A DNA stretch of 64,000 bases from Octopus sinensis (lineage: Eukaryota), in NCBI RefSeq assembly GCF_006345805.1, contig NC_042998.1, positions 156,178,001 to 156,242,000 on the forward strand. The letters run 5' to 3'. Shown piece by piece: positions 1 through 64,000 of this stretch (positions are counted from its first letter, which is position 1; the number at the start of each line of letters is the position of its first letter). The position numbers were made by a program, and so were the translations under genes. Below the pieces are notes generated by a model. That model saw only the letters and a program-made list of their open reading frames with translations. It was not told where the DNA came from and did not search any database.

Positions 1-419
1 GTGTGTGCGCGCATGTGGATGTGGATGTGTTCGCCGAACATAAAGCAATAGGCATTGTTATATATAAATTGACTTGTCTGCATACGTCAAGGATTTATAT
101 TTTATTAATCTCACAACCTGGAACAGTCACGTCGCCATCAATATAAAGGGAGGGTAATCAAGATTCGAACTCAAAACAGTGCTTTCATGCTTCTCATTCC
201 GCTGCACAGTATCGGTCTACCTAATTTCATTCTCACGGTTTCATTCCATCAAACACTATATTAGAAGAAACATGAGCAATAGTGTCATCAAAGTCTGAAC
301 TGAACTTTTTAACACACAGTCATATCTGCACACTCTTCACTCAACAGGCACAGAAACACAAACATACACATGCACAAATGCACACATATCAGCAATTAAG
401 CTACTTTACACCATGGTTA

Positions 420-626
420 CATGGGGTAACGACAAACACGTTGAACAAAATGCTTAGAGACACTTGTTCTGGCTCTTGATGTTCTAAGTTCAAATCATGC
501 CGATGTCAACTTTGTCTTTCATCTTTTTGGGGGTCATTAAAATAAATACCAGTTAAGCACTGGAGCCGATGTAATCGATGCCCTTTTTCCTAAAATTTTT
601 GGGTTTGTGAAAAAATTTGAAACCAT
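420..626 (+). mobile_element. Decayed tRNA-derived SINE, family B (consensus starts GGCGGCGAGCTGGCAGAATCGTTAGC)
   Basis: AAATGCTTAG...GTTCAAATC...GTCAACTTTGTCTTTCATC...TACCAGTTAAGCACTGG...GATGTAATCGA aligns with copies at 31269, 31515, 35780, 51405-51980 and 62730. Confidence 0.7.
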
Positions 627-1920
627 AATTATTAACTTTAGGGTGGTAAAATCGTAAGAGCGTCAAGGGTCCAACCATGAAAGGTATTGTTTTTCAAATT
701 CCTCGAAACTTTTTCGAAGTGAAGAAGTCTTTGTACCTTATAGTCAATGCTAAAACTTCCATGTAACCTATTCCAAGAATACATTACAAATGTTAAGCTT
801 ATGAGTCCTTCAGGTCCATTACAGTCGTTCAAATGACCAACTCATGATGATTGTTGCTGGGTTTCTTTCCATCGTGTACTTTGTCTAATCGAATGCCCAA
901 TCAATTCAATAGTTTAAGTTATATAGTGAAAGAGAAAAGCAATTTCAGAGTTGTTTTCAAAAGGCTAGTTAGACATTTAAGTTTCATTCTTCCTCGTTGT
1001 ACTACATTCGTCATTTTCTGCTACTTTTATTTCCTTTCCTACTCCAAAAACTGAAAAAAATTTGCAACTTTTTGCTATCTATTTTTCAAAGAATACATAA
1101 TTTCCAATGGATCCAAAATTTAATTTTCACTAATTTACGCCTAAAGCTACTGTGTACTTGGGTTCCCCATCTAAACTTATCCCTGAGATTTAGGGTTAGA
1201 TTATTGCCCATTTTAAGGGCAACTGACTTTGGCTTGAGAGTTGAAACCAATTTTATTTGAAAATCCATTTCTGTTATTACTTCAAAAATGTTTGAAAAAA
1301 TAATGGACCCACATTGGATTTCCGAAGTCAAACATGGCGGATTTGAGTCTTAGGCGGCTCACTATTCAATGACTAATAATTCTAGATCTAAATATTTGCC
1401 TTATCTGAATTTTGGTATTGAAATCTTTTTTACAAGGTGCCAACATTCAAAACTTCTTGCATTTGAAATTTGCTTTTTCTTATATTTCGGAGTACCTGGA
1501 AAACAATTGAGACAGCTATAGTCTTTCATTATTATTCATTTGTAATGTATTCTTGGAGTAGGTTACATGTACAAGGTTTCAAAATTTTGAAAACGTCTCA
1601 ATCTGGATATATTAGTGGTTAAATATGGCTCCAAATTTAGCAAAATCTTCAAACTCCTGTCAACGGCCTACTTTGAATTCCGATAAAATCACAACCATTC
1701 ACTTCGAGAAAGTTTCAAGGAATTTGAAAGACAATACCTTTCAAGGTTAAACCCTTAACGCTCTCACGATTTTACTGTCCTAAAGTTAATAATTATGGTT
1801 TTAAATATTTTCAGAAAGCCAAATTTTTTCACAAATTTTAGTAGGGCAACGATTACATCTGTTCCAGTGCTTAACTGGTATTTATTTTCTTGACCTCGAA
1901 AACACAAAGGTAAAGTCGAC
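505..1920. repeat. Degenerate ~1.4 kb fold-back (inverted duplication) whose arms include a SINE 3' half
   Basis: 505-723 is the reverse complement of 1698-1920. 760-795 (CATGTAACCTATTCCAAGAATACATTACAAATG) pairs with 1536-1569. Confidence 0.8.
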
Positions 1921-1921
1921 T

Positions 1922-2085
1922 GTCTTCTTCTTCTTCTTCTCTTCTTCTTCTTCTTCTTCTTCTTCTTCTTCTTCTTCTTCTTCTTCTTCTTCTTCTTCTT
2001 CTTCTTCTTCTTCTTCTTCTTCTTTCTTCTTCTTCTTCTTCTTCTTCTTCTTCTTCTTCTTCTCTTCTTCTTCTTCTTCTTCTTC

Positions 2086-2125
<40 letters not shown>
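1922..2125. repeat. Compound (CTT)n-(TTA)n microsatellite
   Basis: Read directly; the source of the poly-K/R/N ORF 1764..2201. Confidence 0.97.
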
Positions 2126-2625
2126 TTCTTTCCCCCCCTTCCTCTTTTAACAGTCGTTCTACTCTCTTCCGCGGCACCAACTTTCCTCTCTGCTCTTTCA
2201 CTTATTTCTCTTCATCTGCTTCTCAGTGTCCTTTACTCTTCGCTTAACTTCTTTTTTCACCCTCTGTAATTTCCCTTCTTCTGTTAACACTATTTTCTTT
2301 CTTATTCTTTTTCTTGTATACCTGCTTTTCTCTTTTTTCTATTTCTTCGTCTTTTTTCTTCCCCCTTTTCGCCTCACAATTTTCCCACCCCACTGTTTCT
2401 CTCTTTTTCTTCTTTACTTTCTCGGTTCTTCTGCGTTCCCCTTCCTCTCGTTACTCTCTTTCTGCTACTTCGTACGTCCTCCACCTTCTCCTCTAGTATA
2501 ACCAGCTAACTACGTCAGTTTTTAGTGTCACGGAAACATGTCTTCAATGTATAGCTTATTAAACAAATGTTTCGCTGACTGCTGTTGCTCAATATGTGTA
2601 AATAGACATTTTCAGACAGAAAGCT

Positions 2626-2725
2626 GTTACCCCTAGCAACAGTTAAATTGTCATTATGCAACATACTGATATAATCAAAAGAACTAGTGCTGAATATAGG
2701 TTAGTGTTGACGTCGGCTGACGTCA
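2626..2725. promoter_or_regulatory. Candidate RFX X-box plus paired CRE motifs
   Basis: GTTACCCCTAGCAAC at 2626-2640 fits GTNRCC-N0-3-RGYAAC. TGACGTC at 2708 and TGACGTCA at 2718. Motif match only. Confidence 0.3.
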
Positions 2726-2937
2726 AGTAAGCTTGAGATATTCGGTGTTTGGAAGTTCCCGTCGTGCAACAAGACCAGTGAGATACATTTTCATAAGTAT
2801 AATGTGATCATTTATAACTCAGGTTAACTGAAAACATCTCTCTTTACACTTGTCCTTATTTCGTTCTTCTATTTACACACTCATATTCAGTCTTTCATCA
2901 CTCTCTCTCTCTTTCTCTTTCTTACTCTCTTTCTCTT

Positions 2938-2970
<33 letters not shown>

Positions 2971-3632
2971 GTCTTTCTCTCTCTTTGTCTTTCTCTCTCT
3001 TCTATGCACACACACGCACACACACACACATACACATGAACTATTTACCACATATTACTCTATCTTTCAATTACTCCGTAGTTATCGTACATGATCACAT
3101 ACATAGGGTTACAAATACCATCGACTTTCACATACATACATACATACATACATACATACATACATACATTTTTGTTTGTAAATGCTAAAAGGAGAATCTG
3201 AATAAACTGGGATTTTCAGAAACAGAAATCGACCGGTTAATTCGTATATTATAAAGTGGAATTTGTGAGTGGAACAGTAAAAATATGTAAGGCCTTTCTC
3301 AAGTTACAAATGTGAATTTGTCTGTGTTAACTACATCTCAAAGATGGTCTTTGTATCTTTGTTGGAAACCGGCTCCCTCCTCAGTGGAAGATTTAAATTA
3401 ATAAAAAAAATAGAAGAGACATACATACCTTGTACACATATATGTATGAATAAACATGTACATATACGCTTATCTACACACATGTATGCATACATGCATG
3501 TATATATGTTATGTATGTGTGTCTCCCCTTATTTATCTACATGAGAAGTCATTCACTCATGAATATCATCACACACAACATGGACAAAATTTCTTCTTAA
3601 GAAAAAATACATATTCAAATAAGTAAAACATA

Positions 3633-3667
3633 ATATCATGAATAGCGATAGCGAAACCGGTCGATAT
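3633..3667 (+). ncRNA. Minimal type I hammerhead ribozyme, A3-U8 core variant
   Basis: ATATC-ATGAATA-GC GATA GC-GAAA-CCGG-TC-GATAT: 5-bp stem I, 2-bp stem II, palindromic ACCGGT stem III, GUC cleavage triplet. Confidence 0.75.
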
Positions 3668-3847
3668 ATTAAAAATTATATTAAAACTATGTAAGTGTGG
3701 GTATTTTCTTTTTTTTAATTTCTTATATACATTACAATGAGTTGTAATGTGGGGATAATCGAAATTCTCCTTTCTGTTACTACTACTACTACTACTAACT
3801 ACTACTATATATATATATATGTATGTATATATATATATATATATATA

Positions 3848-3890
<43 letters not shown>

Positions 3891-3937
3891 ATAGAAATAT
3901 GTTGCAAAAAGAAAATAGAAACTGTTAGAGATTCGAA

Positions 3938-3972
3938 AGCATACCGGTTTCGTAAAATTGCTAATCATTGCT
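3938..3972 (-). ncRNA. Type I hammerhead ribozyme, A3-U8 core variant
   Basis: Minus strand AGCA-ATGATTA-GCAATTTTAC-GAAA-CCGG-TA-TGCT: 4-bp stem I, ACCGGT stem III, GUA triplet, imperfect stem II. Confidence 0.65.
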
Positions 3973-3985
3973 GTGAATGCACACC

Positions 3986-4046
<61 letters not shown>

Positions 4047-5044
4047 AATAAGAAAATGGAGAAACAAATTCACTTCGATCATCAAATTACGGATATTACA
4101 ATTTCACATTATTTATTAATTATACAAATTGGAACATGAAAATCGAACAAAACAATATACATCAATATGTAAAAAAAATATAAATGTAAAAATAATACAA
4201 ATAAACTGCTCCTTACCGCTGTTTCAGCCTATGGTCAAAAGTCAATTCAACTTAAATTGCCTATAGATGCCATTATAATATATTCCTAGGCATTAATAAT
4301 TATATTTGTATGTTTAAAATCACTTCTTAAGTATAAGTACATATACGACCGTAAGTGTAGGTGTTTGTTGCTTAAATGCCTATCCAAGTTTTAACATATA
4401 AATGAATGTGCTTTTATTCAACATTTTATTCAATTTGGTGACCCCATATTGTTTTGAAACAGGCCTAGCGGATGCGTTTAAGTGAATTAGCCAATTGGAA
4501 ATAGATCAAAAATTTATGTGACCGCTCCCTAAACCATAATATATTTTAAATATTTAATATGCATAGGTTAAATAGCCAATAATTTAAATGACTGCTCCCT
4601 AATCCCCAATATAATTTTAAATATCTTTATATATTTAATATGCATACTTTAACGCAAACCTCGAGCTAAATTAAACTTGGACATGGAGTTTAAGTTACTA
4701 CTATGTTTTTTTTTTAAATTAAATTTATTTGATTATGTGGATGTATTAAATTTAATATCCATATAACAAGAATGTAAACATTGTGAAATCTAATATGCAT
4801 ATAACGGGGACTTATATTTTGTGGAACTAACCTTGCCTGGACTTGTAATCCGGACTGAATGTTTTGGATGCTAGAATTTAACTTATTCGTGTTAAGCGGA
4901 TGCGTTAAATATTATTTAGATTATGTTTGTATAATATATTCATACGCAAATATCTTGTTTGTGCATATATAATATATATATATATTATATATATATATAT
5001 TATATGTATGTGTGTGTGTGTGTGTGTGTGTTGTGTGTGTGTGT

Positions 5045-5088
<44 letters not shown>

Positions 5089-5470
5089 CATTTATACTTG
5101 GTACTTTGCTTCATGAATTTTTGTTACTTTGTTTAGTATTACCGTTAAAACAGCATTACTGTTGGTATTGTTAAAAGTGGTAGTATATTACGTTATAATC
5201 CATTTACTGAACTATACGAAGCATAATAATCCAATGTAATGTGATATACTGTTCAATGTTGTTCTTTATGTTTTTTGCACATGTGATTAATATGTACGAT
5301 TTGCCTATGTATGTATATTTGTATATTTTATATGTATATATGTGTTTATGTATATATATATGTATTTTGAATATTTGTCTTACTATTTATTTTCTTGTTT
5401 TTATTGGATAGTAAGTGAAGCATGTTTTTTATATATCAATATTATTATTATACTTTTCAAGTTATGTATA

Positions 5471-5602
5471 TCCACTGACGAGGACTTTGGTTATTTAAAC
5501 ATACAAATAAAATATTTAATGCCTAGGACTATATTACAATGGCATCTATAGGCAATTTAAGTTGAATTGACTTTTGACTATAAGCCGAAACAGCTGTAAG
5601 GA
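5471..5602 (+). ncRNA. Type I hammerhead ribozyme with extended loop II
   Basis: TCCA-CTGACGA-GGACTT...AAGCC-GAAA-CAGCTG-TA-AGGA; palindromic ACAGCTGT stem III. Confidence 0.65.
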
Positions 5603-5650
5603 GCAGTTTATTTGTATTATTTTTACTTTTATTTTAATTTTATATATTGA

Positions 5651-6559
5651 CTAGCAGTATCGCCCGGCGTTGCTCGGGTTTGTAAGGGAAATAACTATAT
5701 AAGCATTTTTAGAGAGTTATAGCAAAAAAATAGCAAAAAAATGCATTAAAAATGGAATAAAAAATGGTGGTAATTTTTTTTTAAATCGTTGACTCATCGT
5801 AGACATTTTTAGAGAGTTACTTCCCTTATATAATAGCGAAAAATGCATTAAAATGGAAAAAATGATGGAAATTTTTTTTTAAATCGTAGACTCATCGTAG
5901 ACGCGCGCTAATACCCAGAAGGGCTCGATATGAATCACGACTATAAGATACCCGGTTTTGGTTAAACTGCACCGCAAAATGTGGGAGTAGTTAGGAATCT
6001 AAATCGTAGGAGACAGACACACAACTTCACTTTTATATATAAAGATTTGTGCAACAAGTAAAACATTTGGTTGTGCAAATTGTTTGCACAGGAAACCTGC
6101 CCTGTGTGGCGGTTTTTGCCGTTTTTGTGGATCTGTTTCAGCTTATTTAGCGATTTCTGTTTTGGCGACTTCAAACCATGAAGTCGTTGTTCTAAAAGAA
6201 CGCTGGTCTCCTTGACAACGCTTTACGACGTTGATTTCCTTACACTCCCTTCCCTACAGCTTCACGAGGGAGGGAAGAAGGGGGAGAAGCAACACAGGTG
6301 CAGGTGTGAGCATGGACGCCAACTCCGCCGCCTTCCCTTTATTTAAAAAATATGCGTTAAAATAAAAAAAATTATGGTAAATTATTTTAAAAATCGTAGA
6401 CTCATCGTAGACGCGCGCTAATACCCAGACGGGCTCGATATGAATCACGACTATAAGATACCCGAATTTGATGAAACTGCACCGCAAAATGTGGGAGTAG
6501 TTAGGAATCTAAATCGTAGGAGACAGACACTCACACAACTACAGTTTTATATATATAGA
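5651..6559 (-). mobile_element. Non-autonomous Helitron with two 5' ends
   Basis: Minus strand starts TCTATATATAT (6559) and ends with hairpin CCCGAGCAACGCCGGG plus CTAG (5651). Inserted between A and T with no TSD; the empty site TATTGA|TGTA is recoverable from the paired arm. A second 5' end lies at 6045. Confidence 0.88.
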
Positions 6560-6839
6560 TGTACATTGTTTTGTTCGATTTTCATGTTCCCATTTGTATA
6601 ATTAATAATGTGAAATTGTAATATCCGTAATTTGATGATCGAAATGAATTTGTTTCTTCATTTTCTTATTTGTATTATGAATTTACGGTAAAATATTTTT
6701 TACCTTCACCCATTCAATACAATAAATGAATTAATTGCATTGCATTTATGTATTTAGTATTTGGGTACTTTACCAGCAGTATATTGGATAACTGATTTTC
6801 CATAGTGGGTTACTTTCATAACCCCTATCTTACTTTGTA

Positions 6840-6988
<149 letters not shown>

Positions 6989-7044
6989 ATACTACCAGGG
7001 ATACGCGGCGTTGATCGGGATGAAACTGGCATAGTTTTTTTTAT

Positions 7045-7250
7045 TGTTTTACTTGTTTCAGTCATGTGAATGCGGCCATGCTGCAGCACCACCTTTAGTC
7101 GAAGAAATCAACCCCAGGATTTATTCTTTGTAAGCCTAGCACTTATTCTATCAGTGTGTTCTGCCAAACGGCTACGTTACGGGTACGGAAACACAGCAAC
7201 ATCGGTTGTCAAGCGATGGTGGGGGTACAAACACACACATACACACATAT
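7045..7250 (-). mobile_element. 3' half of CORE-type tRNA SINE (family A)
   Basis: Reverse complement matches the GGTGCTCCAGCATGGCCGCA...TGACTGAAACAAGTAAAA tail of the copy at 59979. Confidence 0.8.
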
Positions 7251-7280
7251 ATAAATACACAAATATATACATACATATTT

Positions 7281-7434
7281 ACATTATTTACATTTGACGA
7301 ATATTTGTCCTCATATTGTTTGTTATTAACACAACGTTTCGGCTGATATACCCTCCAGCCTTCATCAGGTGTCTTGGGGAAATTTCGAACCTGGGTTCTC
7401 ATTCCTAAGGTCTTTTTCGATGTTGTTGTTGTTG

Positions 7435-7495
<61 letters not shown>

Positions 7496-7583
7496 CGTTA
7501 TTACTATTATTCAGGTCACTGCCTGGAATCGAACTCGACCAAAAGAACTCGGTTAGTAGCCCGCGATCTTAACCACTACGCCA
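7281..7583 (-). mobile_element. tRNA-head + (AAT)n + hammerhead module (pLTR of the adjacent PLE), copy 1
   Basis: Minus strand: A box TGGCGTAGTGG and B box GAGTTCGATTC (7583-7511), then an (AAT)n/(AAC)n tract, then an HHR. A near-identical second copy lies at 27439-27859. Confidence 0.8.
7328..7373 (-). ncRNA. Type I hammerhead ribozyme, canonical core
   Basis: ACAC-CTGATGA-A-GGCTG GAGGGTATAT CAGCC-GAAA-CG-TT-GTGT; palindromic AACGTT stem III. Confidence 0.85.
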
Positions 7584-7584
7584 A

Positions 7585-8310
7585 TTATGGAGTGAATTTT
7601 AGGGCTTGTAAATCTAATATTTTCCTATCCTTCCTTAATACCGCTTCCCATATGCCATTCATATCTGCACTTGATCTGCTTAGGAGGTTGTTGTGTCCTG
7701 CTTCTTTTAGTTTTCATATTTTCCAAACTTCCTCCCCAGCTATATCCGATTTTTCAATATCTCCTCATGTCATAGCTTTGCGATGTTCCTCTACTCTTAT
7801 TTTGAGGGGGTGGCATGTTTCTCCTTTGTATAACCTACCACAGCTGCATGGGATGGAGTACACACAGTTTTTGGTCATATTCTCTTCTATTGGTGGTTTT
7901 ACCCGAAGGAGATATTTGCAAAGTGTTGTATTACTCTTGAATACTGTCCTGATGTCATATGGGCCGCATATCTTTTGTATCTTTTCGGAGAGTTCTTTCA
8001 TATAGGATAGATAGACTGTAGACAGTTTATAGGTTTCATCCTCTCTTTTCTTCATAATTGGAGTAGATAGTATGTTTTTGGAGTAGTTGCTGCTTAATAG
8101 ATTGTTACTGAACTTGATTATTTCTTCGTGGTGGGTATCACGCTCGCTACTTATATTCTTTGCTCGATGTTTTAGGCACTGAGCAATTCCTCTCTTTACA
8201 CCGTATGGATGGTGGGAATTGAAGTTAAGGTATCGTCCAGTGAAGGTCGGCTTGCGGTATACGGATGTCCTGAATCCATATTTGGTGCGTGTTATTATTA
8301 AGTCCAGGGA
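7585..8310 (-). pseudogene. Penelope/Poseidon-type PLE ORF remnant: RT thumb plus GIY-YIG endonuclease
   Basis: ORF 7765..8388 has TSVYRKPTFTGRYLNFNSHHP and KNCVYSIPCSCGRLYKGET...IRVEEH. The decayed C-terminus ends ILDLQALKFTP* at 7585. Confidence 0.88.
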
Positions 8311-8329
8311 TGCTAGCATATATATGTGT

Positions 8330-8610
8330 AGATGTACATACTTATATATACATGCAAGAGCAGTTAATAATAATAATATTGTCAACACTAGTTTAAACCC
8401 CTACAATGAGAATAATATTAATGAAGATGTAAGAATTAGAAACAACAGTACTAACACATCTAATATGTACAATATAGACTGTAACTCCGAAGTTTATACT
8501 AGCACAGGGATTACTAATACAATGCCTGTTGATACTGAGGTGAATTTAAATGATACAACATTTGAAGGAAGTATAAATAATAACAGAAATAATAAAAATA
8601 ACGCAGATTA

Positions 8611-8662
<52 letters not shown>

Positions 8663-10700
8663 TGTTGTTGTAGTAGTAAGAATAATAATGATAATGAAAA
8701 TAACAATAACAATATTAATAGTAGTAATACTCCTGGTTGCAATTTTATAGTTCAATCTTACTGTCTGTTATTAGGCCGATGTCTAATCGAAAACGTAATT
8801 TGTAAATGTACAATTGTAACTGATGCTGGTAACTTTATATATATAGGATGTTCAATAAATATGAAAGAACGTATCAATAACCATTTTTTCATCTTTTAGC
8901 CAATTGTACGTCCTTATCTAGCAAGATTTGGGAACTGAAGGAAAGCGGGATTAAATTTAGTCTTGAATTGGATATAATACGGAGAGCGCAGCCTTATAGA
9001 GATATGGATGAGCTGTGCTCTATGAAAACTTATGAGATTTTTAAGTATAGGGACAAGGAAACCTAATTAATGATAGATTAGACCTAAGGGTATCATGCAT
9101 GCATAGCGTCACCCAAACATTTAAGTATTTTCGAAATTAACGATTATAGGTGCCATACTTGAACTTTGATGGTGGAAATTAATGTCGTATCCGTTGTAAA
9201 CTTACCCTCTAGCATAAAATATAATAAAATCATGGGATATGGTGATATGGTGAATTAAATTTCATTGCATATGTTATAAGCTATATGTTTATGGTATGTA
9301 GTGTGCTATATATAATACTATACCATGATAACCCCTGCCTAGTTAGTCTGACTTCATCCTATTTTGGTGATTACACTATTTTCCTTTCTATGATGTTCTA
9401 CCCTACTAATTATATTATATATATTTGTAGTAACTTTATGTAAGTAAGTCTCCTTTCGACTAAATTACATATGCCATAGAAACTATAAAATCATACATAC
9501 AATAGCACCTGTAACATTACAACTTAGAAAATCTCTTCGGTCTGAATATCTTTAACTGCCCTCATTACTTCCATACCTCTTTTCAGGTTACCTTTATCTC
9601 TTCCCTACCTCAAATTTTAATCCACCGTCTCTTTGAATGTAGATCATATGTATTTCTTATTATTTTCTATAGATTCTTATTTTGTTTTCTTATTTTGATA
9701 TCCTTATCTATTAACATCTTCTCCCTTATAAATTGTTACTTTCCTTGTTCTTAGATATTTTTCAGTTACTTAAGTCTATGCGAGATGGTTATACTATATC
9801 CATATAAACGTATAAATATTTGAGTATGTATATATATAAATGTGTATCTGCATGCATCTTTACATTTTTCTGATTAATAATAATAGATAGCATGTTTATC
9901 TTTCCAGTTATTCCATAAGTAAATGCCCTGAGCAGCCTTTATAGAAACTGTCGAATAAGTAATTATGTACATGAATGAATGTTAAACTGATTCTATGTAA
10001 TCTTTCTTTTTTAATATTTTACCTATTTTGGTTATGATGTTTTTTTTTAAATCTTAAATTTTATTTTTATACGATATAACAATATTGTTTATAAGCAATC
10101 ACCCATAGTGCTCCAAAATAAAATTTCCTCTGTATTAACATCTTAGGTTTCTTAGCGTCTTGCCCCTTTAACTGGTAATTAACATCATTGTTTAAAGTAT
10201 TCCCCTACACATCTTTTTATAGACACTTATATCCAATTGACTATTCCTAATATCTTCTTTCCTCCCTGAGGAAAAGGGATATATATGATAATATGTATGA
10301 CCATACCTAGCCATGAGCTTTTAACTCACTCTTGTCCTTTATTCAAAACAGACACAGTCTTCTGGTCTTAGATTTAGTAGTTGATAAAGAGAAAAGTAAA
10401 TTAGAAACTAATTACAATCCCTTACGATACTATGATCCCAATAGGCTTCATGCGATTCTTGGAAGTGTAGTCTATTCTTAGCTATAATAGCGACAACATG
10501 AATTTCTTCATCTTCTTGCTCTATTAAAATATTTGAGAAAAATCATATTAATGTGTCCTACTGGTTAAAATCCTATATATTTATTTGTGCATCTGAAGAT
10601 GGCATTTAAATTGATGTAATGATTGCATTGTTCAATTAAATGGAGCCACTTTAAACGGTGGTACTGCATCACTACTTGATATCCTGTTGCTTATTTTGAT
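8330..10700 (+). mobile_element. Second PLE remnant: GIY-YIG with Cys-rich linker, no RT, long AT-rich 3' region
   Basis: CNFIVQSYCLLLGRC (CxCx5Cx5C spacing with one C lost), then NVICKCTI...YIGCS...ERINNH and the frameshifted SKIWELKE. A degenerate CTGAAGA-type HHR lies at 10588-10668. Confidence 0.65.
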
Positions 10701-10711
10701 TATATATATAT

Positions 10712-11217
10712 ATAACTAATGTAGGATAAAAATTTTTTCGGGAAAAAATTTTAATCAATGGCCAGCATATCAAAAAATACCTTTAAAGGTTAAATTTATA
10801 AACAATTTACAAAATAAGGGCAAAAAAAAAAATTCTAATGCCAAATATGCCGAAAGAAAGACAAAAATTGTCAAATAACCATTATAATTTATGCGTCTCG
10901 AAACAAACCGATAGAAATTTCTAAAAAATTATTTATCACCGTATTGGTCCAATTTCAGGGTTAATTCATAGAATTTTCCCCTCTTCAGCGGCAAATACTT
11001 GAGATATAAGTGAAATACTTATTCATACCTACGGAAAAAGCAAGCACCAAGTCCCGAGCAGACCTAAGTACCCCAAATATATCCAAAATAGAAAATCTTC
11101 GGCACATCTCGAGACACGTGTGATTCGAACTAGAAACTTTCACAGAGTGACAGAATCCGGAAGTGAACACTATTCAATTTATAACTAATGTAGGATAAAT
11201 TTTTTTCGCGAAAAAAG
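10712..11217 (-). mobile_element. Terminally redundant ~469 bp non-coding unit with one HHR (retrozyme-like)
   Basis: ATAACTAATGTAGGATAAA..TTTTTTCG.GAAAAAA occurs at both 10712 and 11181. Flanked by (TA)n. HHR at 10939-10991. Confidence 0.72.
10939..10991 (-). ncRNA. Type I hammerhead ribozyme
   Basis: CCG-CTGAAGA-GGGG...CCCT-GAAA-TTGGACCAA-TA-CGG; near-palindromic stem III, AUA triplet. Confidence 0.78.
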
Positions 11218-11399
11218 TATATATATGTAAAGTATATATATATGTGCGTGTGGATGTGTTTGTGTATGTGTGGTGGTGGTGGTGGTGGTGGCACGATGCC
11301 GTTGATATGCAAGTACCAGATCTAATTTATAGCTATAGATTCGACTCAGAGGTTTGTCGTTGGTGTAGCGTACGCATAAAAAGTAAACTCAAATAGCAG

Positions 11400-11640
11400 T
11401 TGAATTTTATCTAATTCAGTCATAAAAGATTACATCATAACATACAATACACTATCATCAGGTAAAATTTTAAACTAGTAAGATTTTAAGCCTGAGCCTG
11501 ACATAGCCAACTTTAGCTTGGTTAGCAGATGGTTAAAATCTTGCCTGTTTAAAATTTTACCTGATGATGGTGGAGTGTATATTATGATGTAAACTTTTAT
11601 GACTGCATTAAATAAAATTCTACCGATACAGCTGTCGTAA
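11400..11640. repeat. Small fold-back with a decayed HHR in the right arm
   Basis: About 11403-11490 pairs with about 11532-11620. TTAC-CTGATGA-TGGTGGA...TCTACC-GATA-CAGCTG-TC-GTAA at 11557-11640 (GAAA mutated to GATA). Confidence 0.68.
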
Positions 11641-11841
11641 ATTTTGAACGCCATTTGTTTTTACTTTGGAAATGAACACCAATTTTTCTATGTGATCGGC
11701 TTGAAGAATTGTGGAGATATTTTCTTAACATGAAGCCAATGGTAACCTTAATACACAAATAAAGAATCTTTACCTTCCAATGCGGTGTTGAGCACTCATT
11801 CACATCGTCCGATAATTAACGCGCGCGTGTGTGTATATATA

Positions 11842-13131
11842 TCAAAAGTTGAGTAAAAAGTAAGCAACGTTTTGAACCATAAAGAATTTGTACCGGATTT
11901 TTGCAGAGTTTTTTTTTTTTTGGAGGGGGGGTTAAAACATTTTTTGCAATTGTCTGATAATACAGACATAGACTTGCCCAAATGCATCAATAAATTAACA
12001 TTGATATTTTTCCCTGTTGTTATAATCATCTTAAATGGTACTATCAAAACGCGATATTCGAGCAATTTTGCTATTTAACTTCAAAAAAGGACGTAAAGCA
12101 GCTAAAACTGCTTGCAATATCAATGTAACATTTGGTGAGGAAATGATCAGTGAGTGGTCAGCTCGAAAATGGTTTGAACGATTTCGCAGTGGAGACCTGA
12201 GCTTTGAAGATCGTGACCGTAGTGGACGCCCATCTGTCATCGATGACGGCCAATTAAAAACCATCATTGAGAAAGATCCACGCAAAACTACTCGAGAACT
12301 GGTAAAAAAGAACTTCAAGTTAGCCAGAAAACTCCCTGCAACCGTTTGCATGCGATTGGGTAATCAAAAAAGCTCGACAAATGGGTACCACACGATTCGA
12401 ATGAAAGTCAGTAAATAAAAAAAATATGAAATTTGCTCGTCGCTTTTCCGTAACCAGACCGATCCATTTCTCGATAACTTGCGATGAAAAGTAGATTCAG
12501 TACAATAAGGAAAAAAAAAACGTTCTTCGCAGTGGTTGGACCAAAATAAAGCACCGAAAACCTTCTCTAAACCCAACCTCTTCAAAAAGAAGGTTATGGC
12601 GACTGTTTGATAGTGTACTGTTGGACTCATCCAGTATGACTTCTTAAAACCCTGAAAAACCATTACTGCAGAAACATATTGCTATGAAATTGCCAAAATG
12701 ATCGAAAAACTGTTACTCTTCCGTCCCAGACTGGTCAACAGAATAGGGCCAACCATTCTTCATAACAATACCAAACCACACGTTTCACTAATGACGCTCC
12801 AGAAGTTGAGGGAACTCGGCTACGAAATTCTTCCCCACCCAGCTTATTCCCGGATCTTTTTCCTTCCAACTACTACTTTTTCAAGCACCTTGAAGGTTTT
12901 CTGCGAGAAAAGGAGTTCAAAAATCAAACCGATGCTGAAAGTGCATTCAAAGAGTTCATCAGCTCCAGAACTCCAGATTTTTATGTTACCGGAATAAACA
13001 GACTTGTAACTCATTGGTAAAAAGGTGTTGATTGTAATGGTACTTTCTTTGATGAATAAAATGTCGGCATTGTTGAAATATATTGATGAATTACATGTTT
13101 CAAAACGTTGCTTGCTTTTTACTCAGCCTGA
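11842..13131 (+). mobile_element. mariner (DD34D) transposon, full length, pseudogenised
   Basis: TIRs ..TGAGTAAAAAG(T/C)AAGCAACGTTTTGAA flanked by TA. HTH ARKWFERFRSGDLSFEDRDRSGRP, WVPH-like motif, ILHNNTKPH, ILPHPAYS; frameshifted. Confidence 0.93.
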
Positions 13132-13139
13132 TACATACA

Positions 13140-13169
<30 letters not shown>

Positions 13170-13170
<1 letters not shown>

Positions 13171-13770
13171 GAAGGATCTGTGATGTTCATCTAACCACAG
13201 AGCATCTTGGTTATATTCCATTTCATTCCAGATTTTCCTCCAGAAGGAGTCTGTCTTCTCGTGAAGAAGCTTATGTGATGTTCACTGCTTCTCCTCTCAT
13301 GTCGCTGTATACTGTTACCTGGTTCGGTTAAATTTTTTGTTTATTGTTTTTCTCTCGGTTATTCACTTCTGTTTTCGGAGTTCCTCATTGACAACTTTTA
13401 GCTGTGATCAGTTTGTGATCAGTTTGTAAGTGAGTGTCCTCTTTTTGCTGTTTTCATACATCATTTCTATCTCTTTCTACACTTTTTCTTGGTGAGACAT
13501 ATAGTGATTTGCTTTTTTTGCACGCAGTAAGCATCATCACATGACTGATGGTCTTTCGTAAATCAGCTATCTTTTTCTCTGTCTTCAAAACCCATGATGG
13601 TATTTTCTTTGTTGTTTCAGTTTTGTTCACTTTTTGAATGTCATTCATGGACTGCTTTGCAGTAGTAGACAAAGCATTAATCTGCCAGCATGTGGGTTCA
13701 TTACACTGCTGTAAATACTCTTCTCCAATTTCATTAATGGAAAATTTAAGGGAACATTTCACAGATATAT
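13170..13770 (-). pseudogene. R4/Dong-like non-LTR retrotransposon fragment (pre-RT region)
   Basis: IPSWVLKTEKKIADLRKTIS, then NKKFNR and SFWRKIWN-like motifs typical of the region upstream of RT in RLE-type LINEs. Confidence 0.5.
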
Positions 13771-13777
13771 AATCCTA

Positions 13778-13819
<42 letters not shown>

Positions 13820-13825
<6 letters not shown>

Positions 13826-14135
13826 TACTGTCATCGACATCCAAGACGACCAGCCTACCCTCCGGATCTAGGAATATTGCTCTTACTTTGAGGCCCAGAC
13901 TCTTCCGAAAAAGCACCGCGGTACCACCTCCGCCCATTCTCGGCAGACACGGAGAAAAATAAATGTCGAATTGTCCGCCGAACATGTGCTGGAGAGCCCG
14001 CGGGTTGTGGAGACTGGTCTCACTGATGGCTATCATATGCACATTCTGTGAATTGATGTTATTTAACAGGTATCCTTGTATCCAAGATTACCCCAAGCCA
14101 CGCACATTTATACAACCAATTCTAAGCATGTTTCT
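13820..14135 (-). pseudogene. AP endonuclease N-terminus of an L1/Tx1-clade LINE, inverted
   Basis: MLRIGCINVRGLG...MIAISET...GGGGTAVLF...DPEGRLVVLDV. Confidence 0.85.
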
Positions 14136-14556
14136 TTCGAAAGGAAAAGGAAAAGAATGAGAAAGAATCACTTACTGCTTGAAAGCTGGTTGTTTCTCAT
14201 CTCACAATCAGAAGGTTTTTATATAATTTTTTTTATAAGTACTTTTGAAATCTCCCTACTGCATCCGGGTAGAGAGATTTCAGTGTGTCGTGTGTGTTTT
14301 GTGTCATGTGTATGGTTTTTATGTGTTGTGCTTGGGTGATTGTTTGTTTTGACATTGTCTTCTGTTGTGTTGGTCTTGGGCCTAATGTATTGCATTAGTT
14401 CTGAATTGTTTGTTTTTATTGCTGTCAGCATTGTGGGGCCATTTGATGTTTGTGTATTTGTATTGTTGGTGGTAATGTGAGTGTTTTGCTCGGGAGCTGT
14501 GTTTTCTGGAGTAGTGACTCTTCTTGCGTGTCTTTTCTTTTCTTTCCCCCTTTTTA

Positions 14557-14766
14557 GCGTTCTAATCCCCCACTAAAAGTAAAGGTCGAGACGTTCCCAA
14601 GAAAACCTCTAGACATCGTAAGAAACCCGGCCAACCTGTTAAGGACGGTGTATAAACTGTTATCAGTCGAAAAGCGCATTACTGCCATCGACATCCAAGA
14701 CGACGAGCCTACCCTCCAGGTCTAGGAATATTGCTCTTACTTTGAGGCCTAGGTTCTTCCGAAAAA
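14557..14766 (-). pseudogene. Second inverted AP endonuclease fragment of the same LINE family
   Basis: Overlaps the first fragment (KVRAIFLDLEGRLVVLDV) and continues FRLITVYTPS...LLLVGD*NA. Confidence 0.8.
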
Positions 14767-14839
14767 GAGGGGAAGGCTATTGGGATCAATTTGTGAGTGC
14801 GTTGTTGTTGATGTTGTTGGCGGTTGCTGGGATTGGCAA

Positions 14840-17800
14840 ATGACCCTATGTAGACTATGTGGGTAGAGATAGGAATAGGAGGAGATGTAAATGCCTCTAA
14901 GACCTGCTCAGACGTTCCCAACTGTCTGACAGGTACCGACTGGACCGCCCGAATGTGCCAATGTGGACACAGAGCAAAAGTATCGAGTCGTCCAGGTCGT
15001 ATTTAGATAGAGGACAGCGGGTAGGGATAGTGTAGGTTGTCCACAATTCCATATAGTCAGCTACATAGATCACAAATTTGTGACTTGTACACGAACCATA
15101 GGCAGCGTCCCGGCTATTGGAAACTGAACGCGTCGCTCACGGCGCGCCAGGCTTACAGAGACCGGATTAGCACATTAGTTAAGAGGATATTGACGGGCGC
15201 CATCATCAACAATAGATGGTGGTATGCCCTAAAGAAAGCGATTAAAGCGGAATCGGTTAGGTATAGTAAGGCTCTAGCGATAGATCGAAATTGAATAGAG
15301 AAAGGCTTAGTTCAGAAATTTGAAGAGGCACATAAACATGGCATCGCGTCCAACGTGCTAGCGGCGAGGTTGGCCCACGACCAATACTTCAACGCCAAAC
15401 ACTAAGGATGCGTTCTCAGAGCTAGGATGCATACTCTGAGAAACAAAGGAATTGGAGTCGCCCTAGAGGCCCGAGTGGTGGAGGCGCAACGAGGCAACAA
15501 AGACACCATTAGGTCTCTGACAGATGGACAGGGGCGCGAATTACTCGAGCCCGAAAGGATGTGGGAGGCCTTTCAACAGCACTTTTCCCGACTGTTCGGG
15601 ACAAGTGGTTGGTCAGAACGCAGCGTGGACTTTAGTGCATATGTGCATGGCCTGCCACGACTCTCGGCAAGAGAGGCGGAGTGTTGTGAAAGACCCATCA
15701 CAGCCGCGGACGTACGGGATGCGATGGCAGGCTGCGCAGGAGACAAGTTGCCAGGCTTGGATGGTCTGCCCTACGAGCTTTATTGTCATATGCCTGACTT
15801 GTTTGGAGGTGTCTTGGCAGCAGTCTACTGCAACTGGCAGCAAAACGGGAGTATCCCCAGTTTTATGAGCCAAAACTGCTAAAGAAAGATCCAAACAAGG
15901 GGAACGGCATAGATAACTTCAGGCCCATCACTCTGCTCAACGCAGATTTGAAGATTTTAGCCAAGGTGCTAGCCAGGAGGTTGGCGCTTCTTATCAAGAA
16001 ACTGGTCGACAAGGCGCAAACATGCGCCATACCTAGCAGGTGTAGCCATGACAAACTCCATCTGATGCGTTACATCATTGACAAGATAGTTAAGGAACAT
16101 GGCATGGTTGGGGTGCTGAACAATTTGGATGAATCGAAAGCTTTTGGTAGGGTCGACCATCGCTACTTGGAGGCTGCCTTTAGAGCGGCTAGTTTCGGTC
16201 CCGTCTTCCGCGGTTGGATCACTGCCTTATACAGCGGCATCCGCTCGGTAGTTCGCGTAAATGGTCATCTATCCAGACCATTTAACATCATGCGTTCGGT
16301 CTGTCAAGGATGTTCCCTCTCGTCGCTTCTGTAGGTATTGACTCTAGAGCCACTACTGCCGAAGCTGGTGACACCGAGGGGCATCCCGCGAGAACTGGGA
16401 TGCGAGAGAAACGTGTCTGCCTACACGGACGACGTCACCGTCATAGTGTCGATCCACAGGCATATTGAACCGTTCGGCGAGACACTAAAAGAATACGAAG
16501 CGATAACGAGAGCGAAAATTAACTCGGAAAAGTCAGTGGGCTTGCGGCTCGGTACCTGGAGAGGCAGGCCCATGCCGTCCAACAGCGTCTCCATCGTGGG
16601 ACACTGGACCGACAGACCGGTTAATTTGCTCGGGTTCTGGTTCGGACCGGACCTCCAAATGGAGAACTGGGACGAGATAACGAGTAGGATGGCCACTCTT
16701 ACCTAGCAATGGGCCGAGAGAAAGCTATCCCTAAAAGGTCGGGCAGAGGTAGCGAACACGTACATCGTGTCCGTCATCTATAACCGCCTGACCGTCGTAT
16801 CTTGTCTCCACCCTAGCATCATCAAGCTGGAACGCATGCTATTTCGCTTTTTGTGGAAGGGAAGCATTATCATAGTTAGGCGATCCATTTGCTATCAACA
16901 CCCGCTAAATGGAGGGCTGGGCATGCCGTGGTTGATGATATGCAGACATGCCTTGAGACTGCGACATCTCCAGCACTTCATAGATGACAGGTTGCCGTTT
17001 GTGAGGCGCGCTTCCCGCAGCTCGTCTCTTTGGCCGAACTGCAGTCATAGATCAAACAGAGAATGACACCGCGAATGCCGCTTTGCTCTCAAGCAACTCT
17101 GCTGTCCGGGACCAGACTTGTGCAACTTCAATTCCATGAAGGCGTTCTATAGAGGATTAATGGAGGTAAGGTGCGACGACGTTCTTGGGAGTATCTGGGT
17201 ATCGACGGCGAACACCTGACTCGCCTCTTGAGGACAACTTTTTGGCCGGGACCTATGGACAATCATCAGAGATCCCTGGCCTGGCAGTGCTATCGGAAAG
17301 CATTGCCCGTTCGGGATAAGCTCTACAGGTACGGTTCCAGGTACATCGGACTGACTTGCCCGAGATGCGGTCAGAGCGACGAAACCGTTCTGCACGCATT
17401 CGCGCAGTGTCCAACCATTTCAGACCTGTGGGCTTATGTCGAACGGCTGCTGTCACGTATAGGATGAATTCGGTTATCGGCCGAGTCTATCGTGAATATT
17501 GCCCCGCCACCTTCCTTTAACCGGGAAGGCAAGGTAGTTTTCATTGTACTGGTGGCTATTGTGAAAGAATGTGTGTGGTGGGCTCGTGCGAAAGGTCTAG
17601 AGACAAACACTTTCCTCTCTGGCCAATCGCTCATCAACTTTTCAAGTGCCACTTGAAAAGGAAGGTGAGAATAGAGAGGGAAGTTTTGTCGCATAAAAGT
17701 TTCAATAAAAGGTGGGTGAATGTAGCAAAGATGGTACGCGTAAGTGACGAAACCACTTTAAGAATGATCCTATAAATCCGAGAGAGAGAGAGAGAGAGAG

Positions 17801-18045
17801 AGAGCACGCGTTGCCCTCATGTGTTACTTTCCCTGCCTGAGGTTACCGTGGTTTTTTCCGTAGGCTTTTCTTTCCACGGATAAACCTAATCTGTTTTACA
17901 TTTTTACCCCGCCTTATTTTGCTGTTTACACATCCTAAATGTTTTCGATCTCTTTTGATCGTTTTTTTTTCTTTCTTTCGAAAAGAAAAGTTCACATTGT
18001 ATTGACCCCTCTGTGTTCGGCCCTGCGTGGTTAATAAAGATATAT
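14840..18045 (+). mobile_element. L1/Tx1-clade LINE ORF2 remnant (APE C-terminus, RT, C-terminal zinc knuckle, 3' UTR)
   Basis: SRSYLDR, GYWKLNASL, PGLDGLPYE, FRPITLLNADLKILAK, LDESKAFGRV, QGCSLS, AYTDD and CPRCGQSDETVLHAFAQCP. AATAAA at 18033 followed by a short tandem tail. Stops and frameshifts present. Confidence 0.92.
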
Positions 18046-18234
18046 ATCTATCTATCTGTCTGTCTGTCTGTCTGTCTCTTGCTTCATGCTCTTGCTTGAT
18101 GGGGCTGGCTCGTCTCAGATTAGTGGTCCCAGATTGTCATCGTTCGAGGAGCTGACTAGGTCCACCAGTGCTCCCCATCGCTGACAGTCCCATGCCAGCA
18201 TTTCTGCATCGTCCACACACACACATACATATAC

Positions 18235-18312
<78 letters not shown>

Positions 18313-18313
18313 G

Positions 18314-18350
<37 letters not shown>

Positions 18351-18442
18351 TGTATAAGGGTGAAAAGGAACACACGAGTTGATATATATGAAAAAACAAG
18401 TAAAAAATAGAAAATGCTAAAATAATTTTATAGTGAACATTT

Positions 18443-18480
18443 CAGTACCGGTTTCGGTCATTTTGAGACCTTTTCAACTG
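18443..18480 (-). ncRNA. Type I hammerhead ribozyme, U3-A8 variant (left arm)
   Basis: Exact mirror of 22473-22510. Confidence 0.75.
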
Positions 18481-19214
18481 TAACGATTAAATTAGAAAAA
18501 TTAGAAAAATTAGAAGAAAAGTTTTCTTAAAAGAATATTTCTATAGTAGTGTTCAGATTTAAGTGGCATTCTGCCTTTCTCTGACTCCCTTGTTTGCACT
18601 TGTGTGTTCGAGGTAGTTGTGAGTTCTTGGTAGGGTAGTAGAGGGAAGGCTGGTGAGGAAAGGGGGGTGGGAGAATCTGGGAGTGCCCTGATGGTCGTAT
18701 TTTGAATGGTCAGTGGCGGCTGGCAGTCTCAGTTCAATTCAGGAGAATATTTATATTGACAGGCTTGTTTATAGAATTAGCGTAGGTGTTATACTAAAAA
18801 ACATTAGTGACAAACTTAAGGGGTAGGGGGTGGAGAAGAAGAAGAAGAAGAAGAAGAAGAAGAAGAAGAAGAAGGAGAAAAAAAAAGAAGGAGAAGGAGA
18901 AGGAGAAGGAGAAGAAGATGATGGTGATGGTGGTGATGATTATGACGACGATGATGATGATAACGATGATGATGAAGAAGAAGAAGGAGGAGAAGGAGAA
19001 GATGGTGGTGATGATGGTGGCGATGATGATGACGCCGATGATGATGATAACGATGATGATGAAGAAGAAGAAGAAGAAGAAAAAAACAGAGAAGGGAGAA
19101 TATGAATGGGTGTAAATATAGCTATGAAGGGGCTGATTAGTAATGGATTCTATGGAGTGTAGTATTTGTGTGTGTATATATATTTTTTTCTCTTATTCTA
19201 AAGTTGAGGTATAT

Positions 19215-20598
19215 TAATTGTTTGTCGTAGACCCGTTAAGAAGTGGCTTGTATTTTGTAATAAAGAGATTATCTTTACTTATTCTTTGTCTCGAGGTTGT
19301 ATCGTCCCTAAATTGGTAGAGGGGGAAAATTCTGAAGTTTGGTGTTTTTTTTGTTGGCGCAAGTATCTATGTGTTGGCTAAAAGCTATTTTTCTGTTTTG
19401 GGGAATTTTTATCTGGGATCTGTGCAGGGCCATTCGTTTACGCCAAACCATTTTTTGTTTGGCCTATGTACTGCTCTTGACACCCGGAGCAGGTTAGTGA
19501 GTATATTAGGTTATCCGAAGCACATGTGAAGTTGCTTTTCACTGTAAACCGTTGTCCCTGTTTGAAGGAGAACTCAGAACCCTCGATTAGATAGTCGCAT
19601 ATCCCGCAATTGGGTCTTCCACATTTTTTTACTGTCGGCTTCTGTGTTGAAGAGTGAATTCGGGCTTGTGTAGGAGACTTTTCATGGATCTAGGCTGTCT
19701 TTTGCTTTTTATGATCGTGTGTGTTTGGAGGATTGTGTTCATTCTGTGGTCTTTTTTTAGGAGGGGTATGTTGTGGAGGATGGTGTCGAAGGCTTCGTTA
19801 TTGAGAGGGTTGTGTGTGGAGATGTATGGTAAGGCTTTTGGTTGTAAGTTTTTCTTTGATTTGGGATGTCTCAGTTCCTTGATGTTAAGTTGAAGGGCAC
19901 GTTGAATGCACTTGTCAATAAGTGAAGGTGGATAGTTCCTGGTGATTAGGGTATCTTTTAGTTCTTGTAGTCGTGTGTCTCTGGTGTTTGCGTTAGAGAC
20001 TATAGTGCATATCCTTTTTGCTAGATTGAAGGGGATATCATCCTGGTGTGTCTGGGGTGGCATGAATTGAATGGAAGATATTGCTTAGAGTCTGTAGGCT
20101 TATAGTATATGTCTGTTTCTATTATATTATTAGCTTTCTTAATGAGGATATCGAGGAAGGGGAGTTGTTGTTGGCTATATCCATCGTGAATTGGATGTTT
20201 ACGTCCAGTCCGTTTAAAATTTTCTGGAATTCTATGAGTTTTTCTATATTTTTATGCCAAAGGATGAAACAGTCATCTAGATATCTCTTCCAGTTGTTTT
20301 CTATGTAGATGGAGAAAGGGCTGCCATATCTTTCTAGAACCTTACGATACAGACTGATCTCTAGGTATCCTATGACTAGGTTGGCAAAGGAGGGGGCCAT
20401 TCGTGTACCCATCGCAGTCCCCGATTTTTGTCGGTAGAAGTTGTCATTGAAGGCGAAGAAGTTATTTTCCAGGATGAATTTAACCCCTTCTATCACAAAT
20501 TCTTTTTTGATGCGGTGTGGTAGTTCGTTGGCGTGATTCTCTAGCCAGAATTGGATTGCCTCTAGTCCTAGGTTGTGGGGGATATTGGAGTAGAGGTT
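19215..20598 (-). pseudogene. PLE RT + GIY-YIG, 5'-truncated (left arm)
   Basis: NLYSNIPH, YRQKSGTAMGTRMAPSFANL, WKRYLDDCFILW and DIPFNLAKRI; frameshifts. Confidence 0.92.
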
Positions 20599-21225
20599 AA
20601 ATTCATCCTGGAAAATAACTTCTTCGCCTTCAATGACAAAGATATGGCAGCCCTTTCTCCATCTACATAGAAAACAACTGGAAGAGATATCTAGATGACT
20701 GTTTCATCCTTTGGCATAAAAATATAGAAAAACTCATAGAATTCCAGAAAATTTTAAACGGACTGGACGTAAACATCCAATTCACGATGGAATATAGCCA
20801 ACAACAACTCCCCTTCCTCGATATCCTCATTAAGAAAGCTAAAATATAATAGAAACAGACATATACTATAAGCCTACAGACTCTAAGCAATATCCATTCA
20901 ATTCATGCCACCCCAGACACACCAGGATGAATATCCCCTTCAATCTAGCAAAAAGGATATGCACTATAGTCTCTAACGCAAAACACAGAGGACACACGAC
21001 TACAAGAACTAAAAGATACCCTAATCACCAGGAACTATCCACCTTCATTATTGACAAGTGCATTAACGTGCCCTTCAACTTAACATCAAGGAACTGAGAC
21101 ATCCCAAATCAAAGAAAAACTTACAACCAAAAGCCTTACCATACATCTCCACACACAACCCTCTCAATAACGAAGCCTTCGACACCATCCTCCACAACAT
21201 ACCCCTCCTAAAAAAAGACCACAGA

Positions 21226-21753
21226 ATGAACACAATCCTCCAAACACACACGATCATAAAAAGCAAAAGACAGCCTAGATCCATGAAAAGTCTCCTTACA
21301 CAAGCCCGAATTCACTCTTCAACACAGAAGCCGACAGTAAAAAAATGTGGAAGACCCAATTGCGGGATATGCGACTATCTAATCGAGGGTTCTGAGTTCT
21401 CCTTCAAACAGGGACAACGGTTTACAGTGAAAAGCAACTTCACATGTGCTTCGGAGAACCTAATATACTCACTAAACTGCTCCGGGTGTCAAGAGCAGTA
21501 CATAGGCCAAACAAAAAATGGTTTGCGTAAACGAATGGCCCTGCACAGATCCCAGATAAAAATTCCCCAAAACAGAAAAATAGCTTTTAGCCAACACATA
21601 GATACTTGCGCCAACAAAAAAACACCAAACTTCAGAATTTTCCCCCTCTACCAATTTAGGGACGATACAACCTCGAGACAAAGAATAAGTAAAGAAAATC
21701 TCTTTATTACAAAATACAAGCCACTTCTTAACGGGTCTACGACAAACAATTAA
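21226..21753 (+). pseudogene. PLE Cys-rich linker + GIY-YIG endonuclease (right arm, open frame)
   Basis: KCGRPNCGIC...FTCASENLIYSLNCSGCQEQYIGQT...LRKRMALH...KENLFI...LN. Confidence 0.92.
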
Positions 21754-22472
21754 TATACCTCAACTTTAGAATAAAAGAAAAAAATATATATACACACACA
21801 AATACTACACTCCATAGAATCCATTACTAATCAGCCCCTTCATAGCTATATTTACACCCATTCATATTCTCCCTTCTCTGTTTTTTTCTTCTTCTTCTTC
21901 TTCATCATCATCGTTATCATCATCATCGGCGTCATCATCATCGCCACCATCATCACCACCATCTTCTCCTTCTCCTCCTTCTTCTTCTTCATCATCATCG
22001 TTATCATCATCATCGTCGTCATAATCATCACCACCATCACCATCATCTTCTCCTTCTCCTTCTCCTTCTTCTTCTTCTTCTTCTTCTTCTTCTTCTTCTT
22101 CTTCTTCTTCTTCTTCTTCTCCACCCCCTACCCCTTAAGTTTGTCACTAATGTTTTTTAGTATAACACCTACGCTAATTCTATAAACAAGCCTGTCAATA
22201 TAAATATTCTCCTGAATTGAACTGAGACTGCCAGCCGCCACTGACCATTCAAAATACGACCATCAGGGCACTCCCAGATTCTCCCACCCCCCTTTCCTCA
22301 CCAGCCTTCCCTCTACTACCCTACCAAGAACTCACAACTACCTCGAACACACAAGTGCAAACAAGGGAGTCAGAGAAAGGCAGAATGCCACTTAAATCTG
22401 AACACTACTATAGAAATATTCTTTAAGAAAACTTTTCTTCTAATTTTTCTAAATTTAATTATTTAATCGTTA

Positions 22473-22510
22473 CAGTTGAAAAGGTCTCAAAATGACCGAA
22501 ACCGGTACTG
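22473..22510 (+). ncRNA. Type I hammerhead ribozyme, U3-A8 variant (right arm)
   Basis: CAG-TTGAAAA-GGTC TCAAAAT GACC-GAAA-CCGG-TA-CTG, in sense orientation downstream of the PLE ORF. Confidence 0.78.
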
Positions 22511-22622
22511 AAATGTTCACTATAAAATTATTTTAGCATTTTCTATTTTTTACTTGTTTCATATATATAATATATATATATATATATATTATAATATATA
22601 TATACACAGACGCACACATATA

Positions 22623-22654
<32 letters not shown>

Positions 22655-24233
22655 CAGTGGCGGCCAAAATGTTCAGAACGGCATTGTTTTCGTCAGAACA
22701 GTGGATATAATTTTTTATCAAAGTTGTTTTATATTCTATAATTTTCACAGACAATAAATACGATATTATTTGTTATTGCCTGAGATTTTAGTGTAATTTG
22801 AGAGAATAATACAAAAGTTATGGATGATTTAGGGATTTACTGCAAAACCCATGGCGGCCAAAATGATCAGAACGGTTGCTTTTACTCCGTGTTCTAGTAT
22901 ATTTAACCGGCGAACTCTAATGTTTTGAATTTGTTTACGTGACGGTTCGTTTACTAAACATTAGTAAGAATATTTGCAGTGTACTTTGTTAATATAATGC
23001 CACTTACTCCGTTACCAATTCGTCAGCAGATTATTAAGCTTCGAAGGAAGGATAATATAAGTATTGGATCTATTGCAAAGATTGTTAACAAGTCAAAAAG
23101 TGTTGTACACTTAAGGTCTACGATGATTGTGGTTCGTGTGAAGCAAGAAAGTTTACAGGTAGGCCAAGAAAAACGACCAAGAGAGAAGATCGTGCTATGG
23201 TAAAGTTGGTTAAAAAGGACAGATTTAAAACTGCTGCTGCTGTTTCTTGGAAAATGAGCATTGTATTGAAGAAAACTTTATATCGAAAAACTGTGTCTCG
23301 TCGTTTAGTTGAACATGACTTACAAGCAAGAACACCTGCAGTGAAGCCACTGATCAGCTCCAAGAATAAAAGGTGTCGTCTTACCTTTGCAACCAAACAT
23401 GTGTTGTGGTCTCAAGAAAAATGGCAAACGGTGCATTTCCACTGAAATGAATCTAAGTTTCGTAGAATAGTAGGTGAAAAATTGTCGCCAAAATGCCTTA
23501 AGACTAGTGTTAAATTCGGTGGAGGAAGTGTCATGGTTTGGGGGATGATATCTGGAGATGGTGTGGGCTCTTTGGTGCGATTACAGGAAAGGTAAATGCA
23601 GGAGTTTATAAACAACTTATAAAAGATCATGTCTTGCCTGTGCTGAGAAATTCAACTAAGCGACCACCCATATTCATGCAGGACAATGCCCCATGTCACA
23701 AGGCTAAGGTGGTCATGAACTTCCTCAAGGCTGAAAAGGTTATTGTTATGGATTGGCCTGCTCAAAGCCCAGATCTCAATCCTATTGAAAATGTATGGAA
23801 TATTCTAGGAGAACGTTCGAAAGCCAGAAATTCTAAAACAACTGAGCAATTATGGAATGCCCTTCAGGAAGAATGGAATAAGATCACCCAGCAAGAAATT
23901 GAAAATTTAATTTCCTCATGCAGTCAAAGATGTCAGAGTGTGATTGAAGCTAAGGGCTTCACACTAAATATTAAATAATTCCAGTATTCTCTGTCATTTT
24001 TTTATATTTTGTTATTTTTCAACCGTTCTGACATTTTGGCCCGCTATGGGTTTTGCAGTAAATCACTAAATCATCCATAACATTTGTATTATCCTCTCAA
24101 ATTACACCAAAATCTCAGACAATAACAATTAATATTGTATTTATTGTCTGTGAATATAAAACTACTTTGATAAAAACTTATACTTACTTTTCTGACGAAA
24201 ACAATGCCGTTCTGAACATTTTGGCCGCAACTG
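22655..24233 (+). mobile_element. Tc1-like (DD34E) transposon with ~220 bp IR/DR ends, pseudogenised
   Basis: TA-CAGTGGCGGCCAAAATGTTCAGAACGG...CCGTTCTGAACATTTTGGCCGCAACTG-TA. Inner direct repeats at about 22851 and 24020. FMQDNAPCH and WPAQSPDLNPIENVW. Confidence 0.95.
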
Positions 24234-24445
24234 TATATATATTATTTTGGGTTCAACACATCCTTACACCGGTAGTACATTGGCGAGATGATAAAATTAA
24301 CATTCTGCGTAATCTGTCTTTCTTTTGATGAAAGGGTGTGTTTTAAGAGAGATTTGACTGCTATTTTTAGTAGCTCAAGTTACCACAGAGACACCACGAT
24401 TGAAAACAATAAATGGAAACACACACACACACACACACACACATT

Positions 24446-24755
24446 AGGTGCAAGAATAACTGTGTGGTTGAGAATTTTGCTTGTCAACCACATGGTTCCA
24501 CGTTCAGTCCCTCAGTATGGTAACCTGCTATAGCCCTAGGCCAACCACAGACTTGTAACTGAATTTGGCAGACGGAAGCTGCAGCGGGATTATTTTCAAA
24601 ATCGGTTTGTTCACGTCTCCATAAGTTACTGCTTTGGCATAAGAAGCCGATAGAATGAGCAACAAGCTTTAAAAATTATAAATATTGACGGCAACTCGTT
24701 CGACTAAAATCCTTCAAGGTGGTACTCTAACATGGCTGTAGTCAAATGACTGCAA
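24446..24755 (+). mobile_element. Decayed CORE-type tRNA SINE (family A)
   Basis: CTGTGTGGTT...CCACATGGTTCC..GTTCAGTCCC...GGCAGACGGAA...GGTGGTACTCTAACATGGCTG. Confidence 0.7.
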
Positions 24756-24838
24756 TATACATATACATATACTTGCATACATACATACATACATACATAC
24801 ATCATACATACATACATACATACATACATACATACATA

Positions 24839-24869
<31 letters not shown>

Positions 24870-25076
24870 CATACATATATATATATATTTCGTTTTTTGA
24901 TTTGGTTTGCAAGATTCTTTATGTGAGTTCGTGTGTTGAAGCATATTCTGTTGTGTCTGGGGAGAGTCATTCTCTTTTAGAGAAATAAGTGGAATATATA
25001 TTATATATATATATTCTTTTACTTGTTTCAGTCATGTGACTGCGGCCATACTGGAGCACTGCCTTTATATATGTAT

Positions 25077-25129
<53 letters not shown>

Positions 25130-25329
25130 TAGATATCAGAGCCGCCAGTTTCCGGCCATCTACGGTCGCTGCTGACTTGTATGTATACAATTATATGTGC
25201 GTTGACAGTAGCAACAAAGTCATCTGGCTTTTATTTCTAAAAGTGTATGCGTTTAACATCGCCGGTCATATTTAATGACGTTTATTGTTTTCCTTTTTGG
25301 TGAACTGCTAACAATCTCCCTATTTAATT

Positions 25330-25378
<49 letters not shown>

Positions 25379-25393
25379 TATATAATAATAATA

Positions 25394-25425
<32 letters not shown>

Positions 25426-25851
25426 TAATAATAATAATAATAATGGGTAAAATTAATTAATAATTTTACAAAGTATGTTAAAAGAACAATTTGTATATAT
25501 ATATATATACTAACAATTTAATGAATAAAACATATATGTACATACCTACATCTATATGTATATATACATGTATATATGAGTACAGGACACCACAAATAAA
25601 CGTAGAACACAACGAGAGACGAAAACATGAAATCAAACAAGGAAACGGACTTTTTTTAACAACGAAAAAACAGAGTACAAGACAAACAATACAAGGAATA
25701 TTCCCCTTCATCAGCACGTGTGTGTGACTGCATAGTATATGTAAAATACTTATGCTTGTGTGTACATATCTATCTATCTATCTCTCTCTATATATATCTC
25801 TATACATACATACATGTGTTCACAGACGTCTTCTCTCTTTCTCCCTCCCTG

Positions 25852-25883
<32 letters not shown>

Positions 25884-26639
25884 TTATTCATGCACTGCGC
25901 AAGTAGGGAGGGAGGGAGAGAGTGTGTTATACAGTGAAAGAGAAGGGAGGGCGAAGAAATAAAGCGAAAGAATGAAAGAGATATAAAGAGATTGAGGGAG
26001 AGTGGGATAATAGGAATCTCGTACAGAAACCGTGTGTGAGCCGTTAGCTGGGATCTCTTTTTAGCAAAAGTCAGATTATTTCAGATTATAGTTATAACGA
26101 ATGTTTTGAAAGGTATTAAATATTCAAATTGTTCTGAAAGGCTTATTTTTAAATACTTTACGAAAATAAACTTTGACGTTAACGGAGTGACGAGTTTACA
26201 TATGAAGTAGCTGTAGTTGAAACGAAATTATTTTAGCGACCGAATTTTTGGTCATTCTTAAAAATAGGGGAGATAATGTGAGGAAGCCATAATTATAGAA
26301 ATCCAGTAGATTGAGGATGGATATTCAATAACACTGTTATAGAAACAGTTAGTATGAGATGTTAAATGATCATATATATCGTTTTGTGAATGTGTTTAGA
26401 AATGTTTCACACATACGCGCGCGCGCATTCACACACACACACACATACACGCGCGCGTACCTGTGTGTATAAAATTGATGTACAATACAGCGAGGATTTT
26501 TATTTTTAGAATATTAAGTAGATGTGAATACATCTTGTAGACCCTCCACCCCACCAAAAAAAAACAACATATTTTGTGGCTTCATAATCACTCATCAGAG
26601 GATAAATATCAGCCATTCACTCTATGCCTGTGAAGGGAA

Positions 26640-26765
26640 CATATGTGGTTGTGTTGCAAGAAGTTTGTTTCCCAGCCACATGGTTCCGGGTTCAGCACCA
26701 CTGCGTAGTACCTTGCCCCTTTGGTCGACAATAGCCTTGTAAGTGGACTTGCTAGACGGAAATAT
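26640..26765 (+). mobile_element. Truncated family A SINE
   Basis: CCACATGGTTCCGGGTTCAG..CCACTGCGTAGTACCTTG...GTGGACTTGCTAGACGGAAA. Confidence 0.7.
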
Positions 26766-27399
26766 ATATAGTTCATACACAACTAGACTCAACAACAATA
26801 TCTTTAGCATGTTTTTATCTTTCATAAGGATTATTATGTATATCCAAATATGTTATGTGACATTCACTCCATTTACTCTTCTGTAACAATATAATATTTT
26901 TCTGATGTATTCTTTTTTTGCACTGAGGAGAACAGTAATATGTAATTAATTTAATTATATTATATTATATTAATTTCTAATTTTTTTTTATCATGGTATT
27001 TTCATGTTAATATTACCATTCGATTAATTATCGTATGCATGGATTAAATTCTTTTAAAACTTTTGACACCTTTTCTTCTCCATCTTTAATTGTTTGTTGA
27101 GTTTCAATAGGATATGTGTTCTATAAATGCTCGTAAACACAACTTATACTTGTAGCATTTTCATATTCGAAAAATTCTTACAACAGTAAGCTACCTTTGC
27201 AATATGAAGAATCTTTATTAGAAATCGTCATTTGGAAACCTCCCAAAGAACTCAAACTTTTCTCAATATATATGTGTGTGTGTGTGTGTGGTGTGTGTGT
27301 GTGTTGTATGTAAGTATATGTATATATATATTATATATATATATATAGATATATATTATATTATATATATATATATATATATTTATGTATATGTGTGTG

Positions 27400-27435
<36 letters not shown>

Positions 27436-27438
27436 GTC

Positions 27439-27648
27439 CATTATTTACATTTGGCGGATATTTGTCCTCATCTTGTTTGTTGTTAACACAACGTTTCGGC
27501 TGATGTACCCTCCAGCCTTCATCAGGTGTCTTGGGAAATTTTGAACCTAGGTTCTCATTCCTAAGGTATTTTCGATGTAGCAGTTGTTGTTATTATTATT
27601 GTATAATTATATTATTATTATTATTTTATTATATTATTATTATTATTA

Positions 27649-27695
<47 letters not shown>

Positions 27696-27715
27696 ATTAT
27701 CATCATCATCATTAA

Positions 27716-27779
<64 letters not shown>

Positions 27780-27859
27780 TATTATTATTATTCAGGTCAC
27801 TGCCTAGAATCGAACTCAGATCTTGGGGTTAGTAGCCCGCGCTCTTAACCACAACGCCA
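27439..27859 (-). mobile_element. tRNA-head + (AAT)n + hammerhead module, solo copy 2
   Basis: Same head (27859-27792), longer microsatellite and same HHR as 7281-7583; no PLE ORF adjacent. Confidence 0.82.
27485..27530 (-). ncRNA. Type I hammerhead ribozyme, canonical core
   Basis: ACAC-CTGATGA-A-GGCTG GAGGGTACAT CAGCC-GAAA-CG-TT-GTGT; differs from copy 1 only in loop II. Confidence 0.85.
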
Positions 27860-27933
27860 TATTTGTCAATAGAGGGTATATTATCCGAAGTATACTGTAC
27901 ATACATATATTATCCGATGTGTACAGTATACTT

Positions 27934-28008
<75 letters not shown>

Positions 28009-28058
28009 ATGTATGTATGTATGTATGTATGTATTTATGTATGTTTGTATGTTTGTAT

Positions 28059-28658
28059 ACGAGAGAAAAAATGGCAAACAGGACAAGTAAACACGGAGAA
28101 CGACTCTCTATCAGTTGTCGGCTGTCTTTCTCTTCCTCATTTCGACCGTTCAATGACAATAGGAATCTTCAAAGACAGTTGCCCCCATAAATTCTAAAAT
28201 AAAATCTAGGATTTATGGAGGCTCAAAGCTGGGAATAAAAACAGGGCAGTGGAGATATACAATGAAACCGAACGAAAACAAAAAAAAACGGAGGGTCGTT
28301 GGACCAGAACGAGAGGAAGATAGTGAACGGTGGGAGAAATATTTTGTTTGAAAAGAGAAAAGATAGATGAGAGAGAAAGTAAACATCCAGTCCTTTGAAC
28401 GTCCGTACAAGAAAAGAAAGATGGTCATGTGAGAAAAAGAAAGATGGACGATGGTCACGTGTGAGCAACGAGAGAGAGAAAAGAGAAAAGGAGAGAGAGT
28501 GAGAGAGAGGTACAAAACAGTGAAAGAGGGAGGGGGAGAAAATGGAATTAGGAGGAAGAAAACAGCACAGAGAAGAGTCGCATCAAAAAGGTTAAAATTA
28601 ACTTACTTGGAATCGGATGCGTAGCGTTCATTTAAGAAGTATAATATAAATATATATA

Positions 28659-28693
<35 letters not shown>

Positions 28694-28828
28694 CGTGTGT
28701 GTGTGGTGCATATATGGGTACAGGACGTCACCAGCTGTGTATTCTGTGTAGAATACGAAAATAAACGAGTTAAATACGCAAACGAGAGAAAAAATGGAAA
28801 ACAGGACAAGTAGACACAGAGAACGACA
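28059..28828. mobile_element. Terminally redundant ~723 bp non-coding unit between microsatellites
   Basis: ACGAGAGAAAAAATGG.AAACAGGACAAGTA.ACAC.GAGAACGAC at 28059 and 28782. A related fragment lies at 25580-25715. Confidence 0.6.
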
Positions 28829-28859
28829 TATGTAGATATATATATATATATATATATAG

Positions 28860-28891
<32 letters not shown>

Positions 28892-28902
28892 TATATATAT
28901 AA

Positions 28903-28945
<43 letters not shown>

Positions 28946-29098
28946 AGAGGGATGACCACTAAGTGGGCATCCATTTTGCTAGAGGTCTCCCCCTTATGAT
29001 CTTACCACTAAGATAGGAATGTTCTCAAGAAAATTTAGCAAACGCCAGAACGTTAGCGAGCAAGACAATGTATGTAATATATTATTACCCTTAGTTTT

Positions 29099-29145
<47 letters not shown>

Positions 29146-29930
29146 TATATATAATCAGCCGAAATTGCGAGGATAATCTGGTGCTTGACTGAGGAAAGAA
29201 AACTTCGAATGACATGTCCTTGTTTTCTTTGTATCGTCTGTCTGGATGTTTTGTTGTCCCATTTTTTATTATATATATTACGCCAATAACAGTAAGCATG
29301 CATTGGTTCAGTATCACTTCTTTATTGTTAAAGCCTTTGTGCTTGTTTGTACCTCGGCACCACAGGACAACTGGTGCTGGTTTGTTTACTTTCCAGTAAC
29401 TTACGAGATCGGAAGTAAATTAACATAATTGAGATAGAACGAAATATCAAAAGACTTGATTGCTCAACGCAATGACTCTGCAAACCGCGTCGATACACAC
29501 ACTACCATTTGTACCTCTCCTCCCTACAAAACTCTATCACACACACACATCTTGAAATGCAGTGCATACAGTCATAAAACAAGTGCCTTCATATCTTTGT
29601 TCGACTAAAACCTCCGAGGCGATGCCCCAGCCTGACCACAGTCCAAGGACTGAAACAAAAGATCATTGATAAAAAGAGAATGTGTGTGTGCGTGTTTATG
29701 TGTATGTGTGCGCGCACTTGAGCATGCGGAACCTGTGTAGTGTCCCATTGATCTATTTTGTATGTATGTATGTATGTATGTATGTATGTATGTATGTATT
29801 GTTGTATGTATGTATGTATGTATGTATGTATGTATTATGTATGTATTATGTATGTATTATGTATGTATGTGTGTATGTGTATGTATGTATGTATGAATGT
29901 ATGTATGTATTACGTATGTATGTGTGTATG

Positions 29931-29962
<32 letters not shown>

Positions 29963-30084
29963 TGTATGTATGTATGTATGTATGTATTCACTTTTTCCGT
30001 TCATGCACTATTTTTGTATCAGTTTAGATAGTTTTTATACAGTATAAATAGCTGTAGACTTTAATCTCTCAGATGAGTATTCTT

Positions 30085-30123
30085 TCTCTGATGAGGTCCA
30101 AACAAGATTAGAAACTTGTCAGT
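30085..30123 (+). ncRNA. Possible decayed hammerhead
   Basis: CT-CTGATGA-GGTC CAAACAA GATT-A-GAAA-CTTG-TC-AG; the stems are weak. Confidence 0.4.
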
Positions 30124-30279
30124 TCGCTTCCAGTTTTCTACCCATTCAGGGATTCAAAATTCATGTACTGAAACCATTTTATTTCCTTTGCACAGTTAAA
30201 ATATGAAGGCACTTGTTTTATGACTGTATGCATTACATTTAAAGTTGTGTGTGTGTGAGGAGAGAGAGAGTTGTAGGGA

Positions 30280-30379
30280 NNNNNNNNNNNNNNNNNNNNN
30301 NNNNNNNNNNNNNNNNNNNNNNNNNNNNNNNNNNNNNNNNNNNNNNNNNNNNNNNNNNNNNNNNNNNNNNNNNNNNNNN
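30280..30379. other. Assembly gap (100 N)
   Basis: Run of N. Confidence 1.
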
Positions 30380-30776
30380 ATGTGAAGCTGTCATATGTGA
30401 AACAAAATGGTTGTTGTAAAATATGTTTTCACTGTCTTCACATTCATTCTTCCACTGGTTTTATAAGTATCTTTAAATCATGTCAACGAAGTGATGTTCA
30501 ATTATTCCAGCCAAGTATGTTTTAATAGATTTTGCTGATCTGTTGATAAAGTAAGTTTTTTTTGTCACAACAAAAACTATTAACACTTAATCATAAAAAG
30601 AATCTGTAACAGAGAGAATAACTGAAACATTGTTTGAAGCGTGGTTAATAACAGGAAAATACTGAAGTGGAACAGTCAGTTACTAAATTGAATGTTAGGA
30701 TTCCACTTCAATTTAAAAAATTAAGCACAATAACCTTTTTCTTTATTTTCTGTCTTCCGAGTGTTTCTTAATATAT

Positions 30777-30927
30777 AGGCGCAGACGTTACTGCGTGATA
30801 AGAAGCATGCTTCCCAATGACATGGATCCGGGTTCAGTACCACTACGTGGCACCTTGGGGGAGTATCTTTTGCTATAGACTCGGGCCGACCAAAACCTTG
30901 TGAGTGGATTTAACAAGCCTGTCGTGT

Positions 30928-30961
<34 letters not shown>

Positions 30962-31230
30962 ATGTATGTATGTATGTATGTATGTATGTATGTATGTATG
31001 TATGTATGTATGTATGTATGTATGTATGCATATGTATATATGTGTGTGTGTGTCTTTGTCCCCACCACCGCTTAACTACTGGTGTTGGTGTGAAATTTAG
31101 TGGTGAGGTAAAAGATCTATAAAATGAGTACCAGGCTTTAAAAAAATGTACTGGGGTCGATTCATTTGACTAAAATTTCTACAAGGCGGTGCCCCAATAT
31201 GGCTGCAGTTTAACGACTGAAACAAATAAA
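30777..31230 (+). mobile_element. Family A CORE-type SINE with internal (TA)n/(TATG)n
   Basis: GGCGCAG...GGGTTCAGTACCACTACGTGGCACCTTGGG head; GGCGGTGCCCCAATATGGCTGCAG...CTGAAACAA tail. Confidence 0.85.
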
Positions 31231-31268
31231 ATATATCATCTTCTTAATTTTTTTTCTGCGCGTTTTAT

Positions 31269-31722
31269 GGCGGCGAGTTGTCAGAATCATTACTGCGCCG
31301 AGCAAAATGCTTAGCGGCATTTTGTCCGTCTTTACGTTCTGCGTTCAAATTCCGCCGAAGTCGACTTTGACTTTTATCCTTTCGGAGTCCATAAAATAAG
31401 TATCAGTTGAACATTGTAATCGACTTACTCCCCTCCTCGAAAATTCTGGTCACGTACCAAAATTTGAAACTATTATTTTGTCACTTTTCATTTTTAATAT
31501 GTCTTTAGCTGTAAGGCGGTGAGGTGACAGAATCGTTACCGCGCCGAGGAAAATGCTTAGTAGCATTTCGTCCGTCTTCACAGTTTAAGTTCGAATTCCA
31601 CAGAGGCCAACTTTGCCTTTTATCCTTTTGAGGTCGATAAAATCAGTACCTGTTGAGTACTGGGGTCGATTTAATCGGCTTACCCACCAAAACTGTTGGC
31701 TTTGTACCTAAATTTGAAACCA
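31269..31722 (+). mobile_element. Two tandem family B SINEs (31269-31470, 31515-31722)
   Basis: GGCGGCGAG...CAGAATC.TTAC.GCGCCGAG..AAATGCTTAG...GTTC.AATTCC in both. Confidence 0.85.
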
Positions 31723-32280
31723 ATATCTTTTCAAATTTTTCCCTTTCTCTTTCTCCCGAAGCTCAATTTCGTGCCTTACGCTGTCTTCTTTCTCACTCTC
31801 ATTCTTTGTATTACTAGCCTCTTCTGAATATTTCGTTTATCCTTGAAACTCATATTTCTTTCTTTTAACTCGAATTTCCTCCATTCTTCTATTTCAACTG
31901 CCAATATGTTTGTGTATCACTTATGAAATAAGAAAATAAGTCTGCCTTTTACAGCTTATAGAGTAAAATAGCTAGATGTGAAACTTACTCTACCAGTGTA
32001 ACTAGATCCAGAGAAGAACATTATCTTGGTTTCAGCAGCAAAGTCTAAACTTGTCGATTCTACTGACATCTTCATATAGTTTACATACAACGTACATATA
32101 GTTGCATAGAAGTGTTTATAGGCTAAGCAAGGATCCTCAGATCAGGAGATTTACGTTATCGTATTACTCAACTTTAACAAGTCGAAATTTGTTACATTTC
32201 TTCATATACATACATACATACATACATACATACATACATACATACCTACATACATACATACATACATACATACACATACA

Positions 32281-32314
<34 letters not shown>

Positions 32315-32402
32315 CATAATACATACATAGATACATGCATACAAACATGCATACATACATATGTCTGGATGTTTTGCGTTCTTGTCCCATTTTTTGTATT
32401 CT

Positions 32403-32436
<34 letters not shown>

Positions 32437-32475
32437 TTCCTTTGTCCTCCCGTCTCGGGACTTTCTTTCTCCTAT

Positions 32476-32510
32476 GTTTCCGACGAAGAGCTCCGCTCGA
32501 AACGTCAAAC
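32476..32510 (+). ncRNA. Type I hammerhead ribozyme (U4C variant) in a ~170 bp unit between (TA)n tracts
   Basis: GTTT-CCGACGA-A-GAGC TCC GCTC-GAAA-CG-TC-AAAC. Confidence 0.78.
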
Positions 32511-32622
32511 CCTCCTTCTTCCCTTCTTTCCTGAGCGTCCAATAATACTTTATTTGTTCCACATCCTTGCGTTGTTGTGTTTTTGTTTTCTTGTTTGGAT
32601 TAACTTTATATATATATATATA

Positions 32623-33883
32623 CGAGGGGCGTTCAATAAGTAATGCCTCTGACCCACTTGCAGTTGTTTGATCTAGCTGAAATTTTGCATGTGCAATTAC
32701 CTATATCTCTATAGATTAAGTGGCAAATTACAGCTCTGAACTAATTGTGGTTTCTGATTTACATGTGTTTGAACTGAGTCAAGTGTGAAACGGAGCCTGT
32801 TGAGTGTCGAGCAGTGATCCGGTTTTTGTATTTGAAAGGACGCACACCACGGAGACTTTTGATGAAATAAAAGTAACTTATGGTGATGATGCCCCATCAT
32901 ATGACCTTGTAAAACGCTGGCATCGTGAATTCAAACATGGTCGGAACTTTGTGGAAACAGCTCCCAGATCTGGTCGCCCCCTTCTGCCATTGATGAGGCA
33001 TCTGTCCGTCAAGTTGAGGCTGCCATTTTGGAAGATCGACGCATAACTATTCGCCAAATAGCCCATGAGGTCAAGATTAGTACCGGGTCTGTGGAACTAT
33101 CATTCATGACCATTTGCATATGCAAAAGGTGTCTGCCAGATGGATTCCCAGGCTGCTCACACCTTTCCAGAAGCAAGAACGCGTCGATAGCGCGAGGATG
33201 AATTTGAATGTGCCAAGAAGATGAGTCAAAATTTTTCAAAGACTGATTACACAGGATGAAACCTGGGTCCATCACTATGATCCAGAGACCAAAGCCCAGT
33301 CAATGCAGTGGAAGCACCGTGACTCACCTCCTCCAAAGAAGGCAAGGGTGCAGCCCTCCGCTGGCAAGGTCATGCTCACAGTCTTCTGGGACCAGGACGG
33401 AGTAGTGATGACAGATTTCTTGGAAAAGGGTGCCACAATTACAGGAGTCTATTATGCTTCACTTTTGAGGAAATTAAGAGAAGCTATCAAAATCAAGATC
33501 AGCAAAGGCATCCTCCTCCTGCAGGACAACGCTCCGATCCACAACTCGCGTGTCGCCAGATCAGAAGCACAGGCGTGCGGCTATGAACTCATCCCCCATC
33601 TCCTGACCTGCACCCTCTGATTTTCACCTCTTCCTAGCCATGAAGTTGTTTTTGAAAGGAAAGCGTTTCCCGATGATGCAGCCTTGATTTCTGAAGTCAC
33701 GTCGTGGTTGGGGACCAAGCTGGGGTCTTCTACAAAAACGGTCTTCAGAGCTGCATCAAACGATGGAGAAATGCGTAACTCTGGGTGGTTCCTATGTAGA
33801 AAAAGACTAATAACTGTGCCAAGTTTCGTTGCTCTACTGCTATGGGAAGTGGGTCAGGGGCATTACTTATTGAACGTCCCTCG
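32623..33883 (+). mobile_element. mariner transposon (irritans-like), full length, pseudogenised
   Basis: TIRs CGAGGGGCGTTCAATAAGTAATGCC.CTGACCCACTT. WIPRLL, TQDETWVHHYDPETK, SAGKVMLTVFWD and LLQDNAPIH. Confidence 0.95.
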
Positions 33884-33909
33884 TGTATATATATACAGAG
33901 AGAGAGAGA

Positions 33910-33959
<50 letters not shown>

Positions 33960-34104
33960 ATATGAGGGGTTTAGTTCACTTGTGATTTAAACGAATAGGT
34001 ACGCTGGTTAAGGGCTTTAGTTTCTCAACCGTTAGGTTCCAAGATCACAGCTAAGGCTGGATCTAAGGATCCGCGTTAGGGTTCCGTTATAGCATGTATA
34101 TATA

Positions 34105-34443
34105 TAGACAGGGAAGATTTACAATTTACAAGGAATAAAATTTACTGTTCATAAAGAATAAAATAGAAAAATGAAGGAATAAAATAGAAGAATAAAGTAG
34201 TTAGAAGAATATAAGTGGGAAAATAATGTTCATAGCTCATCTTTTTCCAGAGGACGTTGGTTGGTACTTCTATGGAGATACAAGTTTTTAGTTATTCTCC
34301 TACCTATATTATTCTAACTACTTTTACTCCTTTATTCTTCTATTTTACTCCTTTATTCTTCTATTTTACTCCTTTATTCTTCTAAATCATTCCTTATAAA
34401 CCGTGAATTTTATTCCTTGTAAACTGTAACTCTTCCTCGTCTA
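34105..34443. mobile_element. Fold-back MITE with ~120 bp imperfect TIRs and subterminal tandem repeats
   Basis: TAGACAGGGAAGATTTAC..TTTACAAGGAATAAAATT versus the reverse complement at 34405-34443; TTTACTCCTTTATTCTTCTA repeated three times. Confidence 0.7.
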
Positions 34444-35013
34444 AAATATCCATACCTTATCTCTAACCAGCCACTTGGGTTATCCCAGAAACGGCTGTAT
34501 GACTTCAAATTCACCTTACCTTAACTAAATTATTCTAAGTGGCTTGAGATACTGGTTCTGCCTTGGTTTTGGTTTTTCCTCTAATATAATATAATATAAT
34601 ATAATATAATATAATATAATATAATATAATATAATATAATATAATAAATGCGAAAACTAATTTCTGTATGCCAGTGTGTCACGCTTAGACTTCCTCTCTG
34701 ACAATTCAATGACACTCCTACTATTCCTCATGATGAAGTGAGAGTAATAGTTGGCATAGAGACGGTGAGGGCAGTGGCGAGGACAGGCAGAGAGAGAGAG
34801 AAACAAAGAAATTTAAGGAGAGTTGATGATGTTTTATTAAAAGAAGTCGTGTTGACTGTGGCAATGGGAGTAATAATAAAAGAGAGACAAAGAGTGGGTA
34901 TGTTAGAGAAAGAGGAAATGTGATGTACATTGTTTAACCATATCTCTTTGACAGAAATTCCTGTCGCGAACACACTGAACACTATCATTTTTGTTTTATT
35001 TTTTCGCTTTCTT

Positions 35014-35088
<75 letters not shown>

Positions 35089-35090
<2 letters not shown>

Positions 35091-35727
35091 GGGTGTTCAA
35101 AAAGTCTCTCCGCAGTGAATTTTTTTCATCCTGCGCATACGCAAATTGGCTATTACTGCATGGGCGCCGGATGTCAGCCATCGTCCCTCAGTCATTGTGT
35201 AGCCTTCAGCGTGTCGACATGCTAACCATTGAAGAACGTACGTTTTTAGTTGAATGGGTGTTTCCAGCTGGAAACATACACAGAGACTGTGAAACAGAAG
35301 TTCAGTGAAATTTTTCCAAATACTGTTGTTCAACATCAGGACACTGTGTGGGATTTGGTAAGAAAATTAAGGAATACAGACTCAGTGGAAGATGCAGCAT
35401 GAAGCAGTAGGCCTACTGTTCTTTCAGACGAAACACTCTCCAATATTTCTGATAAACTGTTTGCAAGCCCGTCAAAGTGTCACAGGAAACAGAAATCAGC
35501 ATAGGAAGTGTTCATACGGCAGTAAAAAAGAAATTAAATTTCTTTCCATACAAAGTGCTGGCCATTCAAGAACTGAAGACTACGGATTATGCCAAAAGGT
35601 TTCATTATTGTCATTGGTTCCAAAACTTTGTTGCCGGAAAAGGCATAGAAATGTTGGATGGGTGTTTTTACATCGGTGAGGCTAGGTTTCATCTGTCGGG
35701 ATACATAAATTCGCAAAACACAAAACA
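35089..35727 (+). mobile_element. 5' fragment of a rosa/DUF4817-type Tc1-mariner transposon
   Basis: CAGGGTGTTCAAAAAG start; MLTIEERTFLVE, KKLNFFPYKV..IQEL...DYAKR, EARFHLSGYINSQNT; truncated. Confidence 0.78.
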
Positions 35728-36595
35728 TCTAATATAATAAATGTGTATGTCAGTGTGTCACACTTTTTTAACTTTAAAAAATCCTTTCTGCTGGAAGCAC
35801 AAAGCCTCGAATTTTGGGGAAATGGATTAAGTCGATTACATTGACTCCAGTACGTAACTGGTACTAATTTTATAGACCCCGAAAAGATGAAAGGCAAAGT
35901 CGACCTCAGCGGAACTCAAACTCAAAACCTAACTGCAGACAAAATACCGCTAAGCATTTCGCCCGGCGTGCTAACGATTCTGCCAGTTCGCCGCCTTAAT
36001 GTAATATAATATAATATAATATAATATAATATAATAAATGTGAATGTCAGTGTGTCACACTTTTTCAACTTTAATCCCAGAGGCTGTAGCCCAACATATC
36101 ATAGCGTTTTGGAATCAGGCTGACTCTGTGAGTAAATTAAAAACATTCCGGGCCGGATCCAGACCCACAATCCTGAAATTTTGGATTCCCAAGTTTTCAT
36201 TACTGTGATTGTTTTCGGCGATTTTTTTACGTGACATTTTGGGACAAATTTTCTTGTACAATAACAATTTTTATAATCTAAAGGCTAACTTCCTGAGTAA
36301 ATCAAATACATTCCATGCTAAATCCGGACCTGCAATCCTGTAATTTTGGATTCCTATGTTTTCATTGCTGCGATTGTTTTTGGCGATTTTCTTTTACGTG
36401 ATTCTTTTGTGACGAATATGATCATCATTGGGATATGACTCTGGAGGAATCAATCTTTCTATTCAGGATCAGTTGTACAGATCTACCACAACAGATCATT
36501 TGGTATAAGACTGCATACTTATCAACAGAAAATCATGCACAACTATGTTGTCAGAAAACTCTAGAACGATAGTAACACGGATAGCTAAACTAATC
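35728..36595 (+). mobile_element. Probable non-autonomous Helitron-like repeat interrupted by a family B SINE
   Basis: A|TCTAATATAATAAATG...GTCAGTGTGTCAC start, repeated near 36020 and 34580. The 3' end is uncertain. Confidence 0.45.
35780..35997 (-). mobile_element. Family B SINE, near full length
   Basis: Reverse complement GGCGGCGAACTGGCAGAATCGTTAGCACGCCGGGCGAAATGCTTAGCGG... Confidence 0.88.
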
Positions 36596-36811
36596 TAATC
36601 TTGGACCGACATTATGTACAATACATTAGACATCAGTTTGAAGTGCTTGCCTTTTTTGTTATCTGCGAACCGAACGTTCCAAGAAAATAGTTAATGCACA
36701 AAAATAACTTCTTTGTTCGACACCAGCCACTTCCTTATAGGAAAATTTCAAATAATTAAAATTGAAACATACATGCATATATACAGACGTACGTTTATAC
36801 ATACATACATA

Positions 36812-36875
<64 letters not shown>

Positions 36876-37034
36876 TACATACATACATACATACATACAT
36901 ACATACACACTTATATATATATATATATAAAATAAACATAATAAATAAGGTAATAAATTATTATTACCAGTGGTTTTTGAGATTTCTACTGGTCTTTCTA
37001 GCACAAAGCTTTCCTATTTGGAAGCCTCTTATTG

Positions 37035-37107
<73 letters not shown>

Positions 37108-37987
37108 GATAAATGTTCACGCAAAAGTCGTAGCAGAGCCATCTCGTAAGCTCGATAAAGAATACTCTGAAAAGGTAAAAAGTGTGAAAAAAAAAGCGTG
37201 TTGATGGTCCGAATATTGCGAGGTAAAACCTTTGTGATTGTAAAGAACAAGTTCCAATGACAACTAATATTACAACATGCTTCCCTGGCTCCACAAAATG
37301 CCAACATCAGAGGGTGTAGACTTCTGTGGCTCGATCACGCACACACACGTAACACTGAATAGGGTCTATCAATGGAGAGAAGTTGATCAAGCTAGTTGCA
37401 CCTACAGCGGTGTCGTCTCCTTGAATACACTGGGCACTTTTTCGCGACCCGGTAATGGATATAACCGTTGTTTGTTAAAGAGCTGCAAATCGACATCTTT
37501 ATTAACAAGCAACACCTCTACAAAGATGCAACCTAAAATATCAGCCAATCATACTTGACCATACATGAAACCTAAAACAAATTAGATAAATAAGATTATT
37601 GAGTACTAGAAATTATATTATTTTGAGTTACTAGATTTTCAGATTAAATATCATATCGTTTCGACCTATCAAACTCTTAATTCAGATTGGCCTTCTAGAC
37701 AAGCTGATGTACACAAGTCAGCCGATCATTGTCACTGGAGCTTACATCAAACCCGTTCTCCATTTCACGTTTTTCTATCTCCTCGCTCACTGCTGTTTGG
37801 TGGCTGTTGATCACATGCTGAGTTCATCTGTTTTTTTTTTTGGCGGGGAGGGGTCATCTTTCACAGGTTCGCTGGATTTCTAATAATCTTCCTTATCGGG
37901 CTAACCTGATGAGGATAGTAGTTTAGCCGCTGACGATCTTATCATTTAACATACATTCATCCTGATTCTTTTAACATAACATACATT

Positions 37988-38368
37988 GGCGCGAGCGTGG
38001 CTGTGTGGTAAGATGCTTGCTTCCCAACCACATGATTTCCGGGTTCAGTTCCACTGCATGGCTCCTTTGGCAAGTGTCTTCTACTATAGGCTCGGCCCGA
38101 CCAAAGCTTTGTGAATGGATTTGGTAGGCGCGGAAACTGAAAGAAGCCCATCGTATTTATATGTGTGTCTGTCTGTCTGTCTGTTTGTCTTTCTGTCTAT
38201 GTTTGTCTCGCACCGGTGCCCTTGTAACCAGCGGTTCAGCAAAAGAGGCCGATAGAACAAGTACCAGGCTTTAAAAAAAAGTCCTGGGATCGAATCATTC
38301 GGCTAAAAAATTCTCCAAGCTGGTGTCCCAACATGGCCACAGTCTAATAACTGAAACAAGTAAAAACA
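37988..38368 (+). mobile_element. Family A CORE-type SINE abutting a CR1-like LINE
   Basis: GGCGCGAGCGTGGCTGTGTGGTAAG head, CTTTGGCAAGTGTCTT core-like motif, CTGAAACAAGTAAAA tail. Confidence 0.88.
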
Positions 38369-38369
38369 A

Positions 38370-39657
38370 TACTAAGCTCTTAGAACACTATGACTGGGTG
38401 TTGAAACAGCTGCTCAACCGCTCAAGTGTGGATGTGATATATCTCGACTTTGTAAAGGCTTTCAATAAAGTCGATCATGAAATGATATGTCACAAACTGC
38501 GTGATCTCGGCATAGTCGGGAAATGGGGAGAATGGCTGCATGACTTTCTGAAGGATAGAAATCAAGCAGTAGTAGCCAATGGGGCCACCTCTAATGACAC
38601 ACAAACAGTGAGTGGTATTCCGCAAGGCACTGTTTTGAGACCTCTACTATTCATAATGGCCCTCTCAGATATTCCCTCAGCCACACAAGTTATGCAGATG
38701 ATACAAAAGTCTAACAGGTGATACAGAAACCTGAAGACGCAATGCACCTGCAACGTAAGTTAGATTAAATATACAAGTGGGCTGAGAAGAATAGCATGCA
38801 GTTTAATACTGAAAGTCTCAAGCCCTATGCTATCAGCATGCAATACTAAATGCAGTACCAATTAAATACACCGGACCTGGAGGGATTGCAATCCCTGAGA
38901 CACAGTCAGTACAAGACCTGGGCATTTACATGTGTAATGATACATCCTTCCATGTGCATGTTGCTAAGTTGGCAATGAAATGGAGGCGGCTGATCGGATG
39001 GATTCTTAGAACTTTTAAAACGAGCGATCAGGAAACCATGATGGTCCTCTGGAGGACATTTATCGTAAGCTGCTTTGACTATTGCTCCCAGCTATGGTTA
39101 TCAACCAGTGTAAAATTAATTGCAGAACCTGAGATAATCCAACGAAGCTACACGATGAAGATAGCCTCTATGCAGCATAAAAGCTACTGGGAACGACTCA
39201 AGAGATTGAGACTTCATTCTCTGGAGCGCAGGCGGGAAAGATATACCGTAATATACATCTCGAAGATACTGGAGGGACTTGTCCCAAACCCTGGCATCGA
39301 GAGTTACACTGCATTGTACCAAAGACTCCAACTTTATAGAACAAGATATTGTAACAGCCTGGGCTTTAAAGGCCCACAGCTCTTCAATATCCTTCCGAAG
39401 GGCCAGAGGACCCTACATGGGGTGGATGTAGATGTCTTCAAACCGCAACTAGATCTCTTACTGTCAAGAGTCCCAGATGAGTCAACTTCATAGCAAGAAG
39501 TGCAAATGAGGGCATCGGCGCCAGACTCCCTCATGCACCAAATGTCAAGTTCCAAAAAGGATTAGTGAAGTAAAAATTATGTAGCAACACCAAATGTCGG
39601 TGCCCCAGCATGGCCACAGCTTGTGACCTGAAACTAGTTCAATTCAATTCAATTCAA
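38370..39657 (+). mobile_element. 5'-truncated CR1-group LINE (RT and 3' end)
   Basis: VDVIYLDFVKAFNKVDH, SGIPQGTVLRPLLF, DYCSQLW and LHSLERRRERY. Ends GGTGCCCCAGCATGGCCACAGC...CTGAAAC plus (TTCAA)4. Confidence 0.9.
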
Positions 39658-40909
39658 TATATAGCGTCAACCAAGTCAGCTGCATTGCATTAGAAGCTTT
39701 CCTTTTCATAAGTTGGTCAAAAGAGAAAAGACAGCGTACATAATTTTTGTAGATGCTTCCACACTGGTGAGTTTGAAAAAATACTTCCTCATGAATCTTG
39801 AGGAAATATTCATCCGGTGATACAGCTTCTATCATTATACATGCATAGGGTAGCCACTTATGACTCGGCATTAACGAACAAGTAGTAGAAAACAACTGAA
39901 TAATCCAATTCACAGAAAGACTGGAGGAAGATGTTATTTGATATAACAACCCATTGAAGTAAAGGCTACTTACAACACCAGATGTTTGGTATCGTACAAT
40001 ACTGTTGCTATTTGTGAAATGCCATATTACAAATAATACCTAGCACAAAGGGACATACTTTGAATAATGAATGTATTGCAATTTAGTATTCGACAACAAA
40101 TGGAACTGTGTTCTCCAAAATGGATAGGATTGCTTAATCATCAGGAATTACTTCTCTTTAGGAACATGGATACAAGAGAAGCTAAAGAGCAAATTAAAAA
40201 ATCTCCAATTATGGATGGCTGAAGTTTGAAATGTAATGGCAACCAGACACAAATCGCAAGAGTTCATTATAATCCAAGCGACTCTCCCTCTTCCCGATTC
40301 ACTGTTGCAAACATTTCAAAAACAACAGCAATTCCAGCACTGGAAAAGAACAAGCAGCAGCGGCGACAAAAGGAAAATAGAATTTAAAACAAAAACAAAA
40401 ATTACACACAAACAGTATCAAGTACTTCTGCGAAATGCTGCTACAGATGAACCCATGAAGAAGTACCCCTACAAAATATAAGTAACATTCAAGCAGATTC
40501 TGGTATAGAAACAAACACAAGTACATACGGATAGAACTTAAACTCTCTGTTCCCGCAAATGAGGAAGATTACGAGGGCAACAAAGAAGATTTCGATATAT
40601 GGTAGAGAGTAAAGAAACAGATGGCTGGACCTCCAATATCCAAAAGTTTGTAAGCGCCTGGACCAACAAATACCATAAAAGTGCGGTGAAGAATACGAGT
40701 CTAGTAACAAGATAAAACATAACTACCACAACAGCAACCGCTGCATGTGCCACAACAACACGTCGACACAACAGTAGAAGCAGCAATAGTACAAGTAACT
40801 TTAAAATGAGCTACGGTAAAAGTAACGACAAAAGGAGACAATGATAGCAACAAGACTGAAACTATGACCACATCAATGACCAAAGTAACACCACACAACA
40901 GAACTCCTC

Positions 40910-42080
40910 AGCTAGACCGGTTTTGATGGTAAGTCTATAGGGATAGGCGTCTTTTGTTGGTAGCCAAGGGTCTGATTAAAGTATTTAGGGTCTAAATCGG
41001 CTTGGATTTGTAGATGAGTAAAAACTGGAAATTCTGAGTAGGATGCTCAGTTTCTCTCAGAAATGGACTGAGGGGAAGCTGTTCATGAAAAGTCGGGCGG
41101 AAGAGGTTATAATTACATCGCTTAAGTCGTGCATTCTATGGTACATTGTCTCAAGAATATCTAACCAATTGTTATTTCGCTTTTCATGGACCATTTGTTA
41201 TTTCATTTTTCATGGAAGATCTAACACCAACAAATATTCCAGGGGTTCTTGAGATGACGCAGCTGATAAAACACAGCTACACGCCGAGTTCGTACCATCT
41301 ACAGAGATTGTTGAACAACGACAACAGTAAACAGGTATGATGACTGTCCGTGCGACATGCTTTCACATAGCTCGACAGAGGCCGAGATTGAGTGTTTGGT
41401 ACTTTGAATGTTCCCATGCATTCACTTGTACTGTACAATTTAGAGAATGCAGTCGGTGGAATGTTCGTATGTGGTAGAGGGTTAATGGAACGACAGAATC
41501 AGTGACGATGATCTGAGAACAATTTTGGGCAACAACAAGGATAGCCTGCATTGTAACTTCTGGGAAAAGGTCGAGAATTATGGATAATTACTTGATCTGA
41601 CTGTAATACAAGCGTGAGATGGGGTACACTTTCTCTTCGGGATAAACTTGACAAATACAGAACTACTTTTCAGCTGAATCTGTCCAGGTTTTTGTCAAAT
41701 AACTGCTGTCATTTGTAGTTCAGATCTGACTCTCGACCAAGTCTATCGTGATGACAACATACTGCTTTCCTTTGAGGAGTCTTTACTTTTCTTTGCCTGA
41801 TGGAGAAAGGGAAGTGGTAGACGCAGTGAAAAGATTTAAGAACAAGAGTTTTCCTCTTTGACCGAACAATCATAAACTCCTTTCGGTTTTATTTGAGCGG
41901 AAGTGGGGTCGTAAAAGATGGATAGGTGGCGCAGTTCTCCAGTATGTTTTACCAAAGTGGAGACTGACAAGGTTAAATGGACCTACTCTGACTATACAGT
42001 AAAGAAACTGGTAGGGAGCTCTTTGCTTTTGATGTATCAGAGTTATCCGAGGTTAGTGAGGAATAAGTTTTCCTTCCTAT
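40910..42080 (-). pseudogene. Very decayed non-LTR RT-like remnant
   Basis: Only scattered RT-like peptides (for example LSLLFNNL) in broken frames. Confidence 0.25.
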
Positions 42081-43136
42081 AACACTGTGACATCAGTTGT
42101 GGTAGTCGAGGTTACGATAAAATTTTTTAAAAAGCAGTCTAATTAAAAAAGGAAAAGATTATCAAATGCTTGAAAAAAAATTCCACAATATGATTGATGA
42201 ATAATGAGACAGAAATGGAAACATTAAAAATATTAGGAAAACACATGGAATAATTGTGTTGTGTCGGCAACTTCTGTCATAGAGTAAGAACGATCTTACG
42301 GGACCAGCATGTCTAGTCAACAACCCTGTAGCCATCGTGCTTCAGTTGCCACGGTACGGTTTCCCTACATGGGCTCATTGAACAGCTATACCTTCATACC
42401 TTAGCACACGTATCTTCGGGCAATTAAGTTTTCGTGTTTAGCGTCGAAGAGATTTACCGTTTGAGCCGATGTTATAACATCGTTACGAAGACCATGTTTC
42501 TAACTTATCTATTAATTATCCCTCCACTCTAACACTTTCTACTGTTATTCCCTTACTTTGTCTTGCCGATTCTACTCTTCAATGAAGGCTGAGATCAGTT
42601 GACACTAGCACTTAGGAAGAATAATTGCACGTGCATCTTATCGCTAATAATTCTCTTTCTGAATATTTTCCAACAATGGGCTTAATGTTTTACTATTCCT
42701 TTTTGATCTGAACGAATAATTGTTGCATTTCTTCTCCCGATACAGATTGCAAGTTCGAAACCAACTTGTGTTTAATAACTATTTGTCCATGGTGTTGGTT
42801 TTGGCAACACTGTCTTACATCCACGTATTTAAAGCTTTGGTTTCAAGTTACTTGGGTGTTAAGATTTCATAATTGCCTTTCATTTCATATAGCTTTTCTT
42901 TAAAAATAAAAGCGCCTGTTTCACATTCTGATACTATGGTACAGGTTTTCCACAAACTTCACACTTCATTCTCCAGGTTAACATTCGATTATCTTCTAAG
43001 TTAATTTCTTTATAACTCTGCACTATATGCGAAGATACTTTTCTAAGATATGCACTCATTATTTTATATATTTCTACTTATGAACGTTTTTGTTCCCAAT
43101 TGTGATTCAGAGAAATTTGCAAAATAATGTGGTTTG

Positions 43137-43783
43137 GGATCTTTTCCTTTTGAACGGCAGACAATTTCTAGTTAACTAAACACTTTAAAACTTCGTATAC
43201 TGGTAGAATGTGTCAAAATAAAACGTTTTTTCTCTTGGCTTTCTTGAGAAAATTGTAATTTGTTTGTTTAACATAGTTTAATTTTTCGAATTTTAACCAA
43301 TCCTATGCTCTCTTTTGAGCTAAAATCATTTGCTGCGTCTAAAACTGAGACAACATCCTGTAACTAACCCTAAACCTCTCCCCTAACCCTAACCCTAACC
43401 CTAATCTTTTTTTCTTAATTGTTAAATTAATTTAATTGTTACGCGTGTAAAAAAAAAACTAAGCAATGGAATTAAATTAATTTAATAATTAAGAAAGAAA
43501 AAAATTAGGGTTAGGGTTAGGGGAGAGGTTTAGGGTTAGTTACAGGATGTTGTCTCAGTTTTAGACGCAGCAAATGATTTTAGTTGAATGGAGGTAATCG
43601 ATTGGTTAAAATTGTCGAAATGCTCGGATTTTCAGACGAAATATCTTACAAACTATAGAATTTTCTCAATAGAACCAAGAGAAAATGATGTTTTATAAAC
43701 ACATTCTACCAGTATACGAAGTTTAAAAGTGTTTAGTTAACTAGAAATTGTGTTGACATCTGCCGTTCAAAAGGAAAAGATCC
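43137..43783. mobile_element. Merlin-like fold-back MITE containing TTAGGG repeats
   Basis: Termini GGATCTTTTCCTTTTGAACGGCAGA...TCTGCCGTTCAAAAGGAAAAGATCC with a perfect 8-bp TSD GTGGTTTG (43129-43136, 43784-43791). Palindromic almost to the centre. (CCCTAA)n and (TTAGGG)n in the arms. Confidence 0.9.
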
Positions 43784-44466
43784 GTGGTTTGTAATTTAGT
43801 TTATAATTTCGTTAGCTGTTCAATATGTTAAGCAGCGACCGGAATCAATGGGTAACTTTTGTTGTTATTGTTTCTTACACTCGGGTCAGCTCTGATCAGG
43901 CAAGTTCTGATGCAAGTTCTGAGCATCTTTACTTTTGTTTCCAGGCGTGGTATATCAAAAACTACATTATGCAATGTGATCTCCCTTTTATTTAATGGTA
44001 AGGTATCATTTGAGAGTATGATCTACTGTGGTGAGGTATCATTTAAGGTGTGATCGACCATACTTCTCACTGGTTTATGAAATATCTCGTTGGTTCATGA
44101 ATCTATAGTTTATTATGACAACGATATTGATGACGAAGTTTGTCACAGCTTTCTGTGCTAGATCCTACAACCTTGATATAAGAAACTGAGTCAAAGTTAC
44201 CCTTTGTATCAGATGATATTTTCAGACTACAGCAGATGAAGTAAAAGATGATTTGGCAAGAAGGAATTTGGATTTCAGTTAATTTCATTCCTGACTGCTT
44301 CTTATAGAGTCGATAAAAGAATGTTGAGAAGTTGTTTTGTTACATCGAAATAAATCTTAGTGTTTTTGGTTGTTGTATCCATGTTTGTCATCGTAATCTA
44401 AGTTGTACCCAATGAGATGAGAAATAATTTCTCAATGTTAAGATATTAAGAATTAAAATCGTATTG

Positions 44467-44948
44467 GAGCAGGCGTGGCTGTGTGGTAAGGCCCATAAAG
44501 TTTACTTCATAACCACATGATTTGGGGGATCATTCCACCGTGTAGCATTTTGGGCTAGTGTCTTCTTCTACAGTTCCATGCCGATCAAAGCCTTGTGAGA
44601 GAATTTGGTAGGGAAGAACAGAAAAAAAAACCTGTTGTATATATGTGTTTATTTATGTGCATGTGTTTGTGTGTGCGCGTGTGTGTGTGCGTGTGTGTGT
44701 GTGTGTGTGTGTTTGTCTTTATGATTGTGTCTGTCCCCACCACCATTTGACAACTAATGTTGGTTTGTGTATGCTTCCGCAAGCTGGCGGTTCGGCAAAA
44801 GAGACCTATTGAATAATTTCTTATAGTTTCTGAATAAGTACCGGACTTTAAAAAACAAATTTTAGGGTCGATTTGTCCGACTGAAACCCCGAAGGGTTTT
44901 TTTTCAGGAACTCCGTATGGTCGCAGTTCACTGACTGAAACAAAAGAT
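44467..44948 (+). mobile_element. Family A CORE-type SINE, decayed
   Basis: GCAGGCGTGGCTGTGTGGTAAG head, internal (TG)n, TGACTGAAACAAAAGA tail. Confidence 0.8.
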
Positions 44949-45269
44949 GAAGCGTGTGTCTGCATGTATGTATGTATGTATGTATGTATGTATGTATGTA
45001 TGTATGTATGTATGTATGTATGTATGTATGTATATGTGTGTGTGTGTGTATATATATACACACATACATATATACATACATATATACATACATACATACA
45101 CACATACATATACACACATACATATTTAATAATTTGGACTAATAGGTATATGTCAATTAGTGTGTGGAAGTATTTAGTAGAGCACTGACACAGTTTGGGC
45201 TACCTGGTATCATCCGCAGTTAGGGTAATCCGTTGGATCTACTTCAGGAACTCCGCAGTCTTAGTTGAG

Positions 45270-45601
45270 ATAATAATCATAATTTCTTAAGTAACCAGAA
45301 GGTGGATTTGGTATTAATCTTTATTTTGTACAACAGTCGTTTCGACCCATCCTGCTACTGTCCCTTACGGGTGGGACTCAGTTCAACATGTTGTATTTAA
45401 TCCATTTTGCAGTCTAGGTCACATCAGGTACATCCATACATAAAGTTGTGTCTCTCTAAAGATCCTTACGGGTAGTCATGTTGTTATATGTCATGGGCAT
45501 ATCACCCGTAAGGGACAGTAGCAGGATGGGTCGAAACGACTGTTGTACAAAATAAAGATTAATACCAAATGCACCTTCTGGTTACTTAAGAAATTATTAT
45601 C

Positions 45602-45604
<3 letters not shown>
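45270..45604. repeat. Small fold-back built around an HHR unit
   Basis: 45270-45373 is the reverse complement of 45503-45604. Confidence 0.88.
45327..45432 (-). ncRNA. Type I hammerhead ribozyme, A9U variant, long loop II
   Basis: TGTAC-CTGATGT-GACC...GGTC-GAAA-CGACTG-TT-GTACA; 5-bp stem I, 4-bp stem II. Confidence 0.65.
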
Positions 45605-45679
<75 letters not shown>

Positions 45680-45897
45680 GTAGTGCACCTGAGCACTGTA
45701 CACAATGTTTTTATTATTATTATTATAAAGAGACAAAATAGATATCAGTTTATGAACCAGAAGGGTTAATCATGTCTCGGTTATTGAGGAACATAAATTG
45801 TTTTCCTTTTTTTTGGCGCATTCGACTAGATGATACTTTCTATAACATTTTTTCCTATATATAGTTTTTGTTTGTATATATGTTTCTATGTGTGTGC

Positions 45898-45937
<40 letters not shown>

Positions 45938-46185
45938 TATATATATATACTTACATGTTTCTTAATGTATATATGGTCATGAACATTGAAACATTCATTA
46001 ACAAACACTCTGAAACATAAATACACACGCGTCTCCACTTTTACATTGCTATTGCCATTTTCTATTTCCTAAAAATATAAACTACTTTCCGCTTAGGTAG
46101 CATTTAAATATTTTGGCTAAAGCTGTTTGAAAAACTATCGACAAGAAAGGTATTGAAGCACATTGTACCTGCCTCGTGCTTTCGG

Positions 46186-46210
46186 TTACGTCATTGTTGT
46201 TCATGGCAAC
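46186..46210. promoter_or_regulatory. Candidate CRE-like site plus X-box-like motif
   Basis: TTACGTCA followed by GTTGTTCATGGCAAC in a locally CpG-richer patch. Confidence 0.25.
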
Positions 46211-46835
46211 CAGCTTAGCAGCGATATCGCTATCGGCTACATCGCATCTTTGCCGGCTACTGTTTGAGATTATCGTTATTGATGCTTGTTGTACTTTTGT
46301 TCTTTCTTCGTTGCTGGCACTTTCGTCATTGTAGTTACTGTGTTGTTGCTCTTACCAACTATTTAGACATGAAAAGGAGTTGGATAGCAACATCACCAGA
46401 GTTGGATAAAATGCTTGGCAATATTTAGTCATAAACTTTAACGAAATGAGTTCAAGTCTTCCTTTACTGTGGTTGTTTATCCCAGGTGATGTAGTATAGG
46501 ATGTAAATGAAGCTCAGAGTAATGGAGTATTGATGAGATATTTTGTTCAGCCAATTTACTATTATAAGAGTGATTTATATTATTTATTATGGTAATTATT
46601 CTCCCGAGTAGACTTTGTAATCAACGTCGGTTGGTCATCAATTTATAACGTGTTCGAACTTGGAAAAGATAATAAATACATATTTTTTTTCGTAGGAATC
46701 TATGGTGATAAACCCGTCACTTATAACTTAATTATAAGTATTATCACTATACATATATCTTAACTCAGGCTGCGTAAACGCCGTGATGAATTATACACAC
46801 CAAGACGCTGAACGTGCATGTATGTTGAAGATAAA

Positions 46836-47419
46836 TATAGCTCGCTCTTTTTCACAGCTATAATAACAGTTCCATAGTTGCAGAAATAAATTTTATTAAG
46901 AGATTGAAGAAAAAAAAATTATTTACTAAATTAGTTTATTTACGTACATTTAATATTTACGGTACATTTTATAAGTCGAAGAAAATTGTCGTAGAGAGTT
47001 ACGACATAAAATTATATTAACTAATTCTTCCATACTAAGCTACTAGAGTTTTACACAACAATTCAAGAAAGCCTTGTTGAATTAATTAATAGACATGGCA
47101 TAAAAATAGCCAATATCTCAAGAGAGTGAGTGTTGTGGAAATGAGTGACAACCAACTATCATTGAGAGTGAGTGTCGTGGAATCGAGTGACAACCAACGA
47201 ACACTGACTAATATCCGAAAAATCCGGGTTTTTATAACTGCTCATACCTGATTTCTAAGAACTGCATTTCGTGAAATATTTCTCTTTGACGAAAGTTTAG
47301 AATTCAAATATGGCAATAATTTTAACCAATGGGAAACTAACAATTATGCCTATTCGGGCAACATGACGATTCCCTCATATTACCGCCGATAAAGGTTTAT
47401 TATGACTTGCGTCGCTACA
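46836..47419 (-). mobile_element. Possible solo LTR
   Basis: Minus strand starts TGTAGCGACGC and ends GCGAGCTATA (imperfect inverted end). TATAAAA precedes AATAAA. Internal 40-bp tandem repeat. No clean TSD or PPT. Confidence 0.35.
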
Positions 47420-47464
47420 TAAGCCCTCAACCAGAAAAATTGTTAAAATTTTGCGAAAAAAGGA

Positions 47465-47527
47465 ATGATTTTGATTTTGATTTTCCAGTTTCAGCTAATG
47501 AGCTGTGGCCATGCTGGGGCACCGCCA
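47465..47527 (-). mobile_element. Isolated LINE/SINE 3' tail with (AAAATC)n
   Basis: Reverse complement GGCGGTGCCCCAGCATGGCCACAGCTCATTAGCTGAAAC matches the CR1 3' end at 39598. Confidence 0.75.
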
Positions 47528-47639
47528 TTATTAAAAAGTATGTGTGACATCGCCAGAGAGAATTTGTTTGTTTGATAGCGGTAACCACACGGCTAAGCTC
47601 ACACACATATTTCAATATATAGTTGGAAATAATACTTTT

Positions 47640-50600
47640 AGCAAGTCAAATATACAAATTTACAAATGTATCCACATGTTAAGCAAATGAAAATAACCGC
47701 GCATCACGGTTTTACAATAATACAGCGTTCTTGTAAGGTTTATCAAATTGTTCAATATAATTTCTCTGGAAAAAATTATAAAATCTTTAAAAAAAAAATC
47801 CAGGAATATAAAAGTCCATGAGGAATATATTAAAACAAACTGAGAAAGTCTTTTGGCAAAATGTACAATTCTACCACTTCTAGTTTTCTTTACGCTAGTA
47901 GGCGATTTTAAAATTGACTTGTGGATCTTTTCCTCAACCTTAAGTTCGCTGTTTTGTGAATTGTTCTGTTTCGAGTTATTTTGAAATGTGTTGCTCAAAT
48001 TTTTATTTTCATGACATGACATGGTCGAAATAAACTTTTTTTTATTTCTGTCTAAACTGACAATTTCCTTTTTACCATGCATATCTTTAATTGACAAAAC
48101 TTTAAAAGGTCCAGTGTATTTATAATTCAGTGAATGATGACTGGCATCATTACGTACAAATACATGAGTCCAAGAATTAATATCGAAAAGGACGAAACTT
48201 TTGATATTTTGTAATTTATTTGTAAAAGAAGGAATATCAGAAAGAAATCTTTTGAGTCGGGTTACATAATTGCTAATATCTCCATTAAAAGAATTGGTTT
48301 CTTCAAACATTTGACCAGATAGAGTTAATGTTGTTCCGTACAGAAGTTCAGCAGGAGAATATTGCAAACTTTTTTAACAGCATTCCTGATTCCTAGCAAT
48401 GTCACTGGTAAAGCTTCTAACCAACTGTTAGAATCAGAATAAGTTCTTAATGAAGATTTCAACTGCCTATGAAACCTTTCTATCATGCCGTTAGATTGTG
48501 GATGATAGGAAGTAGTACGAATTCTATGAATTCCCAACAACTTGTTAAATTCTGCAAAACGTGTAGACTCAAAATGTCTTCTACGATCTGTCGTCAATGA
48601 GTTGGGTATGCCGAATCTGGATATCCAATTGGTAAATAAGGTTTTTGCTATAGTTACCGTAGATATGTCTTTGACTGGATAAGCTTCTGGCCGTAGTGAA
48701 AAATGATCTATACATGTTGATAAAAAAACTATTACCTTCCACAGGAGGCAATGGTCCAACCATGTCAATATAAATGTGTTGGAATCTGGCATCAGAATTT
48801 GAAAAAGTACCTAATGGTGCTTTAATGTGATGATTTACTTTTGCTCTTTGGCACTGCATACACGATTGAACCCAAGAACGAATATCCTTATTCATACCAG
48901 GCCAAACAAATCGACTCGATATTAATTTTAAAGAAGCTCCAATGCCAGGATGAGATAAATTATGCCAAGTAGAAAAAACAAATTTTCTATGCTTTTCAGG
49001 CACAAATGGTCAAGAAAATCCTGTAGAAATATCACACCAAATATGTGATTTATAAGAATGAATCGGCAATAATTGAAATTTCAAAGAAGTAGAACTGCAA
49101 TCTTTATATAAAGAAAATTCTTTATCAGTAGTTTGATCTTTAGACACTTCTTCTAAATTGATAGCACTTAATGAACGCAATGCATCAATATTCATTCGAG
49201 ACAGTGCATCAGCTGCAGAATTTTCAATACTCTTGATACACCGTATATCCACAGTATACTGTGAAATATAATCAAGGTGTCTAATTTCTCTGGGAGAATA
49301 TTTTTCAGAAGAATTTTTTAGTGCATGTGTCAATGGTTTATAGTCAGTAAATAATGTGAATGACCTACCTTCAAGAAGATGTCTGAAGTACTTAGTTGAC
49401 AAGTAAACTATCAACAATTCTCTGCCGAAAACATTGTATTTCGTTTCTGGTGCCTTAAATGTTTTTTGAAAAGACTAATAATAGTTGCCAAAAACTACAA
49501 TTAAACTGTTGTAAAACTCCACCGATTCCAACATCGGAAGCATCAACTACCAACGATAATTTTGCCTCAGGAACCGGATGGTTTAAGAGTGTTGCTTCTC
49601 ATTTTATGCAATGAAAAGCTTGTAATTCTCCATCTTTTAAAGTTATAGCTTAATTTTTCTTTTTCTTATTCTTTAATAACTAAGTTATAGGAAATAAACT
49701 TTCTCTGCAATGTGGAATGAAACGTCTGTAAAATTTAATGATTCTTAAAAATTCTCGAAGCTTTCTGGAAATTTGTTAATAGCTTCAACTTTGTCTAGCA
49801 GTGGGTGAATTCCATCTTTATCAATGTGATGACCTAAAAAAGATATAGTGTGTCCACCGAAAACACACTTTGATGGATTTATCACTATACCATTCTTTCG
49901 AAAATTTGTTTTAAGTGATTTTCATGAACTTCTGAGCAATGAGAATATCGTCTATATAATGTGAATGACCTACCTTCAAGAAGATGTCTGAAGTACTTAG
50001 TTGACAAGTAAACTATCAACAATTCTCTGCCGAAAAGGTAAATCTCTTGTTACTTCGTTGATGAATCTCTGGAAAGTATTTGCTGCGTTCATCAATCCGA
50101 AAGGCATACGAAGGAAATCATACAACCCAAATGGAGTTGCAATTACTGTTTTTGGTATATCATTCTCTTCAATAAGAATTTGATTGTATGCTCTAACTAA
50201 ATCTATCTTGGAATATATATTACAACCACTCAACGAAGCTGCAAAATCATGGATATGAGGAATTGGATATTTGTCCTCTTGTGTTTTTGCATTAACTATC
50301 TAAAATCTTCTCGTGGACGCCTATCTGTGAGATTTTTTTTTTTTACCAAAACTAAAGGTGTAGACCAGTTACTGCTAGGAGGACGAATTAATCCGATGTC
50401 TAACATGTAACGAAATTCGGCCTCAGCAATCTTTAATTTCTCTGGAGATAGTCTACGAGGTTTGGTAAAACTTGGTGGTCCATGAGTTACAATGTGATGA
50501 GTGACTGAATGAACACATTTGGTGTTTGGAGCTAATGGCTTTGTAATTTCAGGGTAATCCTTCAAAATCCTGTGATTTTCGGAGGACGCCATAAAATATA

Positions 50601-51200
50601 ATGGACTAATTGTCAAAGGTCGATACAGCTTGGCACCTGTGACGTCGCAACTCATTTCTACAGCTGAGTGAACTGGAGCAACGTGAAATAAAGTGTCTTG
50701 CTCAAAAACACAACACGCAGCCCGGTCCGGGATTCGAACTCACAACCTCATGATCGTAAGCTCGACGCTCTAACCACTGAGCCATGCGTCTTCATACCTG
50801 TCTATTAATTTTTGTTTCTTTACATCTACCAGTAAATTGTAATGTGAAAGGAAATCTACCCCCAACATAGGATAAGGCAAATCTGCTACAATGAAATTCC
50901 AGTTATATTCTCTTCTTAAAAGTAAATCTAGAGTTAAAGTAATTTCTCCAAATGTTTGGATATCAGACTGATTAACTGCTTGTAGAGTCAAATAAGCAGG
51001 CTTAGGTTTCTCTTTTAAAAGTTTAACAGGCTAAATGGAACAAGCTGCTCCTATATCAACTAAGAATCTTTGTTTGGAGTTAGAGTCAAATATGAAGAAT
51101 ACGCGACTTTTTATGAAGTTCTCCACAGATTTCGTCGCGTCTAATCTCTGGTTGAGATGTTTCCCGACCTTTTTTGGTTTAGAAAATCAAATGAGCATGG
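47640..51200 (-). mobile_element. Ty3/Gypsy pol remnant (protease-RT-RNase H-integrase)
   Basis: [76 protein letters not shown] and YTGPFKVL; many frameshifts. Confidence 0.95.
50614..50794 (-). mobile_element. tRNA(Arg-like)-derived CORE-SINE (family C) inserted in Gypsy pol
   Basis: TGGCTCAGTGG (A box), CTTACGAT loop, GAGTTCGAATCC (B box), then TGTGTTTTTGAGCAAGACACTT...CAGTTCACTCAGCTGTAGAAATG resembling the CORE domain. Confidence 0.85.
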
Positions 51201-51404
51201 TTTAATTATTATTATTATTATTACTATTATTATTTTTTTGAACAATTTAAAATTGTGAAAGGCAATCATTCTCAATAATGTGAATGTTGATTTTCCTAAT
51301 TCAGTTTTTATACAATTAAAATATGCTGCAGCTTCTGGGCATGTAAATTTTCAACATTTGTTTATGTTAAAATTTCAATAGGAAAAAAAAACCCTCTGTG
51401 AATA

Positions 51405-51980
51405 ATTCTTTCTTCGAAAGGCACAAGGCTTAAAATTTGGGACCGGGGACTAGTCGATTACATTGACCCCAGTGTTTCCCTGGTACTTAATTCATCGACC
51501 CCCTCAGCATAATTTGAACTCAGAATGTAAAGACGGGCGAAATATCGCTAAGCATTTTGCCCGGCGCTTTAATAATAATAATAATCCTTTCTACTATTGG
51601 CACAAGGTCAGAAATTTTAGGGGAGGAAACTAGTCGATTACATTGACCCAGTGTTTCACTGGTACTTAATTTATCGACCCCGAAAGGGTGAAAGGCAAAG
51701 TCGACCTCAGCGGAATTTGTACTCAGAACGTAGCGACGGACAAAATACCTATTTCTTTACTACCCACAAGGGGCTAAACACAGAGAGGACAAACAAGGAC
51801 ATACAAACGGATTAAGTCGATTACATCGACCCTAGTGCGTAACTGGTACTTAATTTATCGACCTCGAAAGGATGAAAGGCAAAGTCGACCTCGGCGGAAT
51901 TTGAACTCAGAACGTAACGGCAGACGAAATACGGCTACGCATTTCGCCCGGCGTGCTAACGCTTCTGCCAGCTCGCCGAC
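51405..51980 (-). mobile_element. Cluster of three nested or tandem family B SINEs
   Basis: GTCGATTACAT.GACC...GGTACTTAATT.ATCGACC occurs three times; complete head at 51940-51980. Confidence 0.88.
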
Positions 51981-52549
51981 GGGCAAAATACCACAGATTT
52001 GCTTGTCAGTTGTTTGACCGTAACCAGTTGAGTATGTCCCTTAGTGGCTGGCGATATGTGCATCTCTGATCATGAGCAGAAGTAGTGGGGGAGCATCGTA
52101 GCCATGTGTTGAGAGGAATTCTTTGGGGTTTGGATAATTCACCTCTGGAAACGTGGTTGTCTCGTTCGACATAATTAAACAACCTTTATTCAGGGACCTT
52201 TTGAGCGGGATGAGTTTCGTATATTTTACCCCAGTGTCACTTTGATGACATGCACTGCTCTCTCACTCAATAATGATTTCATTTATATGCCACCAGGAGG
52301 AAGAATGAGGGGGACGATAAAAAACAGACATAAAGTGTGGGGGTTTACATGTAATGAAATGATAAGATAAAATTTTTAAAAAAAATCTTTTAAGGAGTAA
52401 GTATATACAGTATACAAAGGAAGAGGAATGTGCATAATGTACAAAGTTTAAGAAAATTATTGGAATGGTTTTTAGAGATGTAGTCCTCCTGATACAGTAT
52501 GAACTCATGGGATAATCGATGAACCCCACTGTCCAAGATTTCCCTGAAC

Positions 52550-54716
52550 ACCAACGTTAGTTTTCTTGGAATTAGAAGTAGAGATTAATAGTTCTCATAC
52601 TTTTATTCCGTTTAAAGTCTACATAGGTGGCAGAGGGAATATTTGTTTAAAATGAGGATATTTTTCCGCAGCATGCTGGTAACTTTCATGTAACACCTTT
52701 GAAATGCCAGCGAAATTTCTGTGCCGGTTAATCACTAAAGGAATTCTATCACATATTTTACTTTGTTTGCTAAAATTATGTGTGAAAGTTTGACTTTCCT
52801 TGTTAATCTTAGCCATCGCGATTCATTGAAACCGCGTTTGACATAATGGTGTACAAAAGCATCTGCATGTTTCCAGTAACCCCTATATCAGTACAAATTC
52901 GTTTTATCCTCAAAAATTAGGATTTCGAATTTGACCGAATTATATAATGTGAATGATCGGAGCGGCGGTGGAGGTAAATGTAGGATGACGTCACTATTTT
53001 TTGCCTCAAGAAAACTTAACTTTTGTGTCCTAAGATTCAGCGTTAGTTTTTTAAAAACTCGACGTAAATTTTATGTTGAGCTTAAAGCCATAGTTTTTAG
53101 TATAAGTTACAGAAATGCAAGAAATCAATTAAACTATCCTGAGATCTGTCCCAGGCAAAAAAGACTTCATCAATGAACTGTAACCAGAATATTGGTTCAT
53201 GACCATGTAGGGATTTGAATGTCTTCAGTAACAGTATCTCGAATTTCATCATGAAGATATTAGCGAAATTAACTGCGATGGAAGTACTCATGTCGCAACT
53301 CCCCGTCTGGTGGTAAAAATTTTGTCCAAACATCGTTGTTACTTTGTAACACAAACCTCAATAGCCTACAGAGAAAATTAAATGGAATACTTTTGTTTGA
53401 TCGTTTTTCGAAGGCATTCATGCACGCTTCTACCCCTTCATCGTGGTCAATATTGAGATATAAGGAAGAAACATCCATTGTTACCAAAAAACAGTTTCCG
53501 ACATTGTTTCGGTGCTTAGAAAAGTTGTTGATTTTAGACACAAAATCAAAAGTATCTTGAATATGGGAACTTGATCTTTGCGACAGTGAGTAGAAGGCCA
53601 TGCAGCAACTCCGAAATTTTGGCTGTACAACATTCGTATCCGCTGAAAATTCGGCGCATTGGAAGAAATCTTTCCAACTTTTTGTGTATTTTGTGTCTAA
53701 AATTAAGAACTTTTCTAACCACCGAAGCAATGTCGAAAACTGATTTTAGACACAAAATACGCAAAATGTTCTAAAGATTTCTTCCAATCCACCAAGTTTT
53801 CAGCGGATATGAATGTTGTACAGCCAAAATTTCGGAGTGGCTGGATGGCTTTCTACTCCCTGGCATTTCAAATGTTACATGAAAGTTACCAGCATGTTGC
53901 AGAAAAATATCTTCGTTTCAAACAAATATTCCCTCAGCCACTTTAGACGGAATAAAAATATAAGAGAACTATTAACCTCTACTTCTGATTCCAAGAAAAC
54001 TAATATTGGAGTTTCTGTGCGCTGTACCTTGAAAAACAGCTGCTAGAGAGGTAAGCCCTGTTCATTGTGCAACAACATGAGTTAAGTCATTTCCACCAGG
54101 AATCATAACAGAAATTTTATGATTTATGCGGAAGGTGGGAATGCACCAAACACAATTTGATTTATGGTGGTTGTACAACAGAACAACTAAACAAAAGATT
54201 CAATGGGCACACATATGATGTCAGGCAAAATGACAGTAGTTCGACCGAACTTGCCGAACATTTTACATCAAACGACTACAATTTTGAAAAGAACTTGAAA
54301 GTGCAAATTCTCAGAAAATATTCTGAATCTTACTCTTTCAGTCCTGAAAATGCATTGAGGAGAAATAAGTTTGCGAGCTATTAACATCACGCCCTGAAGG
54401 AATGAACAAACTGACATGGGAATTTCATCATATTTACACAAAATTGTTTGATTAAATATTCTTTTTTCCTTTTTCTCTTTTTTCTTTATTTTTCTTTCTA
54501 CCAGTTGTAAAATTGAAAATCGAAAACTGATGATGTCATTCCATCAACGTGGGAATGCTGGTTTCCCTCGTTCAAACTTCTGAATTTAAATTTCTATAAT
54601 TTTGAATTTTTATGTATCACTTTTCATTTCGAACTCGACAAAGACAGGCAAGCTGTCGAAATATCGTCCAAACCAATAAAATATCTATTGCAATCACATT
54701 GCACTCTTCGTACTGT
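52550..54716. mobile_element. Older PLE with fold-back architecture (RT on minus 52550-53600; C-terminus and GIY-YIG on plus 53850-54450)
   Basis: FLVTMDVSSLYLNIDH, NFANIFMMKFE and WLQFIDEVF on minus. IYGGCTTEQLNKRFNGH...ELAEHF on plus. 52555-52710 mirrors 53862-54012. Confidence 0.85.
54631..54669 (+). ncRNA. Probable hammerhead, U3-A8/U4C variant, at the PLE 3' end
   Basis: GAAC-TCGACAA-A-GACAG GCAAG CTGTC-GAAA-TA-TC-GTCC; perfect 5-bp stem II, imperfect stem I. Confidence 0.55.
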
Positions 54717-54728
54717 CTAATAATAATA

Positions 54729-54791
<63 letters not shown>

Positions 54792-54831
54792 TAATAATAA
54801 TAATAATAACAATAATAATAATAATAATAAC

Positions 54832-54912
<81 letters not shown>

Positions 54913-54915
54913 AAA
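54717..54915. repeat. (TAA)n-(GAA)n microsatellite
   Basis: Read directly. Confidence 0.97.
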
Positions 54916-54917
54916 AA

Positions 54918-56500
54918 TCCTGACTTATTAAGAAGAGGAATTTTCAAAGGAGACTCTTTGTCCCCACCCCCTTTTCTTCCTTGTTCTGATTCCACTAACA
55001 AACTTGTTAAATGAAAACACCATGGGTTACAGATGCTTTGAACAAATTATAAATCATCTCGACATAGACAGAAATCAGAGAATTAAGTCACAATCGCCCC
55101 TACAAATTTAGGAATAGACGAAATAGGTAAGATACAATACACAGTAATGAAAGAAAAAATTAACAGAGAATATTACAGAAGAATTAGACTAATATTAAAC
55201 ATTGAAGTCAATGCTAAAAATAAGATATAGGGATAAACATACAAGTTATACCAGTCACAAATCACAGCTTCAATATAATAAACTGGGAAATTAGTGAATC
55301 GAGAAACTTAGAAAAACCAGGAAGCTATTAACAGCATACTGACATCATCACCACAAAGCAGATACAGGCAGAATATATTGACCCGATCACAAGGAGGTCG
55401 CGGCATGACACAGATAGAGAATTACTATAAAATAACAGCTGGACTAGAAAAATACTTAAAAACAAAAAATGGACGACTACTACATGCAATAATGCAACAC
55501 GAAAAAACAAAACACTTCTTTATATAAGTCGAAAATACAAGACAGAAACAAACTACACTGAAACATTCATCTTAGATGAAAACACAGCAGAAAAGAGACA
55601 AAAAAAAACATGAAAACAAAACTACAAAACATACTAAAGAAGAAATGGAGAGGGAAATCACACCATGGCCAGTATCCTGGGAGCCTAAGTAAAAACCAAA
55701 AATGGCTCAAAAGTTCTGGACTAAAATCAGACCAGAAGGACTGATTCTTGCTGCACAAGACCAATGCCGGATCACAAACAAGTATAAAAACAAAATAATG
55801 AAAACAGACCCTAACACCAAATACAGAATATGCAAACAGCACAACGAGACAGTTGATCAATCATCTCTTGTTGTCCAGTCCTAGCCAAATTTGAATACAG
55901 ACATAACCGAATAAGTAATTATAGGCACAGGCATGGCTTTGTGGTAAGAAGTTGGGTTCTTTATCATATGGTTCTGGGTTCAGTCCTTCTGCGTGGCACC
56001 TTAGGAAAGTGTCTTCTACTATAGACTCGTGAGTGGAGTTGGTAGACGGAAACTGAAAAAAAGCTCGTTTTATATGTGTATCTGTGTCTGTGTCTGCGCG
56101 CGCGTGCATGCGTGTGTGTGTGTGTGTGTGTGCGTGTATCTTTGTGTTTGTGCTTGTCCACCACCACTGCTTGACAACGGACAAAGAAATCAAAATTAAT
56201 CTCCTAGACATAATAAAGGATTGGTTAAAAAAAACCCAAAAAGAACCCAATAAACCCTGTTTACTGATAGACATTGTAGTCCCTTCTGACCAAAATGTTA
56301 CCCAAAAGAAGTGGAGAAATTGTCAAAATGCAAAACTCTCGAAATTGAAGTGTTCAAGATCTTGGGCATGAAGGTGAAAACAGTACCCGCAGTAATTGGA
56401 GCATTGAATATGATAAAAAAAAGTTATGAACAAAAACGTAGAAGCTTTAGCTGGATCCTCAGTCCTCCACATTATTAAAAAAATAACACTTCACTATTTA
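54918..56500 (+). mobile_element. R4/Dong-like RLE non-LTR retrotransposon 3' remnant
   Basis: RGIFKGDSLSP, EYYRRIRLIL, HGQY, EGLILAAQDQ, RICKQHNETVD, RHN, CLLIDIVVP and VPAVIGAL. Interrupted by a SINE. Confidence 0.8.
55922..56180 (+). mobile_element. Family A SINE inserted in the R4-like LINE
   Basis: GGCACAGGCATGGCTTTGTGGTAAG...GGGTTCAGTCC..TGCGTGGCACCTTAGGAAAGTGTCTT. Confidence 0.85.
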
Positions 56501-56770
56501 GATAGTCAGCTTAACTGAGTGCTTTTGTTCTTTAATAACAGACGAATAGCTCTAATGAATTAATTACTGAGTGTGTCATATGTTTCTCCATTATTTATTT
56601 TATCGTAAAATAAAAAGCTGTAGGTTTTGGTTAATGAAAGTTTACAGGTTGATTGTTTTATATTTACTGATAATATTTTATATATATTTACACTTCAAAA
56701 TGGTCACAATGTTTCACTATAGTCCTTAATTTGTTCTCAAATGAAGTGCACGCTTATTATGTTTAAATGA

Positions 56771-59164
56771 CATTGGGAAACACAATTTTTGTTGAGTTAG
56801 ATCTGACACTTGTTTTTGACTAAGTTTTGGCCTCTAAATCCAAAACTGACCCCGGTTTTTCTGTATCACGCCAACTTTTTGAGCTATAGAGTACCCTCAC
56901 TTTATCTCAAAAAAAAAACATTAAAATACCGCATCTAACAAATTTGTGCTTATTTTTTAGAATGTTTTAAAAATTTATACACAATGTAATATAATAAAAT
57001 ATTGTTTGACTGTAAAGTTTATACAAATTTATTTCGTTCACAAAAGGATATTATTTTTGTGAGGGGAATTGTGTGCAAGTAGTTAAGGTAAAAATTTACG
57101 TTTAAAGCTTTTCCTGGAGTGTTCAATCTGCGCGAAAGATTTTCCTGGAGTGTTCAATCTCTGCGCAATTTCACTTTATATTCCAATAATAGTCAGCCAT
57201 CATATTTACATACCATCTACGCTAATACTGTTCTTCCACGACCTTCATGTGTAGAGGTGGGAATACGATTTTCTTCGTGTCAACAAGTGGCTCATGTAGA
57301 ATATTGGGATCATCAGGTTTGAAGTCAGATTTTGGAGGCCATTTCCTCTCCACCCACATGCACAGAAAGCAAGGATACTTGAGGTATCTGCGTTATTGAC
57401 CAAGAAGGAAGCACACAATTTTAAGGTCAACACAGGTAATCTAATTGATTTTGTGATATTGTAACTAATCAACGATTCTCTTTATATAGTCTTCATGATG
57501 ACAAACTGAATGTCCAATTTGGATTGCATTATATAGATTGCCATTGTGGAGGAGGTTATACTTTAAGCTCCTCTTGAGCTGTCGATGAACAGTCGCTATT
57601 CAATTGAGTTGTAGATCGGAATTCTCAATCCTCCAGTAAATTCTGTACGTTGTGGTAGAACTTTCTCTGGATCGAAAATAGGTTACTTTCGCTCCTTTTT
57701 CAACCAAGATTTTCTCATTCAGGTTTGATGCTAGGAGTTCTAAAGCCTATTTTTGATCGTCTCAGATCTCGTGCCCTATCATTCAACTCGTGCTGATCGA
57801 ATACCTTACGAGATGAATCATCATCAATTTCAAAATATGTATCCTTGCTGTCATTGAGTTCTTCATCATGATCTGCATCTTCGAGAGAAAGTAGTTGAAC
57901 GAAAACTGTCGCTGGAATTTTAGCTGAATGAGGCACTGGACGTATAGCTGATGGTAGACTAGGATATTTGATTTTACATTTTTTTTTCTTGTTATATCCT
58001 GAAGTATCAGTCTGTGCAATATTTTGGTTCTCGCCAAATCAAATGCCAACTCATCACTTGCTTCTTTGGTCCATATCCGTAAACTCTACATACACTGCTT
58101 ACACACCTTGTGAGGGGACCAAGACTTGTCTTTGTCAACAACTTTTACTTTAAATTATGCAAAATAGCTTGGCTTCACAAATACTCTGATGTTTGACCTT
58201 TAATTGGGAATGATGAACTTCTACAGATATAGGAAAATGTATCAGGGCTGTTTAGGCACTTACGACAAGAAGTAACAAAAGGAGATATGATCTGAAAGAA
58301 AGGAAATAAGTATGGAATAAAAAAATAAGTTGTGTATTCACAAACTTATAAAAAGAAAACTAAATGCTTACAAAATATCTGCTAACTCCTTGCATACAGA
58401 GTTTTATGTATTATTTGCAGAATACGATAGTAATCACCTATATAAGGCGGCTGCAGGGATTTGTAGCCACTATCCCAGATAGATATATGTTTTCTGCATA
58501 AATATGTGTAGATATGCATTCAAAAATGAATATACATACATATACATTCATACAAATACACCATAGGTACATATACATTCACACAAATACTCAATAAGAA
58601 AGAAGAACTGGGTAGAAACTTAGTCCTCCGACCTTAGAATAGAATCCCTGCACACTTCAGACCACCAGTTCACTCACTTCAAATCCTTGCCATCTCTCCT
58701 CCACTGCACTAATCTGTTCTTCGGTCTTTTAGCTTCAAATCCTCTGCACAACAGTACTTGTTACTATTATATCTAGATCACATTCGTGTAATTTCAAGTA
58801 GCTTAGCGCCAAATCAAATTCCAGTCTCCATCTTGAAACAGAAACTTTACTCTTGACGATTGAAGACCAGCTGAGGAATTTGACTTTATTTTTTGGAGGG
58901 AGATTTGAAAACTCAACCTAAAGTCACCTGATATGAAAATTCACACTCTCTATAAAAAAAAAATAATAAAAGCAATCAGCTGACAAATCTCATTACTTCC
59001 AGACGTTCAGTACATTTGTGCTTATTCAGAGAATAAATTGGGGAAAAAGAAAACTTGACGTATTGAAAACTGTCTGTAGTTTTGAAATCAGCATGCCAGT
59101 TTTAGTCTAAATCAAGTGAAAAATGGAAATCAGCGGGAATTATGTTTAGAATTATTCTCCAGTT
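56771..59164 (-). mobile_element. Chapaev3-like (CMC superfamily) DNA transposon remnant
   Basis: Minus-strand peptides CLNSPDTFSYIC, DKDKSWSPHKVCKQC, YPSLPSAIRPVPHS, FDQHELND and a C-terminal MMADY-like motif. Left end CATTGGGAAAC. Ends approximate. Confidence 0.72.
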
Positions 59165-59978
59165 TAATGGGTAAGTGCATATGATGCACCTGATAGATGC
59201 TCTAGCTAAATGGCTGTTGGTTGAAAGTATAAGTGAGGTAATTGTATACTTATAAAGTTTGTGATTATGAAAATTTGGGTATTTCTATTAAGCACCTATA
59301 ATTTTCTTCTCTATGAATGATTTATCATGCCAGCTGATGATGAAATTTCGTTATCAGCATTTATCGGAAGATGTTGCATCAAAGTGTCTTATCAACAATC
59401 TCTTATTTCTCTATTTAAATTTTGGTTCATCTTTCTCTTCATATCCTTACTTTTTCTGTGAGGGTCATGCGGGCAGAGTCCTTAGAAACGTCCTGTTGAG
59501 GGGCATGTTAGAAGTAACCTTAATAAATGTCCCAGCTGGATCTCCAAACATGACCGAACTGGGCTCGGAATGCTATCCGATCATCTCATTCGTAGACTTC
59601 TCCTAGGTCTCATGCCAATTGGCCTCACTCGTAAAATCTATCCTATGATTCTCTCTTCAGATGTTTTAACCATATATAGTCCGGGTTTCCTCTACAAAGT
59701 TTCGTGACTCTGGTACTGTAGATATGAGTGAAGGATGGAAACTCTACTATTCATATATGGTGCTAACTATGACAGTGATACAAGTTCTGTTCACTCTTTA
59801 AAACTTTTTCGTAATTTTTTTCTTACTTCACAATATTTCTGTTCCCTGATGAGGGCAACTGAACGTCTGCAACCAATTTAATTTCACCAGCCCTGTGAAA
59901 CAATGGTTTATATCAGTATAGCTAAGTAAGGGCTAATATCTTAAAGCCAAAAAGAAATTTTTAAATCAATTGAAATTA

Positions 59979-60386
59979 GGCGCAGGAGTGGCTGTGTGGT
60001 AAGTAGGTTGCTAACCAGCCATATGGTTCCGGGTTCAGTCCCACTGCGTGGCATCTTGGGCAAGTGTCTTCTGCTATAGCCCCGGGCCGACCAATGCCTT
60101 GTGAGTGGACACGGTAGACGGAAACTGAAAGAAGCCTGTCGTATATATGTATATATGTGTGTATGTGTTTGTGTGTCTCTGTTTGTCCCCCTAGCATTGC
60201 TTGACAACCGATGCTGGTGTGTTTACGTCCCCGTCACTGAGCGGTTTGGCAAAAAGAGACCGATAGAATAAGTACTGAGCTTACAAAGAATAAGTCCCGG
60301 GGTCGAGTTGCTCGACTAAAGGCGGTGCTCCAGCATGACCGCAGTCAAATGACTGAAACAAGTAAAAGAAAGAAAAAAAAGAAAAA
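59979..60386 (+). mobile_element. Family A CORE-type tRNA SINE, best-preserved full-length copy
   Basis: A box TGGCTGTGTGG, B box GGGTTCAGTCC, CTTGGGCAAGTGTCTT core-like motif, internal microsatellite, LINE-like tail and A-rich end. Confidence 0.92.
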
Positions 60387-60982
60387 TACCCGTACCGAGA
60401 AGAAAATTTACCTGTGTTAATGGAAATATGCGGGAAAGGAGTGCGTCTGATATTTGGTAGCTATTGTTACAACTTTGGCGATATTTCATTCGTATTAGAC
60501 ATTTTCAGGATAACATAGTCTAAACTATAACTACCAGATTACAGAACGATTTGTAAAGAATATAATTAGACAATTTAAAATAACAAAAAATTTTCCAGAA
60601 ATGCATACTACACGAATGACATAGAACTAAGTGTAGGATTAAATACTTAATATAGTATATGCGCATATATGAAAATATGTCCTCGTTAAAAATGTGCTAA
60701 ATGTCCAACCAAGAAGCAGATGGTTCGTATTATAGAGCTGAAACTTCTTTTTGCTTGAGGCCAGAGCATTTAACTTTCAAAGGCCCAATTTTCCTACCTC
60801 AAATTTAATAATGAATTGTTTGATCATTTCACTACTAAATTTGCAATCTGAGAATATTGTTTATATATTAATTACCATGCAATACAACACGTACACACAT
60901 GCTCACACACAGACACTCACATATATTTTGAAATTCATACACTCTCTTTTTTTTCGCTTTCACACACACACACACGCACACA

Positions 60983-61025
<43 letters not shown>

Positions 61026-61842
61026 TACACACACATGTATGTTTTCAAATCTGTAGGTATATACATATACAACGCGAATTATAGAGCAGTTGCTTTTTAT
61101 TAGGACGTATGCTATTTCTTGAAAAGGATATATATAAATCACGTGAAGTGATAAGAAATATCATAACAATTACTTTGGTTTTAAAGTCATTTATATTTAT
61201 TTATTTAGATTTAACAATGAGATATTAATTATTATGAAGAAGCTACTTGGAAATTTGGTTTGTGTAAATTGTGTTCTCGTATTGCAACTAAGTTGTGCGA
61301 AAAAGAACAAAGAATGAAAACGGAAACTGGAGCTTGGGAAGAAAGTGAAGAGAGAGAAGCAGGAAGGAAGACAAAAATGCGCCAGAAAGTGAAATATTTG
61401 AGAAGTACTGGCGAATATAATATCTTGAGTCATAAGCTTCGTCTTGCTATTTAATAGTCGATAAATCAAAAAGTAGAATTACATTAACAACCTCAACATG
61501 AATAACAATAACAATATTTATAGTAAGTCGAATTCCAGTGGTTGCTCGTTGATTGTGGTAATGGGATCAGAAATGATGTCTTCAAAATTGGCTCAAAGCC
61601 AGCATAATTCATTGCTAATAATAGAGACTACTTATACACTTCCATGGGGACTTATAAATGTTTATACTGGTCCTATTTTATAAACTAAGCAGCTGCACGT
61701 GTAAGAATGTAAGACAATAACTGTGAAACAACAAAAATGATTTTGTAAATGGCTTCTAGTATTGCTAGATATAAGCAAATGTGTGCATGTGTATGTTTGT
61801 GTGAATGAATGTAGAGATACAGAGGGCAAAAGTAGAAAATAA

Positions 61843-61873
<31 letters not shown>

Positions 61874-62346
61874 CTGTGTGTGTGTGCGTGCGTGAGCGCG
61901 CGCGTATCCGCGTGTGTGTGCATGTATGTCTTTACTATTTATACAGTCGACAAATATTCCTGTTGGTTGACGATGATGACCGTAACACTTTGATGCTGCA
62001 GTCTTAGTCCACTTACTTGTTAATGGGGATGTGAGAAGACATCACAGATATTTGTCAGCAGGAGGAAGATGAGTAGTTGATGAATGTTTCTTTGTTTCAT
62101 TAACTTTCAGTTAAATTATACATACATCGGATAACGAAACAAAAATCAAGTAATATCCAATATTTACTACATTTTCGTGGGGTAAACAAGCAAAGCTAGT
62201 GGGCATTGCCATCTTAAGTATTCTCAGCTTCCCACGTATTTAGAAAGGTTTATACCATATGGAAAGTAAACTTCTCATTCTATTTCTTTCTTTATGTCGC
62301 TCTCATTCTTTCTCCCTCTCTCTCCCTCCCTCTCCCCCTCTCCCTC

Positions 62347-62379
<33 letters not shown>

Positions 62380-62729
62380 TTCTCACTTGTCTTATTGTAA
62401 ACCTAAACACTTTTCTGATATACTTGTATATCTTTACACTGTTGTTATATCATGCCTTCGTTTTTTTAAATATATCAACAAAGTGTGTGTGTGCGTACGT
62501 GTGTGTGTGTGTGCAAATCTATGTGTATGTGTTATACATATAAACTTGAGATGTTATTTTTATACTCTGTTTATACTATCAAGAAAACTTCTATTAACGC
62601 CTCAAAATATTACTCTTGTGTCTTTCAATTAAAATATTTCATATCACAGTTATTTACTCATATCATCAAAATTGAATCACAAATTATTTTCCTTTAACAA
62701 GTGACATTTATTCTGATACCTAAATAATT

Positions 62730-62929
62730 ATTTCTTTACTACCCACAGAGAGGACAAACAAGAACAGACAAACGGATTAAGTCGATTATATCGATCCCAG
62801 TGCGTAACTGGTACTTAATTTATCGACCCCGAAAAGAAGAAAGGCAATTTGAACTCAGAACGTAACGGCAGACGAAATACGGCTACGCATTTCGCTCGGC
62901 GTGCTAACGTTTCTGCCAACTCGCCGCCC
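62730..62929 (-). mobile_element. Family B SINE
   Basis: Nearly identical to 51750-51980 with an internal deletion. Confidence 0.88.
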
Positions 62930-63928
62930 TATGATACATAAGTAATATGCAGATCTTTGAATCACAGCTTATTTGCGAATTCGTGATGTTAATCATAATT
63001 ATCTACCCTAAACATAGCATTTATCATAACAATAAAAGATACCTCATGGATCTTTCGTTTGGCTGCCACTTTTCAATTTTTTTAATTGCTATTTTAATTG
63101 ATTTCATATTTGGCGTATTAGTGTAGTTTTGTAAAGTAACCATTGGCATGGAATTCATTTTCGACATAAATCAATAAATAAAGAGTTACAAAGCTTACAA
63201 AGTTTGCAAATTTTGGGTAATTTTGGCTAGTCAAGAGCCACAGACATATAGGTACCTGTTTCCATACCAACAAGCCAAGCTGTCACTAAGCTGCTTACCA
63301 GTGTTCTTTTTACCACTTATTAAACGCTTAAAACACATGCAGTATGAGGTAATCATGAGATATGCTAAAAATAATATCTAAATAGGCCTTAAGTCACGCA
63401 CGAATTTTTTTTGCGGGCGTGGGTTGCATAATCGCATGAATTCTGGTGTGTAGAATAAAATTTCGCGAAAATTTTCTGAAAATACCCCAAAAATAAAAAA
63501 GTCCTGAGAGGTTATATGGCGTGCATAAAGCAGAATTCCGCCAATATTTCATTTGTTAGCAGTTGACAACACGTACTGTCACGCACAAAATGACAGCTTC
63601 CAACTCCTGCTTTCTGACTGGGTAAAAATCATTAAACTTTAAACCTCTTTAGCTTTTTAAATAAAATTTTCTGAAAAAAGTGAATTATCTCCTGAGATTC
63701 AATGTGGAAAAATACATCAATATATTTAATTTCAAAATTTTCACTAAACTTTAAAATTTCCAGAAAAGATCTTACATCGTTATTGCGATTTGCAAATACA
63801 TAAATATATTACATTATACCTGCCACTTACAGAACATCATACCTGTCACTTATATTACTTACATTAAAGAAAAAAATAAGAAAAATCTAAAAATTTAGCT
63901 ATGGCTAATAAATTATTTAAAATATATA

Positions 63929-64000
63929 CTGTAAATCCTCGAGTATAGTCCGCCCTTGAGTATAATACGCAGGGGATTTTTAGGGGGCTGTACCTCTGAA
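63929..64000 (+). mobile_element. Left end of a pogo/Tc2-like DNA element, running off the window
   Basis: TA-CTGTAAATCCTCGAGTATAGTCCGCCCTTGAGTATAATACGCA resembles TA-CCGTA...GAGTATAA termini with an internal repeat. Confidence 0.5.

What the first reader, a model, noticed from the sequence alone, without database searches (positions are those of the whole stretch)
7281..8310. Penelope pseudo-LTR made of a tRNA-derived Pol III promoter, a microsatellite and a hammerhead ribozyme
Seen: on the minus strand the PLE RT/GIY-YIG frame stops at 7585. Within about 2 nt a tRNA-like head begins (A box TGGCGTAGTGG, B box GAGTTCGATTC), followed by (AAT)n and a canonical HHR at 7328-7373. Known: PLE pLTRs carry minimal type I HHRs, and Schistosoma Sm-alpha is a tRNA-related repeat with an HHR. 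Inference: this PLE has built a SINE-type internal promoter into its terminal repeat, giving a Pol III-driven, self-cleaving unit mobilised by the PLE RT/endonuclease rather than by a LINE. I know of no description of this in cephalopods.
Basis: partly seen in the sequence, partly recalled or inferred. Interest (0 to 1): 0.85.

Follow-up and report, generated by a model that had tools for sequence, protein, structure and literature searches.

The report
Penelope retrotransposon with tRNA-derived promoter
This is a decayed copy of a large Penelope-type jumping-gene family whose RNA likely starts at a tRNA-derived segment, which would let RNA polymerase III, normally a maker of short non-coding RNAs, drive a protein-coding retrotransposon.

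Summary
The parts are real and family-wide, but the reading changes. The window holds a broken copy of a 2.65-kb Penelope-like element (835-codon RT/GIY-YIG frame; copies about 6% from their consensus).

- The tRNA-like head follows the ORF end in 30 of 30 ORF-end-selected loci, so it is no chance insertion.
- The head is the 5' UTR of the next unit: head, (AAT)n, ATG, hammerhead inside the ORF.
- 63 of 70 head-selected arms begin at the head, against scattered truncation in ORF-end arms (p=1e-11), so the template RNA likely started there.
- The 2.65-kb sense strand has no TTTT (2.9 expected, P=0.03), which fits Pol III read-through.
- The '2 nt after the stop' is an artefact of this copy; the family gap is 36 nt.
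- The hammerhead is the minimal, dimer-dependent PLE type, and copies span its cut site.
- Solo head-hammerhead units look like internally primed products of the same master, not a separate SINE.
- RNA-seq shows only passenger transcription, so Pol III use is inferred (about 0.55).

No such PLE turned up in 8 paper searches; Cassandra and Helenus are the analogues.

The parts
7606..8317 (-). 5'-truncated, broken 3' part of the PLE ORF (RT C-terminal region and GIY-YIG-type endonuclease); in-frame TGA 7767-7765, roughly 70-nt deletion near 7737-7725; family stop position 7608-7606 reads CAA here
   Evidence: family of 150 scored matches among 7716 candidates; relatives carry PF00078; Pfam itself gave no hit for this fragment
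7584..7605 (-). short 3' UTR; in tandem units the stop region puts a TATAA at -28 from the likely start site (TACAA in this copy)
7512..7583 (-). tRNA-derived head (A box 7583-7573, B box 7536-7525); first 14 nt of the junction deleted and a private TTTT at 7544-7541 in this copy
   Evidence: the family head is 52 of 73 identical to a G000 tRNA-Arg(ACG), the best of 30 distinct tRNA sequences of 6 amino-acid types compared
7422..7511 (-). (AAT)n/(AAC)n tract of variable length in the 5' UTR
7400..7402 (-). first ATG of the next unit's 835-codon ORF
   Evidence: frame runs from here into RT in L186 and L193; consensus ORF; window frame 7172-7510
7328..7373 (-). minimal type I hammerhead inside the ORF start; predicted cut between 7333 and 7332 (GUU); predicted to need a dimer
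   Evidence: descriptor in PMC4209133
7276..7327 (-). ORF 5' sequence up to the 'short' 3' end of the insertion (one of two inferred RT start sites; the roughly 30-nt tail is absent here)
   Evidence: PMC11167929
27436..27862 (-). second, solo copy of the unit in the window (head from about +11, long AAT tract, hammerhead, short 3' end) without ORF end upstream

Best explanation
This is a dead copy of an endonuclease-bearing Penelope-like retrotransposon family in which a tRNA-Arg-like head with A and B boxes stands at the 5' end of the unit, and that head likely served as an internal RNA polymerase III promoter. Shown: unit order (head, AAT tract, ATG, hammerhead, tail, RT/EN ORF, 23-nt 3' UTR, next head), copy 5' ends piled at the head, no TTTT on the sense strand, inverted arms with complementary 3' ends. 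Inferred: RNA began at the G 13 nt before the A box, or at the tRNA +1 six bases later. The PLE protein nicked AT-rich DNA and began reverse transcription at two internal sites about 125 and 155 nt into the ORF, as shown in vitro for the Anolis element. Priming in the first pLTR of a transcript would give the abundant solo head-hammerhead units of up to 280 nt. Priming in the second pLTR of a tandem read-through transcript would give ORF-bearing copies such as this one. The hammerhead would cut only in tandem RNA and did not set copy ends. How the RNA was translated is unexplained; a parallel Pol II transcript may have supplied the protein.
For: 63 of 70 head-selected arms start between -14 and +28 of the head and 7 of 70 reach into the ORF end. 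Only 6 of 30 ORF-end-selected arms stop within 50 nt (median about 280 nt; Fisher p=1e-11). The commonest start is +7, which aligns with G1 of tRNA-Arg(ACG). Of 22 arms with the +1 bases intact, 9 are preceded by a perfect fold-back of the head, 5 by the 3' UTR and 8 by other sequence. By eye, 4 of 7 jumps from ORF-5' sequence onto a head land at 0/+1. TTTT count is 0 in 2651 nt against 2.9 expected in the ORF by codon shuffling (P=0.03). Single copies hold 0.38 per kb against 55 in 16.5 kb of 16 distant PLE relatives. TATAA at -28 matches the -31/-24 boxes of Pol III genes (PMC10137851, abstract). 3' ends are bimodal (24 at 239-250, 24 at 272-286, of 50), and one long plus one short in 20 of 28 inverted pairs by strict bins. 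The ORF-end-to-head junction also stands in reads of a second organism.
Against: No direct evidence of Pol III transcription. Three RNA-seq runs of related organism C show the unit on both strands equally, 87-89% of reads running into unlike flanks, the ORF beyond the tail at depth about 5-20 against about 3800, and no start pile-ups. That is passenger transcription of an old family, and strandedness of the libraries is not on record. G4+ runs are also absent (1.05 expected, P=0.28), and 2 of 16 relatives have no TTTT over 1.2-1.5 kb. The junction folds into a hairpin (-14.2 kcal/mol) whose loop sits at +5/+6, so the pile-up could come from fold-back on a longer RNA. Several +5 starts look like microhomology joins. 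A TATA at -28 suits Pol II as well. The B box reads GAGTTCG rather than the tRNA's AGGTTCG. PMC10886601 argues Pol III processivity limits such elements to about 1.3 kb.
Confidence: 0.55

Rival explanations
1. The head marks the RNA start but Pol II makes the RNA: a tRNA or SINE head was captured at the 5' end and the element uses an internal or TATA-type Pol II promoter, like Drosophila Penelope; the A/B boxes are a relic.
For: An 835-codon ORF needs translation, which favours capped RNA (general knowledge). TATAA at -28. Penelope has an internal LINE-like promoter in its pLTR (PMC2377424, abstract). The TTTT deficit is only P=0.03.
Against: Both boxes are kept at tRNA spacing while acceptor and T stems have decayed. 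No intron is seen between head and ORF, unlike Penelope and Chlamys-3 (PMC8557442, passages). Solo units have no upstream TATA of their own.
Confidence: 0.22
2. The pile-up is a reverse-transcription artefact: long read-through RNA is copied until the palindrome at the ORF-head junction lets the cDNA fold back or switch template, so the head is a passenger and no promoter lies there.
For: Junction hairpin; 9 fold-backs of 22; +7 is also the first base after the hairpin loop; frequent small deletions at the junction, as in this copy.
Against: The fold-backs are perfect copies of the head rather than of the imperfect 3' UTR arm. Direct jumps land at 0/+1. It does not explain the lack of TTTT or why a tRNA head was fixed exactly at the unit boundary.
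Confidence: 0.13
3. One reading: the head-(AAT)n-hammerhead unit is a self-cleaving, self-propagating SINE that borrows the PLE protein.
For: Solo units outnumber ORF-linked ones about 9 to 1 among heads, and in DNA contigs of organism F the pLTR is several hundred times deeper than the ORF 5' body (a poor copy measure). Non-LTR retrozymes are proposed PLE dependants (10.64898/2026.07.22.740005). Small two-hammerhead derivatives exist (L202, L205/L217, L215/L216).
Against: Solo and ORF-linked units have like divergence (5.7% in 25 loci, 6.2% in 44), the same 9-bp duplication rate (5 of 22, 9 of 38) and mostly CpG variants; one column of about 180 differs at p=0.008 uncorrected. Solo units end at the inferred RT start sites and so would lack the further ORF bases the Anolis protein needs (to +172; PMC11167929). 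Copies span the hammerhead cut site.
Confidence: 0.1

Closest known systems
Poseidon from Anolis carolinensis (PAc), Penelope/Poseidon clade PLE (PMC11167929; abstract, main text and part of methods read)
   Same: Single ORF with RT then GIY-YIG; hammerhead overlapping the ORF start; two internal RT start sites giving a 30-40-nt tail; tandem and inverted insertions.
   Different: No tRNA-like head described in the parts read; promoter assumed to be in the pLTR. Clade membership of this family was not tested by a tree.
Minimal hammerheads of metazoan PLEs (PMC4209133; abstract, results, discussion read)
   Same: Long stem II, extra base before it, G-C closing pair, palindromic 2-bp stem III, predicted dimer; mostly solo copies and inverted pairs 100-700 bp apart.
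   Different: No Pol III head reported in the parts read.
TRIMp3 elements: Cassandra, Helenus, Ajax (PMC10886601; passages read)
   Same: A small-RNA-derived Pol III promoter inside the terminal repeat of a retroelement; proposed origin by SINE insertion.
   Different: True LTRs, PBS/PPT, TSDs, non-autonomous and at most about 1.3 kb. Here the head sits on a 2.65-kb protein-coding PLE.
Schistosoma Sm-alpha/Sj-alpha repeats (PMC6765202; passages read)
   Same: Pol III-type promoter followed by a type I hammerhead in a repeat.
   Different: Active canonical-type hammerhead that frees monomers from tandem RNA, no ORF. Here a minimal hammerhead sits inside an ORF and copies are not cut-site bounded.
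Non-LTR retrozymes (10.64898/2026.07.22.740005, parts 1-2 of 5 and term search; PMC7229834, passages)
   Same: Short type I hammerhead units related to PLE pLTRs and proposed to be moved by PLEs.
   Different: Defined as head-to-tail tandems; the preprint has 0 mentions of tRNA or Pol III. Units here are mostly solo or inverted pairs.

Membership tests
EN+ Penelope-like element | single ORF with PLE-type RT and C-terminal GIY-YIG endonuclease | tested here: met
   835-codon consensus ORF with the RT aspartate motif and a GIY-YIG-like C-terminus (motif names recalled); homologues carry PF00078, some PF01541. Pfam gave no hit on two of this family's own fragments.
EN+ Penelope-like element | pseudo-LTRs from partial tandems | tested here: met
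   L352 runs hammerhead-ORF-head-hammerhead-tail; L225 runs ORF end-head-hammerhead-ORF start.
EN+ Penelope-like element | inverted 5'-truncated arm and a 30-40-nt tail on one end only | tested here: met
   48 of 70 head arms have an inverted arm upstream; long/short ends complementary in 20 of 28 pairs.
EN+ Penelope-like element | minimal type I hammerhead in the pLTR | tested here: met
   sequence and fold against the PMC4209133 descriptor; activity not testable here.
Penelope/Poseidon clade | RT phylogeny with named references | not tested
   no named reference proteins were at hand; nearest homologues are unnamed, 43-68% identical among the top rows.
tRNA-derived SINE (SINE2) | tRNA-derived head with A and B boxes at the 5' end | tested here: met
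   52 of 73 identity to tRNA-Arg(ACG); 5' pile-up. The tRNA set was incomplete and Arg(ACG) was sought on purpose.
tRNA-derived SINE (SINE2) | non-autonomous lineage propagating apart from its partner | tested here: not met
   the head is the 5' UTR of the coding element; no solo-specific variants.
tRNA-derived SINE (SINE2) | transcription by RNA polymerase III | tested here: inconclusive
   indirect only; RNA-seq uninformative.
tRNA-derived SINE (SINE2) | LINE-like 3' tail and target-site duplications | not tested
   TSDs were not searched; the 3' ends are PLE-type.
Non-LTR retrozyme | head-to-tail tandem of short hammerhead-bearing units | tested here: not met
   most units are solo or inverted; only a few two-hammerhead derivatives.
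TRIMp3 (Cassandra/Helenus/Ajax) | true LTRs with PBS and PPT, no coding capacity | tested here: not met
   coding PLE architecture; PBS and PPT were not searched for.

The most novel reading that the evidence does not exclude
[quoted passage not shown] Because PLEs prime inside the 5' part of their RNA, one transcript yields both full elements and a SINE-like swarm, showing one route by which Sm-alpha-like or retrozyme-like Pol III-hammerhead repeats could arise from PLEs.
Probability: 0.35. Interest if true: 0.85.

Novelty: new variant of a known kind. Interest (0 to 1): 0.64.

Why it matters
Small-RNA promoters are known on non-coding hitch-hikers (SINEs, Cassandra, Helenus), and PMC10886601 argues that autonomous partners must use Pol II. 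A PLE with a fixed tRNA head, 5' ends at that head and a terminator-free ORF would be a counter-example, and would raise the question of how its RNA is translated. Whatever the polymerase, the fixed 5' end lets thousands of copies be read as a record of PLE insertion: two RT start sites used on opposite arms, fold-back and template jumps. This supports in a genome what was shown in vitro for the Anolis element. It also warns that such units may be annotated as SINEs or tRNA pseudogenes.

Tried and rejected
- DNA search with the head alone found 0 candidates because common words are skipped; exact patterns were used instead.
- Rfam, ARAGORN (also relaxed, on the consensus) and PDB gave nothing for head, hammerhead or ORF.
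- The first tRNA comparison lacked Arg(ACG) and was a tie among Ala, Arg(TCT) and Cys.
- Chance SINE insertion in this copy: rejected. A free head with another body: not seen, though 3 of 30 heads lack the hammerhead. A diverged donor SINE family was not searched for; the octopus OR1/OR2 SINEs (tRNA-Arg origin recalled; sequences not available) could not be compared.
- 27 metagenome loci with distant PLE relatives (25-45% identity, one short 67% hit): no tRNA call or A/B-box match in any; a minimal-hammerhead motif in 6. 16 of the 27 entered the TTTT control; 11 short or near-duplicate ones were left out.
- A search for other PLE families in G000 with a distant homologue returned mostly this family as far as places could be matched, so there is no in-genome control family.
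- No intact or 5'-complete full-length copy was found.
- No RNA holder was on record for the stretch; reads came from another organism by species label.
- Earlier findings: three look-ups, nothing.
- Eight paper searches showed no PLE with a tRNA-derived head. Repbase, Dfam and subscription papers were not searchable. No supplements were read; the repeat library of PMC13282606 may hold this family.

Full report
Observation. On the minus strand the window shows a PLE-type reading frame, a tRNA-like head (A box 7583-7573, B box 7536-7525), an (AAT)n tract and a hammerhead at 7373-7328. The frame is broken by a TGA at 7767-7765, a further stop and a deletion. Rfam and ARAGORN call neither RNA part.

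The arrangement is a family trait. A search with the ORF-head junction gave 1160 candidates, 40 scored, most covering the whole junction. Of 29 other loci picked by protein similarity, 27 have the head behind the ORF end. Of the first 30 exact matches to an ORF-end 36-mer, 30 do. Of the first 30 exact matches to a head 36-mer, 27 have the hammerhead downstream. Exact counts are 239 (ORF end), 684 (head) and 1404 (hammerhead); the last two patterns hold CpGs, which have decayed in about a quarter of copies, so the true gradient is steeper.

Anatomy. Two loci show the linker, hammerhead and tail running in frame into the RT ORF. One shows the tandem junction followed by the ORF start (L225), and one is near full length with a pLTR at both ends (L352). 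A majority consensus is 2651 nt with an 835-codon ORF starting at nt 122, and copies match it at about 94%. The unit is: head (1-82), AAT tract, ATG, hammerhead (about codons 10-24), tail, ORF, 23-nt 3' UTR. So the head is the 5' UTR of the downstream unit. The head aligns end to end with a G000 tRNA-Arg(ACG), 52 of 73 identical, score 70 against 59 for the next type, among 30 distinct sequences. That set is incomplete and Arg(ACG) was sought deliberately. tRNA-Arg heads are common in mollusc SINEs (PMC4758252, passages), so the donor may have been a SINE.

Where the RNA began. I took 70 of 684 head matches (the first 30, then 20 more on C1 and 20 on C2). 63 begin between -14 and +28 and 7 reach the ORF end; the commonest start is +7, the tRNA's first base. 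ORF-end-selected arms are truncated anywhere from 0 to 2258 nt upstream, 6 of 30 within 50 nt (p=1e-11). Among 22 arms with intact +1 bases, 9 are preceded by a perfect fold-back of the head, 5 by the 3' UTR and 8 by other sequence. By eye, 4 of 7 jumps from ORF-5' sequence onto a head land at 0/+1. These are what a template ending at +1 would give. The junction is also a hairpin, so fold-back on a longer RNA is not excluded.

Insertion mechanism. 48 of 70 head arms have an inverted arm of the same unit just upstream. In 50 of 1404 hammerhead matches, 3' ends fall at 239-250 (24) or 272-286 (24), with 2 shorter; in 20 of 28 inverted pairs one arm is long and the other short by strict bins. This is the PLE tail signature, which PMC11167929 traced in vitro to two internal RT start sites, with hammerhead cleavage dispensable. 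All 50 arms run past the predicted cut site at 191, so cleavage did not set their ends. The motif matches the minimal, dimer-dependent, weakly active type (PMC4209133) and has a GUU triplet.

Pol III or not. For: A and B boxes at the start site; TATAA at -28 in tandem context (compare PMC10137851, abstract); no TTTT in 2651 nt against 2.9 expected (P=0.03); 0.38 per kb in single copies against 55 in 16.5 kb of 16 distant relatives. Against or neutral: G4+ is also absent (P=0.28); 2 of the 16 relatives lack TTTT; a TATA at -28 suits Pol II; translation of an uncapped RNA is unexplained; and RNA-seq from related organism C shows strand-balanced reads that leave the unit into unrelated flanks, hardly any ORF 5' body and no start pile-ups, as expected of passenger copies of an old family. 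That run does show the same ORF-end-to-head junction in organism C, and the unit in DNA contigs of organism F.

Solo units. They outnumber ORF-linked ones about 9 to 1 among heads, yet match them in divergence (5.7% against 6.2%), in a 9-bp duplication (5 of 22 against 9 of 38) and in variants. Internal priming in the first pLTR of a transcript explains them without a separate SINE lineage (inference).

Comparison and verdict. It is a member of the EN+ PLEs by ORF, pLTR, tail and hammerhead; the clade was not tested. It works like Cassandra/Helenus in carrying a small-RNA promoter in its terminal repeat (PMC10886601, passages) and resembles Sm-alpha in pairing a Pol III-type head with a hammerhead (PMC6765202, passages), but belongs to neither. 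Eight searches and term searches in PMC8557442, PMC7229834, PMC13282606 and the 2026 retrozyme preprint found no PLE with a tRNA-derived head; repeat databases and supplements were not seen. My estimates: head integral to the family, near certain; RNA start at the head, about 0.85; Pol III promoter, about 0.55; whole coding unit made by Pol III, about 0.35. New variant of a known kind; interest 0.64.

Noticed in passing
L202, L205/L217, L215/L216 (G000:C27 at about 15.08, 7.60 and 7.657 Mb); similar L214/L230: Short derivatives with two hammerheads about 300 nt apart share one junction (about 119 nt of ORF 5' sequence back to the linker) at three places; they could fold a double hammerhead and look like nascent retrozymes, or be local duplications.
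   Followed up: partly
G000:C2:3121912-3157867 (L350): Tandem array of tRNA-Arg(ACG) genes, about 95 of the first 100 listed matches, period about 206 bp.
   Followed up: no
window 8786-9090, + strand: Remnant of a different GIY-YIG element pointing away from this PLE; Pfam GIY-YIG E=7e-4, below cut-off.
   Followed up: partly
window 27880-27940: An inverted repeat of about 19 bp just upstream of the solo unit at 27862-27436.
   Followed up: no
L151, L152, L170 (G000:C4 about 104.35 Mb; C9560): A 4.6-kb tandem duplication that carries one inverted-arm insertion of this family in each unit, present on two contigs at about 99% identity.
   Followed up: no
window 12035-13020, + strand: Broken frames that look like a mariner-type transposase (recalled resemblance).
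   Followed up: no
consensus position about 231 (L222:1483): A second hot spot of arm joints, where a 4-base microhomology with the head start appears to join the two arms.
   Followed up: partly

Follow-up and report, generated by a model that had tools for sequence, protein, structure and literature searches.

A tRNA-headed, hammerhead-bearing pseudo-LTR of a Penelope-like element and its solo copies in the genome of Octopus sinensis

We analysed a 64,000-nt window of the Octopus sinensis genome (NC_042998.1, positions 156,178,001 to 156,242,000, including 100 N), in which a short module occurs twice, once on its own and once beside the remnant of a Penelope-like element (PLE). The features of the two copies are as follows.

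27439-27862, minus strand: solo pseudo-LTR module, made up of a tRNA-like head, an (AAT)n spacer and a minimal hammerhead
27793-27862, minus strand: tRNA-derived head of the solo, beginning some 10 nt inside the usual family 5' end (from its sequence, family comparison and in-register alignment to genomic tRNA-Arg(TCT))
27849-27859 and 27806-27815, minus strand: A box and B box of the solo head, with one change each against the family majority
27577-27792, minus strand: (AAT)n spacer of the solo, 216 nt
27439-27576, minus strand: 3' part of the solo pseudo-LTR, 138 nt, a decayed PLE ORF start
27485-27530, minus strand: minimal type I hammerhead in the solo, 46 nt, core intact (from sequence, fold and published definition)
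27315-27435, no strand: (TA)n run in the 3' flank of the solo (repeat annotation)
7282-7583, minus strand: the other copy, which forms the 3' pseudo-LTR of a 5'-truncated PLE and lacks about 14 nt where the head begins
7584-8316, minus strand: 5'-truncated PLE ORF remnant with a short 3' UTR, comprising the RT C-terminus, linker and GIY-YIG-type end

An earlier note on this DNA had reported that the module recurs without an ORF, and we confirmed both copies and found no ORF upstream of the solo. The two are 92% alike overall, with 91.5% for the alignment of the 3' parts (27436-27589 against 7282-7434) and 81% for that of the heads (27793-27859 against 7512-7583). As also reported, the spacer has changed greatly in length, from 216 nt in the solo to 90 nt in the ORF-linked copy (family range 9-447, the longest spacers containing insertions), and the two 46-nt hammerheads differ at a single position, which lies in loop II. 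The same boundaries had been claimed for both copies; this description is correct, but the shared 5' boundary at 27859/7583 is partly an accident, because the ORF-linked copy lost its first nucleotides and the solo starts inside the usual family start. Segmental duplication of the two copies was rejected since their flanks are unrelated: over about 1 kb per side they have in common only a 76-nt (TA)n(TG)n run, which is off the junctions and non-collinear. No target duplication was detectable at the solo copy.

The 3' end of the solo is the nearer one of the family's two 3' ends. Its ORF start codon lies at 27556-27558 and is followed by a decayed frame with an early stop and a 1-nt loss. The hammerhead corresponds to the minimal type as defined in the accessible text of two sources (PMC4209133, PMC6765202); stem III is palindromic with two base pairs, and cleavage is predicted between 27490 and 27489. 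Rfam returned neither a tRNA nor a hammerhead match at either window copy, the minimal hammerhead of the solo falling below its reach, and ARAGORN found no tRNA anywhere in the window. Relative to the family majority, each promoter box of the solo has one changed base, namely position 14 in the A box and the final base in the B box, which likely makes this copy a poor promoter. Elsewhere in the window, Rfam gave a weak Hammerhead_1 match at 45326-45433 on the minus strand (22.4 bits, E 0.75), and its miRNA-type matches were dismissed as low-complexity noise.

Three further observations concern the surroundings of the copies. Just 5' of the solo and beside (TA)n, an inverted repeat of about 60 bp at 27885-27945 is 84% self-complementary and is possibly a MITE remnant. 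At the solo 5' junction, 9 bases (27859-27867) repeat the module's own 3' part in the same orientation, which may be due to chance or to a jump between templates. An Asn/Ser-rich open frame (8183-8899, plus strand) adjoins the truncated PLE on its 5' side in the opposite orientation; it ends with a YIG-like motif and is perhaps a piece of another GIY-YIG element.

It is near certain that the module is the pseudo-LTR of a PLE and not a separate element. With the remnant at 7584-8316 as the query, we obtained 150 scored relatives in the genome, and in 18 of the 20 best loci the head lies directly 3' of the ORF at a fixed distance; in the remaining two, the hammerhead part is retained. One nearly full-length copy (L142) has its hammerhead part running in frame into the ORF, and this ORF-start stretch has a counterpart in the N-terminus of an intact relative of 847 aa (E 2e-20). 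The hammerhead part thus encodes the ORF N-terminus, and the order of the element is ORF, head, (AAT)n, hammerhead/ORF start. Annotations of RVT_1 and, in some, GIY-YIG are carried by 1,697 relatives; Pfam scans of two decayed copies (the 7584-8316 remnant and a 551-aa copy) gave no match, and the named relatives, at 38-43%, are uncharacterised beetle and coral proteins. We liken the element to the Penelope/Poseidon group on its architecture, which resembles that of the Anolis element PAc, and on its short linker, which we take to be a Penelope/Poseidon trait.

The insertions carry the marks of pseudo-LTR insertion, in which a tail of 30-40 bp is optional, namely two alternative 3' ends, tandems, inverted partners and target duplications. 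In a sample of the first 70 copies anchored at the 3' side, the 3' ends cluster at about +25-31 and +55-62, some 30 nt apart, and both sites are PLE sites inside the ORF start; neither a 3' end shared with a LINE nor an A-rich or simple-repeat priming tail was found. Among the 58 insertions that could be delimited, target duplications of 8-14 bp flank 20 of the 28 inverted insertions, 5 of the 22 single ones and 2 of the 8 ORF-truncated ones, against shuffle expectations (at least 8 bp) of 1.1, 0.1 and 0, respectively. These 58 were single, ORF-truncated or head-to-head, with no head-to-tail hammerhead arrays and only occasional partial tandems. The hammerhead cut site gave no clear peak of 5' ends, although 7 of the 22 ends in the hammerhead part lie within 7 nt of it where about 3 were expected, a weak excess. 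In 19 inverted pairs, the arms share 24 non-CpG variants against 8.5 under random pairing, which suggests a common template and does not separate the models considered below. A further two repeats were met several times either immediately 5' of the (AAT)n spacer or within it (one set of loci being L006, L012, L026, L101 and L283, the other L017, L024 and L266); they appear either to insert into the spacer or to have AAT tails to which truncated cDNA joins.

The family is large. In the 2.72-Gb genome, exact 20-mer matches numbered 11,549 near the 3' end and 4,938 in the head, dropping to 896 just above the head and 575 about 40 nt farther up, and reversed 20-mer controls gave 0 matches. Taken with a decay of about 5-6% per site, these counts would correspond to some 30,000-40,000 arms in the genome. 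Two sets of copies (L138/L139/L179/L180 and L292/L295/L296/L306) are near-identical with shared flanks and are segmental duplicates or assembly repeats. A comparison of substitution rates had been proposed for the hammerhead, whose window copies differ only in loop II. Over 169 modules (CpG and N7 excluded from the core positions), mismatch was alike in the core (about 4%) and in loop II (about 5%), and no selection on the hammerhead was seen in genomic copies; the single loop II change is no sign of it.

The reading of the head as a tRNA held as to origin: it is tRNA-derived, but too degenerate for ARAGORN or Rfam, which gave no tRNA match even on a well-preserved head. It aligns in register with genomic tRNA-Arg(TCT), the best of 27 tRNA sequences that sampled only six amino-acid types, with a score of 62 against a shuffle maximum of 50, and nhmmer against a profile of genomic tRNAs recovered it at E 7e-4. 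Both A and B boxes are present in the family head at the correct spacing.

To map 5' ends we took the first 90 head-anchored matches on contig 1, of which 87 remained after removal of 3 duplicates. Forty ends fell at -2..+8, 19 at +9..+20, 4 at +21..+27 and 11 at -3..-199, and 13 copies extended past -200. Per base at risk, the end rate was 7.6% at -2..+8, 2.1% at +9..+20, 0.33% at +21..+27 and 0.30% at -3..-199, so the peak (40 ends against 1.6 expected) stands 25-fold above background. The plot of ends asked for by the earlier note thus gave a sharp 5' peak at the head and not an even spread into the ORF. One of the 40 peak ends belongs to an ORF-linked copy with a deletion; the junction partners were inverted head (11), inverted hammerhead part (12), ORF (1) or none detected (16). 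The 70 3'-anchored copies stopped in the hammerhead part (22), spacer (16), head (7) or at the head start (18), and 7 entered the ORF, so 18 of the 25 that reached the head start stopped there. Most copies are plain truncations and about a quarter are complete solos.

Relative to the tRNA, the peak falls about 6 nt ahead of +1; it sits at a pyrimidine-purine step, some 13 nt upstream of the A box. Pol III starts at such a distance and at such a step on tRNA-type promoters. A Pol III start at the head seems slightly more probable than its absence. The fixed end belongs to the whole element, because copies with the ORF start also begin at the head: among the best 40 copies holding the ORF start, four of them near-identical duplicates, 7 reach a head, and 4 of these begin there (at 0, 0, +4 and about +9), two of which run on to the 3' pseudo-LTR. 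The other 3 continue through the head into an upstream copy, as tandem templates. RNA of the whole element likely starts at the head.

The earlier note had suggested that the module is transcribed and retroposed by itself. The head-start peak supports the part about where copies begin, but independence from the PLE does not stand, as the module is the PLE's pseudo-LTR and full-length copies start there too. In a comparison of 90 solo with 45 ORF-linked modules, we found no diagnostic substitutions of a solo lineage, and both haplotypes occurred in both classes; a few of 266 sites had nominal p < 0.02, with the minor allele commoner in ORF-linked copies. Once 5 misclassed copies had been reassigned, and 4 doubtful ones and all spacers above 250 nt excluded, the solos had the longer spacers, with a median of 45 (n=65) as against 28 (n=31) in the ORF-linked class (p=1.5e-4; uncorrected, 52.5 against 27). 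The spacers of head-started ORF copies measured 63, 21, 72 and 59 and those of tandem ones 33, 38 and 33; since head-started full-length copies have long spacers too, length tracks head-starting and not solo status. This points to two template pools, head-started and read-through, in which solos could act as sources, and the longer solo spacers make some re-mobilisation of solos possible. An AC/GT flip of the head hairpin loop, considered as proof of second-generation copies, was dropped because hairpin opening of the cDNA gives both forms. The solos have SINE-like traits, with a tRNA head, a short non-coding body and thousands of copies starting at the head, and 'SINE-like by-product of a tRNA-headed PLE' fits them better than 'SINE family'.

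We also considered whether Pol III might read the ORF. The 2,571-nt majority sequence has no sense-strand run of T4 or longer, and no G4 run either. For T4, base shuffling predicts 4.6 runs (P 0.007), a null of order 1 predicts 2.6 (P 0.08) and one of order 2 predicts 1.6 (P 0.21). The 65,445 aligned nt of individual copies hold 30 such T runs, none common to more than 3 copies. A second PLE family in the same genome, equal in T content, has 5 such runs in 1,960 nt (p 0.015), and a set of 36 related families, for which 60 of 79 loci were used, has 239 where 172 were expected. Of 30 relatives with a T4 expectation of at least 3, one has none in its ORF, and its pseudo-LTR is T-rich without boxes; this related PLE family was seen at L384, L362 and L381. 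Single copies of the present family have about 0.26 of the T4 expectation, with one relative lower and two close (0.28, 0.31). The lack of a shared T4 terminator in an element of about 2.6-2.7 kb hints at Pol III read-through of the ORF. Contigs of four presumed-RNA runs covered the element in two and a short part of it in one, and are of a kind from which start, strand and polymerase cannot be read.

The second PLE family is much younger and forms a large head-to-head inverted insertion in the window (18394-22559). Its relatives are 95-99% identical, some with 784-aa open frames, among 19,925 first-look candidates. In another organism, a distant PLE (38% protein identity; L334:2816-2910) has, ahead of its hammerhead, an AAT-rich stretch together with motifs that resemble an A box and a B box. 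It was rejected as a second tRNA-headed PLE and kept as a weak lead, its score of 47 lying within the range of shuffles (to 49); it gave no nhmmer or Rfam tRNA match and there are two T4 runs per unit.

The explanation that we find somewhat more probable than all others taken together is that the module is the pseudo-LTR of a Penelope/Poseidon-like retrotransposon with an acquired tRNA-derived head, and that the solos are short reverse transcripts, initiated at two internal priming sites and terminated by run-off at the RNA 5' end, which lies at the head, likely a Pol III start shared with full-length copies. Pol III would make the element RNA from the head, and the PLE protein would bind the ORF-start region and prime internally, as it does in vitro for the Anolis element; reverse transcription running off the RNA 5' end would then leave a solo. 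With reverse transcription starting internally, a full-length RNA primed at its 5' copy of the site would yield exactly a solo. The templates would be full-length elements, through their 5' pseudo-LTR in cis, and earlier solos in trans. Several points count against this explanation: it leaves the translation of an uncapped Pol III RNA unexplained, the T4 deficit weakens under stricter nulls, G4 runs are missing as well, one relative without boxes also lacks T4 in its ORF, and 3 of the 7 ORF-start copies derive from tandem templates that pass through the head. Nor does a fixed 5' end need Pol III, as 5' pseudo-LTR palindromes and solo pseudo-LTRs are known in PLEs with TATA/Inr-like motifs, according to the accessible text of one study (PMC3846280).

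Such palindromes, described there at pseudo-LTR 5' ends in Adineta PLEs (PMC3846280), lend some weight to an account that we consider possible but clearly short of even, in which the head-start palindrome itself sets the 5' peak through stalling or self-priming of cDNA on a longer Pol II or read-through RNA, with the tRNA-like stretch a passenger and the solos ordinary truncated insertions. The head start lies in a hairpin. Over 540 nt of one intact copy, no other site is predicted to snap back better (-4.6 kcal/mol at -8), though in another copy this site ranks only in the middle. Eleven of the 40 peak ends abut an inverted head, several with short palindromic additions, although 28 of the 40 have no head fold-back, and fold-back would also be expected of cDNA that had run off an RNA end at the head. 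Deletions recur at the head hairpin, and the raised rate at +9..+20 fits stalling at the 3' arm of the stem, yet the interval with the strongest predicted snap-back, -9..-3, holds only 1 of the 87 ends, and no comparable peak is seen at other hairpins that are similarly strong. Solos and ORF-linked copies having variants in common agrees with this account; the long solo spacers, the intact and well-spaced A and B boxes and the lack of T4 runs are left unexplained by it. The earlier note's own idea, a true SINE family with dispersed, Pol III-transcribed solo source genes copied in trans by the PLE enzyme and forming their own lineage, we regard as improbable. It draws on the 5' peak with its 18 stops among 25 copies, on the longer solo spacers and on clean solos inside target duplications (5 of 22 single copies), and pseudo-LTR sequences suffice for trans mobilisation in Adineta by the accessible account (PMC3846280). 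Against it stand the lack of any substitution marking solos, the presence of both haplotypes in both classes and the long spacers of head-started full-length copies. Random 5' truncation of a PLE, or segmental duplication of the two window copies, is very improbable given the 25-fold peak at the head and the unrelated flanks, even though 45 of the 70 copies are shorter truncations that end in the hammerhead part, spacer or head.

Run-off at a tRNA-derived head, our preferred explanation, could be extended to an autonomous, protein-coding retrotransposon under a captured tRNA promoter, whose whole length including the ORF would be read by Pol III and whose sense strand would be kept free of T4. 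Every solo end repeat would then be a potential SINE, and a SINE family would arise inside its own partner element. We hold this extended version only tentatively and think it unlikely.

Several structures described in the accessible text on known PLEs recur here. In PAc of Anolis the ORF starts in the hammerhead, and reverse transcription begins at two internal sites (tail) (PMC11167929). Like PAc and Adineta Pen2/Pen3 (PMC11167929, PMC3846280), the octopus family has its ORF start in a hammerhead-bearing pseudo-LTR, a pair of 3' ends separated by about 30 nt, and a palindrome at the pseudo-LTR 5' end, and it forms partial tandems, insertions with inverted 5' partners, target duplications of 8-14 bp and solo pseudo-LTRs; its structures also match what is available of a further report (PMC8557442). 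Unlike these elements, for which the accessible text describes TATA/Inr-like motifs and no tRNA head (PMC3846280), it carries a tRNA-derived head with A and B boxes exactly at the pseudo-LTR 5' boundary, and its whole sense strand is without shared T4 runs. As far as the source text goes, the nearest precedent for promoter plus hammerhead is the Sm-alpha type of Schistosoma: Sm-alpha and Sj-alpha are short non-coding repeats in which a hammerhead follows a Pol III-type promoter; they occur in tandem and are freed by ribozyme cleavage, with no named partner in that text (PMC6765202). The octopus unit differs in being part of an autonomous PLE, mostly single or head-to-head, with ends off the cut site. 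Metazoan non-LTR retrozymes are likewise non-coding, derived from PLE pseudo-LTRs and equipped with a type I hammerhead, but are defined as head-to-tail tandem arrays, and the accessible text mentions no tRNA head (bioRxiv 10.64898/2026.07.22.740005). Available parts of further papers entered the comparison (PMC10886601, PMC4758252, PMC5753468, PMC3520738).

In the literature searched, outside which lie Repbase, Dfam and most subscription papers, we found no description of a tRNA-headed pseudo-LTR or a PLE-mobilised tRNA SINE, and the family may already be catalogued. Ohshima and Okada are said to have described tRNA-derived SINEs of octopus in 1994, and the octopus 'Twin' repeat reportedly has a tRNA-derived head. 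These heads are alike by description only, and the family may be catalogued under such a name, or in Repbase with no connection drawn to a PLE; OR2 is mentioned, in the text accessible to us, as a CORE SINE.

The family bears on the start point of PLE RNA and on the cause of the solo and inverted end repeats that PLEs leave. It offers base-level mapping of both ends over thousands of copies, and its promoter type is directly testable. If the Pol III start is true, SINE-type parasitism would extend from LINEs to PLEs, with a route to SINE birth from a pseudo-LTR; if Pol III also reads the ORF, this would be a protein-coding retroelement under a Pol III promoter.

The remainder of the window holds other mobile-element traces. 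Inverted-repeat pairs typical of DNA transposons or MITEs occur at 592-1829, 4162-5650, 22741-24157 and 53615-53829, and transposase-like frames at 12035-12997, 23089-23978 and 33225-33620. Decayed frames of RT, LTR-retrotransposon and PLE type were recognised by eye at 15406-17467, 38275-39493, 47660-50739 and 53269-53745.
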